Positions 1-64,000 of a stretch of 64,000 nt of DNA are shown piece after piece. The notes beneath the pieces are model-generated. The model ran no database searches, had not been told where the DNA came from, and was given only the letters and a program-made list of their open reading frames with translations. The stretch is from Alphaproteobacteria bacterium (GTDB lineage: Bacteria > Pseudomonadota > Alphaproteobacteria > Rickettsiales > SXRF01): the NCBI GenBank assembly GCA_025360345.1, contig JANYCJ010000137.1, positions 768 through 64,767 of the forward strand. Direction: 5' to 3'. Position numbers and translations under genes: made by a program. The first letter of the stretch is position 1; every line of letters starts with the position of its first letter.

Positions 1-3000
1 AGCGTGAGGGTGGACGTGCGGCCTTGCCAGCTGTTTCCGCGCCCGGAGAAGCCCGACTGCTCCAGCGTATGCTTCATAGCGGCATCGGCGGTGGTGGAGA
101 ATATGGGGCCGGGATATTCCTCAGCGAGAGCATTTACGATTTTTTCGGACAGGGAGTGGCCGCGATGGGCGGGAGCTACAGCGATATAGCCGAGTTCGGC
201 GACATCGGCGGGGAAGGTAAAGCCACTGCGCTGCGCAATTTTTCCTTCATAGTCGGGGCGCGACCGCTTGATGGCGCCGATGCCGACCACTTCATTTCCC
301 TTATAGACCACGGCCACGCGCCGAGCCTTGAGCATTTCCTGCTCGACGCTGCGCATTTCTACGGTGGATTCAGCGGCGAGGAGCCGCAAAGCCTGCGGAA
401 GCGCGTCTACCACTGCGCCGGGCTCACAGACCCTTATGCTATACCCTTCCCCGATGTCGTTTGTTGCTGCCTGAACGGGTGCAGCGGCGGGCGCGGAAGC
501 CACCACATGCACGTAAGTATCTGCCACGAGGAATGTATCGGTTGCGCCCTGCATGGCCTCCAGTTGTTTGGGGGTAAAGGCGGAGCGCTCCGCGAAATAC
601 TGGTTGCGGGCGTTTTGCTTCCATGCGGGATGGACGGCGATATCCTGGCAGGTGCGGGCCAGAGCGGCCTGTGTTTCCTGCTTTTGCGCGGCGGCGGCCC
701 TTTGTTCGGCGCGCGCTGCGGACGCCATGCGCCGGGATGCCGCTTCGGCGATCATTGCATGAGCGGGCGCCTCTGCCGGCACGAAAATATAGCCAGAGGA
801 AATGACTGCGCCTGCATTTTTCAGCCTTCCCTGTTCGGGCTCCAGAAGCTCGGCACGGGGGATGCGATAGCCGTCGCTATTCCTGATCCATTTGGGATTG
901 CGCGCCGATTCGGCCAGCAACGCATTGGCGGCAACTCTGGCAAGGCCGCTCTCATTAATCATTGTGTCGAGGCGAGAGCCTTCGTTTACCACGAGGCGGC
1001 CATCTTCCTGCAGCATCACGTTATTGCCTTCTGCAAGCAGGGTATCGCGTATATCGTCTGGCAGGCTGGAGGCGCGGACATGCCAGCTATGGGTGCGCTG
1101 GTCGCGCTGCCAGTTCACTTCGCTGGCGGCGCGGGGCAGCATGGTATCAATATTACCGGCCAGAATGCGCTGGCGGTTCTGGACACTTTCAGACACCACG
1201 CGGTCCAGCGTGCTGTTTGGCTCGATGAAGGCGAAGGTGCTGGCAACGATCACGTCGCCGTTGACCCGCCGCATGGTCTGCACCTGTTGCGGCGTGAATT
1301 CTGTCAGGTTGCGGAAATAGCGGCCCTGAGCGTCGCGGTGCCAGTCGGGGAGGCCCGCCAGTTCCTGATAAACATCACTTAAGGTGGCGGGATTGATGCG
1401 CCCATCCTGGGCGGCCTGATCCTGCGCGGCGCGTTCTTCGCTGCGCCACTGGGCCATGGCCTCGCCCAGCGCCTGATGCAGGGTTGTGCCGGAGGTGACA
1501 AAGACATAGCTTGGCGTGCGCAGCAGCCCCGGATTTTCGATAACGCCCAGCGGTTGAAGGTTCAGGCTTCCGGCAGGAATATAATAATTGCCATCACGGT
1601 CACGGCTCCAGTCGCGGTGATTTTGCAGCTCGGCCAGAATACTGGCTTGGGAGGCCGTTCTTGCCTGCGGCTGTGGTTCGAGCGGGGCTTGCGGCACTGT
1701 GACCGGGCGGGGGGCGGGTGCATCGGCACCGATCATTTTTTCGGCGTGGTGCTGCAATTGTGTCGCTGCGCCGTTATATTGTATGGCCGCCCAGGATTCA
1801 TAGGACTCGCGGCGACTCAGGAAGCGCTCAAATTCCGTACGCAGCCACGGGGCGCTCAGGGATTTGGAGCGGATTTCCAGGTAGCCGGCGGTTTTTGCCG
1901 CATCCAGTATGAGGCAAGGTTGCTCGCCCGCGGCCAGATCAGCGCGCTTGCCGGGGGTGTAGTTCCCGCTAGGGTCAATGGCGCCGTGAAAGGTTGTGGT
2001 TTGGGTGCTTAGTGTTTCCAAAAGATAGGGGCCGAGTTCGCGCTTTACGAATTTTTCGCGCTCGGCTTCATCGCGGAAGCTCAGGACCATGTTGTTTTTT
2101 TGCTTATCCCCGGATATCCGAACGAATTTCAGGGCCAATTGCTGTTTCTGCGCGTGGAGGACGCGGTTGATGGTGTCCCATGAGGTGGTGGTGCGCAAGG
2201 CGGCGAGGGCGTATTCGTCTGGGGCTTCGCGGTTTACGGGCGAGACGAAGGCATCGTCGGGGTTGAGAAGCATCTGTCCGGCGAGGCGGTTAAACGTGCT
2301 GCGCCCGATCAGCCGCGGGAGGTCCTGCGCCAGAAGCAGGCGCTGGTTCAGGTAGGCGTGAACCGAGGCCTGCTCTATCTCGCCCTGCACCAGCCGGGTG
2401 CCGCCGCCAAGGGGAATGCTGCGCGGTGCCGGGCTGGCACTGCCCGTGGCGGGCGCCCAAAACGGCTGTCCGGGCGCGGGCTGGCTGAAGGGTGAGACAT
2501 AAGTGATGCCTTTGCTGCGTTCGGTGGCAAGCACGACGGAGGCGACATTGGCCATCATCACCAGATCGGGGTGCGCGTCCATGCCGCCATGGCGGACTTC
2601 GTAGCGTTTTGAGCCGTTTTCACCGACGATGCGGACGGCGTATTGCCCCTTTTCGGCCCTAGCTTCGAGCAATTTTGAAGCATAATCGCTGTGGGAGGCC
2701 CCGAAATTGCGGGTGAGGGCATTATCCGAGGGAAGGAAAAAGACCTGCGTTTCATCCAGCACCCGGATCAGACCCTGCTCTACATCGCGGGCAAATTCGT
2801 TGAGATTTCCATATTGGTCTACCAGCAGGTTTGCGCTGGCGGGCGGGGTTACGGTGACACGGCCATCGGCTATACTGGTATTGGCATTTATGTACTGGCT
2901 GATATCCTGATTATAGATACCCATATGCACATGAAAGCCGTTGCCATAGGCTGAGGGGGTAATTTTAGGCCGGAGATTGACAACCAGTCCCTGCTCCTGC

Positions 3001-3323
3001 GCCACCTGCTTAAAAATTTTCTTCAGCTTAACGGCCCATTCGCCGGCGACTACGGGGTCGGTGGTGCGCTGGGCCATTTCATACTGGCCGATGCCCGCGT
3101 CAGAGGTTTGCGAGACCAGCTTGATCCCCTGCTGCTCCGCCAGCTGCGCTACGCGGCGCTGGAAATTTTCAATGTCGGGGCCGGTGCGCTCGACCTTCTG
3201 GCCGTTTTTAAAGAGGTAATATTCCAGTTCGGGGCCGAAATAGAGATATACACCCTGCTCACGCAGCCAGGACACCATATGGCGGGTCACTGCCTGATTC
3301 TGACGTGTGGCTTCTTCGGACAT
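1..3323 (-). CDS. Large multidomain protein, 3' end cut by the window edge (at least 1107 codons). It has an N-terminal glutamine-synthetase-like catalytic (ATP-dependent amide ligase) domain, central degenerate W-x-R-D/N repeats and a C-terminal GNAT-like acetyltransferase domain.
   Basis: Absent from the ORF track because no stop codon lies inside the window. Hand translation from the ATG at 3323..3321 stays open down to position 3. The N-terminus (MSEEATRQNQ...YFGPELEYYLF...DAGIGQYEM...RPKITPSAYGNGFHVHMGIY...RYEVRHGGMDAHPDLVMMANVAS) follows the order of the glutamine synthetase catalytic motifs. The C-terminus (...AELGYIAVAPAHRGHSLSEKIVNAL...) resembles GNAT motif A. The plus-strand ORFs listed here (e.g. 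24..1382) have antisense-artefact composition. Confidence 0.75.
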   Translation of the reverse strand, partial: MSEEATRQNQAVTRHMVSWLREQGVYLYFGPELEYYLFKNGQKVERTGPDIENFQRRVAQLAEQQGIKLVSQTSDAGIGQYEMAQRTTDPVVAGEWAVKLKKIFKQVAQEQGLVVNLRPKITPSAYGNGFHVHMGIYNQDISQYINANTSIADGRVTVTPPASANLLVDQYGNLNEFARDVEQGLIRVLDETQVFFLPSDNALTRNFGASHSDYASKLLEARAEKGQYAVRIVGENGSKRYEVRHGGMDAHPDLVMMANVASVVLATERSKGITYVSPFSQPAPGQPFWAPATGSASPAPRSIPLGGGTRLVQGEIEQASVHAYLNQRLLLAQDLPRLIGRSTFNRLAGQMLLNPDDAFVSPVNREAPDEYALAALRTTTSWDTINRVLHAQKQQLALKFVRISGDKQKNNMVLSFRDEAEREKFVKRELGPYLLETLSTQTTTFHGAIDPSGNYTPGKRADLAAGEQPCLILDAAKTAGYLEIRSKSLSAPWLRTEFERFLSRRESYESWAAIQYNGAATQLQHHAEKMIGADAPAPRPVTVPQAPLEPQPQARTASQASILAELQNHRDWSRDRDGNYYIPAGSLNLQPLGVIENPGLLRTPSYVFVTSGTTLHQALGEAMAQWRSEERAAQDQAAQDGRINPATLSDVYQELAGLPDWHRDAQGRYFRNLTEFTPQQVQTMRRVNGDVIVASTFAFIEPNSTLDRVVSESVQNRQRILAGNIDTMLPRAASEVNWQRDQRTHSWHVRASSLPDDIRDTLLAEGNNVMLQEDGRLVVNEGSRLDTMINESGLARVAANALLAESARNPKWIRNSDGYRIPRAELLEPEQGRLKNAGAVISSGYIFVPAEAPAHAMIAEAASRRMASAARAEQRAAAAQKQETQAALARTCQDIAVHPAWKQNARNQYFAERSAFTPKQLEAMQGATDTFLVADTYVHVVASAPAAAPVQAATNDIGEGYSIRVCEPGAVVDALPQALRLLAAESTVEMRSVEQEMLKARRVAVVYKGNEVVGIGAIKRSRPDYEGKIAQRSGFTFPADVAELGYIAVAPAHRGHSLSEKIVNALAEEYPGPIFSTTADAAMKHTLEQSGFSGRGNSWQGRTSTLT

Positions 3324-3599
3324 GGCTGTTACATGGCTTTTGCACTCACTCAGGCCATTATATCTAAATAGAGCGCAGGCAATGTTAAGGTATTGTTAAC
3401 CTCGTTTTCATATTTAAGTCAGCACAGTCATTTTTCCATTTAATTATATCAACAACTTATCTACACGCTTGATTTCAGGCCTGCTCAGCGCAGTGGTTAT
3501 TATTACAGGTAGGGTTACTATTAGCCCGGTCAGCCCTTAGTGAAGGGGCGGGCCCGTATTGGCAACGGGACGTGTATATTCCCTTCTAAATATTGCCGC

Positions 3600-5084
3600 T
3601 TAGATGTGCGCGGAGGCCAGCACGGCGCGAAGGGGGGCCAATTCGGCGGCCACGGGCTGCCATGCGTTGAGCGAATCCGCGTAAAGAGGCCTGCGAACCT
3701 GGCTGGCGCTAGCGGTGGCCACGGTGCGGCGGGTGCGGTAGAATTTCATGCATTGCTCTTCCCATGGGAGCTGGCAATAGGACAGCAGGCCGCCGATGAC
3801 AGTTTCAGGATTTTCCACAAGGTTTTCATAGCTCACATCCAGGATGCGCCCGGGCAGCACATGGTGCCAGTGCCGCATGGTCTGCTGATAGCGGCGGTAA
3901 TAGCGGCCCAGGGTGACCTGATTATAGCAATAGGGCACGCTTCCTACAAAAAGCTGGCGGAACAAAGACCAGCAATTATCCATGGGGTCGCGCACACAGT
4001 GGATGATCGGGGCATGGGGAAAAAGGATGTGAATGAGGCCAATAAGGAAAAAATTGTTCGGCGTTTTATCAACGACGATGCGACGGCCATTGCTACAAAA
4101 CGAGCTGAGATGGTTCAGGTAATACCCGGCCATCTGGTGCACCGCGTCAGCGGTGAGGCCGCTTACCCCTTGGGGAAAAGGCTGCTGTATCATTTGCGGT
4201 ACAAGGGTTGATGCCACGGTGGACATGATATCTGCTTCACCCGCGCCGAACACGGAGGGGTGGGAAGCGAGGATTTGTTCAACCAGCGTTGTGCCGGAAC
4301 GCGGCATTCCCAGGATAAAGACGGGCGATATTTCATAACGCTGCGTGTTGAGCAGCTTGTCGAACAGGGCCCCGTCAAATACCCTCTCGATTTCGGACAG
4401 GGTGGCGAAATGGCGCTTTTCATCGTAATGGGAAAGGGTGAGCTGGAGGTCGTTGCCTTCTTCGAAATATCGGAAGGCCTTCGGGATCTCGCGCTGAAAT
4501 TCATATAATTTTGCCAGCGCGAAACAGGCGTAGACTCGGTCGGCTCCCTTGCAGGCTTCGGAGCTATAGATGGTATGGAGATGGTCTATGATGGTTTGAT
4601 CCGGGGATTCGATCAGCAGGTAATTGAAGATGAGCCGGACATTATATGGGTCGCTTAACAACGATTTCCTGTAATATTTGAGCGCCTCGGGGAATGCGCC
4701 CTCGACCATGCAGCAAATACCCAGCCCCTGAAGGCTCGCCGCGTTGCCGGGGGATTTTTTGAGGGCCAGCGTATAAGCTTTTCGGGCCAGATGAAACCGG
4801 CGCAACTCAAACAAGGTGTTGGCCAGGGAGTTAAGCAATAAGGGCTGGCCGGCATACTGGCGAATCAGACCTTCCAAAACAGCTACGGGGTTTTCCGCCA
4901 GGTTTCCGAGAATACAATTCTGTATCAACTCACGGGAAACCCGGCCTGCTGGGGCAACAGAAAAGGTAGCGGATGCGACGAACTGTGACAAAGTTTTATC
5001 AACCATACTGATAGCAGCCATGCATTCTTTACCGGAGGCTTCGCCACGCGATGCAAGATTTATTGTGCCATTCCAGTACGGCAT
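3600..5084 (-). CDS. TPR-repeat-containing sulfotransferase
   Basis: 494 aa. The N-terminal half is TPR-like (…ARKAYTLALKKSPGNAASLQGLGICCMVEGAFPEALKYYRKSL…). The C-terminal half has the PAPS 5'-phosphosulfate loop PRSGTTLVEQIL and an RDPMDNCWS 3'-phosphate-binding-like motif. Confidence 0.8.
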   Translation of the reverse strand: MPYWNGTINLASRGEASGKECMAAISMVDKTLSQFVASATFSVAPAGRVSRELIQNCILGNLAENPVAVLEGLIRQYAGQPLLLNSLANTLFELRRFHLARKAYTLALKKSPGNAASLQGLGICCMVEGAFPEALKYYRKSLLSDPYNVRLIFNYLLIESPDQTIIDHLHTIYSSEACKGADRVYACFALAKLYEFQREIPKAFRYFEEGNDLQLTLSHYDEKRHFATLSEIERVFDGALFDKLLNTQRYEISPVFILGMPRSGTTLVEQILASHPSVFGAGEADIMSTVASTLVPQMIQQPFPQGVSGLTADAVHQMAGYYLNHLSSFCSNGRRIVVDKTPNNFFLIGLIHILFPHAPIIHCVRDPMDNCWSLFRQLFVGSVPYCYNQVTLGRYYRRYQQTMRHWHHVLPGRILDVSYENLVENPETVIGGLLSYCQLPWEEQCMKFYRTRRTVATASASQVRRPLYADSLNAWQPVAAELAPLRAVLASAHI

Positions 5085-5304
5085 TGCGGAGATATTGTGA
5101 ATGACTTCACTAATTTATGAGCGAAATTTAATTCTATTCGCAGATGAATATCATTAAGAATACGGGAGTTTTTACTTTTCCCGCCTTTGGCTCAAGCGCC
5201 ATTGGTTTTAGCAGGCACCATAACCTGCGCACCCTTTCGCGGGCACACGGCTATATGCGCAGCGGCGAAAAACCGGAACGTACGAGTTTCTGCATCAGGG
5301 TGGG

Positions 5305-6042
5305 CTAATAAATCGGGATTACAGCGCTCCAGCGGCCATTGTTTCTGGCATCATCCAGCGGGCTTTCGATGTCGCACGGGGCAACCCAGTGTTTCAGGTC
5401 GTAGCGGAAGATCACGATGTCGCCAATATCCTGCGCGGCGCTGGTGTCGATAATGCTGCCATCGGGCGCCTCGAAGCCGGCGCCTCCTTCGCGGTAGTCG
5501 CGGCCTTGTTTAGAGAAACCGAGGATCAGCCCCAGTTTTTGCGGCTCCAGCAGGTGATGGTGGCTGGCGAACATGCCGCCCCCGGCGGGGTATTGGAAAA
5601 TCTGGGGGCGGAACTGCTTGCCACTGGCATGGGTACCGCTTAAGGGGAGCTGCTGGGCAGTGAGGCTGTTGTAAAACCCGGTGAGGGTATGAAACAGGCC
5701 GTGCACGCCCGGTTTTATGGGCGCGGGAATGTCTTCGGGCGCGTTGAACACATAGGCGTGGAAGTAATGCAGGGTTTTCTGGTAGGCGGAGACGCCTTTT
5801 TCTATGGAGTGGTAATTCTGGCGGGCGGTCTGGCCTTCGTAGCTGATTTTTACTTCGGGTATGAGCCGGTAATAGTCGAAGACCTGCTGGCGGAGCGTGT
5901 CGATCGCAGCGGGGTGGATGCCGCCTTTGATGCAATAGACCGTGCCGTTTTCCAGCACGTCCTGCCCGATGGTTTTATCCGCGCTGCCGAGGGTGAGGGT
6001 TTCGCCTATGCCGGTGGGGGTGGTTTGGATGATTTTAAGCAT
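5305..6042 (-). CDS. Uncharacterised protein, putative double-stranded beta-helix (cupin / Fe(II)-oxygenase-like) fold; paralog A
   Basis: 245 aa. A gapless hand alignment with the 6999..7736 product gives 126/245 identical positions. The conserved block is QYPxGGGMFAxHxHxLEP...KHWVxPCD, giving an H-x-H...H spacing like a metal-binding facial triad. The fold assignment is inferred. Confidence 0.55.
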   Translation of the reverse strand: MLKIIQTTPTGIGETLTLGSADKTIGQDVLENGTVYCIKGGIHPAAIDTLRQQVFDYYRLIPEVKISYEGQTARQNYHSIEKGVSAYQKTLHYFHAYVFNAPEDIPAPIKPGVHGLFHTLTGFYNSLTAQQLPLSGTHASGKQFRPQIFQYPAGGGMFASHHHLLEPQKLGLILGFSKQGRDYREGGAGFEAPDGSIIDTSAAQDIGDIVIFRYDLKHWVAPCDIESPLDDARNNGRWSAVIPIY

Positions 6043-6053
6043 GGGCGTTTCCT

Positions 6054-6998
6054 TCAGACCCTGACAAGGTATGTGGCCTGTTCAACTGCGCGCGCGCCAA
6101 ATTCTTCTTTCTGGCTGATGAGGCCTTCGTTCAGGAACTGGCCGCCGCGCTCGTTTGAGGTGCCGAAATCGAAATAGCGCTTCTGGGCATAAATGCGGTG
6201 GAGGAGTTCGTCAAAGACGGCGTCTAGCGCGCCACCAAGCCGGCCTTCGGGTGTGCTGGCGATGTATTGGACATGGGCCACTTGCGCGGATTCGAAGATA
6301 ATGCAGCCTGCGAGCATGTCGGCTTCCTGAAATGCGGCGAAGAGGCGGATATTTTGCGGAAAAGCGACGGCGAGGGACTGCATTTCCTGAAGGCTATGGG
6401 TGGGTTTGGTTGCGAATTTTTCATCCAGCAGGTTTTCAAGCATGGCGAAAAATGCGGGATAGTCCGTTGTTTCTTTTACGGCGATGCCTGATTTGGCGGC
6501 CTTTCGGATGCCGCGCTGCCTGCGCCCGGCAAGGCCGGGGGCATGTGCCGTGTCGATGACGGCGGTGACGCTGGAGGCGTGGAGCGTGGCGTTATGGCGA
6601 AACAGGGCGTAGCGGTCTTCCTCGGCAGGGATGTGGTGGTAGATATGGGGGATGCATTTGTAGTGCAGCTCGGCAATGCCGCTTGCGTGAAGATGTTCCA
6701 CCAGCTTGCTGAACAGGGTAAGCATGGTGGTGGTTTTCATAGCGCTATCGGTGAGCCAGCCGCCAAAGGTGAGTCCCTGATGGGTATGCAGTGTGGCGCC
6801 ATCGCGGTTTGCAGGGAGCAGGGCGACGGGCGTTTGCCCACAATAGGCGATGAGGGAATGGTCCTGGAAGCGGGAAGCGTGATACTCCATAAAGTCCCGA
6901 CAGAATAGGAACAAGCCGTTTTTTGAGGTGTTTACGAACTGGTCCCACATTGCTTTACCGGTAGGGGCGTAGGGTTTGAGGAGGATATCTTCGGTCAT
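6054..6998 (-). CDS. FemAB-like / two-lobed GNAT-fold acyl- or aminoacyl-transferase
   Basis: 314 aa. The pattern MWDQFVNTSKNGLFLFCRDFMEYHASRFQDHSL...HTHQGLTFGGWL recalls the GNAT/FemAB-like proteins found in sugar-modification clusters. The assignment is from memory of the family, not from a search. The gene abuts the next gene (stop of 6999..7736 directly follows). Confidence 0.5.
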   Translation of the reverse strand: MTEDILLKPYAPTGKAMWDQFVNTSKNGLFLFCRDFMEYHASRFQDHSLIAYCGQTPVALLPANRDGATLHTHQGLTFGGWLTDSAMKTTTMLTLFSKLVEHLHASGIAELHYKCIPHIYHHIPAEEDRYALFRHNATLHASSVTAVIDTAHAPGLAGRRQRGIRKAAKSGIAVKETTDYPAFFAMLENLLDEKFATKPTHSLQEMQSLAVAFPQNIRLFAAFQEADMLAGCIIFESAQVAHVQYIASTPEGRLGGALDAVFDELLHRIYAQKRYFDFGTSNERGGQFLNEGLISQKEEFGARAVEQATYLVRV

Positions 6999-7736
6999 TT
7001 AATATACCCCCATGATGGCAACCCAGCGGCCATCTTGCGCGGCGGGGTCGAGGGGATGTTTCAGGTCGCACGGGGTGACCCAGTGTTTCTGGTCTACGCG
7101 GAAGATGAGCAGGTCGCCGATGTCATGGGTTCCGGCGGTGTCAATGATGGTACCGTCAGGGGATTCGAAGCCGGCGGCGCCTTCGTTAAAATCGCGCCCG
7201 CGTTTGGACAGGCCGAGGATGAGGCTCATGCGGAAGGGTTCCAGCGGATGGGTGTGGGCGGCGAACATACCCCCTCCCCTCGGATATTGCACCACCTGCA
7301 GGTGGAAGCGCCTGCCATCGTGATGCGGCCCGATGAGGGGGCGGGATGACTGGGTAAGGCCATTATATATAGTGGTGAGATTGGTGAAGAGCCCTTTGAC
7401 ATCGCCGTGCAGGGATTGCGGGAGGGCATCGAGATCGTCGAAGACATAGGAATGGAAGTAATGCAGGCTTTTCTGGCCGAGGGAGACACCTTTTTCGATG
7501 CCGTGGTAATTGGCTTTCCAGTTTTCGCCGCCATAGTTTTTCACGGTGTGCGGCTGGGCGGCAAAATGGCGGAAGATGCGGGTGCGCAAGCTGTCAATTT
7601 CGGTGGGTGCGAAACAGTTTTTGGCGCAATAGACCGTGCCGTTTTGCATGATATCGGCGGCGATGGTGTTTATGTCCGCAGGCAAAGTAAGGGTTGCGGT
7701 GATGGGGATGGGCGTGTTGTGGAGGGTTTTGAGCAT
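6999..7736 (-). CDS. Uncharacterised protein, putative double-stranded beta-helix fold; paralog B
   Basis: 245 aa, colinear with the 5305..6042 product (126/245 identical by hand alignment). It has the same QYPRGGGMFAAHTHPLEP...KHWVTPCD motifs. Confidence 0.55.
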   Translation of the reverse strand: MLKTLHNTPIPITATLTLPADINTIAADIMQNGTVYCAKNCFAPTEIDSLRTRIFRHFAAQPHTVKNYGGENWKANYHGIEKGVSLGQKSLHYFHSYVFDDLDALPQSLHGDVKGLFTNLTTIYNGLTQSSRPLIGPHHDGRRFHLQVVQYPRGGGMFAAHTHPLEPFRMSLILGLSKRGRDFNEGAAGFESPDGTIIDTAGTHDIGDLLIFRVDQKHWVTPCDLKHPLDPAAQDGRWVAIMGVY

Positions 7737-7739
7737 GGG

Positions 7740-8654
7740 TTATGCGCTTTCGGCGTAGAGTATGCCGGTTCCGCCGTGGTCGTTGCCGTTGTAGAACAGG
7801 TAGGTTTTTCCTTGGGCAGTAAAGACGGCGCTGTAGCACATCATGTCTGAATCAGGGCCGGAGGGGGAGGGTTGCAGCTGCATGACTGCATCTTTGCGCT
7901 GCCAGCTTTTACCATCGGGGGATTCGGCGTAGCCGAGGCGGTATTTTTTGCTGTGGGTGCGGATGGAGTAATACATCTTATATATCCCATCCTCGCGGAT
8001 GACATAAGGCCTGCCGAAGCCGAACTCGTCGCCTTCCGGCTCGAAGCAGGGAGCGCCCGCGCCCGGCCAGTTCAGGCCATCGGCGGAGGTGAGGTATTTC
8101 ATGCTGTAATTGGGCAGCTGCTTACCGGGGCCGGGGTGCCAACTGCCGCCGGCAACATACCACATGTGCCAGGTATCCCCCTCGCGCAGGACATGGGCGG
8201 CGGTGCGGAAAAACGGCTCCCGGTCGTGCCGGTCGGTGATGGGGGTGCGCTGGTGGCGGGTAAAACTGTGGCCGCCATCGGTGCTGATGGCAAGGCCGCT
8301 CAGCATAGTGTAAGGGATTCTGGTGCCGAGCTGGAAACCGGCATAATAGAGGTAAAGCTCTTTTCCATTCTGCCAGAGGGAATGGGGCACGACACCATTG
8401 TCATCAAACATGCCGGGCTCGCCGATGTCGAGCACCGGGGTGGGGCTTACGGCGATGACCTCTTTAGGGTTTTCAGCGCGCACATCGACATAGCCGATGC
8501 GGCTTATGTTCTGGTCGGCGCGGAACGCGCAATAGATGCGGATCACATCCGGGTTTAACAGGTAGGGCGTGGGCAGGGCGGCATGGGAGCGGGCCCAGCC
8601 GGTGGCGCTGTTTGCGCAGTAGATGAGGCCTTTTTTGTTCCAGCGCATAGGCAT
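7740..8654 (-). CDS. Beta-propeller glycoside-hydrolase-like protein (GH32/43/130-type fold)
   Basis: 304 aa. It is rich in W/Y/G beta-strand repeats (…GMFDDNGVVPHSLWQNGKELYLYYAGFQ…, …GDTWHMWYVAGGSW…, …DGIYKMYYSIRT…, …GKTYLFYNGND…), as in five-bladed propellers. The gene abuts both neighbours, which suggests an operon. Confidence 0.45.
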   Translation of the reverse strand: MPMRWNKKGLIYCANSATGWARSHAALPTPYLLNPDVIRIYCAFRADQNISRIGYVDVRAENPKEVIAVSPTPVLDIGEPGMFDDNGVVPHSLWQNGKELYLYYAGFQLGTRIPYTMLSGLAISTDGGHSFTRHQRTPITDRHDREPFFRTAAHVLREGDTWHMWYVAGGSWHPGPGKQLPNYSMKYLTSADGLNWPGAGAPCFEPEGDEFGFGRPYVIREDGIYKMYYSIRTHSKKYRLGYAESPDGKSWQRKDAVMQLQPSPSGPDSDMMCYSAVFTAQGKTYLFYNGNDHGGTGILYAESA

Positions 8655-9383
8655 TTACTCAGGGACATCGAAATGGGCGCGGGCATCGGCGCGATAGGCG
8701 GTGACGGGGTTGCCGCGGTACATGGCATTTGCATCCAGCGAGCGGGTGACGGCGGTGGCGATGTTCAGGAACGCATCCCTGCCGATGGTCAGGCCATCGG
8801 CCACGGTACTATTGACGCCAAGGAAGCTGTTTTGCCCAATCTGGCAGGAACCGGAGATCACGACATGGGAGGAGATGAACACATTATCGGCGATGGCGGT
8901 GTGGTGGCCCACATGGTTGCCGCTCCACAGGATGACGTTTTCGCCTAATGATACGAAGGGCTGGAGCACGTTATTTTCGAAAATAAAACAATGCCTGCCC
9001 ATGGTCACATTCGGCCAGACGAAGGCGTGGCTGCTGACATAGCTTGCCAGGGTATAACCCTGCGCGTGCGCCTTGTGCATGAGGCGGGTGCGCAGGCGGT
9101 TCAGCTGGTTGAACACGATGGCCACATACACCTCATGGGACTCGGTCGGGAAATGCAGATGCGCGTCTTCCACCGGCACTACTGGCAAACCGAAAAGCGA
9201 TGTTCTGGTCAGGTAGTCCCGCTCAACGGCAAAGCCGGAGACTTCGTATGCTGAATCGCGGGTAAAGCACTCATAGGCCACTTCTGCGAAGAGGCGGTCG
9301 CCATAGATGACAAGTTTTTTTGTTTTCGCCTGGCTGGGCAGCTGCATCCGGTCTTTTCCCGAGGTGGTTGGCGGGGCCTGCAA
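8655..9383 (-). CDS. Hexapeptide-repeat (left-handed beta-helix) sugar acyltransferase, NeuD/PglD-like
   Basis: 242 aa. The N-terminal segment is Rossmann-like (KLVIYGDRLFAEVAYE). The C-terminus has imperfect hexapeptide repeats (GENVILWSGNHVGHHTAIADNVFISSHVVISGSCQIGQNSFLGVNSTVADGLTIGRDAF). Confidence 0.8.
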   Translation of the reverse strand: MQAPPTTSGKDRMQLPSQAKTKKLVIYGDRLFAEVAYECFTRDSAYEVSGFAVERDYLTRTSLFGLPVVPVEDAHLHFPTESHEVYVAIVFNQLNRLRTRLMHKAHAQGYTLASYVSSHAFVWPNVTMGRHCFIFENNVLQPFVSLGENVILWSGNHVGHHTAIADNVFISSHVVISGSCQIGQNSFLGVNSTVADGLTIGRDAFLNIATAVTRSLDANAMYRGNPVTAYRADARAHFDVPE

Positions 9384-9553
9384 CCATGGATATCGCCAGA
9401 TTATCAGCCCCTTATCAATAGTGACAAAGACGGGGCCGCGAATCCAGCGTAAAATGGAGCGAAATGGGGCGGGACATAAAATTCATATCTTATTAATACA
9501 TTAAATTATATAAATATAAGCAGATTTCTTGCTCTTTCAGGAAGGCCCGCCGC

Positions 9554-9961
9554 TTGCCACATGCCAAACTTATTGCACTTCACAGCGTGGACCACGGGGA
9601 GATGGGCACGCTGGGGGTGGCTGAACAGGGCAAGGACATTCCCTTTGCCATCCGGCGGGTTTTTTACCTGTATGGCATGAAAAAGGGCGCGGTGCGGGGC
9701 GACCATGCGCACAAGGCACAGGAGCAGTTCATTATCTGCCTGAGCGGAAGCATTTCCCTGAATACGATTGATGCCGAGCATGAGGAACATTTTACCCTGT
9801 CGCACCCAAGGCAGGGGGTTTATCTGCCTGCCATGACATGGGTGCGGGTACAGGCCGTTTCGGTTCCGGCGATCTACATGGTTGCCGCATCGGGGCTGTA
9901 TGACGAAGCCGATTATATCCGCGATTACGCGGTCTTTAAAACCCTGACTGGGGGCGCGTAA
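9554..9961 (+). CDS. WxcM/FdtA-like cupin, putative dTDP-4-keto-6-deoxyhexose 3,4-ketoisomerase
   Basis: 135 aa with a TTG start. The motifs …GTLGVAEQGKDIPFAIRRVFYLYG…VRGDHAHK…QFIICLSGS… match the FdtA/QdtA family pattern (PF..RR.YY, RG.HAHK). Confidence 0.7.
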   Translation: MPHAKLIALHSVDHGEMGTLGVAEQGKDIPFAIRRVFYLYGMKKGAVRGDHAHKAQEQFIICLSGSISLNTIDAEHEEHFTLSHPRQGVYLPAMTWVRVQAVSVPAIYMVAASGLYDEADYIRDYAVFKTLTGGA

Positions 9962-9965
9962 CCCT

Positions 9966-11072
9966 GTGCAGATACCGCTTAACGATTTGAAGCGCCATGT
10001 TACGCCGTTGATGGCGGAGCTGATGGGTGCGTGTGAGGCGGTGGTGGCCAGCGGGCAGTATGTGCTTGGCGCGCAGGGCGAGGCGTTTGAAGTGGCATTT
10101 GCGGCGTATTGCGGGGTGGCGCACTGCGCGGGCGTGGCCAACGGGACGGAGGCGCTGGAGCTTGCCGTGACCGCAGCTGGCTGCGGCGCGGGCGACGATA
10201 TTGTGACCGTGGCCAATGCCGGGGGGTATGCCAGCGCCGCTATTTTGCACGCGGGGGCCACACCGGTGTATGCGGATATCGACCCGCTGAGTTTTGTCAT
10301 GACGGCGGAGCATTTTCTTCAGGCGCGGACAGCAGCCACCAAGGCGGTGATTGTGACCCACCTTTACGGGCTGATGGCGGACATGCCTGCCATTTGCGAG
10401 GCGGCGGGGCGCTACGGCATCACGGTGATTGAAGACTGCGCGCAAGCGCACGGGGCAAGCCGGGACGGGCGCAAGGCCGGAAGCTGGGGGGCAATGGGCT
10501 GTTTCAGTTTTTATCCCACTAAAAACCTTGGCGCGCTGGGGGATGCGGGCTGCGTGGTGACGCGGGATGCACCGCTGGCGGCGCGGATCAAGAGCTTACG
10601 GCAGCATGGCTGGGGAGAAAAATATATTGTACCGCGTGAGGTGGGGCGCAATAGCCGCATGGACGAACTGCAGGCGGCGCTACTGCTGCGGATGCTGCCT
10701 TACCTCGACCGGTGGAATGAGGTGCGGCGAAATATTGCCCGGCGCTACCGGGAGGCGGGGATTACAGGCGTGCGTTTCCAGCAGGTTGGGCGGGAGGAAG
10801 GCTACGTCGCGCATTTATGCGTGGCTTTCAGCGAGCGCCGGGAGGAGATTATGGCGGGATTGCAGCGTGCCCAGATCGGTGCTGCGGTGCACTACCCGGT
10901 GGCGGATTACGCGCAGCCGGGCTTTCGCAAGCGCATGGGCGACGTTGCGCCCCTGCCGCATACTGAGCAGGCGCTGGGGGGTATCTTTAGCCTGCCGTGC
11001 TTCCCCGAAATGACGGATGACGACATTGAACAGGTGATCCGCGTTCTTCAACATCATGGACAGGCTTTATGA
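9966..11072 (+). CDS. DegT/DnrJ/EryC1/StrS-family PLP-dependent sugar aminotransferase
   Basis: 368 aa with a GTG start. It has the typical N-terminus IPLNDLKRH, the motifs …IEDCAQAHGA… and …FSFYPTKNLGALGDAG… (PLP lysine context). The gene overlaps the next gene by 4 nt. Confidence 0.9.
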   Translation: MQIPLNDLKRHVTPLMAELMGACEAVVASGQYVLGAQGEAFEVAFAAYCGVAHCAGVANGTEALELAVTAAGCGAGDDIVTVANAGGYASAAILHAGATPVYADIDPLSFVMTAEHFLQARTAATKAVIVTHLYGLMADMPAICEAAGRYGITVIEDCAQAHGASRDGRKAGSWGAMGCFSFYPTKNLGALGDAGCVVTRDAPLAARIKSLRQHGWGEKYIVPREVGRNSRMDELQAALLLRMLPYLDRWNEVRRNIARRYREAGITGVRFQQVGREEGYVAHLCVAFSERREEIMAGLQRAQIGAAVHYPVADYAQPGFRKRMGDVAPLPHTEQALGGIFSLPCFPEMTDDDIEQVIRVLQHHGQAL

Positions 11073-12019
11073 CCCCTCCCCTGCTCTCCATTATCGTGCC
11101 GGTTTATTATAATGCGGACTCGCTCAATGAGTTATTTGAGCGGCTGACTGCGCTTGAGAGCGAGCTTGCGGCGCGGGATGCGCGGATGGAGCTGATTTTC
11201 GTGGATGACGGCTCGGGCGACGATTCGTTCAAGGTGTTGCGCGGCCTGCAGGCGCGGAGGCCGGGAACGAAGATCATCAAGCTTACGCGCAATTTCGGCG
11301 GGGTTGCCAGCAGCTGGTCGGGCTTTCCTTACGCCACGGGCGACTGCGTGGCAGTGCTGGCGGCAGATTTACAAGACCCGCCGGAGCAGATATTGCCGAT
11401 GTTCGAGGCATGGAAAGAAGGGCACAAGCTAGTGTTTTCGCACCGGCGCACGCGGCACGACCCGTGGGTATCAAAGATGCTGGCGGGATTTTATTACCAA
11501 TTGCTCAACAGGCTGGTGGTGAAAGATTTCCCACAGGGCGGGGCGGATATGATTTTGATGGATAAATCCTATATTCCCTATGTACTGGGGGCGCAGCGGG
11601 GCGTAAATTATTCGGTGTACCTGGTGTGGCTGGGGTTTGAGGCCAAGCTGTTTCCCTATGACCGGCAGGAGCGCAAGCACGGCAAGTCGCGTTGGTCTTT
11701 CCGTAAAAAATTCCTGTATTTCCTCGATACTATCACCGGGTTTACCGCCACGCCGCTGCGGCTGATTTCACTGGTGGGGCTGGTGGTGTCGTTTATCTGC
11801 CTTGCTTACGGGATCAAGCTGATCGCATGGTCTATGATTAACGGGGTGGAGGTTCCGGGCTTTGTGACGCTGGCGGTGCTGATAAGTTTTTCGACGAGCG
11901 TGATCGTGACCATGCTCAGCATTATCGGGGAATATCTGTGGCGGATTTTCGAGATCGTGAGTAAGCACCCCAAGTCGGTGGTGGAAAAGGCCTATCTTGG
12001 GGATGGGGACGAGGGCTGA
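11069..12019 (+). CDS. Family-2 glycosyltransferase of the polyprenyl-phosphate sugar transferase type (ArnC/GtrB/Dpm1-like)
   Basis: 316 aa. Motifs: LSIIVPVYYNADSL, FVDDGSGDDS, AADLQDPPE. Two C-terminal transmembrane helices (…LISLVGLVVSFICLAYGIKLI… and …FVTLAVLISFSTSVIVTMLSII…) are typical of this subgroup. Confidence 0.85.
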   Translation: MTPPLLSIIVPVYYNADSLNELFERLTALESELAARDARMELIFVDDGSGDDSFKVLRGLQARRPGTKIIKLTRNFGGVASSWSGFPYATGDCVAVLAADLQDPPEQILPMFEAWKEGHKLVFSHRRTRHDPWVSKMLAGFYYQLLNRLVVKDFPQGGADMILMDKSYIPYVLGAQRGVNYSVYLVWLGFEAKLFPYDRQERKHGKSRWSFRKKFLYFLDTITGFTATPLRLISLVGLVVSFICLAYGIKLIAWSMINGVEVPGFVTLAVLISFSTSVIVTMLSIIGEYLWRIFEIVSKHPKSVVEKAYLGDGDEG

Positions 12020-14068
12020 TTATTCCGCCCCGCGCTCCAGCACCAGAATATTGCCGAATCGCAATGCTTCCTTATATCCTTCGAGGCGGGCTTTTTTTAC
12101 CAGCATGGCATAGCGCGGCTCGTCGTTTTTGCTGGCTATGAAGCGTGGCTGGCGGTGCAGGATGTCATCTATCTGCTCCTCGGGCGAGGTGGCCTTGCGA
12201 AGCAGCAGGGAGTTTTGCTTGTCCAGCAGCAGCGCGCGTGGGAAGACATGCAGGGTGACGATGGGGCTCTTCATATAATAAGGCAGGAGCGGCAGGTCGT
12301 AGGTAAATACAGGCTGCCCCCCGCCTCCCTGAAGCAGCATGAACTCGCTCAGCTTATAGACGCCGTCATGCTGCAGGGGCAGGTTATTATTCCATTTGGC
12401 GGCGAGCTCGAAGCCGCTCAGTGTATTGTCGCGGATATTATAAAGGGCGAATACCGTGACTGCGGCGACCAGAAGGGCGGTTATACGCCGGGTCATGAGC
12501 ACGGAGACGGCCGCGCCGAGCAGGATGGAAAAGGGCACGATCATTTGCAGCAGGTAATGCTCATGCTGGTAGACAAGGATGAAAGTGGCGCAGAAAACGC
12601 CCACGGTGATGACGAGAAGCTCCAGCATCTGGCGGCGCATGGGGCAATCGCGCCGCCCCAGCTGCACGGCGGCGGCCAGCAGCAATGCCAGCGGCAGCGC
12701 CCAGATGCGCCCGATTTCCGCGGCAAAGCGCGTGGCGGAGATGAGGTATTGGGAGGCGAGCGAAGGCAGGTTTTGCGATGCCACCTCCACCCCGGAGTCC
12801 GAAAAACCGGCAAAGGGGGCGAGCACCATGCCGTTTACCAAGGTGCGCACGTGGCCGATAGAGGCATATAAAGCGAATAGCACTATATAAGGAATAAGCG
12901 TGCCGCTGCCCAGCCAGAGGATGGGTTTTATACGGGCAGTGAGGGTTGGGGCTTTGCGCAGGAAAAGGACGAGGGCGAGGAAAGGCAATGCCACGATGAG
13001 GTTGGTACGGGTCAGGGTGGCGCAGGCGGCGAAAAGGCCTGCCAGGAGCATATCGCGGCTGGTTGCAGCTGGCTTCAGGGCGAAGTATAGCATCAGCGCT
13101 AAGGGGAGGCTGGCGGCCAGTTCGGTGAAGATGAAAGTGTTACCGTGGTCAAAGGTATAAGCAGGCACGCTGAAGGCGAGCAGGCCGAATGCGGCGCTGG
13201 CTATGCCCGCATAAGGCAATGCCATGTTCTTTCCAATACGGTAGAGCACGTAGCTGGTGAAACCCAGATAGAATGCCATCATCAGGCGGACACCCGGCAG
13301 GGAAGAGGCGAAGAGCTCGAAAAAGGCATAAATTACATTCACCAGCGGGGGCTTGTTCTCGAAAGTAGCAAGGTAGGGCCAGTTGCCCTGCAGCAGGTCA
13401 CGCCCTAGCAGAAGGAACGCGCCCTCATCGCCAGAGGCCCATTCACATAAATATGGCAGGCGCAGCACAACAGAAAAAAACAGGCACAGCGCAAGCACAG
13501 CATGATCGCGGCTGATGCGGGGGCGGTAGCGCAGGGCCAGCCCCCCGGCCACGCACAGCAGGCCGGATAGCAGGATGGCCGTTGTTTGCAGGCGGCCGGG
13601 AAGATGGGCGGCAACCGGTTCAAAGCGGAGGCCATAATAGGCGCCGCCGTTATCATCAATTTCAATATGGATCTTGTTGCTGCCTACATTCAGCACAGAC
13701 CGCAGCTCCACGATGAAGCCTTCCTTGTCGCATTTGTTGACATCTGCGGGGATGTTGAAATCGGCGCTGTTTACGCGCAGCACGGTAACGCAGTCATCGG
13801 GAATGACCTGAAATCGCGCCCGCTCACCCTTGTTGTAAAACAGGGTGATGTTAAAGCTGTAATGCCCTTTCTCTTTCACCTCGTTATGGATGTAGGGCAG
13901 CGAGGCCTCGACGGGGAAGCGATAGGTGTCGCCGGATACGACGACCTTGCCGATCGTGGGGATAAGGGATTGTGCATATACCGCCCACAGCCAAAATCCC
14001 AGCCAGAGGGCCGCGCCGAATGCGCAAAGGAGTGTGGATGGCTTTGTGGTATGGCGGAAACCGCGCAT
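12020..14068 (-). CDS. GT-C-type polytopic membrane glycosyltransferase (ArnT/PMT-like) with an extra N-terminal periplasmic domain
   Basis: 682 aa. It has an N-terminal anchor helix, a soluble segment of about 125 aa, then many hydrophobic helices and a C-terminal soluble domain. The gene is convergent with and directly abuts the GT2 gene. The family call rests on topology and context rather than on a strict motif. Confidence 0.6.
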   Translation of the reverse strand: MRGFRHTTKPSTLLCAFGAALWLGFWLWAVYAQSLIPTIGKVVVSGDTYRFPVEASLPYIHNEVKEKGHYSFNITLFYNKGERARFQVIPDDCVTVLRVNSADFNIPADVNKCDKEGFIVELRSVLNVGSNKIHIEIDDNGGAYYGLRFEPVAAHLPGRLQTTAILLSGLLCVAGGLALRYRPRISRDHAVLALCLFFSVVLRLPYLCEWASGDEGAFLLLGRDLLQGNWPYLATFENKPPLVNVIYAFFELFASSLPGVRLMMAFYLGFTSYVLYRIGKNMALPYAGIASAAFGLLAFSVPAYTFDHGNTFIFTELAASLPLALMLYFALKPAATSRDMLLAGLFAACATLTRTNLIVALPFLALVLFLRKAPTLTARIKPILWLGSGTLIPYIVLFALYASIGHVRTLVNGMVLAPFAGFSDSGVEVASQNLPSLASQYLISATRFAAEIGRIWALPLALLLAAAVQLGRRDCPMRRQMLELLVITVGVFCATFILVYQHEHYLLQMIVPFSILLGAAVSVLMTRRITALLVAAVTVFALYNIRDNTLSGFELAAKWNNNLPLQHDGVYKLSEFMLLQGGGGQPVFTYDLPLLPYYMKSPIVTLHVFPRALLLDKQNSLLLRKATSPEEQIDDILHRQPRFIASKNDEPRYAMLVKKARLEGYKEALRFGNILVLERGAE

Positions 14069-14225
14069 ATTTTTAGTGTGCTCCGGATATTTTTCCCGAG
14101 CGTAGCGGCAAACTGATAAATTTCCATGAAGAACATGGGCATGGTACGGCTGCCCCCCCTGCCCCGATAAGGGGCTTTAGGTATTATCCCTTATTCACCA
14201 GCATATTAGGCTTTCGGCTGCGCCA

Positions 14226-15317
14226 TTATGCGGAAATTTTGGATGACACCGGGACGGCTACCCGCAGCGGGGAATGCACAAGCTGATGGATGAAAGATAG
14301 CTTGGCGATGACATTCGGCGAAAGAATGAAAGGGTAAATATCGCTTAGCCCCATGCTGCGGTTCATGGCGTTCATGGCGTAGGTGAGCGGCAGCCAGACG
14401 TCGATGAACTCTTCGAAGCTTGTTAAGAGGTAGGGGTCGATAGTGGCGGTGGCGTGCAGCACCTTCTCATTGGTGATATTTGGGTGTACGGCAATGCCGT
14501 AGGCGTTTGAAGTTTCCAGGCTATCAACGATATGGAGGTAGTGCGCCCAGGTTTCGGCGAAGTCTTCCCAAGGATGGCTGGTGGCGTAGGTGCTGACGAA
14601 ATTTTCCTGCCAGTTGGCGGGGGCGCCTTCATTATAATGGCGTTTCAGGGCTTCGGCGTAATCCATCCGGTCGTCGCCGAATACGGCGCGGGATTCGTCC
14701 TGACGCTGCTGGTCGCGGATGAGGCGGTCCCAATAATAATGGCCGATTTCATGGCGGAAATGGCCGAGCAGCGTGCGGTACGGCTCATGCATCTGGGTGC
14801 GCATGGTTTCGCGCTGGGCGTCGTCGGCTTCTTTCAGGGCAAGGGTGATGATGCCTTCGTCATGGCCGGTGAGTACTTTTTTATCCGGGTCAGTGTCGGC
14901 GAGAAAGTCGAAAGCCAGACCATGCTCGGGATCATCGACACGGTTGGGAAGGGGCAGTTGCAGCCGCAGGAGGGTATAGAACAGGCGGTGCTTGGCGAAT
15001 TCCATTTTGCGCCAGTTTTCCATATTTTTTTCATCGGAAAGATCGGGTACGGTGCGGTTATGGCGACAGGCAATGCAGAATTTTTCATGGCTGGTAGCAG
15101 GAATGAGCCAGTTACAGGCGTCATATTTCGCGTTTTCACAGAATTTGGACAGCGCCCCGGGCAGCGCCATGAGCTGCCACAGGTCATTTCCGGCAGGCTG
15201 GAGGGCGCTTAGCTGGTTTTCCACTGGGAGGTAGCCAAGCACGCAGCCGCAGCGGGTGCAGTTACGGTTTTCAAAGAAAAGAATGAGTTCGCAGTTCTGG
15301 CATTTAAAGAGTTTCAT
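14226..15317 (-). CDS. Zinc-ribbon plus putative zinc metallopeptidase-domain protein
   Basis: 363 aa. The N-terminus has a CxxC...CxxC pattern (MKLFKCQNCELILFFENRNCTRCGC). There is an internal HExxH motif (FRHEIGHYYW). Confidence 0.7.
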   Translation of the reverse strand: MKLFKCQNCELILFFENRNCTRCGCVLGYLPVENQLSALQPAGNDLWQLMALPGALSKFCENAKYDACNWLIPATSHEKFCIACRHNRTVPDLSDEKNMENWRKMEFAKHRLFYTLLRLQLPLPNRVDDPEHGLAFDFLADTDPDKKVLTGHDEGIITLALKEADDAQRETMRTQMHEPYRTLLGHFRHEIGHYYWDRLIRDQQRQDESRAVFGDDRMDYAEALKRHYNEGAPANWQENFVSTYATSHPWEDFAETWAHYLHIVDSLETSNAYGIAVHPNITNEKVLHATATIDPYLLTSFEEFIDVWLPLTYAMNAMNRSMGLSDIYPFILSPNVIAKLSFIHQLVHSPLRVAVPVSSKISA

Positions 15318-15443
15318 AGGCCTTTTTCACATTTGGACGATTGCACGGCGGCGATCATCGCCATGGCGGCATAAAAATTCAATGCGTATGGCGATTGGTG
15401 GGGTTTGCTTGCTTTTTTACAGGGTTTGGGCTCTAGTTCAGCC

Positions 15444-16565
15444 ATGTCTACGACCTTGCAGCAACAACCGATTATTGCCGGGGCGGGCCCGGTTGGGCTG
15501 GCGGCCGGGGTTTTTTTGGCGCAGCAGGGCGTTTGTACGCGAATTATCGACGCTGCACCCCTGCCCTCGCCTTATTCCCGGGCGCTGGCGGTGAACCCCC
15601 GCACTTTAGAGCTGCTGGAGCCTACGGGCGTGACAGGAAGGATGCTGGAGCGGGGTATGCGCATACAGGATATATACCTGCACCATGACGCCGGGGTGCT
15701 TGCGCATTTTTCGCTGCGGAAGCTGAAGCACCGGTTTGCGTTCATGCTGGCGCTGTCGCAGGCGGCAACGGAAGAGCTGCTCTCGGATGCGCTTGGGGTG
15801 CTTGGCGGGCGGGTAGAGCGCGGGGTGCGGCTCACTGCGTGCAGCAGCAGCCGGAGCGCGGTGGAGGCGAGCATGGATACCGGCGGGCAGGCCCAAAATG
15901 CAAGTGTGCCGTGGCTGCTGGGGGCAGACGGGGCGCATAGCACGGTGCGGGCGCAGGCGGGGGTGGAGTTTGAAGGCAGCAGTTTCCCCGAGCCGTGGTT
16001 CCTGACCGATGTGGCGCTGGACACAGATTTGCAAGTGGATGCGGCGCATATCTGGTTTTTTGACGCGGGCGGTTTTGTGTTCATGCTGCCGGTGGTGGAC
16101 GACATACGCAAACCCGGCGCGCAGGTGTGGCGGGTGATGGGCACGGTAGAGAATATGTTTGAACGGCTGCCGGTGAAAATGGCGGGACAGCCGGTGTGGC
16201 AATCGCAGTTTCACGTGGCGCACCGCATTGTTTCTGCGATGCGCAAGGGGCAGCTTTACCTTGCGGGCGATGCGGCGCATATCCACTCGCCGATGGGGGC
16301 GCGGGGGATGAACCTTGGCATTGAAGACGCATGGCAATTCGCGGCGCTGCACAAGGCCGGGCGGCTGGAAGAATACGGGATAATACGGCGGGAGGTCGAC
16401 CAGCGGGTGGTGAAACGCGTGGAAATGATGACCAAGATGGCGCGGGGCGAGGCGGCGTGGCAGCGTGTGGCGCGGCGGCGGCTGGTGCCGGTGCTGGCAC
16501 GGCTGCCGTACGCATTTAGCCAGCTGGTGAAAACGGTCAACGGGCTGGACCATGCCGTTGGCTGA
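15444..16565 (+). CDS. FAD-dependent aromatic-ring monooxygenase family protein (UbiH/PheA-like)
   Basis: The N-terminus has IIAGAGPVGLAAGVFLAQQG (GxGxxG), and later LAGDAAHIHSPMGARGMNLGIEDA. The ATG at 15444 is preferred over the track's TTG at 15405. Confidence 0.85.
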   Translation: MSTTLQQQPIIAGAGPVGLAAGVFLAQQGVCTRIIDAAPLPSPYSRALAVNPRTLELLEPTGVTGRMLERGMRIQDIYLHHDAGVLAHFSLRKLKHRFAFMLALSQAATEELLSDALGVLGGRVERGVRLTACSSSRSAVEASMDTGGQAQNASVPWLLGADGAHSTVRAQAGVEFEGSSFPEPWFLTDVALDTDLQVDAAHIWFFDAGGFVFMLPVVDDIRKPGAQVWRVMGTVENMFERLPVKMAGQPVWQSQFHVAHRIVSAMRKGQLYLAGDAAHIHSPMGARGMNLGIEDAWQFAALHKAGRLEEYGIIRREVDQRVVKRVEMMTKMARGEAAWQRVARRRLVPVLARLPYAFSQLVKTVNGLDHAVG

Positions 16566-16632
16566 CAGCGGAGTAATTCTGGACTAAGGCATGAAACTTT
16601 GCTAAGACAGAGCCTTAATCAACCGGGGCGTT

Positions 16633-17226
16633 ATGAAGACCGAGATTACACACCCGCTATGGCTGCGCATTACCCACTGGCTGAACGCCGTTGCGGTGAT
16701 TATCATGGTGCTCAGCGGCTGGCAGATTTATAATGCCTCGCCGATTTTCGCGTTTAAGTTTCCCCATGACTGGGCGCTGGGCGGCTGGCTGGGGGGCGGG
16801 CTGCAATGGCATTTCGCGGCGATGTGGCTGCTGGTGTTCAACGGCGTGGTGTATCTTACCAGGAGCATTGTCACGGGGCGGATGAAAAAGAAATTTTTCC
16901 CGGTGAGCATCGGGGAAGCGGTGCGGGAGTTTTTCCTGGCGCTGAAGTTCAAGCTGTCGCACCAGGATTTGTCCCATTATAACATGCTGCAAAAAATCGC
17001 CTATCTGGTTGCCATCGCGGATTTGTTCGTGATCGTGGCTTCGGGGCTGGTGGTGTGGAAGCAGGTGCAGTTCCCGCTGTTGCGCGACCTGATGGGCGGG
17101 TATGATAATGCGCGGATCGTGCATTTCGCGGGCATGGCGGTGATGGTGGGTTTCATTGTGGTGCATGTGGCGCTTGTAGCCATTGTGCCGCGCACATTAC
17201 TGGGGATGATCCGTGGCCGATTCTAA
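16633..17226 (+). CDS. Membrane di-haem cytochrome b (Ni_hydr_CYTB / b561-like) subunit
   Basis: 197 aa with 4 predicted helices. The N-terminus LWLRITHWLNAVAVIIMVLSGWQIY is typical of the family, and the histidines in the helices are conserved. The gene overlaps the molybdoenzyme gene by 14 nt. Confidence 0.75.
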   Translation: MKTEITHPLWLRITHWLNAVAVIIMVLSGWQIYNASPIFAFKFPHDWALGGWLGGGLQWHFAAMWLLVFNGVVYLTRSIVTGRMKKKFFPVSIGEAVREFFLALKFKLSHQDLSHYNMLQKIAYLVAIADLFVIVASGLVVWKQVQFPLLRDLMGGYDNARIVHFAGMAVMVGFIVVHVALVAIVPRTLLGMIRGRF

Positions 17227-18007
17227 CAAATTCCCCCCTTCTCCGTTCCGGCAGAAAATTACGCTCGACCGTGAGATGATTATCAAGGACGCCGAAAAAC
17301 TGCTCAGCCCCTCGCGGCGGCTGTTTGGCAAGAAAATGCTCAGCCTTGGCGGGCTGGTGATGCTTACGGGCTGCAAGCTGGATGCGCCGGAATCAGTGGA
17401 AAAACTCCTTGAATCGGTGTCGCGGTTTAACGACAAGGCGCAGGCCTGGCTGTTTGACCCGACGAAGCTGGCGCCGGAATACCCGGAATCCATGATTACA
17501 CGCCCCTTCCCTTTCAACGCGTTTTACAGCGAAGACAAAGCCCCCGTGGTTGACCCGCGCAGCTATTCGCTGAAGCTGGCGGGCATGATCGACAACAAGA
17601 CGCCAGTGACGCTGGCGCAGTTGAACGCCATGCCGCAGCAGAGCCAGGTGACGCGCCATATCTGCGTGGAGGGCTGGAGCGCCATCGGCAAATGGGGCGG
17701 GGTGCGGTTCAGCGAGTTTTTGAAAATGGTGGGTGCGGATACCACACAGCCTTATGTGGGCTTTAAATGCGCCGATGATTATTATTTGAGCATAGACATG
17801 CCAACCGCGCTGCACCCGCAGACGATCATGGCGCTCACCTATGACGGCGAGACCCTGCCCACCAAGTATGGCTTCCCCATGAAGCTGCGTATGCCCACTA
17901 AGCTGGGGTATAAGAACCCTAAGCATATCACTGAAATCTCGGTGACCAATGTCAATCCCGGCGGTTACTGGGAAGACCAGGGCTATAACTGGTTCGGCGG
18001 CTCCTGA
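17213..18007 (+). CDS. Molybdopterin-binding oxidoreductase (sulfite-oxidase/YedY fold), probable Tat-exported lipoprotein
   Basis: 264 aa. It has a twin-arginine-like SRRLFGKK followed by the hydrophobic stretch LSLGGLVMLTGC (lipobox-like). The catalytic-domain motif is VTRHICVEGWSAIGKWGGVRFSEFL. Confidence 0.8.
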   Translation: MADSNKFPPSPFRQKITLDREMIIKDAEKLLSPSRRLFGKKMLSLGGLVMLTGCKLDAPESVEKLLESVSRFNDKAQAWLFDPTKLAPEYPESMITRPFPFNAFYSEDKAPVVDPRSYSLKLAGMIDNKTPVTLAQLNAMPQQSQVTRHICVEGWSAIGKWGGVRFSEFLKMVGADTTQPYVGFKCADDYYLSIDMPTALHPQTIMALTYDGETLPTKYGFPMKLRMPTKLGYKNPKHITEISVTNVNPGGYWEDQGYNWFGGS

Positions 18008-18697
18008 TTACTTGGTGAAAGAGGCTGCGCCGAGGATGGGCCCCTGATCGGGGGCTTGTGCCAGAATGGCCACACCGTCACCGGTGAGGGGTGGAATATT
18101 CAGTGACAGGCTCGGGGTTTGCGCGGAGAGAGTGCCGAGGCGCTTGAAGCTGGTGACGTTATTGACGCTTTCAAGGGTGCGCCCCCCGTTTTCACCGGAT
18201 TTCACATTCACTTTCGTATAGCGGTCGAAGCGCACTTCCCAAATATCGACTGGGCTTGAGGAGGTGGCCGTCACGGCCAGGTTTCCATCTGCGGGGGCTA
18301 TGGAAACCGTGGCCGGACGGGGCATCTGCCGCGCATTAGTGATAGCGGCGGATACGGCGGATTCGTCGTTACCCACCACGGAGGTTGCTCCATTTACGAT
18401 GAGTTGCGGCGTGAATACATGGCCCGAACCATGGGAATACACGGTTTGGCGCTGGGTGTTTGCGGGAGAGGAATAGGTATCTTTCCAGCTTAACTGGTCC
18501 CAGTAATCTACATGGAAGGAGAGCGGCAGCACGGTGCTATCGGATTCCGACAATTTTTTCATGAGCGCGTCCGCCGGCGGGCAGGAGGAGCAGCTTTGCG
18601 AGGTGAACAGCTCCAGCACCACGGGGCCCGTGGCGGCATTTGCGGGATTCAGGCCCGCGGCGAGGAAAAGCAAACCGATACTCCCTAATTTATGCAT
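18008..18697 (-). CDS. Secreted DUF1223-family thioredoxin-like protein (CxxC)
   Basis: It has a signal peptide (MHKLGSIGLLFLAAGLNPANA) and then ELFTSQSCSSCPPAD, the hallmark of DUF1223. The internal ATG at 18697 is preferred; the track start at 18718 would overlap msrA. Confidence 0.7.
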   Translation of the reverse strand: MHKLGSIGLLFLAAGLNPANAATGPVVLELFTSQSCSSCPPADALMKKLSESDSTVLPLSFHVDYWDQLSWKDTYSSPANTQRQTVYSHGSGHVFTPQLIVNGATSVVGNDESAVSAAITNARQMPRPATVSIAPADGNLAVTATSSSPVDIWEVRFDRYTKVNVKSGENGGRTLESVNNVTSFKRLGTLSAQTPSLSLNIPPLTGDGVAILAQAPDQGPILGAASFTK

Positions 18698-18701
18698 GGC
18701 C

Positions 18702-19319
18702 TTAGCTCCTTTTTTCAACGTAGAATTCTGGGAAATGCTTTTTCACCGCATCGATCAGCGGGGCATCATGGAACATGATATACGGCTCATGCGGGTGCAG
18801 GTCGGCATAATGCATATGATAGGCCTCGGCGGGATAAAACTGCTTAAGCGGCTCCAGCGTGGTGACGATGGGGGCGCTATAGGCATTGTCTTTTTTCAGC
18901 TGGGCCATGACGGATTCTGCTTCCTGCTTTTGCTCGGGCGTGGCGTAAAAAATGGAGGAGCGGTACTGCGTGCCGTGGTCCGGGCCCTGATAATTAAGCT
19001 CGGTTGGGTTATGGGCGGCGATGAAATAAATATCGAGCAGCTGAGCAAGTGGAATCACATCGGGGTCGTAGGTAACCTGAACGGATTCTGCGTGGCCGGT
19101 ATTGCCGCCGGCCACTTTTTCATATTCGGCGGTGCTGGCCTCGCCACCGGCATAGCCGGGGGTGGTGTTTTGCACGCCTTTGACATGCTCGAACACTGAT
19201 TCCATTCCCCAGAAGCAGCCCCCTGCCAGCACTATGGTCTGTGCGGGGGCAGCCATGGCAGCGGCGGGGATTAAGGTCAGGGCGGTTGCCGTCATCAGGC
19301 TAAGTACAAGCTTCTTCAT
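18702..19319 (-). CDS. msrA: Peptide-methionine (S)-S-oxide reductase MsrA with N-terminal signal peptide
   Basis: 205 aa. The signal peptide MKKLVLSLMTATALTLIPAAAMA is followed by the catalytic motif GGCFWGMESVF. Confidence 0.9.
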   Translation of the reverse strand: MKKLVLSLMTATALTLIPAAAMAAPAQTIVLAGGCFWGMESVFEHVKGVQNTTPGYAGGEASTAEYEKVAGGNTGHAESVQVTYDPDVIPLAQLLDIYFIAAHNPTELNYQGPDHGTQYRSSIFYATPEQKQEAESVMAQLKKDNAYSAPIVTTLEPLKQFYPAEAYHMHYADLHPHEPYIMFHDAPLIDAVKKHFPEFYVEKRS

Positions 19320-19521
19320 ATGCCATCCTATTTTGTTTGCCGCATCGGGCGGTATACCTATTTATTCGGAACCAACCGGGATAATAGTTACATTCCGGCA
19401 TCCGGTTGATTATCTAGCACAATTCGGCATCCGCACGGTGTCGGGGCGCGAATTGTCTATACTGGCCCAAGGTTTTGCCCTATAAAGATGTCTTCCCCGC
19501 ACGCAGTTTTCAACGGATTCC

Positions 19522-22257
19522 ATGGGCCAACCCAGCAGCCTGCCAAAAGAACCGCCGCTAAACCCTACCGATTTCGGATCGGTGTTCCGGGCTGCACCCG
19601 GTATGTACCTGCTTCTGCTGCCGGATGCGCCTAAGTATACCATTATTTCCGCAAGCGAAGCTTTTTCGCAGGCGATGCTGGTTAACGGCGCGGATATCGA
19701 ATCCAAAGGTATGTTCGATGTGTTTTTCCCTGAGGAAGCCAGTGAAAAGCCGGTCTCTATGGCGCTGCGCTCTTCGCTGCAACAGGTGCTGCACGGGCTG
19801 AAATCGCATGAGATGGAAGTGCAGAAATACGATTTGCACCGCAAGACCAGCAGTGGCACGGTGATAGAGGAAAAATACTGGAGCCCGCTGAATACGCCGG
19901 TGTTCGACATAGACGGAAAGCTGCAATACATCCTGCACCGCGTGCTCGACGTGACTGAGAAAATGACACTGGAAAAAGAGCGTGAGCGGTTTTTTACGCT
20001 GGGCACGGATATGCTGGTGGTGGCAGGCTATGATGGGTATTTCAAAAAAGTGAACCCCGCGTGGGAAGAAACGCTGGGCTGGACGCAGGAAGAAATGCTT
20101 AGCAGGCCGTGGATTGATTTTGTGCACCCCGATGATGTGCAGGCCACCCATGACGCCAAGGACAAGCTGGAAGCCAATATTCCCATCAAGAATTTTGAAA
20201 ACCGTTACCGCTGCAAAGACGGCAACTACCGCTGGCTCAGCTGGAAGACACATCCCTACCCGTTGGAAAAGCTGATTTACGGCGGGGCGACAGATATTAC
20301 AGAGCGCAAGAAGACCGAAGAGTCGCTACGCGCCAGCGAAAGAAAGTTCCGCCAGCTGGCCAATGCCATGCCGCAGGTGGTGTGGACCGCGATGCCCGAC
20401 GGGCAGCTGAATTACGTTAACGAACGCTGCTTCGAGTATTCCGGCACGCTGCGCACGGAAAATAACACCGTGGACTGGGCACCCATTATCCACCCTGAGG
20501 ATTTGCAGCATACGCTTTTCGTATGGAGCAACTGTGTGGCGTCGGGCAAGCCGTACGAAGTGCTCCAGCGCATCTTCCACGCGGCCAGCGGACACTACCG
20601 CTGGAACCTGACCAGGGCGCTGCCCGTGCACGACGAACTGGGCAACGTGACCAAATGGTATGGCACCAATACGGATATTGAAGACCAAAAAAGTACGGAA
20701 GACGCCTTACGCAAAAGTGAGCAATTCAACCAGAGCATTATCGACAGCAGCCCGGACTGCATTAAAGTGCTGGATATGGACGGCCATCTGCTTTCCATGA
20801 ATGAGGAAGGCTGCCGACAGATGGAGGTGGATGATTTCTCGGTCTGCATTAATAAACCGTGGATCGGCTTCTGGGACGGGGTGGAAAGGGCTGCTGCGGA
20901 ACAGGCGCTGCAGGCTGCGCGCAGAGGGGAAAAGGGTTTTTTCCAGGGTTTCTGCGCCACCATGAAAGGCACGCCGCGCTGGTGGGAAGTGATCGTAGCG
21001 CCGATACGGGGCAACGATGGAAAAACGGTGCAGATCTTATCCGTTTCACGCGATATCACCGAGCGCAAGAAGCTGGAAGATGCGACAAGGGACGCGCGGG
21101 AGCTGGCAGAAGCGGCAAATATCGCCAAGAGCGAGTTCCTTGCCAATATGAGCCATGAAATCCGCACACCGATGAACGCGGTGATCGGGCTGGCCAATAT
21201 CCTTGCCATGAGTCAGCCGTTATCGGCGCGGCAGAAAGAATACATCCAGACGTTGCAGATGTCGGCAGACAGCCTGCTTGCGCTGATTAACGACTTGCTC
21301 GATATTTCCAAGATCGAGGCACGCTCGATCGAGCTTGAGCATATTCCGTTCAACCTGAAGCAACTGCTGAACGAAGTGATTAGCATGATGTCTATGCGCG
21401 CTAAGGAAAAGGGACTTGAATTCAGCGTGCTGGGCGATTGCAGCCCGGATTATGTGGTAGTGGGCGACCCCACGCGGTTGCGCCAGATTTTGCTCAACCT
21501 TTGCAGCAACGCCATTAAATTTACGGAAAAAGGTGGGGTTTATGTGAGCATTGACTGCCACGCATCGGGGACGCAGGGTGTGGAAAATGTGTCTATCGCG
21601 GTGCGCGATAGCGGCATTGGTATTTCTCCCGAGCACCAGGAATCCATTTTCCATAAATTTATCCAGGCGGATTCAAGCATCACCCGCAAATATGGCGGGA
21701 CAGGGCTAGGGCTGGCCATTACCAAGACGCTCACTGAAATCATGGGCGGAACAATCTGGCTGACCAGCGCGGTGGGCAAAGGCTCCACCTTTACCGTGAA
21801 ACTGCCGATGAGGGTGGGCGGCGGCGAGGTGCAGGCCGAGGCGAATGTGCCCTTCGCCGCCGAGGCGTTTACCAAGCAAAGCTTCCGCGTGCTGCTGGTG
21901 GAGGATTATGCGGCCAATGTACTGGTGGCGGGAAGCTACCTTGAGCAATTCGGCTATGCTTATGACGTGGTGGATAATGGTTATGACGCGGTGGAAAAGG
22001 CCAAGTCTGGACAATATCTGGCCATATTGATGGATGTGCAAATGCATGGCATTAACGGGTTTGAGACGACACGGCTGATACGGGCGCATGAAAAATCAAC
22101 CGGGATGCCGCGGGTGCCGATCCTCGGCATGACCGCACATGCGCTGATGGGCGACCGGGAACGATGCCTCGAGGCAGACATGGACGATTACCTATCCAAG
22201 CCTTATAACCCCACGGAGCTGGAGCGAAAGCTGGCGGCTTACCGTGAAAAAAACTAG
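19522..22257 (+). CDS. Hybrid sensor histidine kinase (multiple PAS, HisKA-HATPase, C-terminal REC)
   Basis: 911 aa. H-box: [19 protein letters not shown]/G boxes: [19 protein letters not shown] and [23 protein letters not shown]…[11 protein letters not shown]…SKP. Confidence 0.95.
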   Translation: [911 protein letters not shown]

Positions 22258-22757
22258 CCCTCTTTTGCCGCTTTAAGGGCTGCTTCCGCCCGGACGAGAC
22301 CGATCTGGTCAATATTACCTTTGCTATCCACCAGCTGGTTTGCAGTAACGGCGCCGACAAGGGCGGCCACTTCGCGCTTTACTTTTTCGACATCGGTGGT
22401 GAGTTCGCTTACTGTGGCGCCGCCCCCTCCCCCGCTTTTCGGCGGTGGGGGTGGTGGCGGAGGCGGTGGCAGCGGGGCCGCGTTTTTATCCCCGGGTTTC
22501 GCGGGCTGGCCAGACGGGGGCTGTGCACGCGTGGCGGGAGTGCCTGCGGTTGCTGGGGAGAGAGTTTGCGCATCGGCTATAGATTGCGCGGGGGCCGTAA
22601 GATCCAGCTGCACAGCGGGGCCATGGGTGTCGCCCGTGGGTGCGGAGGCGGCGGGCGGGACGGTGGCGGCCTGTTTGGCGGCGGCTTCTTCAAGTTGCTG
22701 CAGGAGCGCGGTGGCTGCCTGGGTGGTGAGAGTGGTGGGTGGTGTGATACTGCTCAT
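22254..22757 (-). CDS. Hypothetical Ala/Pro/Thr-rich protein with poly-Pro and poly-Gly tracts and a helical C-terminal domain
   Basis: 167 aa. The sequence …NAAPLPPPPPPPPPPKSGGGGGATVSELTTDVEKVKREVAALVGAV… has an AAAGG element about 10 nt upstream of the ATG. The opposite-strand ORF 22321..22788 looks like an artefact. No family was recognised. Confidence 0.45.
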   Translation of the reverse strand: MSSITPPTTLTTQAATALLQQLEEAAAKQAATVPPAASAPTGDTHGPAVQLDLTAPAQSIADAQTLSPATAGTPATRAQPPSGQPAKPGDKNAAPLPPPPPPPPPPKSGGGGGATVSELTTDVEKVKREVAALVGAVTANQLVDSKGNIDQIGLVRAEAALKAAKEG

Positions 22758-22890
22758 AATGAGGGCCTTTGTGATTGCTACCTGCTGACCTTATTACAAC
22801 GTATAGGGGTGCAAAAAACTTACGCTATTGCAGCAAAAAAAATCTCCATCCGTTTAAATGTGCAAGATATGGCTATGATATTTCATTTTA

Positions 22891-24456
22891 TTATTCGGGC
22901 ATTACGTTGGCCAGCAGTGAGGTGACCTCTTCTAACTTCACAGGTTTGGTTAGGTGGTGGTTGAAGCCCGCCTCCTTTGCATCCCGGCGGTCTTTTTCCT
23001 GTCCCCAGCCGGTCTGGGCGATCATGACGGTTCTGGCGAAGCGCGGATCTTTGCGGAGGGTGCGGCACACTTCATAGCCGTTCATGCCGGGCAGGCCTAT
23101 GTCGAGCAGGATGACGTCGGGGTTCATATCCTGCGCTACTTTCACAGCCTCGATACCATCATGGGCGAGTATAGGCTGGTAGCCGATCAGCTCCAGCATC
23201 CAGCCGGTGGTTTTGGCGGAGGCGATATTATCATCCACGACAAGGACGCGCAGTGAGTGGTTTTCCCCGGTGGCGGGGGCGGCGGGCTGCGGGGCCGCGG
23301 GATGAGCGTGCATCTGCCCGGCCAGCGGCAGGCGGAAAGTGAAAATACTGCCTTTGCCTAGGCCTTGGCTTTCGGCAATGATGGCCCCGCCATGCATTTC
23401 CACCAGCCGCTTGACCAGCGCAAGGCCGATGCCGAGGCCGCCCTGCGAGCGTTCGAGGCTGCGGCCTACCTGCGTGAAAAGCTCGAACACTTTGGGCAGC
23501 ATGTCTGCGGGAATGCCCAGACCATTATCGGTGACGGAGACGATGACATCACTATCTTCCATATGGGCGGTCAGGTTTATCTTGCCGCCTTCGGGGGTAT
23601 ATTTAGCCGCGTTGTTGAGGAGATTGCTGATAATCTGGGAGAGGCGGGTGAGGTCGGCATCAAGCCAGATGGGGGTTTCGGGCACGTCCATGGTGAAGCT
23701 GTGCTTTCCGGCTTCGATCAGGGGAGTGCTGGCCTCCAATGCAGCCTGAATAGCGGATTGCAAGGTAATGGCGTCTTTGCGCAGGTCAATCTTGCCCTGG
23801 CTCACGCGCGAGACGTCGAGCAGGTCGTCGATAAGGCGGACGAGGTGGTTGAGCTGGCGATCCATCATGCCGCGCACCTCGTCGGACGTTTCGCCGGTGG
23901 GCTGCATTCGCAGCACCTGAAGGCCGTTGCGGATGGGGGCGAGCGGGTTCCTGAGCTCATGGGCGAGGGTTGCGAGGAATTCGTCCTTGCGGTGATCCGC
24001 TTCGCGCAGGGCATCGGCATACTGGCGCAGCTCGTCGCGCTGCTGGGCAAGCTGCTGCTGCTGGCGGTTCAACTCAAAAAACACCCCGGCCTTGCTGCGC
24101 AGGATATCCGGCTCGATGGGTTTATGAATGAAGTCCACGGCGCCGGCTTCATAACCGCGGAAACGGCGCTGGCGGTCAGCGCTGCCAGCGGTGAGGAAAA
24201 TGATGGGCACGCGGCGGGTGCGCTCGGTGCCGCGCATGAGTTCGGCCAGTTCAAAACCATCCATCCCGGGCATTTGCACGTCCAGCAAGGCAAGCGCCAC
24301 ATCGTATTTCAGCAATAGCTCCAGCCCTTCCCTGCCGGAGCGGGCCTTAAGCAGGACGAGGCCGTCGCGGCGCAGCAGCGCTTCAAGGGAAAGCAGGTTT
24401 TCCTCAAGGTCGTCTACCAGCAGAAAATAAACAGGCTGGGGCGTGGTGGCGGTCAT
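22891..24456 (-). CDS. Hybrid histidine kinase, REC-HisKA-HATPase-REC
   Basis: Start taken at MTATTPQPVYFLLVDD (ATGA overlap with the cheB stop). H-box: FLATLAHELRNPLAPI. G boxes: DNGLGI and GGLGIGLAL. The C-terminal REC is VLVVDDNIASA…LDIGLPGMNGY…TKP. Confidence 0.9.
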   Translation of the reverse strand: MTATTPQPVYFLLVDDLEENLLSLEALLRRDGLVLLKARSGREGLELLLKYDVALALLDVQMPGMDGFELAELMRGTERTRRVPIIFLTAGSADRQRRFRGYEAGAVDFIHKPIEPDILRSKAGVFFELNRQQQQLAQQRDELRQYADALREADHRKDEFLATLAHELRNPLAPIRNGLQVLRMQPTGETSDEVRGMMDRQLNHLVRLIDDLLDVSRVSQGKIDLRKDAITLQSAIQAALEASTPLIEAGKHSFTMDVPETPIWLDADLTRLSQIISNLLNNAAKYTPEGGKINLTAHMEDSDVIVSVTDNGLGIPADMLPKVFELFTQVGRSLERSQGGLGIGLALVKRLVEMHGGAIIAESQGLGKGSIFTFRLPLAGQMHAHPAAPQPAAPATGENHSLRVLVVDDNIASAKTTGWMLELIGYQPILAHDGIEAVKVAQDMNPDVILLDIGLPGMNGYEVCRTLRKDPRFARTVMIAQTGWGQEKDRRDAKEAGFNHHLTKPVKLEEVTSLLANVMPE

Positions 24457-25022
24457 GATGCTTCTACTTTCTGCAGATATGCTGCGATTTCCGCAAGACT
24501 GAGGCGGAGCGCCGTAGGACATGCCTTCAGGGCGGCCTCAGGCATGGGGGTTGACTGGGCGGTGGCGGGGTCCTGCACCAGGGCAGTGCCGCCTGCCGCC
24601 ACAATGGCTTTCAGGCCTTTTGCGCCGTCTTCATTGGCGCCGCTTAACACGATGCCGATAAGCGACTCACCGTAAGCGTCGGCAGCGGTTTCAAAAAGTA
24701 CATCAATTGCGGGACGGGAAAATAATACAGGCTCTTCGCTGGACAGTGACAACGACTGGTTTTTTTCTACCAGAAGATGGTAATCGGGCGGGGCGAAGTA
24801 GACAGAGGCTGGTTCTATGGCCACTTTGTCCTCAGCTTCAATGACCTTTACCTTGCACTTGTATTGAAAGAGGTCTGCGAGGATGCTTTTCTTGTCGGGA
24901 GGGACATGCACCACCACCATGACTGGCAAGGGGAAATCACCGGGGAGCGCGGGAAGGATGGCCGTAAGCGCTTCGACCGCGCCGGCGGAGGCTCCGATAA
25001 CAACAGCACGGGCAACGGTCAT
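24453..25022 (-). CDS. cheB: CheB-type protein-glutamate methylesterase, catalytic domain only (no REC)
   Basis: 189 aa. The sequence VVIGASAGAVEAL…VVVHVPP…SRPAIDVLFETAA…IVLSGANEDGAKGL carries the Ser-His-Asp esterase core. It begins directly with the catalytic domain. Confidence 0.9.
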   Translation of the reverse strand: MTVARAVVIGASAGAVEALTAILPALPGDFPLPVMVVVHVPPDKKSILADLFQYKCKVKVIEAEDKVAIEPASVYFAPPDYHLLVEKNQSLSLSSEEPVLFSRPAIDVLFETAADAYGESLIGIVLSGANEDGAKGLKAIVAAGGTALVQDPATAQSTPMPEAALKACPTALRLSLAEIAAYLQKVEAS

Positions 25023-25849
25023 TTGCTTCCCTTTTTCTGATAGAGGCGCTCCTCGCGGGAGAATTCGCTGAAATCATCGGCATTGGCGCTGAAGCGCAGG
25101 CTTTCCTTGCTACCAAGGCCGAGAAACCATTTGCGGATGAGGGAATCGCTGAACAGGCCAATAGCGCGGTCCTGCAATTCGCGGTCAAAATATATCAGGA
25201 CGTTGCGGCAGGAGATGAGATGCATTTCAGCGAAGACCGCGTCGCTGGCGAGGCTGTGGTCGGAGAACACGACACGCCTGCGCAGGGATTTATCGAAGGT
25301 GGCGTGGCCGTAGGCGGCAGTATAGTAATCGGAGAGCGACGATTTGCCGCCGGATTTCTGGTGATTTGCGGTGAAAAGCTGGATGCGGTCAAGATCGTAA
25401 ACGCCGGATTCAGCCTTGCGCAGGGCTTCGGTATTAATGTCGGTGGCGTAAAACATGGTGCGGTCTTCGAGCCCCTCTTCGCGGAAAAGAATGGCGAATG
25501 AATAGAGCTCTTCCCCGGTGGAGCAGCCCGCAACCCATATTTTGAGCGAAGGATAGGTGCGCAGATGGGGAACCACGCGCTCGCGGATGGTTTTGAAATA
25601 CTGCGGATCGCGGAAAAGCTCGCTGACCTGCACGGTGAGATAAGAGAGTAGTTCGGTAAAAATGGCGGGCTCGTGCAGCACGCGGTCCTGCAACTGCGAA
25701 TAGCTGCGGCAGCCGAATTTTTCCCGGGCAAGAGAGAGGCGGCGCTTGACCGAGGCCATAGAATAACCACGGAAATCATAGTGATACTTCTGGAAAAGGG
25801 CTTCCAGAAGCAGCTTCAGCTCCATATCATCGTTACGGTTATCCAACAC
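25019..25849 (-). CDS. cheR: CheR-type protein-glutamate O-methyltransferase
   Basis: 276 aa. Motifs: FRDPQYFKTIRERVVPHL, KIWVAGCSTGEELYSFAILF and ATDINTEALRKAESGVY. The gene overlaps cheB by 4 nt. Confidence 0.92.
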   Translation of the reverse strand: MLDNRNDDMELKLLLEALFQKYHYDFRGYSMASVKRRLSLAREKFGCRSYSQLQDRVLHEPAIFTELLSYLTVQVSELFRDPQYFKTIRERVVPHLRTYPSLKIWVAGCSTGEELYSFAILFREEGLEDRTMFYATDINTEALRKAESGVYDLDRIQLFTANHQKSGGKSSLSDYYTAAYGHATFDKSLRRRVVFSDHSLASDAVFAEMHLISCRNVLIYFDRELQDRAIGLFSDSLIRKWFLGLGSKESLRFSANADDFSEFSREERLYQKKGSK

Positions 25850-25858
25850 GGCTGCACC

Positions 25859-28800
25859 TCACCGTGGCATCCATACGCGGACGAGCGAAAGCAGCTTTTC
25901 CACATCCAGTGGCTTGGCCATATAGTCGTTTGCCCCCGCCTCCAGGCAGCGGTCCTGGTCGTCTTTCATGGCCTTGGCGGTGAGCATGATGACGGGCAGT
26001 TTTTTCCATTCTGGGCGCTTGCGGATTTCGCGAGTGGCAGTGAGGCCGTCCATTTCCGGCATCATGACATCCATCAGTACGAGGTCGATGGTCTTGTCGG
26101 GTGAGTCCATGCTGCTTTGAAGGAAGTCTAGCGCCTCGCGGCCATTGCGGGCAATTTCCACGATGGCGCCGCGCGGCTCGAAAATAGAGGTGACGGCGTA
26201 GACGTTTCGCACATCATCTTCGACCACTAGTATGCGGCGATTTTCCAATATGGCGTCGCGGTTGCGGGCCTGCTCCAACATGCGCTGCTGCTCGGCGGGA
26301 AGCTCGGCCACCACCTGATGCAGGAAGAGCGTGACTTCGTCGAGCAGGCGCTCGGGCGATTTGGCACCTTTGATGATGATGGACTTGGAATAGCGGCGCA
26401 GGCGCTGCTCCTGCTCTGCAGAAAGTTCACGCCCGGTATATACAATGACGGGGGGGAAGGAATAAGCGTCTTCACGGCTCAGGGTTTCGAGCAGCTCGTA
26501 GCCCGAGGCGTCGGGCAGGGAAAGGTCGAGCACCATGCAGTCGAACGTTTGTTCCTTTAGCCGTGCGAGCGTTTCGCTTACCGTGCCCACGCCCACCGTT
26601 TGCACATCATGGGAGGCGAGCAGGCGGCGGACGCTATCTTGCTGCACGGGATCATCTTCCACGATCAGCACACGGCGCATACGCTGCGATAAGCGGGTTT
26701 CCAGCTTCCGGAATGTATCGGCGAGGTCTTCGCGCTTGACGGGCTTTAGCATGTAACCCACGGCGCCGAGCGAGAGGGCGGTCTGCGCATAATCGCCAGC
26801 GGAGACGACATGCACGGGGATGTGGCGGGTGCGGGCGTCGTGTTTGAGGCGGTCGAGCACAGAGAGGCCTGAATTGTCGGGCAGGCCAACATCGAGCACC
26901 ACGGCGCTGGGCAGGTATTGCTGGGCTAGGGCCAGGGCTTCTTCAGCGGTGGTGGCGACAATGCACTGGAAGTCCAGCTCATGGGCAAGGTCGTTTAGTA
27001 TGCGGGCGAAAGGCACATCATCTTCTACGACGAGGATGACGCGGCTGTTGCCAGTGAGTTTCTCGCGGTCATCTTCCACACGATGGCGGCGCATGTAGTT
27101 TGCGGGCATGGCGGGTTTTTCCACGGGGGGCATTTCCACGGGCTCGAAGGGGGGGCGCTGGGCGACCAGCTCCGGATCGAAATCTTTCGGGATGGTGAGG
27201 GTAAAGTGGCTGCCCTGCCCCGGCGTGCTGGTAAGCTCGATCTGGCCGCCGAGCAGGCGGGAAAGCTGGCGCGAAATGGACAGGCCCAGCCCGGTGCCGC
27301 CATATTTGCGGCTGATGGTGCCATCTGCCTGGCGGAAGGCTTCGAAAATTGCCTGTTGCTGCTCCAGCGCAATGCCGATGCCGGTGTCACTCACGGTGAA
27401 GGCGACCTTATCCCCCGGGAGGAACCTGGCGATGATTTCCACGCTGCCCTGCTCGGTGAATTTCAGGGCATTGGATATAAGGTTCTTTAATACTTGCTCA
27501 AGGCGCTGGCGGTCGGTGTCGATATAAGTGGGGGAGCCGGGGGCGGCGGTTGCTTTGAACACGAGGCCTTTTTGTTTCGCCATCGGCTCGAAGCTGTGGG
27601 TGAGGTCTTTCATCAGGCGTTCCAGAGAAACCTGCTCGGGGCGGATTTCCATGTGCCCGGCTTCAATCTTGGAGAGGTCGAGGATGTCATTGATAAGCGA
27701 GAGGAGGTCATTGCCGGAGGACTGGATGGTCTGGGCGAACTTAACTTGCTCCTCGGACAGGTTTCCTGCCGGGTTATCGGCCAATAACTTGGCGAGGATA
27801 AGGGAGGAGTTGAGCGGGGTGCGAAGCTCATGGCTCATATTGGCGAGGAAGTCTGATTTATACTGGCTGGCCTGTTCCAGCTCGCTGGCCTTAGCCTGCA
27901 CGGCAGCTTTTGCGCGGACCAGATCATCCTTCTGGTTTTCGAGGATCTGGGCGGTTTCTTCGAGCTGGGAGTTGGTCTGCTCCATTTCGGCCTGCTGTAA
28001 TTCAAGGCGCGCCTGCGATTCTTTGAGCGCCCTGCTTTGCTCTTCGAGCTCTTCATTGGATACGCGCAGTTCTTCGCTTTGGGTTTGCAGCTCTTCGGAC
28101 TGGCGCTGGGTTTCTTCCAGCAGGTTCTGGAGGTGGGCACGGTAATTGGCGGATTTCACTGCCGTGGCGATGGTTGTGTTGACGCTATTGAGCAGTTCCA
28201 TGCTGCGCTCATCGACAGGATTCAGGAAGCCGATTTCCATTAATGCATTCACTTCGCCGTCCATGGCGATGGGAGCTACGATGAGGTAGCGCGGCTTATG
28301 ATGGCCCATGCCGCTGCCGATGGTCAGGTAGCCTTCGGGCACATCCCGCAGCAGGAAGGTTTTCTTTTCTTTCACCGCCTGCCCCAGTAGGCCCTCGGCG
28401 GTGTCAAAACGATCAGGCGTGCGGCCGGAAGAGCTGATGCCGTAGCTTGCGACCCGGCGGAAGTCCTTGCCTTCTTTTACATATAGCAATGCCGCGCTGG
28501 CGCTACAGTACCCGCAGATAAAGCTCAGGATGTTGTCGCCGAGTGGTTCCATGCGTTGCTCACCCACCATGGCAGTGCTTAAGCCCACCTGGCCAGATTG
28601 CATCCATTCCTGACGCTTGCGGGTGAGCAAATTGCGGCGCACAAGATGCGCTACCGCACCGGAGAGCAACACTCCTAAAAACCCGGTGAGCAAGCCGCTG
28701 ACGATGGCGATATGGTAGGCCGCCTGCATTTCCACAAGGCGCTTGGAGCGCAGCGAGGATTCTTCATCGCGCATGGCAGCAATCTGGGTACGGACAATGT

Positions 28801-29275
28801 CCATTTCCGCTTTGCCGCGGTCAGTGATGACTAGATCGCGGGCGAGGTTAAAACCTTTGGTTCGGCGCAGCTCAATGGATTCGGCAAGCTCAGCCAGCTT
28901 GGCGTGTATATGATTGCGAAGGGCAGGCACGCGTTGCTGCTGGGCCTCGTTATCCTTTGTGAGGGAATCAATCGCAGCGATCGTGTTATCGAGTTCGGTG
29001 ATGGCGATGTTATAGGGGGTGAGGTATTTTTCATCCCCGGTAATCAGGAAGCCGCGCTGACCGGTTTCGGCATCCTTGGTCTGGGAAATCAACTGCTCCA
29101 GCTTCAGTATCACCTCATGGGTGTGGGTCACCAAAGACGCATCGTTGCTGATAATGCGTATGTTCCAGTAGGATATAAACGAGCTGGCGACAAAAAACAA
29201 AACAACAGCCACCATGCCGAAAGTGATGGGGAGTTCGGGCTTGATATTACGTGGGCTGGCCTGATTTGCAGTCAT
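25859..29275 (-). CDS. Hybrid sensor kinase: TM-CHASE3-TM-GAF-coiled coil-HisKA-HATPase-REC-REC-REC
   Basis: 1138 aa. CHASE3 signature: VTHTHEVILKLEQL…DAETGQRGFLITGDEKYLTPY. A GAF-like segment follows. H-box: FLANMSHELRTPLNS. G boxes: DTGIGI and GGTGLGLSI. Three successive receiver domains are present (VLVVEDDVPFA…, VLIVEDDPVQQ…, ILVVEDDVRNV…). Confidence 0.93.
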   Translation of the reverse strand: MTANQASPRNIKPELPITFGMVAVVLFFVASSFISYWNIRIISNDASLVTHTHEVILKLEQLISQTKDAETGQRGFLITGDEKYLTPYNIAITELDNTIAAIDSLTKDNEAQQQRVPALRNHIHAKLAELAESIELRRTKGFNLARDLVITDRGKAEMDIVRTQIAAMRDEESSLRSKRLVEMQAAYHIAIVSGLLTGFLGVLLSGAVAHLVRRNLLTRKRQEWMQSGQVGLSTAMVGEQRMEPLGDNILSFICGYCSASAALLYVKEGKDFRRVASYGISSSGRTPDRFDTAEGLLGQAVKEKKTFLLRDVPEGYLTIGSGMGHHKPRYLIVAPIAMDGEVNALMEIGFLNPVDERSMELLNSVNTTIATAVKSANYRAHLQNLLEETQRQSEELQTQSEELRVSNEELEEQSRALKESQARLELQQAEMEQTNSQLEETAQILENQKDDLVRAKAAVQAKASELEQASQYKSDFLANMSHELRTPLNSSLILAKLLADNPAGNLSEEQVKFAQTIQSSGNDLLSLINDILDLSKIEAGHMEIRPEQVSLERLMKDLTHSFEPMAKQKGLVFKATAAPGSPTYIDTDRQRLEQVLKNLISNALKFTEQGSVEIIARFLPGDKVAFTVSDTGIGIALEQQQAIFEAFRQADGTISRKYGGTGLGLSISRQLSRLLGGQIELTSTPGQGSHFTLTIPKDFDPELVAQRPPFEPVEMPPVEKPAMPANYMRRHRVEDDREKLTGNSRVILVVEDDVPFARILNDLAHELDFQCIVATTAEEALALAQQYLPSAVVLDVGLPDNSGLSVLDRLKHDARTRHIPVHVVSAGDYAQTALSLGAVGYMLKPVKREDLADTFRKLETRLSQRMRRVLIVEDDPVQQDSVRRLLASHDVQTVGVGTVSETLARLKEQTFDCMVLDLSLPDASGYELLETLSREDAYSFPPVIVYTGRELSAEQEQRLRRYSKSIIIKGAKSPERLLDEVTLFLHQVVAELPAEQQRMLEQARNRDAILENRRILVVEDDVRNVYAVTSIFEPRGAIVEIARNGREALDFLQSSMDSPDKTIDLVLMDVMMPEMDGLTATREIRKRPEWKKLPVIMLTAKAMKDDQDRCLEAGANDYMAKPLDVEKLLSLVRVWMPR

Positions 29276-29384
29276 GCTTTTTTTCCGTATTTAGTGATAC
29301 CGATGTTCGCACAGCCCCGTTAAAAGCTGCTTAACCAGCCCATAAAGGGCTTACGGGTATAAAAAAGCAATAAAGATTACCTGT

Positions 29385-29422
29385 AAAATTTATTTAATTT
29401 AAAGGGAAAGCGGCATTTTCCC
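29385..29422 (-). terminator. Candidate rho-independent terminator downstream of 29458..29955
   Basis: The minus-strand transcript would read GGGAAA-ATGCCGC-TTTCCC followed by TTTAAATTAAATAAATTTT. That is a 6-bp stem with a U/A-rich tail. Confidence 0.45.
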
Positions 29423-29457
29423 ACTATGAAACAGGGGCGGCTTTCTCCCGGAAAGCA

Positions 29458-29955
29458 TTAAAGATCGTAGGCGTGGGGCTGGGCAGGATTTTTGCGCATC
29501 TGCTCCGCCCAGGTGGCGGGTGCTTCGGGATGCAGCTTTTCATGATGGCGGTCAAAATGCTGCATGGCACGGGCGGTATCCACCCCTCCCCTCAGCCCGG
29601 CATCGTAGCGGGTGGGAATGCGGACAAGCTGAATGGCCGTGGTAAGGCCTGTGGTTGCGAGCAACGTGATGAGCGCGGGTTTCGCGAAGGATTTTTCAGT
29701 ACTCATTTTAATGGCTACGCCCACAGCGGAGGCGAGGAGAAAGGATTCTCCCGTCCAACGGATAGGCTCATATACGTCAAGCTGGCGGCCGATGGCGCCG
29801 CGACGATGAATTTCACGGTCTATGCGGTGGCTGAGTTCGGGATCGGGCGCGCCATCGGCGTGCTTACCAAATTCCTCGGACCATTGCTTCGCGCGGCGAT
29901 CTACATGTTTGTCGAGATGGCGGTTGATAATGCCAGCGATGAAATTTTCCGTCAT
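29458..29955 (-). CDS. Hypothetical protein with central hydrophobic segments
   Basis: 165-aa ORF with normal composition. It has two hydrophobic stretches (…FLLASAVGVAIKM… and …ALITLLATTGLTTAIQLV…). No family was recognised. Confidence 0.5.
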   Translation of the reverse strand: MTENFIAGIINRHLDKHVDRRAKQWSEEFGKHADGAPDPELSHRIDREIHRRGAIGRQLDVYEPIRWTGESFLLASAVGVAIKMSTEKSFAKPALITLLATTGLTTAIQLVRIPTRYDAGLRGGVDTARAMQHFDRHHEKLHPEAPATWAEQMRKNPAQPHAYDL

Positions 29956-30055
29956 GGCATTACCATAAAACTGATTGAATCTGGTTTTGGCCTAGCATAT
30001 TGCACTCTTTGCTGCAAAATGCCACCAGTGGTCTGGTAGGCTGTATGATTATATT

Positions 30056-30214
30056 TTACGCGGGCTGGCGAGTTTCAAAACGCCGCTTTTCCGATTTTTC
30101 GACCTGCACAATCCGGGAATTATGGATGGTCACTTCCACGCTTCCAAAGTTTACATCTTTTATGGTGTTTAATATATAGCGTTCTACTTCATCCAGCTCG
30201 TTTTCCTTGCTCAT
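30056..30214 (-). CDS. YezD/DUF2292-like small protein (52 aa), below the ORF-track size cut-off
   Basis: Hand translation gives MSKENELDEVERYILNTIKDVNFGSVEVTIHNSRIVQVEKSEKRRFETRQPA. The core GSVEVTIHN.RIVQ.EK.EK is the DUF2292 pattern as I recall it. A GGGAG sits 6 nt upstream of the ATG, and the gene lies 31 nt downstream of the Rrf2 gene. Confidence 0.65.
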   Translation of the reverse strand: MSKENELDEVERYILNTIKDVNFGSVEVTIHNSRIVQVEKSEKRRFETRQPA

Positions 30215-30245
30215 CTCATCTCCCGTGGTTGTTAAAAGGGTTTCA

Positions 30246-30686
30246 TCACCAGAAAATATGCTCTTTCTGGCGACTGGAAAGTTGTTTCATATCAGCGATG
30301 GAGCGGTTGTCGAGCGCGCCTGCAATTGCGTTTCTCACCTGAATCATCATGTGGCGGATGATGCAATCCTGCTCGTGGGTGCAGTCGTCACATTTCTGGT
30401 AATTAGTGAGGCTGGCGCAGGGGATGGGGGCGAGCGTGCCGTCCATGGCGCGAATCACCTGCCCGGTCATTATTTCGGAGGCGGGGCGGGCAAGCAAATA
30501 GCCGCCGAAAATGCCGCGCTTGCTCTCAACAATACCATCGCGTTTCAGCTCCTGAAGGATGGTTTCAAGGAATTTGGCGGGCACGTCAGCGGCCTGCGCA
30601 ATCGCCTTACCCTGCATGGTTTTCTTTTCATGCAAAGACATAACCGTCAGGGCCCTTAGGGCATATTTGGCTTTCATTGATAGCAT
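30246..30686 (-). CDS. Rrf2-family transcriptional regulator (IscR/NsrR/CymR-like)
   Basis: 146 aa. The N-terminal wHTH is MKAKYALRALTVM…IAQAADVPAKFLETILQELKRDGIVESKRG. The Cys-containing C-terminal half is …PIPCASL…KCDDCTHEQDC. Confidence 0.88.
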   Translation of the reverse strand: MLSMKAKYALRALTVMSLHEKKTMQGKAIAQAADVPAKFLETILQELKRDGIVESKRGIFGGYLLARPASEIMTGQVIRAMDGTLAPIPCASLTNYQKCDDCTHEQDCIIRHMMIQVRNAIAGALDNRSIADMKQLSSRQKEHIFW

Positions 30687-30704
30687 AGTAAAGTTATATG
30701 CATT

Positions 30705-30718
30705 AATTTATATAAATT
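30705..30718. promoter_or_regulatory. Perfect 14-bp palindrome AATTTATATAAATT upstream of the Rrf2 gene (candidate operator)
   Basis: Self-complementary on direct reading. It lies 19-32 nt upstream of the annotated start at 30686. Its function is inferred only. Confidence 0.3.
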
Positions 30719-30993
30719 CAATAGGAATTATAATGCGCTGTTTTTTATAATTAATTGTATTTTTGATGTTACTAGGCTAAAGGCCTGAATATGAAGATTA
30801 CGTGTCTATGGTTGTTTTGGGTTTATCTGAGTAAAAAATTGCACCATACTTTAGAGTATAGTTTTGGCTTTTATCCGGTTGCACCAACCGCCCAAAGGTT
30901 AACGCTACATACGCTTTATTAACCCTTTTGGGGCATATAATAGACTATGACAGCCGTTGTTGAGCATCAGGGCAGAACTTTCGCAGGGCTATT

Positions 30994-31287
30994 TTGCTCA
31001 TGCGCTACCTTGTGCTGTTTTTCTGCTGTTACATCGAGCCGTCTTACGCGGGACCCAATATTCCTATCGGCAACACCCTATGCACCGTTGTGGGCTGGAT
31101 GGGCGGCAACCTTGGCAAAGGGCTTGAAGCCTGTTTTGTCAGCATCCTGGGGGTTGGCGCGCTTCTGGGCAAGGTGAGCTGGGGCACGGCGATGGTTGAA
31201 GGCATTGGAAGCGCGGCCATGATCGAGGCGGCCAGCATTGTGGACCATATGGGCGCGGGCGCGCCTGCGGGTTGCCCTACGGCTTAA
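30994..31287 (+). CDS. TrbC/VirB2-like type IV secretion pilin-family small membrane protein
   Basis: 97 aa. A signal-like N-terminus ends in …EPSYA|G. Two hydrophobic Gly/Ala-rich helices follow (LCTVVGWMGGNLGKGLEACFVSILGVGALLG and WGTAMVEGIGSAAMIEAASIV), an arrangement typical of VirB2/TrbC. Confidence 0.45.
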   Translation: MLMRYLVLFFCCYIEPSYAGPNIPIGNTLCTVVGWMGGNLGKGLEACFVSILGVGALLGKVSWGTAMVEGIGSAAMIEAASIVDHMGAGAPAGCPTA

Positions 31288-31353
31288 GCCGGTTTCATTA
31301 TAAAAATAAAAATACATGATTTTGGGTGGCGCAGGTTGCTATACTGTTTGCCT

Positions 31354-32547
31354 ATGTCCAAGAGTACGCTGCCAAGCCCTAAAGAACGCGCCGGTATATT
31401 AAATGAAAGACGCAACCTGAAAATGGCGCGCTCTGCACATGCCTATGTGCGCGGCAATACGCTTAATTTTTATGAATGGCTGGAATCGGTGAGTGGCAAA
31501 GCGGTGCCGCAAGGCCCGGCAGTATGGATCTGCGGGGATTGCCATATGAGCAACCTGGGGCCGCTGGCCGACACCAAGGGCCATATTCGTATCCAGATAC
31601 GCGACCTAGACCAGACGGTGATCGGCAACCCGGCGCATGACCTGATCCGGCTGGGACTTTCGCTGACAAGCGCGGCGCGGGGTTCGGATTTGTCGGGCAT
31701 TATCACGGTGAGAATGTGCGAGCAGCTGATGGAAGGCTATGAGCAGGCCTTTGCTAAGGATGCGCAGGACGAGATTGAGCTGCCTGAAGCAGTGGAAAAG
31801 GCGATGAAGACGGCGATCAAGCGCAAGTGGAAGCACCTGGCGCGGGAGCGCATCAAGGATGAGCGGCCCAGCATCCCGCTTGGGAACACGTTCTGGCCGC
31901 TTTCCAAAGATGAGCGCGAGGAAATCGTGGCGCTGTTCACAGAGGAAAAAGTGCGCAGGCTGGTGACCTCGCTGCGCTCGCGCGATAGTGACGCCAGCGT
32001 GGAAGTGCTGGACGCGGCCTACTGGGTGAAGGGATGCAGCTCACTCGGCAATTTACGCTACGCAGTGCTGCTGGGCGTGGGCGAAAAGGGCGAGGAGCAA
32101 TGCCTGATAGATATCAAGGAGGCGGTGAAGGCCGTGGCGCCGGCCTATGACAACGTGAAAATGCCGCGCAACAACGCCGAGCGGGTGGTGGAAGGCGCGT
32201 GGCATCTTTCCCCGGCGCTGGGCGAGCGGATGCTGGCGGCGAGCCTGCAAGGGCGAAGCGTGTTCATGAGGGAATTGCTACCGCAGGATCTAAAGCTGGA
32301 TATTGAGCACCTGACGCCGGATGAGGCCATGAAAGTCTCAAAATATTTGGGTGCAGTCGTGGGTAAGGCACATGCGCGCCAGATGGATGAAGAGACGCGC
32401 GCCGGCTGGCACAGGGAGCTGAACGCCAACCGCTCCAAAACGCTTAATGCCCCGAGCTGGTTATGGCGCAGCATCGTGGAACTGATCCTGAACCATGAGG
32501 GCGCTTATCTGGAACATTGCCGCAAATATGTGACGCTTGGCACTTAG
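31354..32547 (+). CDS. DUF2252-family protein
   Basis: About 397 aa from the ATG at 31354. The sequence …AHAYVRGNTLNFYEWL…VWICGDCHMSNLGP…IRDLDQTVIGNPAHDLIRLGLSL… matches my recollection of the DUF2252 core (CGD.H..N.G…D.D…DL.RL). Confidence 0.7.
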   Translation: MSKSTLPSPKERAGILNERRNLKMARSAHAYVRGNTLNFYEWLESVSGKAVPQGPAVWICGDCHMSNLGPLADTKGHIRIQIRDLDQTVIGNPAHDLIRLGLSLTSAARGSDLSGIITVRMCEQLMEGYEQAFAKDAQDEIELPEAVEKAMKTAIKRKWKHLARERIKDERPSIPLGNTFWPLSKDEREEIVALFTEEKVRRLVTSLRSRDSDASVEVLDAAYWVKGCSSLGNLRYAVLLGVGEKGEEQCLIDIKEAVKAVAPAYDNVKMPRNNAERVVEGAWHLSPALGERMLAASLQGRSVFMRELLPQDLKLDIEHLTPDEAMKVSKYLGAVVGKAHARQMDEETRAGWHRELNANRSKTLNAPSWLWRSIVELILNHEGAYLEHCRKYVTLGT

Positions 32548-35500
32548 GCCGGGGTGTTGAGCAGGAGAGCGATTTTCTGCCGCAGCTCCTCGGGATTGAA
32601 GGGTTTTGCGATGTAATCGTCCATACCTACGCCGAGGCAGCGCTCACGGTCTCCTGACAAGGCATGGGCAGTCATGCCAATGATGGGCAGATGATGCCCC
32701 TGCCCTTGCTGTTTTTCCTGCTCGCGAATGAGGCGGGTGGCTTCTAGGCCGTTCATACCGTGCATCTGCACGTCCATGAGCACCATGGCGAAGGACTCTT
32801 TTTTAATTTTTTCCAATGCTTCCAAGCCATTATGCGCTACTTCGCAGCGATAGCCGAATTCTTCGAGGAAGGCGGTGGCGACCATGACATTAGGTGCGTA
32901 GTCCTCGACCAGCAGGATGCGGGGCAGCAGATGATGGGCATTACTATTTTCCCTGCCGGAAGTCTCTTCTATTTCGGCTTCGGGGCGCGCATCCACTACC
33001 TGCAGGGGCACGGTGATTGCAAAACGAGACCCTTTGCCGGAGGTGCTGGTGACACTGATTTCACCGCCCATGATCTCGACCAGCGTTTTGGAAATGGCAA
33101 GGCCAAGGCCTGTGCCGCCGTATTTACGGTTGATTGAGGTATCTGCCTGCACGAATTTGTGGAAGATAGTGCCCAGTTTAGCCGTGGGGATGCCGATGCC
33201 GGTATCTTCCACGATCATGGTTACGTTTTCGACAGTGGGCTCGGCGGTTGGCTCGCAGGTGAATGAGACCAGCACGCTGCCGTGCTCCGTGAATTTTATG
33301 GCATTGCTGCACAGGTTCATGATGACCTGGCGGATGCGGGTGGGGTCGCCCAGATAGGTGCGGCCTTCGATACAGTGGGCTTCGCTGCGGAAGGAAAGGT
33401 GTTTTTCACGGGCACGCACTGACATGATACTGATGACTTCATGCATGAGTTGGTCAAGGCTGAAGGGAATTTTTTCCAGCTCGACGCTGCGCGACTCGAT
33501 TTTTGAAATATCAAGCAGGTCATTGATGAGGGAGAGCAGCGAGTCCGCAGAGAGTTGCAAGGTGCTGATAAATTCGACCTGACGGGGGGTGAGAGGCTGG
33601 CTCAGGGAAAGGATGTTGGCCAGCCCGATCACGGCATTCATGGGAGTGCGTATTTCATGGCTCATGTTGGCGAGAAACTCTGTTTTGGCAATGTTAGCGG
33701 CTTCGGCCTGCAGTTTTGCTTCTACGTTGTCCTGAATGTCGGTACAGGTGCCATACCAGGTGGTAATGCAGCCCTGAGGGTCGCGGATGGGCACACCACG
33801 GGTTTTGAACCAGCGGTAGGCGCCATCATGCCTACGGATACGGTATTCAAGGTTATAGTCCGCCCTGCCCTGCACGGCATTGGTCCATGCCTGCATAACG
33901 ATGTCGCGGTCTTCGGGGTGCAGCCACTGCACCCATGCAAAACCGAGCAGGTTTTCTACCGGCTCGCCAGTATATTGCTGCCAGCGGGAATTCATATATT
34001 CGCACTGGCCGTCTGAGGCGCGGCAGGTCCAGAGCAATTGCGGCATGGCATCTGCGAGGTTGCGCCAGCGCTCTTCACTGGCCTGAAGTGCGATGGCAGT
34101 TTCGCGCTCAGCAGTGATATCTATACCTACGCCGGGGAAGCGCACCGGATTGCCATTTTCATCGAACTGCACTTCCCCGCGCACCGACAGCCAGCGCACC
34201 ACGCCCGGCTTGGGGATAACACGGTATTCATCTACGTAGCGGCCACCTTCTTTAAGCACCTTAGTAATATGGGTGCCGATGCGGTCATAGTCTTCAGGAT
34301 GAATGGATTTGACTACGCGGCCAAGCTCCACACCCTGCTTCGCCTGCTCCGCGGTCAGGCCAAACAGCGCGCCAAAGCGTTCATCGGCTGTGAAGCGGTC
34401 ATTGACCACATCCCAGTCCCAGATACCGAAATCATGGCTGGCGGCGAGCGCGAGGCGCTGACGCTCTTCGTTTTTCTTTATCGCCGCTTCCTGCGCGCGT
34501 GCCTCTGTAATATCACGGGTGGTGCCGGCCACGAATTCTACTTCACCCTCCTCGTTGAGCACCGGCACAAAAATGTAATCATAGATACGACGGCCATTGG
34601 TTCCCGCGAATGGAACCTCGCCGCGAATAGGCTTTTTGGTTTTGACCACGGTGTCTATTTCGTCGTGGTGCATCTGGACATGCCAAGGCTCATATCCTAA
34701 TTCGGGGAAGCCTTTGTTCGTTGCCTCGCCACGGGTTTTTCCAAACATGGCAAGCAGCGACTCATTCAGGTATACAAACTTGTAATTCAGGTCGAAAATA
34801 TAGACGAAGTCCGGGGTGCTGGAGAGAATGGTTTCATACAGGCGGCGCTGCTTTTCATTAGCCTGAACGAGGCGGCCATTTTCAAGGCCGATGGCGGCCT
34901 GGCTTGCGATGGCTTTAGCGATACGCTCGGAGCGCTCAGTAAAAATTCCAGGCTGCGAATGGCCAAAAAACAAGCCCCCCAGCACTTCGCCGCCTTTAGT
35001 TACCACCGGGACTGCGAGGTAGCTTTTGACCGGGATATGGCCCTCGGGCATACCATGATAGGGGCTGTTCTTGCCATAGCGGGGATCGGTTGTGATATCA
35101 TCCGAACGTACCACGCCGGTGCCGTCGAAGGTGGGCGCAAAAATCTGGGTTTTACGCGGCATCGGGAAATCGGCGAAAGCCTGCAGCGGCGCACCGGACA
35201 GGGTGTAGAGCATGTATGATTCGCCGGTGGCGTTCTGGCTATTGTAAAAGAATGCGCCAAACTCCGCCTTGGTAAGTTCGGTGGCGATGTCGGTGGCATG
35301 TTGGACAGGTTCATGAGGATTCGATATGCGTGAGAATGCCTGACCAGTCCGGTAAATGGCATCCAGCATTTCCATTTCTTCACGGCGCTGGCTTTCACTG
35401 CGCTTACGTTCGGTGACATCGAGCAAAGTGCCCATGAGCCTGCCGTTATGGCCGCCGAATTTTTGCACGCGCCCCCGGGCGCTTACGCAGTAAAGGCGCC

Positions 35501-36203
35501 CGTCCCGCTCAACACGGTACTCAATTTTCAATCCCAAATCCGAAGATTGCTCAAAAACTTCAAGAAACTGCAACTCCGCCTGTGTGCGGTCTTCTTTATA
35601 AATTTTTTCAAGGAATATCGCGAAGGTTATGTCTTGCCCCGCCGCAAGGCCCATAATTTCTGCGCTGCGTTCGGAGCAATAGAAACGTTTTGCCCCGGGT
35701 TCATAACTCCACACGCCCAACTGAGAAGCTTCGATGGCCAGGCGATATTCTTCCTGCTTTTCCTGCAGATTTTGACTCAGGCGGAAGCGTTCGATCGCAT
35801 TATACACGGTGCGGACGAGCGGCTCTGGCTGCATACTTTCCTTAGTAATATAATCCTGAGCACCCAGAAAAATGGCTTCATTCGCCACTTGATTGCTCAA
35901 CTCCTCGTCGAGGCCAGAACCGGTGAGCATGATGACAGGAAGCGGTATGGTGCCGCCGCGGACCTCTTTCAGTGCCTTGAGGAAGTCAATGCCGTTGCGC
36001 AACGGCATGTGCATATCAAGGATCAGACAGTCGGGCAGCGGGTTTTTCTGGAGCCAGGCTAGTCCCTCTTCAGCGGTACTGCACTCGTTGAACTGGTATT
36101 TCTGGAATTTATTGGAACGAAGCTTGCCACGCACTAATGCACGGTCATCGGGATTATCATCGACAAGTAAAACTTCAAGTACACGGCGTGAAAGAGCGTT
36201 CAT
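32544..36203 (-). CDS. Giant hybrid sensor kinase: REC-PAS-GAF-PAS(x3)-HisKA-HATPase-REC
   Basis: Start taken at MNALSRRVLEVLLVDD (ATGA overlap with the upstream RR stop). H-box: FLANMSHEIRTPMNAVIG. G boxes: DTGIGI and GGTGLGLAI. The C-terminal REC is ILLVEDYAPNV…MDVQMHGMNGL…AKP. Confidence 0.93.
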   Translation of the reverse strand: MNALSRRVLEVLLVDDNPDDRALVRGKLRSNKFQKYQFNECSTAEEGLAWLQKNPLPDCLILDMHMPLRNGIDFLKALKEVRGGTIPLPVIMLTGSGLDEELSNQVANEAIFLGAQDYITKESMQPEPLVRTVYNAIERFRLSQNLQEKQEEYRLAIEASQLGVWSYEPGAKRFYCSERSAEIMGLAAGQDITFAIFLEKIYKEDRTQAELQFLEVFEQSSDLGLKIEYRVERDGRLYCVSARGRVQKFGGHNGRLMGTLLDVTERKRSESQRREEMEMLDAIYRTGQAFSRISNPHEPVQHATDIATELTKAEFGAFFYNSQNATGESYMLYTLSGAPLQAFADFPMPRKTQIFAPTFDGTGVVRSDDITTDPRYGKNSPYHGMPEGHIPVKSYLAVPVVTKGGEVLGGLFFGHSQPGIFTERSERIAKAIASQAAIGLENGRLVQANEKQRRLYETILSSTPDFVYIFDLNYKFVYLNESLLAMFGKTRGEATNKGFPELGYEPWHVQMHHDEIDTVVKTKKPIRGEVPFAGTNGRRIYDYIFVPVLNEEGEVEFVAGTTRDITEARAQEAAIKKNEERQRLALAASHDFGIWDWDVVNDRFTADERFGALFGLTAEQAKQGVELGRVVKSIHPEDYDRIGTHITKVLKEGGRYVDEYRVIPKPGVVRWLSVRGEVQFDENGNPVRFPGVGIDITAERETAIALQASEERWRNLADAMPQLLWTCRASDGQCEYMNSRWQQYTGEPVENLLGFAWVQWLHPEDRDIVMQAWTNAVQGRADYNLEYRIRRHDGAYRWFKTRGVPIRDPQGCITTWYGTCTDIQDNVEAKLQAEAANIAKTEFLANMSHEIRTPMNAVIGLANILSLSQPLTPRQVEFISTLQLSADSLLSLINDLLDISKIESRSVELEKIPFSLDQLMHEVISIMSVRAREKHLSFRSEAHCIEGRTYLGDPTRIRQVIMNLCSNAIKFTEHGSVLVSFTCEPTAEPTVENVTMIVEDTGIGIPTAKLGTIFHKFVQADTSINRKYGGTGLGLAISKTLVEIMGGEISVTSTSGKGSRFAITVPLQVVDARPEAEIEETSGRENSNAHHLLPRILLVEDYAPNVMVATAFLEEFGYRCEVAHNGLEALEKIKKESFAMVLMDVQMHGMNGLEATRLIREQEKQQGQGHHLPIIGMTAHALSGDRERCLGVGMDDYIAKPFNPEELRQKIALLLNTPA

Positions 36204-36622
36204 GCACCCGCCATAATGGTCACGGCATCGCACAGCCAATAGGTGGCGATGCGTTGGACAGTTTCATGGAAAACCGGAGTTTCCAGAGGCTTTACATGGA
36301 ACGCACTCGCACCTGCGCGGTAGGAATTAAGGATGTCGTTAGGATTGGTGGAGGTGGTAAGCACCACTAGCGGCACAAGATTGAGCTGCGGATGGTTCTT
36401 GAATTTTTTGATAAGGCTCATGCCTCCTTCGCCCGGGATGTTGAGGTCCAGAAGTACGAAGGCGGCTTTTTCGTTATTGGCCTCTAGCCAGCGGCAGGCC
36501 GCTTCGGTGTCGGTCAGGTGTACCACGTTATTTTTTAGGCCAAGCTTTTTCAGCCCGTGGCAAATCATATCGAAATCTTCTTCATTATCCTCGACCACCA
36601 GTAACTTTAGATCCCTAAGCAT
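36200..36622 (-). CDS. Single-domain response regulator (phytochrome-associated, Rcp-like)
   Basis: 140 aa with the REC motifs LLVVEDNEEDF…LLDLNIPGEGG…VVLTTS…HVKP. The gene overlaps bphP by 8 nt. Confidence 0.9.
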   Translation of the reverse strand: MLRDLKLLVVEDNEEDFDMICHGLKKLGLKNNVVHLTDTEAACRWLEANNEKAAFVLLDLNIPGEGGMSLIKKFKNHPQLNLVPLVVLTTSTNPNDILNSYRAGASAFHVKPLETPVFHETVQRIATYWLCDAVTIMAGA

Positions 36623-38882
36623 GAGAGTTCTCCGAGTTAAGAGTGAAGTAAAATACCGTGCCTATTCCGCTTTGCGGAGTTTCCACCCAGATGCGACCAT
36701 TATGCTGTTCAACGATTTTCTTAACGATGGCTAAGCCTACTCCACTGCCGCCGCCGAACTGGTCTTTGGCGTGCAAGCGCTTAAAAATAGAAAAAATGGC
36801 AGAGCGATTTTCCGGTGCTATGCCGATGCCGTTATCGGATACGAAGTAGGCATTTTTAGCCATGTCGAACCCTATGTCAATCACAGGTATTTCTTTGTTA
36901 TATTTCACAGCATTACCGATTATGTTCAACCATAATTCACGCAACCGCTGGGGATTTCCTTTTGCAGGCGGCAGCGAGTTCATCATACGGATTTCAGGCT
37001 TTAGTTCCGCGCGGCTGGCGCGAAGGATGTCTATGGATTCTTCTACGAGCTCCCGCATGTCAACTGGTTCGGGGATGAAGCTGCCGCGCCCCAACCGTGA
37101 GAAATGCAGCAGTGACTCAATCAGCGAGTCCATGCGTTTTGTGAGGCGCAGCAGGCTCTCGCTACGTTTTTCGGATTCTTCATCCTGACGCTGCGTAGCA
37201 TCTTCTTTCAGGTAATGGGCATAATGGTAAATGCCACGCAGGGGCTCGCGCAGGTCGTGGGAGGTAACATAGGCGAAAGCATCCAGCTCCTCATTACTGG
37301 CGGCAAGTTCGCGGTTAAGGCGCGAGACATTTTCGCTGGTGGCCACCACCACTTCCATAATAGCAAGGCGAAGGCGGCGGGCAGCCTCGACTTCAAGGGC
37401 TTTCCACGGCAAGGAGTGGCCGCGCAGCTTTTCCTGCCAGAGGGCGAAGGAGGAGCGCGGCATTAGCCGCTCGCCGCCGGGGCTGTCCACCACTTTTTTG
37501 CTGTAAGGGTCACCGGCCCAATTCACAGTTTGAACCACTTCACCACGGAACCATAAAATGAGGCGGTCATTACTGCGGGAAATGGGCACGGCTAAAAGGC
37601 CGCTGGCGGTGTCTTTGCAGATAGACGCAGCAGGCAGGCGCTCTGAAAGGGCATGGGTATGAAGGATTTCGGTGCCTAGCGGGGCGGTGCTAAATGATTG
37701 CTTCACCCATTCGGCAATCGCTTGCAACATGCCCTGATTGGGTACTGCACCCTGGGTGTGCCATTTGCCGTTTTGCAGCAGTGCCACGCCGTCTGCCTCC
37801 ATAAAGCCTGACAGGCCCAAATTGATAAGTTCGGGCAGTTCACGGCCTTCGGCGAGCATTTGCTCCATCAGCCCCTGAGCCGATTCTTCAAGACGGGCGC
37901 GATAGCCGGCGAATTCGTTTTGCTCTATCGCTGAAAGTTGCAATGAGGCAGTTTGAGCCAGAAGTTCGCACACGGCACGCAGCGGCCAGGGAATGATTTT
38001 GGGAGAGTAATGATGGCAGGCGACAAGGCCCCAGAGCTTTCCCTCCACAACGATGGAAAGGGTAAAGGCCATTTCCACGCCCATGTTTTTCAAATAGTCC
38101 GTGTACATGACACTTGCCCCGCGCAGAAAGCTGTATGTCATGTCCAGCGGCTTTTGGGTGATAGGGTTTACCAGCGGTATGATTTCCGACTGGATATAGG
38201 AGACGGAGGGAAGCGGGCGCACCCAGATTTTGCGGAAGATGTCGCGGGCAGGCTGGGGAATATCTTCCGAGGGGTAGTGCAGGCCCAGATAGGGGTGCAG
38301 GTCTTCACGCTTGGCCTCGGCATAGACCTCACCGCTTAAATCTTCCATGAAGCGGTATATCATGACACGGTCGAGGCCGGTGAGCTTGCGGATTTCGGTA
38401 GACAAGGTGCGGCAAAACTCCCTGAGACCGGGAGACTTCTGGAGCCGGGCAATAATTCGGTTTGCGTCGCTATAGGCCTGTTCACGGCTTATGGACATGG
38501 GGATGTCGGCGTCTTCACATTCCATGATAAGCACACCGTTATGCAGGTGCAGAAGAGCATCGAGCTTTTTATCATGCGGCGTGAAGCTGAAAAGGTAGCG
38601 TGGATTGGTTTCGATACTGTCTTCTTCCAACGCTGTGCGCAGGAGCGTGGCATTTTCCTCGCCCACGAGCGCCATGAGGGGCTGGCCCACCACATCGCCG
38701 GGGGCTTTATTCAGCCATTCCTGAGCATTGTCGCTAACCTGAATAACGGTGAGGTTCTGCGGGTTCAGGGCAAGCAGGCAGCCAAAGGGCTGGATGCAGC
38801 CCGGGATATGCACGGGCTCACGGTCGCAGTTGGTAAGGGTAACTTCGTTGTTCTTCAGGGAATAAGCGTAGGAGAAACCCAT
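36615..38882 (-). CDS. bphP: Bacteriophytochrome histidine kinase
   Basis: 755 aa. The N-terminus TLTNCDREPVHIPGCIQPFGCLL carries the biliverdin-binding Cys context. PAS-GAF-PHY follows, then the H-box YVTSHDLREPLRGI and an HATPase domain (DNGIGI, GGSGVGLAI). Confidence 0.93.
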   Translation of the reverse strand: MGFSYAYSLKNNEVTLTNCDREPVHIPGCIQPFGCLLALNPQNLTVIQVSDNAQEWLNKAPGDVVGQPLMALVGEENATLLRTALEEDSIETNPRYLFSFTPHDKKLDALLHLHNGVLIMECEDADIPMSISREQAYSDANRIIARLQKSPGLREFCRTLSTEIRKLTGLDRVMIYRFMEDLSGEVYAEAKREDLHPYLGLHYPSEDIPQPARDIFRKIWVRPLPSVSYIQSEIIPLVNPITQKPLDMTYSFLRGASVMYTDYLKNMGVEMAFTLSIVVEGKLWGLVACHHYSPKIIPWPLRAVCELLAQTASLQLSAIEQNEFAGYRARLEESAQGLMEQMLAEGRELPELINLGLSGFMEADGVALLQNGKWHTQGAVPNQGMLQAIAEWVKQSFSTAPLGTEILHTHALSERLPAASICKDTASGLLAVPISRSNDRLILWFRGEVVQTVNWAGDPYSKKVVDSPGGERLMPRSSFALWQEKLRGHSLPWKALEVEAARRLRLAIMEVVVATSENVSRLNRELAASNEELDAFAYVTSHDLREPLRGIYHYAHYLKEDATQRQDEESEKRSESLLRLTKRMDSLIESLLHFSRLGRGSFIPEPVDMRELVEESIDILRASRAELKPEIRMMNSLPPAKGNPQRLRELWLNIIGNAVKYNKEIPVIDIGFDMAKNAYFVSDNGIGIAPENRSAIFSIFKRLHAKDQFGGGSGVGLAIVKKIVEQHNGRIWVETPQSGIGTVFYFTLNSENSHA

Positions 38883-38883
38883 A

Positions 38884-39480
38884 TCAGCGTTTTCCTACCC
38901 AGTTGCGAAATGCCTCGAACATCATGCTGGCAGCCTCCACACATGCATCCTGTTCGGGTTGAGTGGTGATATTGCGGCTTAGCTCGCTGCTGAATTCGCG
39001 CCAGTTGGGGCCGATATCCTTGCCTGCGCCAATGAAAAAGCTGGCTCCGCTGGAGGCATCCCAGCCTTTTTTTGCAGCTTCCCGGGCGATAATCTGGCCG
39101 CCAAGGGATGCGCCTTCAATCACATAGCGGCAACCCCACCAGCTGGAAGGAGATTCCATGGAAGGAATTGCCGCGCATTGCGGAAGCGCACGAATATTTT
39201 CCATGTTCATGCCCAAGGATAGCAGGTCGGCCATCAAGAGCGGTGTTTTGCTGATGCACTGCACATCCCCGGGTGCATGGGCTGAAAAGGCTTTGTCGGC
39301 GGGCGCATAAAAGCCATAGAAACGGCTTAGCATGTCGCGATACCGTTCTAAGGAAGACATATTTCTCAGTATATCCACCTGCTGTTCTGTGGCCTCGTGC
39401 TGGGCAGCGGTTTCTGCGCGGAGGCGGAACATGATATCGGGGCCGTTATCTGGTTTTGGCTTGGCAGCGGGCGGCGTCAT
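38884..39480 (-). CDS. bphO: Haem oxygenase (biliverdin-producing)
   Basis: 198 aa. The sequence …LRAETAAQHEATEQ…FYGFYAP… is haem-oxygenase-like. Its stop lies 1 nt before the bphP start. Confidence 0.8.
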   Translation of the reverse strand: MTPPAAKPKPDNGPDIMFRLRAETAAQHEATEQQVDILRNMSSLERYRDMLSRFYGFYAPADKAFSAHAPGDVQCISKTPLLMADLLSLGMNMENIRALPQCAAIPSMESPSSWWGCRYVIEGASLGGQIIAREAAKKGWDASSGASFFIGAGKDIGPNWREFSSELSRNITTQPEQDACVEAASMMFEAFRNWVGKR

Positions 39481-39502
39481 TCACTTTACCTTGGTCTTTT
39501 CT

Positions 39503-39537
39503 GCTATCAGGTTTTTACAATTAATTTTATTGATAGC
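39503..39537. promoter_or_regulatory. 7-bp inverted repeat GCTATCA-N21-TGATAGC upstream of bphO
   Basis: Read directly from the sequence. It lies 23-57 nt upstream of the bphO ATG in an AT-rich spacer. Its role is unknown. Confidence 0.2.
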
Positions 39538-39785
39538 GAGATAAATTATATTTTGTTTTGATGGCCGTAAATATTCCATAATGAATAGAAGCACTTCCGG
39601 TAAGAAATCACCCCTTTATACAGGGATTTCGTCTATCAAAGGGTGGAGAAACCCTTAGTTTACCCTCTTCTAAATGGTTGAAATTGCTGCGCAGAAGGGT
39701 TTTTGATGTTTTTTGTCATGGAAGTGTCACTTCATGGCGGGCCGAATATGGTATAGACTTATCGTGTAATGATTTGGGGAACTTC

Positions 39786-40046
39786 ATGCTGATAATGAAT
39801 TTCGATGATGAGGCTTATGTTATCGATGTGCCGCGCACCCATGATAATGATAACTGGCGCATCTGCGCGGCGTGGACAAACCCAGTTGAGATGCTGCAGG
39901 CCATACGCCAGCGCAAACAACAGCTGAAGCGCGAGCTGATGGCTGATTTTCGTTTGCGCAGCTGCCCGGAGCACAGGATCACGTGGGACATTGCCCAGGC
40001 CATGGAGCGTTGCGCGCTGCTGCATCTCTACGCGATGCGCCAATAG
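39786..40046 (+). CDS. Hypothetical small protein
   Basis: The ORF 39678..40046 is shortened to the internal ATG (MLIMNFDDEAYVIDVPR…). No family was recognised and the start is uncertain. Confidence 0.35.
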   Translation: MLIMNFDDEAYVIDVPRTHDNDNWRICAAWTNPVEMLQAIRQRKQQLKRELMADFRLRSCPEHRITWDIAQAMERCALLHLYAMRQ

Positions 40047-40092
40047 TTTTTTCTTAGTGACGCTACGCGCCTGCGGCGTTATGGTGTGGCGC

Positions 40093-40530
40093 ATGAAAAC
40101 AACACGCCCCGCACTTTTCCTATTCGGACTGATGTGTACCGCCCTGCCCTTGCGCGGCCAAGCGGCGGACTCCAAGGGTTTGTACCAGACACTTTATTAC
40201 ATCCCCTGTTCGACCTATGCCGAAGACCGCAAAGAGCCGGAAAATTCCGGCAAGAACGCGGTGGACAAGATTTACGTTAGCGGATGGCTCTCAGGATATA
40301 ATTACCTGACGCCCAACACGTTTGACATTGCGCCCGACCATAATGTGGACAAGGCGCTGGAGTGGCTCGACGGTTTTTGTGCAAAGAAGCCGCAGAGCAG
40401 CCTTGAGGCAGGGCTGCTGCAGCTAACGGATGAGCTATACCCCAACCGCATGAAGGAAGCGCCCTCTGCTAAGCCGAAAGCGCCGGAAACGCCTTTCGAC
40501 GATATCCATTTCCACATTCAGGATAAATAA
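40093..40530 (+). CDS. Hypothetical secreted protein
   Basis: The signal peptide MKTTRPALFLFGLMCTALPLRGQA is followed by a soluble domain of about 120 aa with 2 Cys. No family was recognised. Confidence 0.55.
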   Translation: MKTTRPALFLFGLMCTALPLRGQAADSKGLYQTLYYIPCSTYAEDRKEPENSGKNAVDKIYVSGWLSGYNYLTPNTFDIAPDHNVDKALEWLDGFCAKKPQSSLEAGLLQLTDELYPNRMKEAPSAKPKAPETPFDDIHFHIQDK

Positions 40531-41342
40531 CGACGCTTTGCTTTGAGGGCCGCGGTGAGACAGAAAAACACCACGATACCCAGCAACGGCAATGACAGCG
40601 ACCAGAGCGCGCTGTGCATGATATAAGCCGTGTCACCATAGGCGATATAGGCGATAGTGAAGGCGGTGCCGGACCAGAGCAGCGCTTCGCTGCGAAGGCG
40701 GAAAGCAGCGGTAAAGCCAGCGGCAATGGCGGCGACATAAGCGATTTCAGCCCAAGAGCCGCGAACGAGATTGAACAAGGTGGCATAGAACAGGCAGCAG
40801 CCAAGCACATATGCAGCGGGGCTTAAAGCATATGCCACGGTGCGGCGCAGGCCGTGGCCCACCAGCAGAAGGGACACGCCAAGGCAAAGCAGTACGGCGC
40901 GCTCTTCACCGCCCAGCATATGCAGCAGGATGAATGCGAAGCCATACAGAAAAATAATGGGGGCGGTGAGGATGAATGGAATGCGATATTGCATGTAAAC
41001 GGCGGTTTCCTGCGCGGCCATGAAAAGCATGACAGCGAGGCTTGCGGCGCTGCCTAAAGCGAGCTGGGGGAAGATTTGCGCGACGAGGACATAGAGTCCC
41101 ACCGCCTCAAGAAAGGCGGCGGCGGCGAACAGGCAGCAGCCCGGAAGGCGGGTGGGCAGGGCGGCAGACTGCCATGCCATCATGGCCAGCACATGGAACA
41201 GCATACCGCCACCCAGCGTTGCGATGATGCGTGTGTTGCCACCCATGTTCTGCCAGAAGGCAGCAAAGAACGCGGCTAAGCCGACATAGCCCAGAAAGGC
41301 GGCGAAATAGAGAATCGCTTCTGCTTTGGTGATACGGGTCAT
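40518..41342 (-). CDS. Polytopic inner-membrane protein of unknown function
   Basis: 274 aa, almost entirely hydrophobic helices (about 8). It overlaps the upstream gene by 4 nt. Confidence 0.6.
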   Translation of the reverse strand: MTRITKAEAILYFAAFLGYVGLAAFFAAFWQNMGGNTRIIATLGGGMLFHVLAMMAWQSAALPTRLPGCCLFAAAAFLEAVGLYVLVAQIFPQLALGSAASLAVMLFMAAQETAVYMQYRIPFILTAPIIFLYGFAFILLHMLGGEERAVLLCLGVSLLLVGHGLRRTVAYALSPAAYVLGCCLFYATLFNLVRGSWAEIAYVAAIAAGFTAAFRLRSEALLWSGTAFTIAYIAYGDTAYIMHSALWSLSLPLLGIVVFFCLTAALKAKRRYLS

Positions 41343-41929
41343 GGCACGATCCAGCCTAGGAAAAGCGGAGTGGGCCTGCCTGCGCCGGGAGGGGCTGGAA
41401 TGGGAAATTGTTTTGGCCCGCGCATAATATAGGCAAAGGCGTCGTTGTCCCCTTCCCAGAGGGTGAAGGGCGAGCTGCGATTTTCTCCGGTGCGGAAAAG
41501 ATAGTGATCGGGCGCGAGGGTGGCGGGATCAATCTTCAGGTTGTCCACCCCGGGCAGCGGCACGGGATGGGCGGGCTCTTGCTTGCTATCGGAATCGGGG
41601 CGGTTATAGGGGCGCACCAGCGGCACATCACGCGGGCGGGGAATGGGGATTTCCTCGGAAAGACCGGTTTTGGCGTGGAAGCGGTAAAGCTGGGGCCAGC
41701 CATAGCCGAAATTTTCGCCTACGAAAGTGGCGGCCACGCGATTATGCAGCACATCGACATGCAGGGTGTTTACCGCACCGCTGGCATAATTAGTGAGATA
41801 CAGCATATCGTATTGCGGGTCAGGCACGGCGAGGCGCGGCAGGTAGTGGGTGAGGCACAGCCAGCCCGCCAGCACCGCCGGCAGGGCAATGCCTGCGAAC
41901 AGGCTGGGATTGCCGCGCCAAGCGAGCAT
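41339..41929 (-). CDS. Membrane-anchored protein of unknown function
   Basis: 196 aa. It has an N-terminal helix (LFAGIALPAVLAGWLCL) and then a Pro-rich soluble domain. Its start shares a TGATG overlap with the ogt stop. Confidence 0.55.
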   Translation of the reverse strand: MLAWRGNPSLFAGIALPAVLAGWLCLTHYLPRLAVPDPQYDMLYLTNYASGAVNTLHVDVLHNRVAATFVGENFGYGWPQLYRFHAKTGLSEEIPIPRPRDVPLVRPYNRPDSDSKQEPAHPVPLPGVDNLKIDPATLAPDHYLFRTGENRSSPFTLWEGDNDAFAYIMRGPKQFPIPAPPGAGRPTPLFLGWIVP

Positions 41930-42423
41930 CAGCTTTGCGCTTCGTGCTTGAGCAAGAATTCTTTCACATGCATACCGCCCGCATATCCGGTGAGTGCGCC
42001 GCTGGCGCCGATGACACGGTGGCAGGGCACGATGATGGACACCGGGTTCCTGCCATTGGCCATGCCCACGGCGCGGGCTTTTTTGGCGTCCCCTACCCTG
42101 CCTGCCTGTTCAGCATAAGAAATGGTCTGACCATAGGGGATGTTCTGCAATTCTTTCCACGCCATGAGCTGGAACACGGTACCGCGCAGGTCGAGCTTGA
42201 GGTCGAATGTTTTGCGCTTAGCCGCGAAATATTCGCCCAGCTGCTTTTCTGCGCGCAGCAGCAGCGGGTGGTTATCGTTTTCAGCCAAGGGCAGGCCGCT
42301 GAAATATTTCATATGGCTCGCTTCTGGAAACAGCACCGCGGCGAGGCCTTTGTCTGAAGCGATGAGTTTCAGCCTGCCGAAGGGCGCGGCGACTTCTTTA
42401 GACTGGAAAGGCTGCTGCAACAT
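41929..42423 (-). CDS. ogt: Methylated-DNA--protein-cysteine methyltransferase
   Basis: The active-site motif is IIVPCHRVIGASGALTGYAGG. The start is set at the internal ATG (MLQQPFQSKEV…) with a GGAGCC element upstream; the longer track ORF adds an implausible N-terminus. Confidence 0.88.
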   Translation of the reverse strand: MLQQPFQSKEVAAPFGRLKLIASDKGLAAVLFPEASHMKYFSGLPLAENDNHPLLLRAEKQLGEYFAAKRKTFDLKLDLRGTVFQLMAWKELQNIPYGQTISYAEQAGRVGDAKKARAVGMANGRNPVSIIVPCHRVIGASGALTGYAGGMHVKEFLLKHEAQS

Positions 42424-42480
42424 GGGGGCTCCTGCTTTTTTTACGGTTATAGCGGATTCCGGGGCGGGGTTAAACATTAA

Positions 42481-42508
42481 AAAAGGCCGGTGGTGAGACC
42501 GGCCTTTT
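42481..42508. terminator. Bidirectional rho-independent terminator downstream of sbp
   Basis: AAAAGGCCGGT-GGTGAG-ACCGGCCTTTT. The stem is GC-rich and flanked by A-run and T-run sequences. It lies 37 nt after the sbp stop. Confidence 0.8.
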
Positions 42509-42544
42509 TCTTTTTCCCTATTATAACTTAGCGGCGGATCAACG

Positions 42545-43549
42545 CTACTTGGCGTAAATCTGATCGAAAGTTCCTTTGTCGTCAAAGTGTTTTTTCTGCG
42601 CTTCTTTCCAGCCACCGAAATCCTTGATGGTTACCATATTGATTTTTTTGAAAGTGGAAGCAAATTTCGCAGCTACGTCCTTATCGGACGGGCGGTAGAA
42701 ATTCTTTGCGGCCAGTTCCTGCGCTTCGGGTGAGTAGAGGTATTGCAGGTAGGCAGTTGCTACATCGGTCGCGTTTTTGCGGTCGGTGTTTTTATTGACC
42801 ACGGCTACCGGGGGTTCGGCAAGGATGCTCAGGCTGGGGTACACGATTTCATACTGTCCGGGCGCTTGCTTCTGGGCAAGGAAGGCTTCGTTTTCCCATG
42901 CGATCAGCACATCACCGATGCCGCGCTGGACGAAGGTGGTGGTGGAGCCGCGGGCGCCGGTGTCAAGCACGGGCACGTTTTTGAATACGGTGCCGATGAA
43001 GTCCAGTGATTTGGCCTCGTCGCCAGCGAATTTCTTGTCGGCATAAGCCCAGAGAGCGAGGTAATTCCAGCGTGCGCCGCCGGAGGTTTTAGGGTTGGGG
43101 GTGATGACCTTCACGCCGGACTTGGCCAGATCATCCCAATCCTTGATGGCTTTGGGATTACCTTTTTTCACCAACAGGACGATGGTGGAGGTATAGGGCG
43201 AGCTATTATTGGGGAATTTGCTCTGCCAGTCCTGCGGCAAGAGCTTGCTTTTTTCGGCGATAGCGTCGATGTCATAAGCCAGCGCGAGGGTGACGACATC
43301 GGCCGGGAGGCCGTCGATCACGGAGCGCGCCTGCTTACCTGAGCCGCCATGCGACTGGGTGATCTTCACGTCCTGACCGGTTTTCTTTTTCCAGTATTCG
43401 GTGAAGAGTTTATTATAGTCGTCATACAGTTCGCGGGTGGGATCGTAGGACACGTTGAGCAGTTCTACGGGGTCGGCGGCGAAAGACGGCACGGCGTGAG
43501 CGGTGACGGCCAGTGCGCCGATCAGCGCGAGGGTTTTGAAAATCTTCAT
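42545..43549 (-). CDS. sbp: Sulfate/thiosulfate ABC-transporter periplasmic binding protein
   Basis: 334 aa with a signal peptide. The motifs …[13 protein letters not shown]…[27 protein letters not shown]… are typical of Sbp/CysP. Confidence 0.88.
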
Positions 43550-43573
43550 GTGAACTCCTTATGCGTGTGAATA

Positions 43574-45082
43574 TTAGAAGCGGAACTGGACTTCGGTGAG
43601 CAGGGCATTTTCAGACTCGCGGTCACCGCCGTTTGCAGCGCCACCGTCGAAGGTGGTGTGGGCATAATCAACATTGAGCTTTACGGCATTGTTCAGGTAC
43701 CAGTTGACACCGACGGCTTCTTCAAAGGCACTTTTGGCCGACGTGGAGGCGGTGGCGAAGACCCCGCCAGTAAACGTGTCTGGATCAACATGCAATGCGC
43801 CTACGCGGCCAGTGAGTTCGACTGCGCCCCAATGACCATGGGCCGGATCGAAAGGAGAGGTTGTGCGAACGCCATTGAAATTCGCGTCTTCGCCGGTCAC
43901 TACGTAAGTTGTAATGGCGGTCCAGGCATCATGCTTCAGGTCGCGGTTAGTGTTTAAGGTTGCATTGCGGACTTCCTGGCCTTCGAGCACATATTCGCCG
44001 AGGAGGCTGAAGGGGCCCTTGTAATACCAGGCCTGCGGGTTGGCGCGCCACTGGGTGCCATTGGTGCCGGTGTTGGCATTATAGGCGAAATAACGAGACT
44101 GGCCGATGGTCACGAAGCCGGTGCTCAGGCCGCCATTGGCGACGGTGCCGTTGTTATGCGTGCCGTAAGTGCCCGCCACGCCGAGGCCGATGCCCGAAAA
44201 CCACGGGTTGCCGATCCAGCGGAAGGGCTGGGCGAAGATGCGGCCATCCACATCGCGGTGGTTGTCGGTGTCGCCGTTGCTGTCAACAAGGTCGGGAGAG
44301 CCGTTGGTATAGGCGATCTGGTATTCGAGCTGGTCGGGGATGATTTCACCCAGCAGCATGGCGCCATGGTCGCGGAAGGGCACGAGGTTGGTGGTCTGGC
44401 CGCGCTCGGCGAAGAGAAGTTCCTGCTCAGATTCCCAACGTTCCAGCCCCACGGGGGATTTGAATTTGCCGAGGCGGAGGTTTACCAGACGCGAATCGGG
44501 CATGGGGTGGGTATCTACATAGGCGTCGAGCACACGGGCGTTGCCGCCGCTGAAATCAAGCATAATGCGGCCATTGAAATAGTCGGTCATCTTGGTTTCG
44601 ATGATGGGGCGTGCGCTACGCAGCAGGATATTGTTGGTGGTGCTGGTTCCGTTGTCGAAGAAGTTGCGGCTTTCGGCCTGCGCGTAAGCAGCGAAGCGCA
44701 ATTGCCACTGTTTGTCCGGCGAGGTGACAGAAAGGCCCTTGCCGTTACCGATTTCGATGGCGGGAGTTTTTTCGGCGAGGGACTTGGCATTATCATCGGC
44801 CACTTCCTGCTTACGCTCGACGATGGCGAGGCGCTCGTTTACGCTGGAAGCAGGCACGGCTGCAGATTTGGTTTTCTTACCGGCGGCAGGAGCGAGATTC
44901 GCATCGGCGCTGGCGTCGGCGGCGGCGAGTTTTTTCTGGGCCTTTTCGCGGGCTTCCATCTGGTTGAGGCGCTGCTCAAGCATTTTGACTTCTTTGCGCA
45001 GCGCCTCTGTTTCGGCATCGGCATGGGCAAGTGCGGGGGCGGCCACGCTGAGCAGCGTGGTGGCGAGGAGGAGTTTTTTCAT
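43574..45082 (-). CDS. OprO/OprP-family anion-selective porin with N-terminal coiled coil
   Basis: Start set at MKKLLLATTLLSVAAPALAHA. A coiled-coil segment follows (EALRKEVKMLEQRLNQMEAREKAQKK), then beta-barrel-type alternating sequence ending in …LLTEVQFRF (C-terminal Phe). Confidence 0.75.
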   Translation of the reverse strand: MKKLLLATTLLSVAAPALAHADAETEALRKEVKMLEQRLNQMEAREKAQKKLAAADASADANLAPAAGKKTKSAAVPASSVNERLAIVERKQEVADDNAKSLAEKTPAIEIGNGKGLSVTSPDKQWQLRFAAYAQAESRNFFDNGTSTTNNILLRSARPIIETKMTDYFNGRIMLDFSGGNARVLDAYVDTHPMPDSRLVNLRLGKFKSPVGLERWESEQELLFAERGQTTNLVPFRDHGAMLLGEIIPDQLEYQIAYTNGSPDLVDSNGDTDNHRDVDGRIFAQPFRWIGNPWFSGIGLGVAGTYGTHNNGTVANGGLSTGFVTIGQSRYFAYNANTGTNGTQWRANPQAWYYKGPFSLLGEYVLEGQEVRNATLNTNRDLKHDAWTAITTYVVTGEDANFNGVRTTSPFDPAHGHWGAVELTGRVGALHVDPDTFTGGVFATASTSAKSAFEEAVGVNWYLNNAVKLNVDYAHTTFDGGAANGGDRESENALLTEVQFRF

Positions 45083-45264
45083 GGGGGTTTTTCCTAATGA
45101 TGACATGGGTTCCGTGTTCCCTTTCTTTAAGTTGCTTATGCAGTGAGGGGTGGTTACGGCCCAGTGTTCTGGTTGCGTAATTCCTCTGTAACATAAATTC
45201 ATATAGAATCAATAGGGATTTCGCAGCTATTGTTTCTAAGCGGTTTTTCGCCTATAGATGACGT

Positions 45265-45738
45265 ATGTATAAAGTCCTTTTTGTATGCACGGGAAATATC
45301 TGCCGCTCCCCCACCGCCGAGGGCGTGCTGCGCCGCGCGGTGGGCGTGGCGGGGCTGGATAAACAGGTGCAGGTGGATTCTGCGGGTACTTCCGCTTTTC
45401 ATGCTGGCGATGCGCCGGACATGCGCTCGGTGGCACATGCGAAAAAGCGCGGCATCATGATCGAGGGTTTGCGCGCGCGCAAAATTGCGCCGGGAGATTT
45501 TGACGAATTCGATTTGATCCTCGCTCTCGACCATGAGCATTTAAATTATTTGCGGCGCGCGAAACCGGAGGGCGCGCGGGCGGAAGTGGCATTGTTCCTT
45601 GCCTATGCGGGTGTGGAAAGCGCCTCGGACGTGCCCGATCCTTATTACGGTGACGCGCATCATTTCGAATATGTGCTTGACTTGATTGAGTCTGGTGTCA
45701 AACCTCTTATGGATAAACTTCAACAACAAATACGGTAG
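45265..45738 (+). CDS. Low-molecular-weight protein-tyrosine phosphatase
   Basis: 157 aa. It has the P-loop VLFVCTGNICRSP and a downstream DPYYG. Confidence 0.9.
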   Translation: MYKVLFVCTGNICRSPTAEGVLRRAVGVAGLDKQVQVDSAGTSAFHAGDAPDMRSVAHAKKRGIMIEGLRARKIAPGDFDEFDLILALDHEHLNYLRRAKPEGARAEVALFLAYAGVESASDVPDPYYGDAHHFEYVLDLIESGVKPLMDKLQQQIR

Positions 45739-45741
45739 GAT

Positions 45742-47208
45742 ATGCTGCACCCTGTTGCCTTGCTCACTGCGGAAGAAACACGTAACGCCGATGCGGCCGC
45801 CATTACCGGCTCCACCTCCGGCGAGACGCTGATGGAAAATGCCGGACGCGCCATCGTCGACCTTATCACGCAGGAGTATAAGCCCTGCAAGGCGCTGGTG
45901 GTGTGCGGCACGGGCAATAACGGCGGCGACGGTTTCGTGACCGCGCGGCTGCTGAAAGAGCGCGGCTGGGATGTGGCGCTGGTGAATGTAGGTAATATCG
46001 AAGACATCAAGGGCGATGCGAAGGCCGCCAAGGACAAATGGAACATGGCAGGCGGGGCCACGCTTACCTTTCACAAGGAAATGCTGCGCGAAGCGCAGCT
46101 GGTGGTGGATGCGATGTTCGGCACAGGGCTTGCGCGCGATATCGAGGGCGCGGCCAAAGATGCCATCGTCGCCATTAACGACAGCAAAGTGCCCGTGGTT
46201 TCGATTGACGTGCCGAGCGGCATCAACACCGACACGGGCGCGATCATGGGCGTGGCCATACGCGCTTCGAACACGGTTACTTTCGTGCGGCCCAAGCCGG
46301 GGCATGTGCTGCTGCCGGGCAAGGCGCATACCGGGCAGTTGCATGTGTATGACATCGGCATTTCCGGCGACAAGGTGAAGCCGAAACTGTTCCTGAACGC
46401 CCCTGCCCTGTGGAAGCATTTGATGCCTTTCCCTAACCCGGATTCCAATAAATACAGCCGGGGGCACACGGTGATTTTTGGCGGTGGCATGACGAGCACT
46501 GGCGCGTCGCGCCTTGCCGCCATGGCGGCGCTGCGTGTTGGCTCCGGTTTGGTGAGCGTGGCCTCTTCACAGGATGCCCTTCCCATTTACGCCATGACGC
46601 TCACGGCGGTGATGACCAAGCTGGCCGATAGTACGGCGCAGCTGGCCGCGCTTTTGGAAGACAAGCGTATCAGCGCGGTTTTGATTGGCCCCGGGGCTGG
46701 GCTTTCCGATAAGACGCGGGATTACACGCTGCAAATCCTCAACAGCAAAAAGGCTTGCGTGGTGGATGCGGACGCGTTGTCGATTTTCCAATCCAATACC
46801 AAGCCGCTGTTCGATGCCATCAGCGCGCCGACGGTACTCACGCCGCATGAGGGCGAGTTCGAACGCCTGTTTGCCACCAAGGGTGTGAAAACGGAACGCG
46901 CAAAGGATGCCGCCAAGCAAAGCGGCGCAGTGATCGTGCTCAAAGGCAATGACACGGTGATCGCCGCCCCGGATGGGCGGGTCAGCATCAACGCCAACGC
47001 GCCTGTATGGCTGGCGACAGCCGGCTCGGGCGATGTACTGGCCGGAATTATCACCGGGCTGATGGGCCAGGGTATGCCTGCTTATGAAGCAGCCTGCGCG
47101 GGCACATGGATTCAGGGAGAAGTGGCCAACCGCTTCGGCCCCGGCCTGATTGCCGAAGATTTACATACCACTATGCCCGCCACCCTTAAAAGCCTATACG
47201 ATGCGTAA
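45742..47208 (+). CDS. nnr: Bifunctional NAD(P)H-hydrate repair enzyme (epimerase / ADP-dependent dehydratase)
   Basis: 488 aa. The YjeF_N part is …VVCGTGNNGGDGFV…. The C-terminal carbohydrate-kinase part is …KYSRGH…GGGMTSTGA…TAGSGDVLAG…. Confidence 0.9.
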   Translation: MLHPVALLTAEETRNADAAAITGSTSGETLMENAGRAIVDLITQEYKPCKALVVCGTGNNGGDGFVTARLLKERGWDVALVNVGNIEDIKGDAKAAKDKWNMAGGATLTFHKEMLREAQLVVDAMFGTGLARDIEGAAKDAIVAINDSKVPVVSIDVPSGINTDTGAIMGVAIRASNTVTFVRPKPGHVLLPGKAHTGQLHVYDIGISGDKVKPKLFLNAPALWKHLMPFPNPDSNKYSRGHTVIFGGGMTSTGASRLAAMAALRVGSGLVSVASSQDALPIYAMTLTAVMTKLADSTAQLAALLEDKRISAVLIGPGAGLSDKTRDYTLQILNSKKACVVDADALSIFQSNTKPLFDAISAPTVLTPHEGEFERLFATKGVKTERAKDAAKQSGAVIVLKGNDTVIAAPDGRVSINANAPVWLATAGSGDVLAGIITGLMGQGMPAYEAACAGTWIQGEVANRFGPGLIAEDLHTTMPATLKSLYDA

Positions 47209-47479
47209 TGTGCTACGGGTCATGATCTCCGGCCGCGTGCAGGGGGTGGGTTATCGTGCCTGGGCGGTGACGAAGGCAACGCATCTGGGCCTTCAGGGCT
47301 GGGTGCGCAACCTGAAAGACGGACAGGTGGAAGCGGTGTTTGCCGGAGAGCAGGCTATGATCGAGCAAATGATCGAGGCGTGCAAGGAAGGCCCCGACCA
47401 TGCGCGGGTGGAAGCCATTGAGGTATTTACCCATAAGGATGCGGTGGAAGGACCGTTTGCCGCGCGCCAGACGGTATAG
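47201..47479 (+). CDS. acyP: Acylphosphatase
   Basis: Start at MRNVLRVMISGRVQGVGYRAW…GWVRNLKDGQVEAV…, the canonical acylphosphatase signature. The gene overlaps nnr by 8 nt. Confidence 0.88.
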   Translation: MRNVLRVMISGRVQGVGYRAWAVTKATHLGLQGWVRNLKDGQVEAVFAGEQAMIEQMIEACKEGPDHARVEAIEVFTHKDAVEGPFAARQTV

Positions 47480-47481
47480 TG

Positions 47482-48321
47482 TTAGCGGGTCAGCACGGCG
47501 TCGGTCGCGGGGGTTTCGTTTTTCTCGAGAATATTGGTAAGGCTGAAGCGGGTTTCACGCGTGGCGAAGCTGCGGGTCTGGGTTTCGGACATGTTTGGTT
47601 CGGCGTTCAGGGCGGGTGCAGGCTTTTCCGGCGCGGGCGCGGCAAGAGCGGGCTCCGGCGCGGGGGCGTTTTCTTTTTCAAAATAATGCCCCTTGAGCAA
47701 TTTGCCGTAGCTTTGGGCAAGTTTGCTGGTGAGGTGCGGGAAGTTCACGCCCATGGTGGTGCCAAACAGGCCGAGCACGGTTGCCGAGCCGATGATGGCC
47801 GCAGCGCTGCCCGCCTTGAAGCCGAGCATGGCCACGCCTACGGCAGTGATGGGATTTATGGCAATGAGCGCCCCGAAGGTTGCGAATATAGCAGCTGCAG
47901 CCAGTGAGACTTTCCAGTTCAGCAGCGGGGATTTTTTAGCCGGGGCTGCCTGAGTAGGCTCTGCAGCGGCGGGGGATTTGCCTTCGCGCTTTTCTTTTTC
48001 TTCAATGGTGGCCTGTGCCACGCCGGCATTTGCCCCGACATCGGCGCCGATGGCCATGCCGAGCCATGCTGCGGCACCGCCGAAGAGGGCGGCATTCGAG
48101 GCAACGGCGATGGCGCTGGGCAAGGCCACCGAAGCCGCACCCGAAACCCCAAGCGCGCCCAGCAAGGGCGGAAGGAACGAGGCAATTACACCCCCTGCCA
48201 TACCGAAACCACCGAGCACGGTTGCGCCCGCCAGAAAACCTGCCGTGCGGCGCGACCACGTTTTCTTGTGGAGCGTCTCGTATAGCTGGTCGGACTTCTG
48301 GTTTTCCTCAGTGGTTGCCAT
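47482..48321 (-). CDS. Hypothetical Gly/Ala-rich membrane protein
   Basis: 279 aa. Several Gly-zipper-like helices are present (…GFLAGATVLGGFGMAGGVIASFL…, …AAAAIFATFGALIAI…). The C-terminus is Pro/Ala-rich. No family was recognised. Confidence 0.55.
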   Translation of the reverse strand: MATTEENQKSDQLYETLHKKTWSRRTAGFLAGATVLGGFGMAGGVIASFLPPLLGALGVSGAASVALPSAIAVASNAALFGGAAAWLGMAIGADVGANAGVAQATIEEKEKREGKSPAAAEPTQAAPAKKSPLLNWKVSLAAAAIFATFGALIAINPITAVGVAMLGFKAGSAAAIIGSATVLGLFGTTMGVNFPHLTSKLAQSYGKLLKGHYFEKENAPAPEPALAAPAPEKPAPALNAEPNMSETQTRSFATRETRFSLTNILEKNETPATDAVLTR

Positions 48322-48466
48322 ATTAGCTAAAAGGCCTGTTTTCGGTCATAGTTTGTCACCTTACAGGATAGATCAGCGGCTGGCATGGGGAAAGTTAAGA
48401 TTGCGTGACAGCGGGCAAAGTCTATCCATCTGTTTTTTTAGGATATTTTTTTAGATGGAATGCTAT

Positions 48467-48709
48467 TTACTGGTAATCCGGAGGGACTGGCACGTAGCGG
48501 TATGGGTGGTGGCGGTTTTTCTCTTCTTCTTCCACGCACCAGTCATAGCTGGCATCACCACGCATGGAGCCCATTGCCATGCAGCTGGCATCGGTGCCGG
48601 AGTCATTGCGGTATTGCTCGGTATTTGTGCGGAAAAACGAGGCGTATTGGCAGGATGTGACGGCTGGCAGCAAGGACAGCGCAAGCAGCGCCCGGTAACG
48701 TGACAACAT
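48467..48709 (-). CDS. Small putative lipoprotein
   Basis: 80 aa. The signal sequence has a lipobox-like LPAVTSC. The mature part has 2 further Cys and an acidic run. Confidence 0.5.
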   Translation of the reverse strand: MLSRYRALLALSLLPAVTSCQYASFFRTNTEQYRNDSGTDASCMAMGSMRGDASYDWCVEEEEKNRHHPYRYVPVPPDYQ

Positions 48710-48720
48710 AATCCCCTCCC

Positions 48721-48969
48721 CTATGGCTTGGTGTTATCGGTGATTTCGGTAAATACCCCTTCAATGACCTGCGTGCGGCCTGAAGCGGGTTCATCACGGT
48801 TCTGGCGGAGAAACTGCCAGCGCATCCAGTATTGGCGGCCCACAAGGTATACGGTGATGACCACGCCCAGCAAAGTGAACCAGATAAGCAAAGAGAAGCC
48901 GATGGTGAAGGCGGCAATCACGATAAGCCCAATAAATATAAAAGAAAATACGCTTAAAACAAATTCCAT
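48721..48969 (-). CDS. Small two-helix membrane protein
   Basis: 82 aa. MEFVLSVFSFIFIGLIVIAAFTIGFSLLIWFTLLGVVITVYLVG is followed by a charged tail. Confidence 0.5.
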   Translation of the reverse strand: MEFVLSVFSFIFIGLIVIAAFTIGFSLLIWFTLLGVVITVYLVGRQYWMRWQFLRQNRDEPASGRTQVIEGVFTEITDNTKP

Positions 48970-49024
48970 TAACGAAACCCTTACCTCTCTTTGTTATCTT
49001 ATACCATAAACTTGCGAAAAATAT

Positions 49025-49831
49025 ATGAACGAAGTGCTGGAGGATGTATTCGAGCGCACCCGCAGGCTGCTGTATTACGGCATCGGGGGGTGGTTGCTTG
49101 GACTGGTCATGATGCTCCGGCTGCCTGACGCGGACGATATTGACCCGCGACTGATACAAGAGCCGATACAGGGGCCCACATCGCGCGGTGAAATCCATTT
49201 CAAATATGAGGGCCAGGAAATCCGGGTGGTTCCTGTGCTGAGCTATGAAATTAACGGGCTGGTCGTGTCGCATAACGATCCGGGGGAATGGTACCGTTTC
49301 GATCTGATCCATGACAGCCAATCCATAAACACACGCGATATCTGCCTGATCTGGGGGGACAACCTGAAGACCAATGCGTTTCACCATGTCAGTTTTTCAA
49401 ACGATGACCGGATGTGCAACTGGAGCTACGGCTCCAGCGTGCGCATGATAAAGGATAATGAAATCTCCAATAATCACCTGATTACGGCGAACGACGATAT
49501 ACGCGAGCAAATCGCCAATCTTCATGTGGGTGACCAGGTGGCGATCAAAGGCAGGCTGGCTTATTATGCCGAGGAACGCTGGGGACTGGCGAGCCTCCGC
49601 AGCAGCAGCCTGACACGCGATGATACGGGCGTGGATTCCGGCGAAATCATTTTCGTTGAGTCACTGACCGTGCTTCATTCCTATAATTACTTCTGGGCAT
49701 TACTGCACCAGATCGGATACTGGATTTGCGTGGGCATGATTTCGCTCAGGGCGGCGGTTTTCGCGGTGCCGAAACAGGGGCTGCACCTGCCGGGTTTCGT
49801 GAAGCGCATTATTGCAATGTATAAGCCTTAG
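49025..49831 (+). CDS. Hypothetical protein with N- and C-terminal membrane helices
   Basis: 268 aa. The N-terminal helix is GIGGWLLGLVMML and the C-terminal helix is IGYWICVGMISL. The central soluble domain has conserved-looking His/Cys/Asp residues. No family was recognised. Confidence 0.55.
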   Translation: MNEVLEDVFERTRRLLYYGIGGWLLGLVMMLRLPDADDIDPRLIQEPIQGPTSRGEIHFKYEGQEIRVVPVLSYEINGLVVSHNDPGEWYRFDLIHDSQSINTRDICLIWGDNLKTNAFHHVSFSNDDRMCNWSYGSSVRMIKDNEISNNHLITANDDIREQIANLHVGDQVAIKGRLAYYAEERWGLASLRSSSLTRDDTGVDSGEIIFVESLTVLHSYNYFWALLHQIGYWICVGMISLRAAVFAVPKQGLHLPGFVKRIIAMYKP

Positions 49832-50580
49832 ACGGTTCCAAAGCTTTTGATGAGGCTGCCACAGACCATGTACCAGCCATCGACCAGCACGAAGAAAATC
49901 AGCTTGAACGGCAGCGATATCATCACCGGGGGAAGCATCATCATGCCCATGGCCATGAGCACGGAGGCGACCAGCATATCAATGATGACGAAGGGAATGA
50001 AGATGAGGAAGCCGATTTCAAAAGCGCGTTTCAGCTCCGAGATCATGAAGGCGGGAATGAGCACCCGGAAGGGGGTGTCTTCGGGCGTTTCGATGGTAAG
50101 GCCGGGGGACATGGAGACGAAAAGCTCAAGGTCCTTGGCGCGGACATGGGTAAGCATGAAGGCGTGGAACGGCGCGCTGATCTTTTCTATGGCTTCTTCC
50201 TGCGTGATTTCGTTATCCATCAGGGGGCGGAAGCCATCGTCGTATGACTGCTGGAAGACAGGGGCCATGACGAACAGGGTGAGGAAAAGCGCCAGTGAAA
50301 TGAGGACCTGATTTGGCGGCGTCTGCTGAAGGCCGAGGGCGCTGCGCAGGAAAGACAGCACGATCACCATGCGCATGAAAGAGGTGGTCATCATCAGGAT
50401 GGAGGGCGCGAGGGTGATGACGGTCATGAGCACGACGAGCTGGATCATACGGGCGGCGGCAGAGCCACCGGCATTGCTGTTCAGGTCCACGGTCATGGTC
50501 TGGGCGAAGGCGAGATGCGGGCATAATAGCGCAGCGGCCAGAAGGGCGCGGGCGAACCATTTAGACATTGGGCACCTCAA
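49828..50580 (-). CDS. fliP: Flagellar export apparatus protein FliP
   Basis: 250 aa. Motifs …LTLAPSILMMTTSFMRMVIVLSFLRSALGLQQTPPNQVL… and …FMISELKRAFEIGFLIFIPFVIIDMLVASVLMAMGMMMLPP…. Confidence 0.95.
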   Translation of the reverse strand: MRCPMSKWFARALLAAALLCPHLAFAQTMTVDLNSNAGGSAAARMIQLVVLMTVITLAPSILMMTTSFMRMVIVLSFLRSALGLQQTPPNQVLISLALFLTLFVMAPVFQQSYDDGFRPLMDNEITQEEAIEKISAPFHAFMLTHVRAKDLELFVSMSPGLTIETPEDTPFRVLIPAFMISELKRAFEIGFLIFIPFVIIDMLVASVLMAMGMMMLPPVMISLPFKLIFFVLVDGWYMVCGSLIKSFGTV

Positions 50581-50839
50581 AGCTTTCGATCACGGTTTCG
50601 CGGCCATCGGCCAATAGCAGCAGGTGCTGCTTCTGGTCGCGCTTGATGAGGACGAGGCGGCGCTTGGCGTCGATATAGCGGGTTTCCACCACATCGAGTC
50701 GGCCTTCGCCGGGCTTGGTATTCATGTAAGTAAACTTACCTGAAGACGAGAGAGCCTTGAGAGCAAGATACATCAGCCCGATCAGGCCGAGCACCAGCAC
50801 GGAGGCAAAGATAAAGCGTGACGGATCTACCGTGTCCAT
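50561..50839 (-). CDS. fliO: Flagellar protein FliO-like
   Basis: 92 aa. It has a single helix followed by …RLDVVETRYIDAKRRLVLIKRDQKQHLLLLADG…, and sits immediately upstream of fliP. Confidence 0.7.
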   Translation of the reverse strand: MDTVDPSRFIFASVLVLGLIGLMYLALKALSSSGKFTYMNTKPGEGRLDVVETRYIDAKRRLVLIKRDQKQHLLLLADGRETVIESFEVPNV

Positions 50840-50842
50840 GGG

Positions 50843-51193
50843 CTAATCTTCGTCGCCGTCGCGCTTGCCATAGGCATCGCTGGCATCGGCGACCTTGTAT
50901 GCCTTGGCGGCTTTTTTCTGGCTGGAAAGCGAGCGGATCTGGTCGGCGAGCTGGTCGCGGGTGGCAACCATGTCTTCACCCAGTGTTTTCAACTCATTCA
51001 GCAGCTTCTGCATACGGACAGAGGCGGCGAGGCGCTCCTGTTGCGACAGGCTAAGCACGGTTTCACACAGGCTGCGCACCTGGTCTTCGAGGCCCTGCAT
51101 TTCCATCATGGCGCCGGCATCGAGCAGGGTACGGCTATCGCTAATGAATTGTTCGATCTCATCGAAAAGTGCTTCGGTCGATTTGGCGGTCAT
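50843..51193 (-). CDS. Hypothetical acidic coiled-coil protein within the flagellar operon
   Basis: 116 aa, helical and acidic (…QGLEDQVRSLCETVLSLSQQERLAASVRMQKLLNELKTLGEDM…). It overlaps the upstream gene by 4 nt. No family was recognised. Confidence 0.55.
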   Translation of the reverse strand: MTAKSTEALFDEIEQFISDSRTLLDAGAMMEMQGLEDQVRSLCETVLSLSQQERLAASVRMQKLLNELKTLGEDMVATRDQLADQIRSLSSQKKAAKAYKVADASDAYGKRDGDED

Positions 51194-51486
51194 TTCCTGC
51201 TCCCAGCTTTAGCATTGGCCTTATACACGTAGGCGAGAATTTCAGCAACGGCGGCGTATGCCTCCAGGGGGATGGGCATGTCGATATCGAGCTTAGCGAG
51301 CAGCGTCACCAGGTCGGGGTCTTCACGCACCTCGATGTTATGCTCAAGGGCCAGCTTGATGATTTGCTCCGCCATGAGGCCCTTACCCTTAGCGGCGAGG
51401 CGGGGGGCTTCATCCTTGCCCCGCTCATAGGTGAGGGCTACGGCAAGCTTGTCTTTATCGGGCGGCGTTTCATTACTGGCCGCCAT
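51190..51486 (-). CDS. Stand-alone FlhB C-terminal-domain-like protein (EscU/YscU/FlhB family fragment-type paralog)
   Basis: 98 aa. KLAVALTYERGKDEAPRLAAKGKGLMAEQIIKLALEHNIEVREDPDLV aligns by eye with the segment after NPTH in the full-length FlhB at 54221..55294 ([47 protein letters not shown]). Confidence 0.75.
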   Translation of the reverse strand: MAASNETPPDKDKLAVALTYERGKDEAPRLAAKGKGLMAEQIIKLALEHNIEVREDPDLVTLLAKLDIDMPIPLEAYAAVAEILAYVYKANAKAGSRK

Positions 51487-51736
51487 CGGGCTTATCTTTC
51501 TCCGGGGCGTTGACGTCGACTGTGAATTCGAGGTCTAGCAGTTCGGCTGCGCCCACCGTGGCGGCGGCGATGTTCTGCTCCATGATTTTCTGGTGTAGTT
51601 CCTTGCGCAGGATGGTGGCTTCCTTGGGAAAAAGAAAGCCGAGTTTGACCGTCTTGCCGCGGACTTCGACCACGGTCAGTTCAATATTATTGTTGATAAT
51701 AATCGATTCGCCGATTTTCCGTGTTAAATACAGCAT
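51473..51736 (-). CDS. csrA: Carbon storage regulator CsrA-family RNA-binding protein with extended C-terminus
   Basis: 87 aa. MLYLTRKIGESIIINNNIELTVVEVRGKTVKLGFLFPKEATILRKELHQKI matches the CsrA consensus. About 33 further residues follow. Confidence 0.88.
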   Translation of the reverse strand: MLYLTRKIGESIIINNNIELTVVEVRGKTVKLGFLFPKEATILRKELHQKIMEQNIAAATVGAAELLDLEFTVDVNAPEKDKPDGGQ

Positions 51737-51903
51737 TTAGGCGATTGCTCCACCCATGGCCCGCTCCCGTTTTATCCACAGTATTACTGGCGCAAATTCG
51801 CAACGAACGCAATGTTTATCCTTAAATACCTCTGGTCAGGCTATGAAATTTGGGGTATCCTTGCGGTTATGTAGGAAATTATTGCCGATTAGGCTTGTTT
51901 TAT

Positions 51904-52329
51904 ATGGATTACGCGTCGATTCCACTATTTAACCTTATGAAAACTAAGCTCAGTTTCCTTTCTGAGCGGCAGCAGGTGCTGGCACAGAACGTGGCCAATG
52001 CCGACACACCCGGATATAAGGCCAAGGACATCGCCGCCCCCGATTTCAGCAAGATTCTTGCAGGAACGCAGGGACAGTCGGCACAGAACTTGCCCATGGC
52101 CGTTACGCATGAGGGGCATATGATGCCTGTCACGTCTGGAGGGGACATGAAGGTGATTACCCGTAAAAAGACGGATGAGCTTAACCCCAACGGCAATAAC
52201 GTGGTGATCGAGGAAGAAATGTCCAAGGTCGCGGCTAACCAGGGTGAGTATACCATGGCGCTGAATTTATATAGCAAGACGCTGGCGATGTTCAAAACCG
52301 CCATCGGCAATCCGAGCGGCGGAGGTTAA
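51904..52329 (+). CDS. flgB: Flagellar basal-body rod protein FlgB
   Basis: The ATG at 51904 gives …LSFLSERQQVLAQNVANADTPGYKAKD…, the rod-protein N-terminal signature. Confidence 0.9.
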   Translation: MDYASIPLFNLMKTKLSFLSERQQVLAQNVANADTPGYKAKDIAAPDFSKILAGTQGQSAQNLPMAVTHEGHMMPVTSGGDMKVITRKKTDELNPNGNNVVIEEEMSKVAANQGEYTMALNLYSKTLAMFKTAIGNPSGGG

Positions 52330-52338
52330 GGCTAGGTT

Positions 52339-52746
52339 ATGAGTCTGGGTGATACATTACTTATTTCGGCGGCGGGTATGCGGGCGCAAAGCGATCGGTT
52401 ACGCGTGGTGGCCGAAAACCTGGCCAATGCCAGTTCCACGGCAAAGGATGCTTCAACCGACCCGTACCGGCGCAAGCTGCTTACTTTCCAGAATGTGCTG
52501 GACAAGGAAACGGGCGTGGAGCAGGTGAAGGTGGTCAAGCGCAGCTACGACCCCTCGCCTTTCAACCTGAAATACGACCCGTCGCACCCGGCGGCGGATG
52601 CGCAGGGCTATGTTAAATACCCGAATGTGAACACCATCGTGGAAATGATGGATATGCGCGAGGCGAGGCGCGGGTATGAGGCGAACCTCAATATTGTTGA
52701 AGTGTCCAAGGCGCTGCTGACGCAGACGCTTGGGCTGTTACGTTAG
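52339..52746 (+). CDS. flgC: Flagellar basal-body rod protein FlgC
   Basis: 135 aa. Motifs …GMRAQSDRLRVVAENLANASST…DPYRRK… and C-terminal …EANLNIVEVSKALLTQTLGLLR. Confidence 0.93.
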   Translation: MSLGDTLLISAAGMRAQSDRLRVVAENLANASSTAKDASTDPYRRKLLTFQNVLDKETGVEQVKVVKRSYDPSPFNLKYDPSHPAADAQGYVKYPNVNTIVEMMDMREARRGYEANLNIVEVSKALLTQTLGLLR

Positions 52747-52755
52747 GAGTAGGCT

Positions 52756-53070
52756 ATGGCGGATATGCTTTCGGCGGTAAACGCCTATAAGAGCCAGATG
52801 AAGATGATGGACAATGCCAAGAAGCCTTCGGGCGACGAGGATATTGGCCAGCCTTCCTTCGCGGGTATGGTGGAAAAGGCTCTGGGCGGCGCGGCGGATG
52901 CGGCTAAGACAGGCGAAGCCACAGAAATTCAGGCGCTGACTGGCGGGAAGGTAGACCTCTCCAATCTCGTTACCGCAGTAGCCAACGCTGAGCTTTCGCT
53001 CAACACCGTAGTGGCGGTGCGCGACCGGGTGATAAATGCCTATAACGACATCATCCGGATGGCGATTTAA
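52756..53070 (+). CDS. fliE: Flagellar hook-basal body protein FliE
   Basis: 104 aa. The C-terminus …AELSLNTVVAVRDRVINAYNDIIRMAI is typical of FliE. Confidence 0.88.
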   Translation: MADMLSAVNAYKSQMKMMDNAKKPSGDEDIGQPSFAGMVEKALGGAADAAKTGEATEIQALTGGKVDLSNLVTAVANAELSLNTVVAVRDRVINAYNDIIRMAI

Positions 53071-53161
53071 GCCCCTTCCCTGCCCGGCATTTTCGTTTCA
53101 GTTTGTTGTCGCATTTTAGGCTTGCGGGCAGTAGAGTTCGTTTAACTTACAGGGAGCGGCC

Positions 53162-53428
53162 ATGGAAGCGGCGGAAGTCATTGATTTAATACGGCAGGGC
53201 ATCTGGGTGCTTATCCTGATTTCTGCGCCGCTGATGGTGGTGGCGCTGGTGGTGGGTTTGGCGATTGCCATTTTGCAGGCGCTGACGCAGATCCAGGAAT
53301 CCACGCTGACCTTTGTTCCCAAGGTACTGGCGATGCTGCTGATGATGGCATTTACGCTGCCCTACATGCTGCAGACGCTTACCGATTTTACCAATAAGTT
53401 GCAGGACAAGATTGTGCATATAGAATAA
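53162..53428 (+). CDS. fliQ: Flagellar export apparatus protein FliQ
   Basis: 88 aa. …LILISAPLMVVALVVGLAIAILQALTQIQESTLTFVPK…. Confidence 0.93.
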   Translation: MEAAEVIDLIRQGIWVLILISAPLMVVALVVGLAIAILQALTQIQESTLTFVPKVLAMLLMMAFTLPYMLQTLTDFTNKLQDKIVHIE

Positions 53429-53437
53429 GGACAGGCC

Positions 53438-54211
53438 ATGAACCCTTCCTTTTTGTCGCAATTCCTGACCACCGAAATTTTTTCGTTCCTGCTGATTTTC
53501 TGCCGGGTGGGCTCGGCCATCATGCTGATGCCGGGATTCGGGGAAAGCTATGTGACGGTGCGGGCGCGGCTGTTTCTTGCGCTGACGTTCAGCCTGATAC
53601 TGGTTCCCGCGCTGGGGCACATGCCCGCTTCGCCCGCGTCGGTCGGGGGCACGTTCATCCTGATTTTTGGCGAGATCCTAATCGGGTTGATGATTGGCGG
53701 CATGGCGCGGATGCTGATTTCAGGCGTGCACACGGCGGGCAGCATCATCGCCTACCAGTCGAGCCTTGCCTCGGCGCTTACGGCCAATATCGCGGGGTTT
53801 TCCGGACAGGACACGTCGCTGGGCAATTTGCTGAGCATGAGCACGATTGTGCTGATTTTCGTGACCGACCTGCACCATATCATGCTGCGCGGGCTGATGG
53901 ATAGTTACAACCTGTTCGCGCCCGGGCAGATTCCGCTGATGGGCGATATCGCCAAGCACGCCACGGACACCATGAGCAACACTTTCCGAATCGCCATGCA
54001 GATGTCGGCGCCGCATTTAGTGGTGGGTATGATGCTGTACCTCGCGGCGGGCATTCTGGCGCGGCTGATGCCGAATTTGCAAATTTTCTTTATCATGATG
54101 GCACCGCAGCTGCTTATCAGCTTCTGCATCCTGATGATAAGCTTCAGCGCGATCATGCTGTGGTATCTCGATTATATCAAGGAAGCTTTAAGCAGCTTCC
54201 TCGCACCGTAG
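53438..54211 (+). CDS. fliR: Flagellar export apparatus protein FliR
   Basis: 257 aa, polytopic. …FLLIFCRVGSAIMLMPGFGE… and its position between fliQ and flhB support the call. Confidence 0.9.
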   Translation: MNPSFLSQFLTTEIFSFLLIFCRVGSAIMLMPGFGESYVTVRARLFLALTFSLILVPALGHMPASPASVGGTFILIFGEILIGLMIGGMARMLISGVHTAGSIIAYQSSLASALTANIAGFSGQDTSLGNLLSMSTIVLIFVTDLHHIMLRGLMDSYNLFAPGQIPLMGDIAKHATDTMSNTFRIAMQMSAPHLVVGMMLYLAAGILARLMPNLQIFFIMMAPQLLISFCILMISFSAIMLWYLDYIKEALSSFLAP

Positions 54212-54220
54212 GGGCCGCGC

Positions 54221-55294
54221 ATGGCAGACGGCGAACAGGACCAGGAACAAAAAACAGAACAACCTACACAAAAGCGGCTTGATGAGGCGCTTAAAAAAGG
54301 CAACGTGCCGGTTTCCAAAGAGGTGGCGAATTTCTTCGTGCTTTCGGCGCTGGCCGCCATTGTGGCGTGGTGCACACCGAACATGCTGCGCCAGACCGGG
54401 CGATTACTGACCCCTCTTCTGGCCGATGCCGACAGCCTGCCGGTGGATGCGAACGGGATTGGGAAACTGCTGCTGCATATCGTGCTGGGGGGCATGGGCA
54501 TTGTGGCAGTGCCGATGCTGATGGGCATTGTGGCGGTGCTGGCGGCGAGCTTCCTGCAAAACGGTTTCGTGGTTTCTTCCGAACCGGTGATGCCGAAATT
54601 CTCGCGGTTGTCCCCGCTGGAAGGTATTAAGCGGATGTTTTCGATGCGCTCGGTGATTGAGCTGGTCAAGAGCCTAGCCAAGCTTGGCATCGTGGGATAT
54701 GTGGCGTTTTTAGCGGTGTACCCGGAGCTTACAAACATCAAGCGGCTGCCTAACAGCAATACCGAGGCGATGCTGATGTTCCTGCTGATGCTGGCCAGCC
54801 GCATGACGCTGGGCGTGGCCATCGCCATGTTCATCATCGCCATTCTGGACACGCTGTACCAGCGCTTCCAGTATTTCAAATCCCTGCGCATGACGCGGCA
54901 GGAAATCAAGGATGAATACAAACAGGCCGAAGGCGACCCGATGGTAAAGCAGCGCCTGAGGCGGTTGCGCATGGAGAGAGCCAAGAACCGGATGATGAGC
55001 AACGTGCCCAAGTCCGACGTGGTGATTACCAACCCGACCCATTTCGCGGTGGCGCTGCAATATGACTCGGCCAGTATGAAGGCACCAAAGGTGGTGGCCA
55101 AGGGGCAAGACCTGATCGCGCTTAAAATCCGTGAGCTGGCCAAGGCCAACGATGTGCCCATCGTGGAAAACCCGCCGCTGGCGCGGGCGCTGTTCGACGC
55201 GGCGGACATTGACGAGGAAATTCCCACCGCGCAATACGAGGCGGTGGCGAAGGTTATCTCTTATGTGTACCAGCTCAAGGGCAGGCGGCGTTAG
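54221..55294 (+). CDS. flhB: Flagellar export switch protein FlhB
   Basis: 357 aa. The N-terminus is EKTEQPTQKRLDEALKKGNVPVSKE. The autocleavage motif is VVITNPTHFAVAL. Confidence 0.95.
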   Translation: MADGEQDQEQKTEQPTQKRLDEALKKGNVPVSKEVANFFVLSALAAIVAWCTPNMLRQTGRLLTPLLADADSLPVDANGIGKLLLHIVLGGMGIVAVPMLMGIVAVLAASFLQNGFVVSSEPVMPKFSRLSPLEGIKRMFSMRSVIELVKSLAKLGIVGYVAFLAVYPELTNIKRLPNSNTEAMLMFLLMLASRMTLGVAIAMFIIAILDTLYQRFQYFKSLRMTRQEIKDEYKQAEGDPMVKQRLRRLRMERAKNRMMSNVPKSDVVITNPTHFAVALQYDSASMKAPKVVAKGQDLIALKIRELAKANDVPIVENPPLARALFDAADIDEEIPTAQYEAVAKVISYVYQLKGRRR

Positions 55295-55369
55295 GGGCCA
55301 AAAAAACTGTTGTTTATTTTCCCTAAATTCACCATGTTACGATAGCTTCCAGTCTATTTTCCGGTTCCC

Positions 55370-56395
55370 ATGGCTATTCGATACAGCGATTTCAGCAAAC
55401 GCAATGAAAAGACGGCGGATTTCGTCAGCCGCAAGTATAACCCCAGTCTTGTGAAGCTGGTGGCGCTGTTTTTCCTCGCGCTGGCCTGCGGCATCGTCAT
55501 CACCGGGTTTTTGCTGCCGCCATTCTATTTCGTGGTGATGCTCACCGTCGTCATGGGCGGGCTGGGAACCTATGTGATCGTGGAAATCCAGCGCACGCGC
55601 GACCTAGTGGTGGCCACCGAATACCAGAACGCCATGTTCGCCTCGGCGCTGGGCTATAACAGCCGCTTTACCATGATTATCAAGCGCGAAGGCACGATTA
55701 TTTACATGGATAACGGGCTGCAGAAATTATTTCCCGACCTGATGAAGGAGCGGCAGTTTTCCATGTCAAACCTGCTGAAAATGGCGAAGGTGGGAGCAAC
55801 AGAGCGCGAGAAAATTCTTGATGTTGTGCAGCGCGGCAACCCGGACAAGATGATGTTCGACATGCGTGCCGGGGACGGGCGCATCCACCCCATCGTGCTT
55901 TCGGTGCAGCCGATCATGCGGCCCAGCGGGTTTTTGCTGTTACGCGGGCGTGACTATGTAGAAGACCGCAACGGCGCGCCGATTCCGAAGACGTCGCAGG
56001 CGCCCATGACCAACCCGCTACTGTCTAAATCCAGCATCGCCATGTTCGCGCACATCATGGACCGCATGGGCATGGGGCTGTATATGATCGATATGGGCGG
56101 CAATATCCTTTATGTGAACCCGGTGCTGGAGCAGTGGCTTTCCTTCGGGCAGGGCGAAATTACCAGCGGCAAATTCACCATGCGCGACGTGGTGCACGGG
56201 GTGAGCGTGGAAGACGCGCTGAACCCCGGCGATTTTGAAGGCGAGAATTCGTTGCTAAAAAAGGAAGGCGGGCTTATCAAGGCTTACATCAACCAGAAGA
56301 TCATTTATGGTGACAACAATAAGCCGCTCGGCTGTGTGGCGCTGATTACCAATATGATCGAGACGGATTCAGAATCTAAAAAGAAATTATGGTAG
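55370..56395 (+). CDS. Membrane-anchored PAS-like sensory protein; possible N-terminal part of a split CckA-like kinase
   Basis: 341 aa. Two N-terminal helices are present (LVALFFLALACGIVITGFLL and FYFVVMLTVVMGGLGTYVIV), followed by two PAS-like segments. Its TAG is followed 1 nt later by the ATG of the kinase ORF. Confidence 0.7.
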   Translation: MAIRYSDFSKRNEKTADFVSRKYNPSLVKLVALFFLALACGIVITGFLLPPFYFVVMLTVVMGGLGTYVIVEIQRTRDLVVATEYQNAMFASALGYNSRFTMIIKREGTIIYMDNGLQKLFPDLMKERQFSMSNLLKMAKVGATEREKILDVVQRGNPDKMMFDMRAGDGRIHPIVLSVQPIMRPSGFLLLRGRDYVEDRNGAPIPKTSQAPMTNPLLSKSSIAMFAHIMDRMGMGLYMIDMGGNILYVNPVLEQWLSFGQGEITSGKFTMRDVVHGVSVEDALNPGDFEGENSLLKKEGGLIKAYINQKIIYGDNNKPLGCVALITNMIETDSESKKKLW

Positions 56396-56396
56396 C

Positions 56397-57980
56397 ATGA
56401 ACGCACATTCCCCCGACCCCGCCTCCCAGCTGACGCTGGCCAGTTTTATCGAAAATTCGCCCATCGCCATTGTGGGGCTAGATACGGACGGCACCATCGT
56501 GCAGGGCAACCGCGCCTTCCACTCGCTGACACAGCACACGCTGGCCTCCAAGCTTCCGATGCCGTTCAACGACCTGCTTACGCCAGCGAAGAAAAGCGAG
56601 GCCGAAGCGCTGCTGAAGCGGGCGCAGGCCGGGGATATCCCCTCTGAAGCCCAGCACCTGGAACTGACGCTTCCTAACGGGGTGGAGCTGATCGTTTCAG
56701 CCCTGCTCAGCCCATTTAATTCGCAAGCCGCGGGCGGGCCGCTGATTATCCACCTGATTGACATCACCGAGCAGAAAAACCTTGAGCTACGGTTTGCACA
56801 TTCACAAAAAATGCAGGCTGTGGGCCAGCTTGCGGGCGGTGTGGCGCATGATTTCAATAACCTGCTCACCGCCATGATCGGGTTTTGCGACCTGCTGCTA
56901 ATGCGCCACCCGGCGGGCGACCAGTCGTTTGCCGATATCATGCAGATCAAGCAAAACGCCAACCGGGCGGCTAACTTAGTGCGGCAGTTGCTGGCTTTCT
57001 CACGCCGGCAGACGTTGCAGCCGAAGGTGCTGGACCTGACGGACGTGCTGGCCGAGCTTTCAAACCTGATCCGCCGCCTGATCGGGGAAAATATTGAGCT
57101 GAAGATGGTGCATGGGCGCGAGATCGGCCATGTGCGCGCCGACCAGGGGCAGCTGGAGCAGGTGCTAATCAACCTCGCCGTGAACGCGCGCGACGCGATG
57201 ACGGGGGGCGGTTCGCTTTCCATCCGCACCAGCAAGACGCTGATTGACCGGGCGCACCCCCTGCCCCGCGACCTGATGGCGCCGGCGGAGGAAGATTCCA
57301 CGATTCCCAACGGCGAGTATGTGCTGGTGGAAGTGGTGGATTCGGGCTGTGGGATTCCCAAGAATATCCTGCCAAAGATTTTTGAGCCGTTTTTCTCCAC
57401 CAAGGCGGTGGGCAGCGGCACGGGGCTTGGGCTTTCCACCGTATATGGCATCATCAAGCAGTCCGGCGGATATGTGTATGTAGCCAGCAAGGAAAACGAG
57501 GGCACGAATTTCAGCTTGTTCTTCCCCAGCGTAGGCCAGCAGGAAGCAGCCACGGCGGTGGCGGCGGAAGCAGCGGAAAAGACGGAGAGCCATATTTCGG
57601 GCGATTTGACCGGCAAAGGGACGATTTTGCTGGTGGAAGACGAAACGCCGGTGCGGATTTTTGCCGCGCGGGCATTGCGCAACAAAGGCTACACTATCCT
57701 TGAAGCCGATTGCGGGGAGACCGGGATTGAGCTGATGGAAAAGCACGGGCAGGAAGTGGAAGTGATCGTGACGGATGTCATCATGCCGGGCATGAACGGG
57801 CCGACGATGATTGACAAAATCACGCCGCAATACCCCAATGTGAAGGTGATTTTCATCTCGGGCTATGCGGAAGATATTTTCGTGAATAACTATGGCACCG
57901 AGCGCAGTTTCAATTTCCTTGCCAAGCCGTTTACGCTCAAGCAGCTAGCCAGCAAAATTAAAGAAGTGCTGGGCAAATAG
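56397..57980 (+). CDS. Soluble PAS-HisKA-HATPase-REC hybrid kinase, CckA-like
   Basis: 527 aa. H-box: VGQLAGGVAHDFNNLLTAMIGF. N/G boxes: NLAVNARDAM, DSGCGI and GTGLGLSTV. REC: ILLVEDETPVR…TDVIMPGMNG…AKP. There is no membrane segment of its own. Confidence 0.85.
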   Translation: MNAHSPDPASQLTLASFIENSPIAIVGLDTDGTIVQGNRAFHSLTQHTLASKLPMPFNDLLTPAKKSEAEALLKRAQAGDIPSEAQHLELTLPNGVELIVSALLSPFNSQAAGGPLIIHLIDITEQKNLELRFAHSQKMQAVGQLAGGVAHDFNNLLTAMIGFCDLLLMRHPAGDQSFADIMQIKQNANRAANLVRQLLAFSRRQTLQPKVLDLTDVLAELSNLIRRLIGENIELKMVHGREIGHVRADQGQLEQVLINLAVNARDAMTGGGSLSIRTSKTLIDRAHPLPRDLMAPAEEDSTIPNGEYVLVEVVDSGCGIPKNILPKIFEPFFSTKAVGSGTGLGLSTVYGIIKQSGGYVYVASKENEGTNFSLFFPSVGQQEAATAVAAEAAEKTESHISGDLTGKGTILLVEDETPVRIFAARALRNKGYTILEADCGETGIELMEKHGQEVEVIVTDVIMPGMNGPTMIDKITPQYPNVKVIFISGYAEDIFVNNYGTERSFNFLAKPFTLKQLASKIKEVLGK

Positions 57981-57998
57981 CCGCGGGGCGGCTTTTTT
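57980..57998 (+). terminator. Rho-independent terminator after the kinase gene
   Basis: GCCGC-GGG-GCGGC followed by TTTTTT. The stem begins in the stop codon. Confidence 0.7.
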
Positions 57999-58010
57999 AA
58001 AGGATAGCAT

Positions 58011-58649
58011 GTGGATTGGTTTGCGCCGGTGGATTTGTATTGCGAGCGGCTGGGTCCGGCATTCTGGGCAGAGCCGGTCAATGCGCTGAGCAATATTGCC
58101 TTCCTGATTGCTTCGGGAATCTTATTTGGTCAAAGCCGCGCGCGGCCAGCGGATGGCGAGGTGCGTGCATTGAGCGCGCTGGTGGGCGTGGTGGGCATCG
58201 GTAGCTTCCTGTTCCACAGTTTTGCAAACCCGCTTGCGGAATTAGCGGATGTACTGCCCATCGCGCTCTTCGTGCTCACTTATATATGGGTGTCGTTTCG
58301 CCGTTTCCTCGGCTGGGGCACGGGCAAGACGCTACTTGCGATGGGGGTTTTCCTTGGGCTTGGGCCCGTGATGGCGCGGCTGCCCGAAGGGTGGCAGATG
58401 AACGGTTCGGTTTCCTACCTGCCCTGCCTGGGAATGCTGCTATTCCAATGGACGCAGATACGGCGCGCCCAGCCGCTGGCTGCGCGGCGGGTGTTAGTGG
58501 CAGCACTGACTTTTGTTTTGTCGCTTACTTTGCGCAGCCTCGATATGCAGCTCTGCTCACTGTTTCCCCTAGGCACGCATTTCCTGTGGCATTGTTTCAA
58601 CGGGCTGGTGCTGTATCTGCTGGTGCTGGCAGTGATGCGCAAGGATTAA
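58011..58649 (+). CDS. Ceramidase-family (alkaline ceramidase-like) membrane protein
   Basis: 212 aa with a GTG start. The N-terminus DLYCERLGPAFWAEPVNALSNIAFLIA and seven hydrophobic helices with conserved His residues (FHSF, HFLWH) match the bacterial ceramidase-domain pattern as I recall it. Confidence 0.6.
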   Translation: MDWFAPVDLYCERLGPAFWAEPVNALSNIAFLIASGILFGQSRARPADGEVRALSALVGVVGIGSFLFHSFANPLAELADVLPIALFVLTYIWVSFRRFLGWGTGKTLLAMGVFLGLGPVMARLPEGWQMNGSVSYLPCLGMLLFQWTQIRRAQPLAARRVLVAALTFVLSLTLRSLDMQLCSLFPLGTHFLWHCFNGLVLYLLVLAVMRKD

Positions 58650-58724
58650 TAAATAATTGCACGCCGCATAATTCGGTGTAGAGTGCTGGTAATGATTTCT
58701 TTACTTTAATGACAGGGAATAGAC

Positions 58725-59762
<1,038 letters not shown>

Positions 59763-59777
59763 CAGCGGAAAAGGATT

Positions 59778-60221
59778 ATGGGTAAAATTCTTAAGCCTGA
59801 AGACCTTGAGCGGTTCAAAAAAGACGTGGACGGGCCTTCAAATGAAGCGGCGCGGCGCGTTGCAAGGGAAAAGCTCGATGAGCGCTTTCCTTTACGCGAA
59901 GGACAGGCGGAAGCTGTTTTACCTAATGGAACGCGGGCACGGATGCGCCCACATGCCACTGATCCTTATGATATTGATGTTGATGCGACGAAAAAAGGCG
60001 GCGACCCGGTGGATATGCGCAAGGCTACCGGCAGGAAACCCAATGATGACGGCAGCGTGCGGATTGACCCGCGCCATGTGATCGACACGCTGGGCGAACT
60101 GGGCGGGGTGGATCTGAATCCGCCCCTGCCCGCTCCCGGCTCGGGAAGGGGAAGTGGTGGCACGCCCATTTTTTCGGAGCGGACGGACATCCTTCGCGGC
60201 GGTGGCAAGCACATCACCTGA
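59778..60221 (+). CDS. Hypothetical basic/Gly-Pro-rich protein downstream of recA
   Basis: 147-aa ORF starting 16 nt after the recA stop. No family was recognised, and it is not RecX-like by eye. Confidence 0.45.
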   Translation: MGKILKPEDLERFKKDVDGPSNEAARRVAREKLDERFPLREGQAEAVLPNGTRARMRPHATDPYDIDVDATKKGGDPVDMRKATGRKPNDDGSVRIDPRHVIDTLGELGGVDLNPPLPAPGSGRGSGGTPIFSERTDILRGGGKHIT

Positions 60222-60250
60222 TACCAAACATTTACGTGAAAGCAGCGGGA

Positions 60251-60544
60251 ATGCAATTTTTGATTTTGGCTTATGACGCGAAAGACGCGGGTGCGCCTGC
60301 CCGGCGGCTGGAGGCGCGGGAGGCGCATCTGGCGCTGATTGCGAAATATAAGGCCAGCGGGAATATGAAAATCGGGGCAGCCATACTGGATGAGGCGGGG
60401 AATATGGCAGGTTCTTGCATTATTGCGGATTTCCCCTCACGCGCGGCGCTGGACGCGTGGCTGGCGGAGGAGCCGTATATTTTGCAGAAAGTCTGGGGGG
60501 ATGTGACAATCCAGGGGTGCAAAATCGCCCCTTCTTTCACCTAG
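60251..60544 (+). CDS. YciI-family protein
   Basis: MQFLILAYDAKD…REAHLALIAKYKASGNMKIGAAILDE…FPSRAALDAWLAEEPY… matches the YciI-like pattern. Confidence 0.75.
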   Translation: MQFLILAYDAKDAGAPARRLEAREAHLALIAKYKASGNMKIGAAILDEAGNMAGSCIIADFPSRAALDAWLAEEPYILQKVWGDVTIQGCKIAPSFT

Positions 60545-60649
60545 TTAAAGCATTTATTGCGAGCGCCTGAAATTTGCGATACAAGCGTATGTCGCTTTGC
60601 TTTAGCGATTTGATTATCTTACATTATCACCTCCACCGGGAGAATTTTC

Positions 60650-60943
60650 ATGAAAAAACTGCTTGTAACTGCATCCATCATTTTGTTCAGCGCCAGCGCC
60701 GCCATGGCAGCCCCCCACAGCTACCAGGTCACCGGGCAGGTTCTGGATATCAGCGATAAATCTGTCATCATTTCCAAAGGCAAGGAAAACTGGGAAATCA
60801 TGCGCAACGCCGAGAGCAAAATCCCCACTTCGGTGAAGGTTGGCTCCAAGGTGACGATTGAATACACCATGACGGCGCTGGAAGTGACGGACAAGACCCC
60901 CAAATCCGCCGACACCCCGACCCCGCCCAAGAAAAAGAAATAA
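60650..60943 (+). CDS. Small secreted protein of unknown function
   Basis: 97 aa. The signal peptide is MKKLLVTASIILFSASAAMA. A GGAG sits upstream of the ATG. The C-terminus is Pro/Lys-rich. Confidence 0.6.
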   Translation: MKKLLVTASIILFSASAAMAAPHSYQVTGQVLDISDKSVIISKGKENWEIMRNAESKIPTSVKVGSKVTIEYTMTALEVTDKTPKSADTPTPPKKKK

Positions 60944-60973
60944 TTGCGGCAACCCGCACCAAAAACGCATGAA

Positions 60974-61003
60974 GCCGGGGCCTGATGCCCCGGTTTCTTG
61001 TTA
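60974..61003 (+). terminator. Rho-independent terminator upstream of alaS
   Basis: CCGGGGC-CTGAT-GCCCCGG followed by TTTCTTGTTATTT. Confidence 0.7.
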
Positions 61004-61027
61004 TTTCCAGTACCCAACAGGCATAGC

Positions 61028-63853
61028 ATGACAAAGACCAGCGTAAACGACGTCCGAACCGGTTTCCTCGATTTCTTCAAGGCCAACGGCCATGAAGTGC
61101 AGCCCAGCTCCTCGCTGGTGCCGCATAACGACCCGACCCTGATGTTTTCAAATGCCGGGATGAACCAGTTTAAAAACGTGTTTACGGGCGCGGAGAAACT
61201 GCCCTTTTCCCGGGCAGCCACCAGCCAGAAATGCGTGCGCGCGGGCGGCAAACATAACGACCTTGACAATGTGGGCTACACGGCGCGTCACCACACGTTT
61301 TTTGAAATGCTGGGAAATTTTTCCTTCGGGGATTATTTCAAGGAAACAGCCATTGAGCTGGCGTGGAAGCTGCTGACCCAAGATTACGGGCTGGATAAGA
61401 GCAAGCTCAGCTTCACGGTGTACCACACCGATGACGAAGCGTTTACCTTATGGAAGAAGATTACGGGCTGCGACGACAGCCGTATTTTGCGCATTCCCAC
61501 CAAGGATAATTTCTGGGCGATGGGCGATACGGGGCCGTGCGGGCCGTGCTCGGAGATTTTCTACGACCACGGGGCACAGGCCGGCAACGGTGAATGGGCG
61601 CTCAATGCCGATGGCTCCGACCGCTTCGACGCGCGGTTCGTAGAAATCTGGAACTTAGTATTCATGCAGTATGAGCAGGTAGACGCGGCTACGCGGATTG
61701 ACTTGCCGAAACCTTCGATTGATACCGGCATGGGGCTAGAGCGGATTTCGGCGGTGATGCAGGGCGTGCACGACAATTACGATATTGATTTGTTCCGCCA
61801 TATTATCACCGCGATCAAAGATGAGGCGGCGAAACTCGGGGCCGGGGTTTCCAAAGACCCCGCGCCGTATAAGGTGCTGGCAGACCATTTGCGCTCCAGC
61901 TGTTTCCTGATTGCCGATGGGGTGATGCCTTCCAACGAAGGGCGCGGTTATGTGCTGCGCCGGATTATGCGCAGGGCGATGCGCTATGCACACCAACTGG
62001 GCTGCAAAGACCCGCTGATGTTCCGGCTTGTGCCTGCGCTGGTGGCGGAAATGGGCGGGCAGTATCCGGAGCTCAAGCGCGCGGAGGCTGCGATTGCCGA
62101 TAACCTGAAGCAGGAAGAAGAGCGCTTCAAGCAGACGCTGGAACGCGGCCTGAAGCTGCTGGACGAGGAAACCTCCAAGCTTAATCTTGAGAAACGAGGC
62201 ATCAAAGCATTTTACGGAAAAGAGGAAAAAATGTCTCTTTTCCCCGGTGATGTTGCCTTTAAGCTTTATGACACCTATGGGTTTCCGCTGGACCTGACGC
62301 AGGATATTTTGCGGCAGCGCGGCATGGAGGTGGACACCGAAGGGTTTGAAAAAAGCATGGAGGGGCAGCGCGACATGGCGCGGGCCGCGCATAAAGGTTC
62401 GGGCGATGTGGCGACAGACCGCATCTGGTTCGATTTAAAGGAAAAAATCGGCGCGACGCCTTTCCTTGGCTATGACAAGGACGAGGCGGATGCTGAAGTG
62501 CTTTCGATTGTGAAGGACAATGCGCTGGTGGAAAGCGCCTCCGCGGGTGACGAAGCATTCGTGGTGCTTTCGCACACGCCGTTTTACGGCGAGTCTGGCG
62601 GGCAGGTTGGCGATATGGGCCAGCTGCTGGTGGGCGGAACGCCTGTGGCGGTAGTGGTGGATACGCAAAAACCGCTTGAGGGGTTCCACGTGCATAAGGT
62701 GAAGCTTTCCGCGGCGCTTAAGCGCGGGGACAAGGTGCACGGCGCCATTGACGTGGCGAACCGCGGGAAAATCCGCGCCAACCATTCGGCGACGCATTTG
62801 CTGCACAAGGCTTTGCGCGACACGCTGGGAGAGCATGTGACGCAGAAGGGTTCGCAGGTTGCGCCGGACCGCTTACGGTTCGACTTCAGCCATTCGAAGC
62901 CGGTTTCCAAGGAAGATATCGCGGCGATTGAGCGGAAGGTGAACAAGGTGATCTGGAAAAAGACGCCGGTGAGCACCAAGGAAATGACGCCGGACGAGGC
63001 CATTGCCGCAGGCGCCATGGCGCTATTCGGAGAAAAATACGGCGATTCGGTGCGGGTGCTTTCCATGGGCGACGATGAGGGCAAGCATTACTCTATCGAG
63101 CTTTGCGGCGGTACGCATGTGCACAATACGGGCGATATTGCGCTATTCAAGGTGACATCCGAAGGCTCGGTTGCCTCCGGCATCCGCCGCATTGAGGCGG
63201 TGACGGGTGAAGCGGTGCGCGGGTTTATGGCAGAGGAAGCCAGCAAACTGCGCGAGCAGGTAGAGAAGCTGCACGGCGACCAGTTGCAGCTTGTGGCTTC
63301 GCTGAAGGCAGCGGGCGGCAAAGCCGCAGACACCCCTGCCCTGACCGCTTTTTCCACCCGCGAACTAGGCTCAGCTCCGGCGGAGCAACTTCTGGATTTG
63401 TTCGACGCCATGGTGGCGCGGCAGAAAGATGCGGCCGCCACGCTGGTGGAAGAAAACAAGAAACTCACCAAGCAACTGGCTGAGGCGCGCAAAAGCCAGG
63501 CCATGTCTGCGGCTGGCGAGGCTGTAGCCAAGGAGATGGTGGGCAATGTCGGATTTATCGGAAAGGCCTTTGAAGGGCTGGACCCCAAAGAATTGCGCGG
63601 CATGGCTGAGGGATACCTGAAGCAGGCCGACGTGGTTGCGGTTGGCACTTCGGTGGAAGGGAAAGCCTCCGTGGTGGTGGCGGTGAGCAAGGCGCTGGCT
63701 GACAAAATCTCTGCCGTCACGCTGATCCAGGCGGCGGTAAGCGAGCTGGGCGGCAAGGGCGGTGGCGGAAGGCCGGACATGGCGCAAGGCGGCGGCCCGG
63801 ATGCCGACAAGCTGGACGCGGCGCTGGCCAAGGTTAAATCGCTGCTTTCCTAG
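61028..63853 (+). CDS. alaS: Alanine--tRNA ligase
   Basis: The start is set at MTKTSVNDVRTGFLDFFKANGHE, after the terminator. Motifs: FTNAGMNQFK-like (FSNAGMNQFKNVF), RAGGKHNDLDNVG, the editing-domain HSATHLLH and the C-terminal GGKGGGRPDMAQGGG. Confidence 0.97.
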   Translation: MTKTSVNDVRTGFLDFFKANGHEVQPSSSLVPHNDPTLMFSNAGMNQFKNVFTGAEKLPFSRAATSQKCVRAGGKHNDLDNVGYTARHHTFFEMLGNFSFGDYFKETAIELAWKLLTQDYGLDKSKLSFTVYHTDDEAFTLWKKITGCDDSRILRIPTKDNFWAMGDTGPCGPCSEIFYDHGAQAGNGEWALNADGSDRFDARFVEIWNLVFMQYEQVDAATRIDLPKPSIDTGMGLERISAVMQGVHDNYDIDLFRHIITAIKDEAAKLGAGVSKDPAPYKVLADHLRSSCFLIADGVMPSNEGRGYVLRRIMRRAMRYAHQLGCKDPLMFRLVPALVAEMGGQYPELKRAEAAIADNLKQEEERFKQTLERGLKLLDEETSKLNLEKRGIKAFYGKEEKMSLFPGDVAFKLYDTYGFPLDLTQDILRQRGMEVDTEGFEKSMEGQRDMARAAHKGSGDVATDRIWFDLKEKIGATPFLGYDKDEADAEVLSIVKDNALVESASAGDEAFVVLSHTPFYGESGGQVGDMGQLLVGGTPVAVVVDTQKPLEGFHVHKVKLSAALKRGDKVHGAIDVANRGKIRANHSATHLLHKALRDTLGEHVTQKGSQVAPDRLRFDFSHSKPVSKEDIAAIERKVNKVIWKKTPVSTKEMTPDEAIAAGAMALFGEKYGDSVRVLSMGDDEGKHYSIELCGGTHVHNTGDIALFKVTSEGSVASGIRRIEAVTGEAVRGFMAEEASKLREQVEKLHGDQLQLVASLKAAGGKAADTPALTAFSTRELGSAPAEQLLDLFDAMVARQKDAAATLVEENKKLTKQLAEARKSQAMSAAGEAVAKEMVGNVGFIGKAFEGLDPKELRGMAEGYLKQADVVAVGTSVEGKASVVVAVSKALADKISAVTLIQAAVSELGGKGGGGRPDMAQGGGPDADKLDAALAKVKSLLS

Positions 63854-64000
63854 CGGCGCTTTGCTGACTTACTTTCCAATCTTCCTTGCGGGCGGCGGCG
63901 ATGCCCAGTTTCGTAGCTTCGTTGATTGCTTCGGCAAGGTGGCGCACGGCGGGGAGTTCCGGCTCATGAAGCGGGCTGTGTGAGGCCATGGGTTCGGCCT

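Follow-up and report, generated by a model that had tools for sequence, protein, structure and literature searches.

Heptad-spaced Glu-Glu-Leu (EEL) repeats mark a very widespread family of signalling proteins which have no chemoreceptor but are linked to CheR and CheB, either by fusion or as products of adjacent genes, and this makes the EEL tract the best candidate for a methyl-accepting site outside the chemoreceptors. One such tract lies in a hybrid sensor kinase encoded in the window (the whole 64-kb stretch of DNA analysed here), directly upstream of cheR and cheB genes. The linkage between EEL arrays and CheR is very strong and phylogenetically broad, and the module is present in at least a dozen phyla; its hosts include lineages that are, we presume, without flagella and chemoreceptors. 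The most likely reading of these sequence patterns, and one that we favour with some reserve, is that the array serves as a dedicated, putatively methyl-accepting coiled coil by which signalling output is adjusted.

The hybrid sensor kinase and its Glu-Glu-Leu tract

The kinase gene (25859..29275, minus strand) encodes a protein of 1138 amino acids (AAs) which, by ORF, translation and Pfam analysis, has the CfcA/BmsA-type architecture: CHASE3 (AAs 46–179), TM, GAF (245–373), a long helix, HisKA (473–540), HATPase_c (588–697) and three REC domains. An identical protein with cheR downstream is called in NCBI assembly GCA_043763375.1. The EEL tract (AAs 385–420; 28016..28123, minus strand) translates as LLEETQRQSEELQTQSEELRVSNEELEEQSRALKES, in heptads LLEETQR QSEELQT QSEELRV SNEELEE QSRALKE S, and lies between the GAF domain and the H-box, where the initial annotation had placed it with the correct coordinates and residue numbers except that the final Q of its quotation, AA 421, falls one codon beyond these coordinates. 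The three exact S/N-E-E-L units that it described do begin precisely seven residues apart, at AAs 393, 400 and 407, and the kinase contains no other EEL triplet. The strict array that they form, QSEELQT QSEELRV SNEELEE by translation (AAs 392–412; 28040..28102, minus strand), has three Glu-Glu pairs, and these six residues, E394/395, E401/402 and E408/409, are the candidate methyl acceptors. A degenerate second copy of the four-heptad module, SQARLEL QQAEMEQ TNSQLEE TAQILEN (AAs 420–447; 27935..28018, minus strand), retains the heptad phase with AR, AE and SQ in place of the EE pairs; it aligns with canonical second EEL blocks of loci L028, L033, L042, L067 and L153, and also with second EEL blocks of P0234, P0226 and P0272. 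The H-box, FLANMSHELRTP (27815..27850, minus strand), lies within HisKA and includes the codon for the phospho-accepting His482 (27830-27832, minus strand). Six kinases are encoded in the window, and only this CHASE3 kinase has a phased array.

Among 61 orthologues (47–66% identity), conservation of the six glutamates E394, E395, E401, E402, E408 and E409 is 90% or higher, and L403 and N407 are invariant. A functionless low-complexity repeat arisen by chance, or a recent tandem duplication, can be dismissed as next to impossible even in a linker rich in E, Q and L, because none of 200,000 composition-preserving shuffles of that linker (AAs 377–472) gave three consecutive phased EEL units (709 gave two), because the three units match one another at only 9–12 of 21 nucleotides, which indicates no recent DNA duplication, and because the EE pairs are so well conserved.

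A predicted helix from the GAF domain to the phospho-accepting histidine

AlphaFold2, run with the 61-sequence alignment, predicts a single continuous α-helix at AAs 356–500 (H121–265 of the modelled segment; 27776..28210, minus strand), with a pLDDT of 92–97 across the tract. The predicted helix, 145 residues long, starts at the last GAF helix, spans the array and continues into DHp helix 1, which carries the phospho-accepting His. One heptad position is filled by Leu, Met or Val without a break from L382 to L466, in agreement with the coiled coil proposed in the initial annotation. The tract had also been described as right next to the His helix; H482 is in fact 73 residues downstream of the last EE pair (AAs 408/409), but both are part of the same continuous predicted helix. 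Insertions and deletions between orthologues are of 7 or 14 residues, multiples of the heptad, and since the predicted helix is unbroken to the H-box a change in the array could be transmitted mechanically.

In its continuous sensor-to-DHp helix and the heptad phase kept by 7- and 14-residue indels, the window protein resembles the signalling helix (S-helix) linkers of sensor kinases, which were reportedly described by Anantharaman, Balaji and Aravind in 2006. The window helix differs from these in being much longer (145 residues), strongly acidic and specifically CheR/CheB-linked, and in that one of the core positions is polar in nearly every heptad.

The downstream cheR, cheB and kinase genes

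Three genes, cheR, a REC-less cheB and a REC-kinase gene, lie downstream of the array kinase on the same strand. The first (25019..25849, minus strand) starts 10 bases past the kinase stop codon and encodes a CheR-type protein-glutamate methyltransferase (CheR_N and CheR by Pfam) that keeps the residues aligned to Salmonella CheR R53, R98, E129, D154 and Y235. Its end overlaps by 4 bases with cheB (24453..25022, minus strand), which encodes a 189 AA protein consisting of the CheB methylesterase catalytic domain only (Pfam CheB_methylest, 7–183), with no receiver, and keeping the Ser, His and Asp aligned to Salmonella CheB S164, H190 and D286; by these alignments the catalytic residues of both window enzymes are intact. 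The last gene of this conserved four-gene cassette (22891..24522, minus strand) encodes a REC–HisKA–HATPase_c–REC hybrid kinase by Pfam, in which no phased EEL is present. Loci L001, L002, L003 and L254 have the identical four-gene order. In a neighbor-joining (NJ) tree, built with four outgroups and no support values, the window CheR falls among the other array-linked CheRs, both cfcB-type and fused, and apart from those outgroups, which are four canonical chemotaxis CheRs.

The window cassette shares its architecture and gene neighbourhood with the CfcA/BmsA clusters, having a CHASE3, GAF, HisKA/HATPase and receiver kinase first and then cheR, cheB and a second hybrid kinase, and by architecture and synteny the window kinase is a putative orthologue of CfcA and BmsA. 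CfcA of P. putida and BmsA of P. alkylphenolica are CHASE3/GAF hybrid kinases that govern c-di-GMP, biofilm and motility, and the kinase, CheR, CheB, hybrid kinase neighbourhood has been described in P. putida and P. brassicacearum (PMC4951495, PMC8175716); the P. putida cluster is named cfcABCDE (PMC4951495). A chemotaxis role of the cfc CheR and CheB is reported to have been ruled out (PMC4951495, citing Garcia-Fontana 2013). Both papers treat CheR and CheB as unexplained neighbours and mention neither the heptad motif nor kinase methylation (PMC4951495, PMC8175716). Our literature search found no description of the EEL motif or of kinase methylation, and no methylation data on any member of the array family. 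The action of CheR on PhoP was considered as a precedent for a substrate other than an MCP and is a weak one, because CheR acts there mainly on R112 and not on the EE pair (PMC8546571).

Linkage of the array to CheR and CheB across genomes

We define here an EEL-array/CheR-linked sensor family by at least three heptad-phased E-E-[LM] units preceded by S, T or N, together with a CheR (usually with a REC-less CheB) that is fused or adjacent; the window kinase has both features. An unbiased DNA scan for (EEL-x4)2-EEL, with one genome per species and 185,579 species genomes, found at least 120 loci in at least 12 phyla. The matches listed comprise 118 motif ORFs, and 81 of these have a fused or adjacent cheR/cheB: CheR is part of the same polypeptide in 68 (43 with both CheB and CheR, 25 with CheR and no CheB), and cheR/cheB is in a neighbouring ORF in 13. 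The 37 others include about 17 that run past the 8-kb block and about 7 unrelated acidic proteins. When 120 control kinases were picked solely by the H-box ANM[ST]HELRTP, cheR/cheB was inside the block in 8 (odds ratio 31, p=6e-25 against the 81 of 118 listed), so that the enrichment near or fused to cheR/cheB suggested in the initial annotation is indeed found. Seven of these eight control kinases themselves have EEL-type heptads, often not as three consecutive strict units, and the eighth is of the downstream REC-kinase type. Among the controls with both flanks visible, cheR/cheB accompanies 5 of 6 that have at least two phased units versus 3 of 34 that lack them. These two comparisons reject the opposing expectation that the motif is equally frequent in kinases with and without a cheR/cheB association. 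A single ancient origin of the CheR and array combination could inflate the apparent count of independent associations.

A homologue search with the 70 AA low-complexity tract gave only 14 candidates, and short fragments; tblastn of the tract against plasmids, run with the EEL repeats masked, matched just the latter half of the linker and found only orthologous cassettes; and a homologue search with the window CheR gave near-identical stand-alone CheRs and zero fusion proteins. A search of cluster representatives with AAs 383–447 gave 471 matches at E ≤ 0.001, mostly fragments of the GAF-array-kinase family, and no fusion protein was present among the representatives inspected. Some homologues carry PF28019, which was suspected to be a dedicated family and is 'HmpF (weak)', a generic coiled-coil match.

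CheB/CheR fusion proteins

The first fusion proteins were obtained by tblastn of CheB against plasmids, from which CheR-annotated matches were chosen. All four (from Deinococcus, Spirosoma, Roseicitreum and Burkholderia) have 3–6 phased [ST][NKE]EEL units, and with the 68 fusions of the scan they confirm the statement in the initial annotation that CheB/CheR-fused PAS kinases contain such heptads. We take these proteins to be the KEGG K13924-type 'CheB-CheR-PAS' sensors. In 39 full-length fusion proteins (27–54% identity), the invariant columns outside the CheR domain are all inside the array (E705, E712, E713, E719, E720, E733, E734, E741, S737, N739 and N746), and no invariant residue occurs in their PAS domains. 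E is present at 95–100% in the central five array units of the fusions. For EEL arrays in general, the interior units have the first Glu 95%, the second Glu 97% and the Leu 88% conserved, so the surface glutamates exceed the core leucine in conservation; Gln is the commonest Glu replacement there, yet it is rare (6 of 540 Glu positions).

The fusions and the window kinase have in common the heptad unit x-S/T-N-E-E-L-Q/E, the fusion array consensus opening with EELETSN EELQxxN and closing with EELxTVN, and the CheR domains of the fusions are sister to the window-type CheR in the NJ tree. They differ in that the fusions carry the enzymes in cis, with 6–13 array units located between PAS and PAS_10 about 200 AAs past CheR, whereas the window kinase has three units between GAF and HisKA and separate enzymes. 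Only 16 of the 39 fusions end in a kinase (HisKA in 9, HWE_HK in 4 and HisKA_2 in 3); GerE is found in two, SpoIIE in one and no output domain in about 20. Minimal fusions include a 651 AA CheR–PAS–array–PAS protein (L029) and a 921 AA protein (L013).

Comparison with chemoreceptor methylation sites

The likeness to MCP methylation sites drawn in the initial annotation holds for geometry and fails for the flanking consensus and the core hydrophobic position. The Salmonella/E. coli Tar sites named for comparison are Q295, E302, Q309 and E491, and Q295/E302/Q309 of Salmonella Tar represent three E-[EQ] pairs 7 residues apart, the spacing of the window array (Tar TEQ-QASALEE-TAASMEQ aligned with window QSEE-LQTQSEE-LRVSNEE). 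Surface Glu-[Glu/Gln] pairs on a long coiled coil and an association with CheR/CheB are common to the MCP helices and the window array, whose heptad-spaced [EQ][EQ] pairs are predicted to lie on one coiled-coil face. The MCP methylation consensus is reportedly [ASTG]-[ASTG]-x-x-[EQ]-[EQ]-x-x-[ASTG]-[ASTG] (Alexander and Zhulin, 2007, and Perez et al., 2006, are said to give it). The window sites depart from it at the small-residue positions, which are Q-R/T-Q, Q-T/V-S and R-V/E-Q, and the fusion array consensus has three of the four. In the window array the EE pair comes before the core hydrophobic residue, whereas in Tar it comes after, and Gln is rare at the array Glu positions, unlike in many chemoreceptors. 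Pfam finds no MCPsignal domain in the window kinase, which also has no HAMP or hairpin and no CheA/CheW partner; its predicted single parallel helix leads into DHp, whereas that of an MCP is part of an antiparallel four-helix bundle. The window CheB has no phosphorylatable receiver domain, unlike its chemotaxis counterpart.

A putative methyl-accepting coiled coil and its alternatives

We propose that the window tract represents one local instance of a conserved 'EEL array' with heptads of the form x-[S/T]-[N/S]-E-E-L-[Q/E/R]. Such an array would form a marginally stable, parallel coiled coil in which Leu fills one core position and a polar Asn or Ser the other, and each heptad would display one surface Glu-Glu pair. 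These pairs would accept the methyl groups in a CheR/CheB system that is independent of chemoreceptors, in which the dedicated downstream CheR esterifies the glutamates with SAM and the REC-less CheB hydrolyses the esters. Up to six negative charges per chain might be neutralised in this way, and this would shift the register of the 145-residue helix between GAF and His482 or alter its stability, and reset kinase output, so that adaptation or memory would be built into a two-component kinase. Both the methylation of the array glutamates and its effect on signalling are what we infer. In a wider form, which we are about as ready to accept as to doubt, EEL arrays would be a second, chemoreceptor-independent methyl-accepting class, namely acidic coiled coils that can be tuned at 3 to ~13 Glu-Glu sites in each chain, where a dedicated CheR clade adds the methyl groups and REC-less CheB removes them. 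They would give graded adaptation or memory to two-component kinases and PAS-linked outputs (LuxR-type regulators and SpoIIE phosphatases).

The linkage and conservation show a functional coupling to CheR and fit binding as well as they fit catalysis. The acidic array might then be a docking site for CheR/CheB (like NWETF on Tar/Tsr), or a dimer tether of the fusions, with the methylated residues elsewhere, in PAS/PAS_10, a receiver or the partner REC-kinase. We consider this improbable. The longest arrays (6–13 units) are those of the fusions, where the enzyme is already attached covalently and a tether is redundant. PAS_10 is nearly as constant as the array in the fusions (36 of 39), but their PAS domains have no invariant residue, and in CfcA-type kinases it is GAF, not PAS_10, that adjoins the array. 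The flanks of the array do differ from the MCP consensus, but the feature that is conserved, the heptad-spaced Glu-Glu pair, has the geometry of the Tar substrate.

We give equally little credence to a purely structural array, a polar-zipper helix of one sensor lineage that co-occurs with CheR/CheB through shared mobile-cassette ancestry, the targets of the enzymes being chemoreceptors or other proteins with genes elsewhere. The association outlasts changes of architecture (separate or fused enzymes, GAF or PAS, and kinase, LuxR-HTH, SpoIIE or no output) and covers at least 12 phyla, although the cassette is clearly mobile, being found on conjugative plasmids with CheRs 75–82% identical across phyla. 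The N-x-x-L heptads are like those of designed parallel coiled coils, and a PDB sequence search gave only designed or unrelated coiled coils (best match 8p4y) and a non-significant T. maritima MCP (E about 0.5); against a purely structural role, the exposed Glu is more conserved than the core Leu. Arrays are present with no visible cheR/cheB in an archaeal PAS kinase (L035), an HD-GYP protein (L017), a Nostoc kinase (L015) and L156, and in a Paenibacillus CHASE3-GAF kinase (L026) whose neighbours are unrelated, so an array can exist, and presumably work, in the absence of an adjoining dedicated enzyme pair. As for chemoreceptor targets, neither the 64-kb window nor any of the 120 motif loci listed contained an MCP-signal or CheW homologue, and many array hosts belong to lineages that we take to be non-flagellated and chemoreceptor-less (Streptomyces, Flavobacteriia and Sphingobacteriia).

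Significance of the putative methyl-accepting array

Sensory adaptation has its textbook mechanism in methylation by CheR and the reversal of this by CheB, a reaction that to our knowledge has been described almost exclusively for chemoreceptors. CheR/CheB copies that lack a chemoreceptor partner occur in thousands of genomes; examples are the third CheR/CheB pair of P. putida (the cfc cluster) and the large 'CheB/CheR fusion protein' family. The sharply conserved EEL array pinpoints a likely substrate for such enzymes, down to six named residues in the window kinase. If this is true, adaptation by reversible glutamate methylation would also operate inside ordinary two-component signalling, and it would explain how kinases of the CfcA type are tuned in their control of c-di-GMP and biofilm formation.

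The EEL array of the window kinase

The window kinase ORF (25859-29275, minus strand; 1138 aa) has Pfam CHASE3 (residues 46-179), GAF (245-373), HisKA (473-540) and HATPase_c (588-697) domains, followed by three receiver domains. Its EEL tract (28016-28123, minus strand; LLEETQRQSEELQTQSEELRVSNEELEEQSRALKES) comprises residues 385-420 and lies between the GAF domain and the H-box, where the initial annotation had placed it. The motif [S/N]EEL occurs at residues 393, 400 and 407 and at no other site in the protein, and three phased EEL units did not arise in any of 200,000 composition-preserving linker shuffles, so the three exact seven-residue-spaced units first read from the sequence are genuine. 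Only 9-12 of 21 nucleotides are common to the three units, which are therefore preserved as protein sequence and do not stem from a recent duplication. Leu, Met or Val occupies one heptad position without a break from L382 to L466, and residues 356-500 form a single helix in an AlphaFold2 prediction based on a 61-sequence alignment, with a pLDDT of 92-97 over the tract. The tract had also been described as lying beside the His helix; His482 is indeed in the same predicted helix, but it is not adjacent, being 73 residues downstream of the last EE pair. Among the six kinases of the window, only the cheR-adjacent one carries the array.

The cheR/cheB cassette

Directly 3' of the window kinase, and on the same (minus) strand, come three genes: cheR (25019-25849), a cheB that encodes only the methylesterase domain (24453-25022) and a gene for a REC-HisKA-HATPase-REC kinase (22891-24522). 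Both enzymes appear competent, as the residues aligning to the Salmonella catalytic residues (numbered as in the CheR and CheB structure papers) are kept in both window CheR and window CheB. No chemoreceptor or CheW homologue was found in the 64-kb window. The cheB ORF, which has no REC domain, shares ~70 bases with the longest ORF of the gene that follows; these two genes together present an esterase and then a REC domain, whereas canonical CheB has REC first, and the downstream REC-kinase might be a regulator of CheB.

Conjugative plasmids from Allorhizobium, Rhizorhabdus and Neorhizobium also carry the four-gene cassette, as does one further NCBI assembly, and the same cassette is known from P. 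putida, where it is named cfcABCDE, and P. brassicacearum (PMC4951495, PMC8175716). By architecture and synteny alone, the window gene is a member of the CfcA/BmsA-type cassette. The cassette CheR is 75-82% identical to proteins of Gemmata, Singulisphaera, Chthoniobacterales, Fimbriimonas and Asticcacaulis, with Planctomycetota, Verrucomicrobiota and Alphaproteobacteria among the hosts, an unusually high cross-phylum conservation. This identity, together with the Rhizobiaceae and sphingomonad conjugative plasmids, suggests frequent horizontal transfer of the cassette, and strong constraint is likewise suggested. A neighbor-joining tree (few outgroups, no support values) places the cfcB-type CheRs with the fused ones and separates both from four canonical chemotaxis CheRs, a grouping that we regard as preliminary.

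Just downstream of the cassette is a 167-aa ORF (22254-22757, minus strand) with an 11-proline run in Ala/Pro/Thr-rich low-complexity sequence, a sub-threshold Pfam match only and a near-complete antisense ORF overlapping it. Sensor kinases are unusually numerous in the window, with six detected. A 1231-aa REC-kinase-REC hybrid (32544-36239, minus strand) adjoins a 755-aa kinase ORF and the 198-aa ORF that follows it (together 36615-39480, minus strand); judging from their sequences, these two are a putative bacteriophytochrome and heme oxygenase pair.

Linkage of the array to CheR and CheB

Through matches annotated as CheR, a plasmid tblastn search with CheB identified four CheB/CheR fusion proteins (Deinococcus, Spirosoma, Roseicitreum and Burkholderia). 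All four have 3-6 phased [ST][NKE]EEL units near residues 680-720, which bears out the initial annotation's mention of EEL-rich heptads in CheB/CheR-fused PAS kinases. A DNA-pattern scan for EEL-x4-EEL-x4-EEL in one genome from each of 185,579 species gave at least 120 loci, which were annotated with HMMs made from the window proteins. Among the matches listed, the hosts include Bacteroidota, Cyanobacteriota, Actinomycetota, Desulfobacterota, Nitrospirota, Planctomycetota, Chloroflexota, Acidobacteriota, Verrucomicrobiota, Campylobacterota, Bacillota, several classes of Pseudomonadota and one archaeon. The 118 motif ORFs among these matches include 43 with CheB and CheR in the motif polypeptide, 25 with CheR in it, 13 with cheR/cheB in a neighbouring ORF (the CfcA-like GAF-array-kinase-REC type) and 37 with no visible cheR/cheB. 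In about 17 of these last the 8-kb block ends on the side where cheR would be, about 7 are unrelated acidic proteins, and about 12 are signalling proteins with neither gene visible.

As a control, metagenome contigs were scanned for kinases sharing the same H-box, ANM[ST]HELRTP, which gave 120 kinases. The enrichment near or fused to cheR/cheB that the initial annotation had proposed is decisive: cheR/cheB is in the block of 81 of the 118 motif ORFs among the matches listed, against 8 of the 120 control kinases (odds ratio 31, Fisher p = 6e-25), and equal frequency of the motif in kinases lacking this association is rejected. Seven of the eight linked control kinases themselves have EEL-type heptads, often with fewer than three strict consecutive units, and the eighth is of the downstream REC-kinase type. 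Where both flanks are visible in the control, cheR/cheB accompanies 5 of 6 kinases with at least two phased units and 3 of 34 with none or one.

Anatomy of the array

The fusion proteins have the order CheB_methylest, CheR_N, CheR, PAS, array, PAS_10 and further domains. Their arrays contain 6-13 units, with a consensus that reads EELETSN EELQxxN, 28 further letters, and EELxTVN. In 39 full-length fusion proteins (alignment A2, from loci L013-L125 among the matches listed; 27-54% identity) the only invariant columns outside the CheR domain are array positions, each a Glu, Asn or Ser. The outputs of the 39 are HisKA (9), HWE_HK (4), HisKA_2 (3), GerE (2), SpoIIE (1) and, in the rest, none; fewer than half thus end in a histidine kinase, the others having a GerE/LuxR HTH, a SpoIIE phosphatase or PAS domains only. 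Because the array columns are invariant and the outputs vary, the constant core is CheR plus array, usually with PAS_10, and the kinase is outside it; the name "CheB/CheR-fused kinase" is too narrow. In interior units of the arrays the Glu positions are conserved at 95% and 97% and the core Leu at 88%, and the commonest replacement of Glu is Gln.

The CfcA-like linkers contain a 28-residue, four-heptad super-repeat, SEAxLQxQQEELRxxNEELEEQxxxLxx, in one to four copies depending on the homologue (including P0234, P0226, P0272 and P0217). In the window kinase copy one is intact, whereas in copy two (residues 420-447; 27935-28018, minus strand) the phase is kept and the EE pairs are gone. Indels between orthologues are of 7 or 14 residues.

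No Pfam or NCBIfam model covers the EEL array itself. The PF28019 match on some homologues was rejected as an array family, being only "HmpF (weak)", a generic coiled-coil match; this precomputed match falls on the CfcA-like linkers. The NCBIfam model of HmpF, the cyanobacterial pilus-motility taxis protein, has a sub-threshold match over the EEL array of scan locus L029 (2837-4789, plus strand). HmpF belongs to a chemotaxis-like system as one of its coiled-coil components, and a real relationship of the array to it may exist.

The array as a candidate methylation substrate

It is reasonably probable, judging from sequence, that the Glu pairs of the array are methyl-accepting sites of the linked CheR and CheB. 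This is the most economical reading, and it is supported as a candidate with six named residues in the window (E394/395, E401/402 and E408/409). The window tract resembles the methylation helix of MCPs both in the geometry of its sites and in the enzymes associated with it: the Tar sites Q295, E302 and Q309 are E-[EQ] pairs seven residues apart, matching the window array. Unlike an MCP, the window kinase has no MCP signalling domain and no CheA/CheW partner. Against a substrate role, the window units miss the small-residue flanking consensus of chemoreceptors, the hydrophobic residue comes after the EE pair and not before it, and Gln is scarce at the Glu positions. Four arrays with no cheR/cheB in view are true exceptions that also count against it: a stand-alone Paenibacillus CHASE3-GAF-kinase-REC protein with unrelated neighbours (L026, 2002-4674, minus strand), an archaeal (Methanobacteriaceae) PAS-GAF-PAS kinase (L035, 3828-6857, minus strand), a Pseudothermotoga SBP-HD-GYP protein (L017, 5140-7350, minus strand) and a Nostoc CBS-PAS kinase (L015, 217-4521, plus strand).

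That the array is instead a docking site for the enzymes is less likely, since a tether is superfluous in the fusion proteins, yet the longest arrays are found there. The idea that the helix is purely structural and was inherited along with a mobile cassette is weakened by the persistence of the CheR/CheB association, in at least 12 phyla, through fusion and fission and through exchanges of sensor and output, and by a core Leu that is less conserved than the surface Glu. A chance repeat or duplication is excluded by the shuffles, the divergence of the units and the 61-orthologue alignment.

If the Glu pairs are methylated, a mechanism can be envisaged. A coiled coil in which one core position holds Leu and the second Asn or Ser would be only marginally stable, a condition to which two negative charges per heptad would add. 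Esterification of the Glu pairs would neutralise these charges; the helix, which in the window kinase is predicted to run on directly into the phospho-accepting helix, would thereby be stabilised or shifted.

A literature search, limited to papers available without subscription, found no account of the heptad motif or of CheR methylation of a kinase in this family, and the module is in no solved structure that we found; a PhoP/CheR paper (PMC8546571) is a weak precedent only. Reversible glutamate methylation by CheR and CheB on a non-chemoreceptor coiled coil is what would be new here, and the six window residues make it directly testable.

Follow-up and report, generated by a model that had tools for sequence, protein, structure and literature searches.

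The 64,000-nt stretch of DNA analysed here (the window) carries, directly behind a row of flagellar export genes, two adjacent genes that together encode the parts of the hybrid histidine kinase CckA. The relevant features, all on the plus strand, are listed in window coordinates.

54221..55294, +, flhB, last of a flgB-flgC-fliE-fliQ-fliR-flhB row, ending 75 nt 5′ of ORF1
55370..56395, +, cckA-N (ORF1), 341 aa, 38.2 kDa, ORF confirmed; membrane-anchored tandem-PAS half of the split CckA
55448..55585, +, transmembrane hairpin of ORF1, aa 27-48 and 51-72 with a Pro-Pro turn at 49-50 (Kyte-Doolittle, AlphaFold2)
55667..55954, +, ORF1 PAS fold 1, aa 100-195 (AlphaFold2; Foldseek matches to tandem-PAS structures)
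56027..56353, +, ORF1 PAS fold 2, aa 220-328 (TIGR00229, NF046020, weak Pfam PAS/PAS_8, AlphaFold2)
56369..56392, +, ORF1 C-terminal tail ...SESKKKLW (homologue alignment)
56378..56399, +, junction AAAAAGAAATTATGG-TAG-C-ATG, with one spacer base and ORF2 in the +1 frame
56397..57980, +, cckA-C (ORF2), 527 aa, 56.9 kDa; soluble PAS-DHp-CA-REC half (NF046020, NF046026 and PDB matches)
56439..56777, +, ORF2 PAS, aa 15-127 (Pfam PAS_4 aa 19-127, PAS aa 15-96)
56823..57011, +, DHp/HisKA, Pfam aa 143-205, phospho-acceptor His151 at 56847-56849 (Pfam, 5IDJ alignment)
57141..57527, +, CA domain, HATPase_c aa 249-377 (Pfam; 5IDM/5IDJ alignment)
57624..57959, +, receiver domain, Response_reg aa 410-521, phospho-acceptor Asp460 at 57774-57776 (Pfam; 6TNE)
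57979..58003, +, hairpin resembling an intrinsic terminator, AGCCGCGGGGCGGCT and then TTTTTAAAGG; overlaps the ORF2 stop codon (terminator scan)

The original prediction had given the coordinates of both ORFs, of the stop and start codons between them and of the opening of the ORF2 frame at 56358, all of which held on re-checking. It had also read ORF1 as two transmembrane helices plus two PAS-like segments, on which hydropathy, AlphaFold2 and Foldseek agree; ORF2 as an unanchored PAS-HisKA-HATPase-REC protein with a CckA-type H-box, borne out by Pfam domains, identity to 5IDJ and hydropathy; and the two together as one conventional membrane hybrid kinase, in keeping with their colinearity with the CckA model NF046020 and with fused homologues of ~850 aa.

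ORF1 has a single hydrophobic stretch (aa ~27-72; Kyte-Doolittle 19-residue mean >1.6 at centres 33-65). Its AlphaFold2 model (pLDDT 73) places helices at 27-48 and 51-94, the TM2 helix running on to aa 94. PAS fold 1 was not detected by Pfam; its modelled strands are 100-105, 109-113, 159-166, 172-182 and 188-195, at pLDDT about 80-89. The second PAS alone was found by Pfam and NCBIfam, and weakly (aa 221-327), with the TIGR00229 sensory_box match covering aa 221-324 at 25 bits (E 1.6e-5). When the model was searched with Foldseek, the best PDB matches were all tandem-PAS proteins. A profile search of PDB sequences returned generic PAS matches alone (best E 1.3e-4), so that no specific ligand can be inferred for ORF1. 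The KKxLW ending of the protein is near-invariant: Trp341 is the same in 44 aligned homologues and is among the 29 invariant columns of the ORF1 alignment. Since the Leu codon varies synonymously (TTA, TTG, CTA, CTG, CTT or CTC) while Leu-Trp itself is kept, this conservation is at the protein level. The fused homologue P0062 reads ...DVKKNFESS... at the corresponding position.

ORF2 matches Caulobacter CckA in the PDB (5IDJ, E 1.8e-71; also 5IDM), and its receiver matches 6TNE, deposited as 'Histidine kinase' (E 2e-23). His151 sits in the H-box QLAGGVAHDFNNLLTA, identical to that of Caulobacter CckA (PDB 5IDJ), and all catalytic residues are intact. There is no hydrophobic segment, the maximum Kyte-Doolittle 19-residue mean being 1.15. 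Judged by its position beside the DHp domain, the ORF2 PAS is the equivalent of Caulobacter PAS-B. The c-di-GMP site residues of Caulobacter CckA are G318, R374, Y514, K518 and W523, of which Y514 and K518 contact the ligand (PMC5026420). Aligned to the first four are Gly147, Arg203, Tyr350 and Lys354 of ORF2, and the W523 position is Tyr359 (alignment to 5IDM/5IDJ).

On NF046020, a model of 868 positions, ORF2 covers positions 343-867 (606.7 bits) and ORF1 aa 230-278 fall on positions 225-273 (25.1 bits); on the Caulobacter-type model NF046026, ORF2 covers positions 205-676 (493.8 bits). Both ORFs score below the 1000-bit equivalog cut-off of these models, although the alignment is still end-to-end and colinear, and with the anchor and two PAS folds on ORF1 and the kinase on ORF2 the parts expected of a CckA are not on the same polypeptide. 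The pair shares with the CckA of Caulobacter crescentus and Brucella abortus the order of two TM helices, tandem PAS, DHp, CA and REC, with three PAS folds overall, as in the longer Brucella-type model. Those proteins are single chains, whereas the window pair is cut between the DHp-adjoining PAS and the upstream PAS domains. The examined parts of the window yielded neither chpT nor ctrA.

Upstream, flhB stops at 55294, and its 75-nt gap to ORF1 holds no terminator; a sigma-70 scan found no promoter between the two genes. The sole good terminator-like hairpin on the plus strand is the one at 57979-57993, followed by TTTTT. Both the spacing after flhB and the location of the first strong terminator beyond ORF2 had been predicted, and on this arrangement co-transcription of the pair with the flagellar export genes is possible. 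The fliR-flhB-cckA order is conserved, fused outgroups included. Another terminator-like hairpin, at 56426-56439, was dismissed: it has only 5 bp, lies inside coding sequence, and its inverted repeat is absent (by eye) from the closest relative, L003. The CtrA box TTAA-N7-TTAA has two matches in the window (3385 and 29320), neither near flhB or cckA, and Rfam and tRNA scans of the window gave no matches.

At the junction the ORF1 TAG (56393-56395) and the ORF2 ATG (56397-56399) are 1 nt apart. The ORF2 frame is open from 56358, just downstream of a TGA at 56355-56357, and thus for 35 nt ahead of the ORF1 stop. As ORF2 is +1 to ORF1, the predicted fusion of the frames by removal of a single nucleotide is correct, and a one-base deletion anywhere in 56358-56392 suffices. 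The longest A run is A5 (56378-56382), short of the homopolymeric A or T run of ~9 or longer, upstream of the frame change, that served as the criterion for a transcriptional slippage site. Base for base, the junction recurs in contig JAYULS010000141.1 of the NCBI MAG GCA_043763375.1 and in the Logan assembly made separately from run SRR23617308.

Comparison with relatives shows that the division is old. Both halves align to the fused 862-aa protein P0062, ORF1 to residues 4-321 (E 8e-52) and ORF2 to residues 342-860 (65% identity). Every one of the 46 ORF1 homologues collected is stand-alone, at identities down to 39%, and 42 of them are 334-350 aa long (three others 226-324 aa, one 382 aa). 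Among the best 150 matches in a set of 1.84 billion representative proteins, ~85 were stand-alone and 320-350 aa long, ~45 had a length of roughly 200 aa, and ~13 were fused. The closest ~100 homologues of ORF2 (>=69% identity) have 507-544 aa, and fused homologues of ~850 aa show up only at <=69% identity. More distant relatives are single-chain and the closest ones split, and in all 37 distinct junctions, drawn from species-level MAGs and metagenomes, the break falls in the same linker. ORF1 directly precedes ORF2 in every locus whose contig continues.

In a neighbour-joining tree, which is quick and rough, the split forms are a clade nested among fused forms, with L025 and P0304 outside the main split clade; given that roughness and these two placements, one origin of the split and several are both possible. 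Within the clade, P0221 (729 aa) consists of the two halves re-fused, with PAS2 lost. Stand-alone TM+PAS1 paralogues of ~200 aa lie away from any kinase gene in L027, L056 and L058. The dN/dS values (0.13-0.19 for ORF1, 0.05-0.07 for ORF2) indicate that both halves are under purifying selection. Among the cluster members looked up no cultured organism with the split was found, all sources being metagenomic, and these comparisons point to a fission kept in a large clade of uncultured Alphaproteobacteria comprising dozens of species.

The position of the break is fixed but its geometry is not. Of the 37 junctions, 19 have the second gene in the +2 frame, nine have it in the +1 frame and nine keep both genes in frame; the stop is TAG, TAA or TGA and the start ATG, GTG or TTG. 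Even close relatives differ, the window having TAGCATG (+1), L035 TAATATG (+1) and L003 TAATG (+2). The commonest form is a 7-nt overlap (NTGGTAG), and 32 of 35 junctions have a stop-to-start distance between -7 and +13 nt; the outlying spacers are 115 nt in one lineage (L031/L048) and 27-32 nt in two. No GGAG/AGGA-like motif precedes 56397, whereas the neighbouring genes have one. Across 35 lineages the ORF2 starts have a mean anti-SD duplex energy of -2.3 kcal/mol, against -6.6 kcal/mol for control starts (flhB, recA, cer and fliR; Mann-Whitney p 9e-8). Because ORF1 likewise lacks a Shine-Dalgarno sequence (-2.0 kcal/mol), the weak signal may be a property of the locus rather than a sign of coupling.

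Four explanations had been put forward for the two ORFs. That a miscounted base in the A-rich tract splits one 868-aa cckA gene, through a sequencing or assembly error, was a natural suspicion, with a junction placed just after that tract, frames that a 1-nt deletion would fuse, and a MAG as source. However, the longest A run is only five, two separate assemblies agree, the conserved ...KKKLW-stop falls in the ORF1 frame, and the same-place split in 37/37 junctions and 46/46 ORF1 homologues refutes a homopolymer error; we give it practically no credence. Those same counts refute a recent frameshift that would make cckA a decaying pseudogene. A precedent exists in a reduced genome, that of Wolbachia wAlbB (PMC4426382), but here the split is common to lineages down to 39% (ORF1) and 69% (ORF2) identity, both halves are full length with catalytic residues intact, and dN/dS is low in each, so such decay is extremely improbable. 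Programmed recoding would have ribosomes shift +1 within 56358-56392 to make a fused membrane CckA as the main or essential product. The open ORF2 frame ahead of the ORF1 stop, the missing Shine-Dalgarno sequence of ORF2 and the unusual conservation of the C-terminal ORF1 codons would fit such a shift, but the synonymously variable Leu codon places that conservation in the protein. The window UUA-UGG-UAG-C is no known +1 shift motif, tRNA-Trp and tRNA-Leu have no +1 re-pairing, no SD-like frameshift stimulator lies upstream, and the features of prfB-like sites are lacking. In nine lineages the two genes share a frame and a stop codon stands between them, one lineage has the 115-nt spacer, and the nearest relatives would need unlike events (-1 in L003, +1 in L035). 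As a conserved mechanism +1 recoding is refuted by frame relations that differ even among closest relatives, and we hold it very unlikely that it makes the main or an essential product in this organism.

Of the four, the evidence supports the genuinely split sensor/kinase pair with termination-reinitiation. Our preferred reading, which we regard as probable, is an old fission of cckA into two cistrons kept by selection, the kinase half being made by termination-reinitiation and assembling non-covalently with the membrane half. The break lies in the linker joining the second PAS to the third; directly before it stand a Lys-rich stretch and one aromatic residue (...KKKLW-stop). Both cistrons would lie on one transcript, possibly with the upstream flagellar export genes, ending at the hairpin at 57979. 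With no Shine-Dalgarno sequence of its own and a start codon 1 nt past the ORF1 stop, ORF2 would get most of its translation from ribosomes that have only just finished ORF1. Judged from this anatomy and from published distance dependence, reinitiation would make both the quantity and the location of ORF2 synthesis follow those of the membrane protein. Published experiments found that the process requires genes that overlap or are separated by a very short gap, and that subunits of heteromeric complexes are over-represented among the products of such pairs (PMC10666635). Coupling is not obligatory, since reinitiation should fail at the 115-nt and 27-32-nt spacers.

The 38-kDa TM-PAS1-PAS2 protein and the 57-kDa soluble protein would then join non-covalently into a membrane-tethered CckA, an assembly suggested by the fusion homologues, strict adjacency and co-conservation; contact is probably through PAS2 with the C-terminal tail on one side and the ORF2 PAS on the other. 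ORF2 would hold what kinase, phosphatase and phosphorelay functions need (His151, the CA domain, Asp460 and four of the five c-di-GMP site residues), and ORF1, by analogy with the Caulobacter protein, would give membrane tethering and the upstream PAS inputs, one of which sets density-dependent kinase activation in Caulobacter CckA.

The two could instead be functionally independent, ORF2 acting as a free cytoplasmic CckA and ORF1 in a role of its own, for example as scaffold or regulator of other partners. The stand-alone TM+PAS1 paralogues and the lineage with a 115-nt spacer would suit this, as would the catalytic competence in vitro of Caulobacter CckA without its TM domain (PMC4853435). 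The cytosolic part of Caulobacter CckA, however, needs a high membrane surface density for kinase activity (PMC4853435), and ORF2 follows ORF1 immediately wherever the contig continues, mostly at a distance of a few nucleotides. Fusion of the halves in outgroups and their secondary re-fusion in P0221, inside the clade, argue that they are functionally linked, and we consider independence unlikely.

A further reading applies to relatives with long A runs. Just ahead of the stop, eight of the 37 junctions (L010, L015, L018, L021, L023, L026, L039 and L046) have A9-A10; all eight are in the +2 relation, where one extra A would join the genes, and some fused product may be made in them. The idea that the A9 runs are under-called homopolymers in truly fused genes was rejected for L010, L015, L018, L039 and L046, because Leu/Ile-Trp-stop lies in the ORF1 frame only with the run as assembled; it may hold for L023, which has no ORF2 start codon ahead of its PAS domain. 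The gene may have been split by loss of 1 nt in the slippery poly-A (Lys-Lys-Lys) of the inter-PAS linker, the A9-A10 lineages still making some full-length CckA beside the separate halves by RNA-polymerase slippage (one A added) and the window lineage having two fully independent subunits, coupled at translation and signalling in trans. We think this combination rather unlikely as a whole; if it is true, the ratio of tethered to free kinase in the A9-A10 lineages would be fixed at transcript level.

Known systems resemble the window only in part. In Wolbachia wAlbB, cckA is likewise divided into two ORFs by a frameshift, verified by resequencing, but in that one strain with a reduced endosymbiont genome the loss of a single nucleotide cuts the receiver domain short and takes away the conserved Asp (PMC4426382); the window cut lies in an inter-domain linker, leaves all domains intact and is conserved across dozens of species. 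The coupled pairs of Huber et al. (PMC6728339, PMC10666635) are, like cckA-N and cckA-C, co-directional, with stop and start overlapping or few nt apart, a downstream gene without its own SD and a heteromeric complex expected; their common overlaps are -4 and -1 nt, against the 7-nt overlap commonest in split cckA and the +1-nt gap of the window. In tssM1 of Citrobacter rodentium an A11 run precedes a premature stop, and slippage, shown by experiment, gives two length variants (PMC4256274). The eight relatives with A9-A10 are alike in that one extra A joins the ORFs, whereas the window has A5 and needs a deletion rather than an insertion. In the literature we found split CckA described for Wolbachia only, with no earlier description of the present arrangement, and a search on gene fission with histidine kinases gave nothing relevant.

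In the alphaproteobacterial cell cycle CckA, a member of the CckA-ChpT-CtrA phosphorelay, is the master kinase/phosphatase and is essential. There is still debate on how the catalytic core is governed by the membrane anchor and the N-terminal PAS domains, the inputs in Caulobacter being polar clustering, density-dependent activation and DivL. Gene fission is in itself common. A long-kept cut that leaves the upstream PAS domains on one protein and the PAS-DHp-CA-REC core on another would be a natural experiment on sensor control, implying that anchor and PAS inputs do not require a covalent helical linker, and would supply co-evolved, ready-made pieces for reconstituting the kinase, mapping interactions and solving structures. 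For annotation, where these genomes list such a kinase half as 'response regulator' or 'ATP-binding protein', the 'PAS domain-containing protein' or 'hypothetical protein' encoded just before it is the other half of CckA, and pipelines calling such pairs frameshifted pseudogenes would be wrong. The split-clade genomes themselves were labelled 'Rickettsiales bacterium' or 'Alphaproteobacteria bacterium' by their submitters.

Two adjacent open reading frames on the forward strand encode the halves of CckA in the window, and the sequence as re-read matches the original prediction in its description of both ORFs and of the junction.

55370-56395, +, ORF1 (cckA-N), 341 aa, ending in AAA AAG AAA TTA TGG TAG
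56397-57980, +, ORF2 (cckA-C), 527 aa, ATG start

A single base, C at 56396, lies between the ORF1 stop and the ORF2 ATG. The ORF2 frame is +1 relative to ORF1 and is open from 56358, and a one-base deletion within 56358-56392 would fuse the ORFs. Upstream, flhB ends at 55294, leaving 75 nt to ORF1; the sole convincing terminator-like hairpin on the + strand, AGCCGCGGGGCGGCT followed by a T-run, is at 57979, right after ORF2. ORF1 and the junction are identical in an NCBI MAG contig (JAYULS010000141.1, GCA_043763375.1) and in a separate Logan assembly of SRR23617308. A membrane protein of the ceramidase family (PF05875; 58011-58649, +) is encoded between cckA-C and recA, and most related loci share the gene order flhB, cckA-N, cckA-C, ceramidase-like gene, recA.

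Domain features of the two products (residue positions; those of ORF1 from an AlphaFold2 model)
ORF1 27-48 and 51-72, transmembrane (TM) helices
ORF1 to 94, helix running on from TM2
ORF1 100-195, PAS fold 1
ORF1 199-214, disordered linker
ORF1 220-328, PAS fold 2
ORF1 334-340, short C-terminal helix
ORF2 19-127, PAS_4
ORF2 143-205, HisKA
ORF2 249-377, HATPase_c
ORF2 410-521, Response_reg

By sequence ORF2, the catalytic half, is unambiguously CckA. It aligns end-to-end with the C-terminal 525 positions of the NCBIfam Brucella-type CckA model (343-867 of 868; 607 bits) and, at 494 bits, with positions 205-676 of the 678 in the Caulobacter-type model. Among solved structures, its sequence matches the DHp-CA fragment of Caulobacter CckA (5IDJ, E 1.8e-71), as well as the CA domain 5IDM and a receiver domain, 6TNE. 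Its H-box is identical to that of Caulobacter, and His151 and Asp460 are present. Caulobacter CckA holds c-di-GMP by five residues, G318, R374, Y514, K518 and W523 (PMC5026420), of which alignment finds four kept in ORF2, the W523 position being Tyr. No hydrophobic segment was found in ORF2.

ORF1 contains one long hydrophobic stretch. Profile libraries detect only its second PAS, weakly, and the one informative match, to positions 225-273 of the Brucella-type CckA model, is colinear with the ORF2 match. The AlphaFold2 model (from 44 homologues, mean pLDDT 73) was searched with Foldseek, and every top-ranking PDB match is a tandem-PAS protein (ARNT/HIF, DosP, MmoS and a Brucella LOV-PAS construct). 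The single-chain homologue P0062 (862 aa) aligns at its residues 4-321 with ORF1 (30% identity, E 8e-52) and at residues 342-860 with ORF2 (65% identity), which places the cut in a linker of ~20 residues between the second and third PAS domains of CckA.

Searching 5.8 billion proteins with ORF1 found 46 relatives, the most distant at 39% identity, and every one is stand-alone: 42 of 334-350 aa, three shorter (226-324 aa) and one of 382 aa with a longer called N-terminus. Against 1.84 billion representative proteins, a profile search yielded 141 matches at E ≤ 1e-30; the best 150 comprise ~85 stand-alone proteins of 320-350 aa, a second stand-alone class (~45) of ~200 aa having only the TM hairpin and PAS1, and ~13 fused proteins (612-895 aa) whose N-termini give the match. 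The ~100 closest ORF2 relatives, all with 69% identity or more, measure 507-544 aa, and fused relatives of ~850 aa appear only at 69% identity or below. Homologues with source names all come from metagenomes or MAGs. Junctions were read in the DNA of 32 loci from species-level MAGs and 24 from metagenomes, yielding 37 distinct split junctions; the more distant L029, L030, L032, L033, L034, L049 and L054 have a single uninterrupted ORF (735-869 aa). A neighbour-joining tree built from the kinase part, though rough, groups the split forms in a clade nested among fused forms. Against the two closest relatives with DNA, dN/dS is 0.13-0.19 for ORF1 and 0.05-0.07 for ORF2, values for which dS is near saturation and the direction is clear.

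The split is so old and widespread that it is clearly functional. The literature searched holds no description of a conserved CckA fission, and its only split cckA genes are strain-specific Wolbachia frameshifts: in wAlbB a 1-nt deletion truncates the receiver domain, a split confirmed by resequencing, and the split predicted in wMel was ascribed to what may be one extra base in the deposited sequence (PMC4426382). For the window, a homopolymer sequencing error has a negligible probability, being ruled out by so many distinct junctions and by the uniformly stand-alone ORF1 relatives. A recent pseudogenising frameshift of the wAlbB kind, scarcely more probable, is ruled out by the split in distant relatives and by the low dN/dS of both halves. 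A genuinely split sensor/kinase pair is the one supported of the four explanations first proposed.

The remaining explanation, +1 recoding, is very improbable in the window's organism. The frame of ORF2 varies over the 37 junctions (+2 in 19, +1 in nine, in frame behind a single stop in nine), and even the closest trio is discordant, with the window and L035 needing +1 and L003 needing -1. The window context UUA-UGG-UAG-C allows no +1 re-pairing and has no SD-like stimulator. As judged from these junctions, recoding almost certainly operates neither in the window nor as a conserved mechanism. ORF1 stops are TAG (20), TAA (10) and TGA (7); ORF2 starts among related junctions are ATG (22), GTG (9) and TTG (4). 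The frequency of TAG (20 of 37) probably comes from overlap with the ORF2 start, because GTAG doubles as codons 2-3 of the overlapping start (ATG-GTA-G..).

Arrangements of the ORF1 stop and ORF2 start
7-nt overlap NTGGTAG, start codon made of the third Leu-codon base and Trp-codon bases 1 and 2: several lineages
TGGTGA with GTG start: L010, L018
TAATG or TGATG: several lineages, L003 among them
TAG-C-ATG: window
TAA-T-ATG: L035
3-13 nt gap: several lineages
27-nt and 32-nt gaps: two lineages
115-nt gap: L031/L048

The 36 nt ahead of each ORF1 stop were scored for A runs. Eight loci (L010, L015, L018, L021, L023, L026, L039 and L046) have an A9 or A10 run there, encoding a Lys tract. All eight are in the +2 relation, where one added A would fuse ORF1 to ORF2, and in all eight the ORF2 frame is open across the run; the other 29 junctions are +2 in 11, +1 in nine and in frame in nine (Fisher's exact p 0.003, uncorrected for phylogeny). 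In five of the eight, a conserved Leu/Ile-Trp-stop is in frame solely with the run as assembled, so homopolymer under-calling was rejected for these five. In the basal relative L023, the ORF2 frame has no ATG, GTG or TTG from the A9 run to the conserved PAS start (3160-3310), and its kinase half would seemingly depend on a shift of frame at the run, unless the assembly miscounted it. RNA-polymerase slippage is known at runs of about nine or more A. An A11 tract ahead of a premature stop in Citrobacter tssM1 gives two required length variants (PMC4256274). A9 with the +2 relation may be the ancestral state, one A having been lost from an A10 tract, and this, if true, would explain the site and manner of gene breakage. 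Slippage may still yield some fused protein in the A9-A10 lineages. The window has A5 and a +1 relation, and neither reading applies there.

The cut position itself is conserved, with most members of the clade ending ORF1 in ...K-K-x-L-W-stop. In 44 sequences the final Trp never varies, and K337, K338 and L340 are each retained in at least 90%. TTA, TTG, CTA, CTG, CTT and CTC are all used for the Leu, and selection is therefore at the protein level. Fused relatives have a variable linker at the cut site (...DVKKNFESS... in P0062, ...KAQKKSL... in L030), and these linkers indicate that the basic-aromatic motif is an old feature turned C-terminus. Of 35 junctions, 32 keep the stop-to-start spacing within -7 to +13 nt. 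A GGAG/AGGA-like motif is present at flgC, fliE, fliQ, fliR, flhB and recA of the window and absent at ORF1 and ORF2. Anti-SD duplex energies averaged over the loci are -2.3 kcal/mol at ORF2 starts and -2.0 at ORF1 starts, compared with -6.6 at control starts (flhB, recA, cer, fliR; p about 1e-7). ORF1 is without a Shine-Dalgarno clade-wide (window 55340-55369 and the equivalent region, 36 loci), and has a conserved N-terminus, MAIRY(S/T)D. Termination-reinitiation, as measured with reporters in E. coli and Haloferax, requires overlaps or very short gaps and is almost gone at a gap of about 20 nt; among gene pairs of this type, subunits of heteromeric complexes are overrepresented (PMC10666635). 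The junction anatomy fits this class.

The two ORFs are conserved, under purifying selection, always adjacent and jointly colinear with CckA. We propose that they belong to one transcription unit ending at 57979, possibly with continuous transcription from the flagellar export genes. ORF2 would be translated mainly by ribosomes terminating ORF1, and hence be made beside the newly inserted membrane protein and in a fixed ratio to it. The products would then join non-covalently into a membrane-tethered CckA, since this is a 'Rosetta stone' case: outgroups have one chain, and within the clade the halves are re-joined in P0221. This protein (729 aa, from a 53.7-kb NCBI contig) is a single-chain TM-PAS1-PAS-DHp-CA-REC without PAS2, has 78% identity to ORF2 and falls inside the split clade in the neighbour-joining tree; it is apparently a secondary re-fusion, via a deletion spanning PAS2 and the junction. 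The cytosolic part of Caulobacter CckA is a weak kinase unless densely packed on a membrane, one PAS mediates density activation and polar accumulation, and the DHp-adjacent PAS mediates the c-di-GMP switch to phosphatase (PMC4853435). By position, the c-di-GMP-responsive PAS and the catalytic core would be on ORF2, and the anchor and upstream PAS inputs on ORF1. More speculatively, the tether could be reversible, with bound kinase active and free kinase inactive or a phosphatase.

That ORF1 and ORF2 instead function independently is unlikely. Only the rare long stop-start spacers and orphan paralogues of ~200 aa (TM and PAS1) speak for independence. Four genes of the ~200-aa type were located:

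L027, 3453-4064, no adjoining kinase gene; same MAG as the split pair L016
L056, 1935-2546, no adjoining kinase gene
L058, 737-1360, no adjoining kinase gene
L052, 540-1193, 20 nt ahead of a PAS-kinase-REC gene, a two-gene layout without PAS2

A single membrane-anchored polypeptide is among the features that define the CckA family; the window's system has two chains and does not reach the curated CckA equivalog cut-offs. It is, as read from sequence, a two-subunit CckA variant, predicted to work like CckA. Gene fission as a process is common; here the cut falls at a mechanistically informative site of a signalling protein that is essential and has been studied intensively.

The whole 64-kb window (1-64000) has no tRNA genes and no Rfam family at the gathering threshold. 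The CtrA-box-like TTAA-N7-TTAA occurs in it only at 3385 and 29320, with none near flagellar or cckA genes. A bacteriophytochrome histidine kinase (PAS_2-GAF-PHY-HisKA-HATPase_c, 755 aa; 36615-38882, -) is encoded ~17 kb upstream. Close to the flagellar and cckA genes lie four ORFs of 147-279 aa (47482-48321, -; 49025-49831, +; 40518-41342, -; 59778-60221, +) that matched nothing in Pfam at E ≤ 1e-5. The one of 147 aa, downstream of recA, is a gene call in the MAG annotation too.
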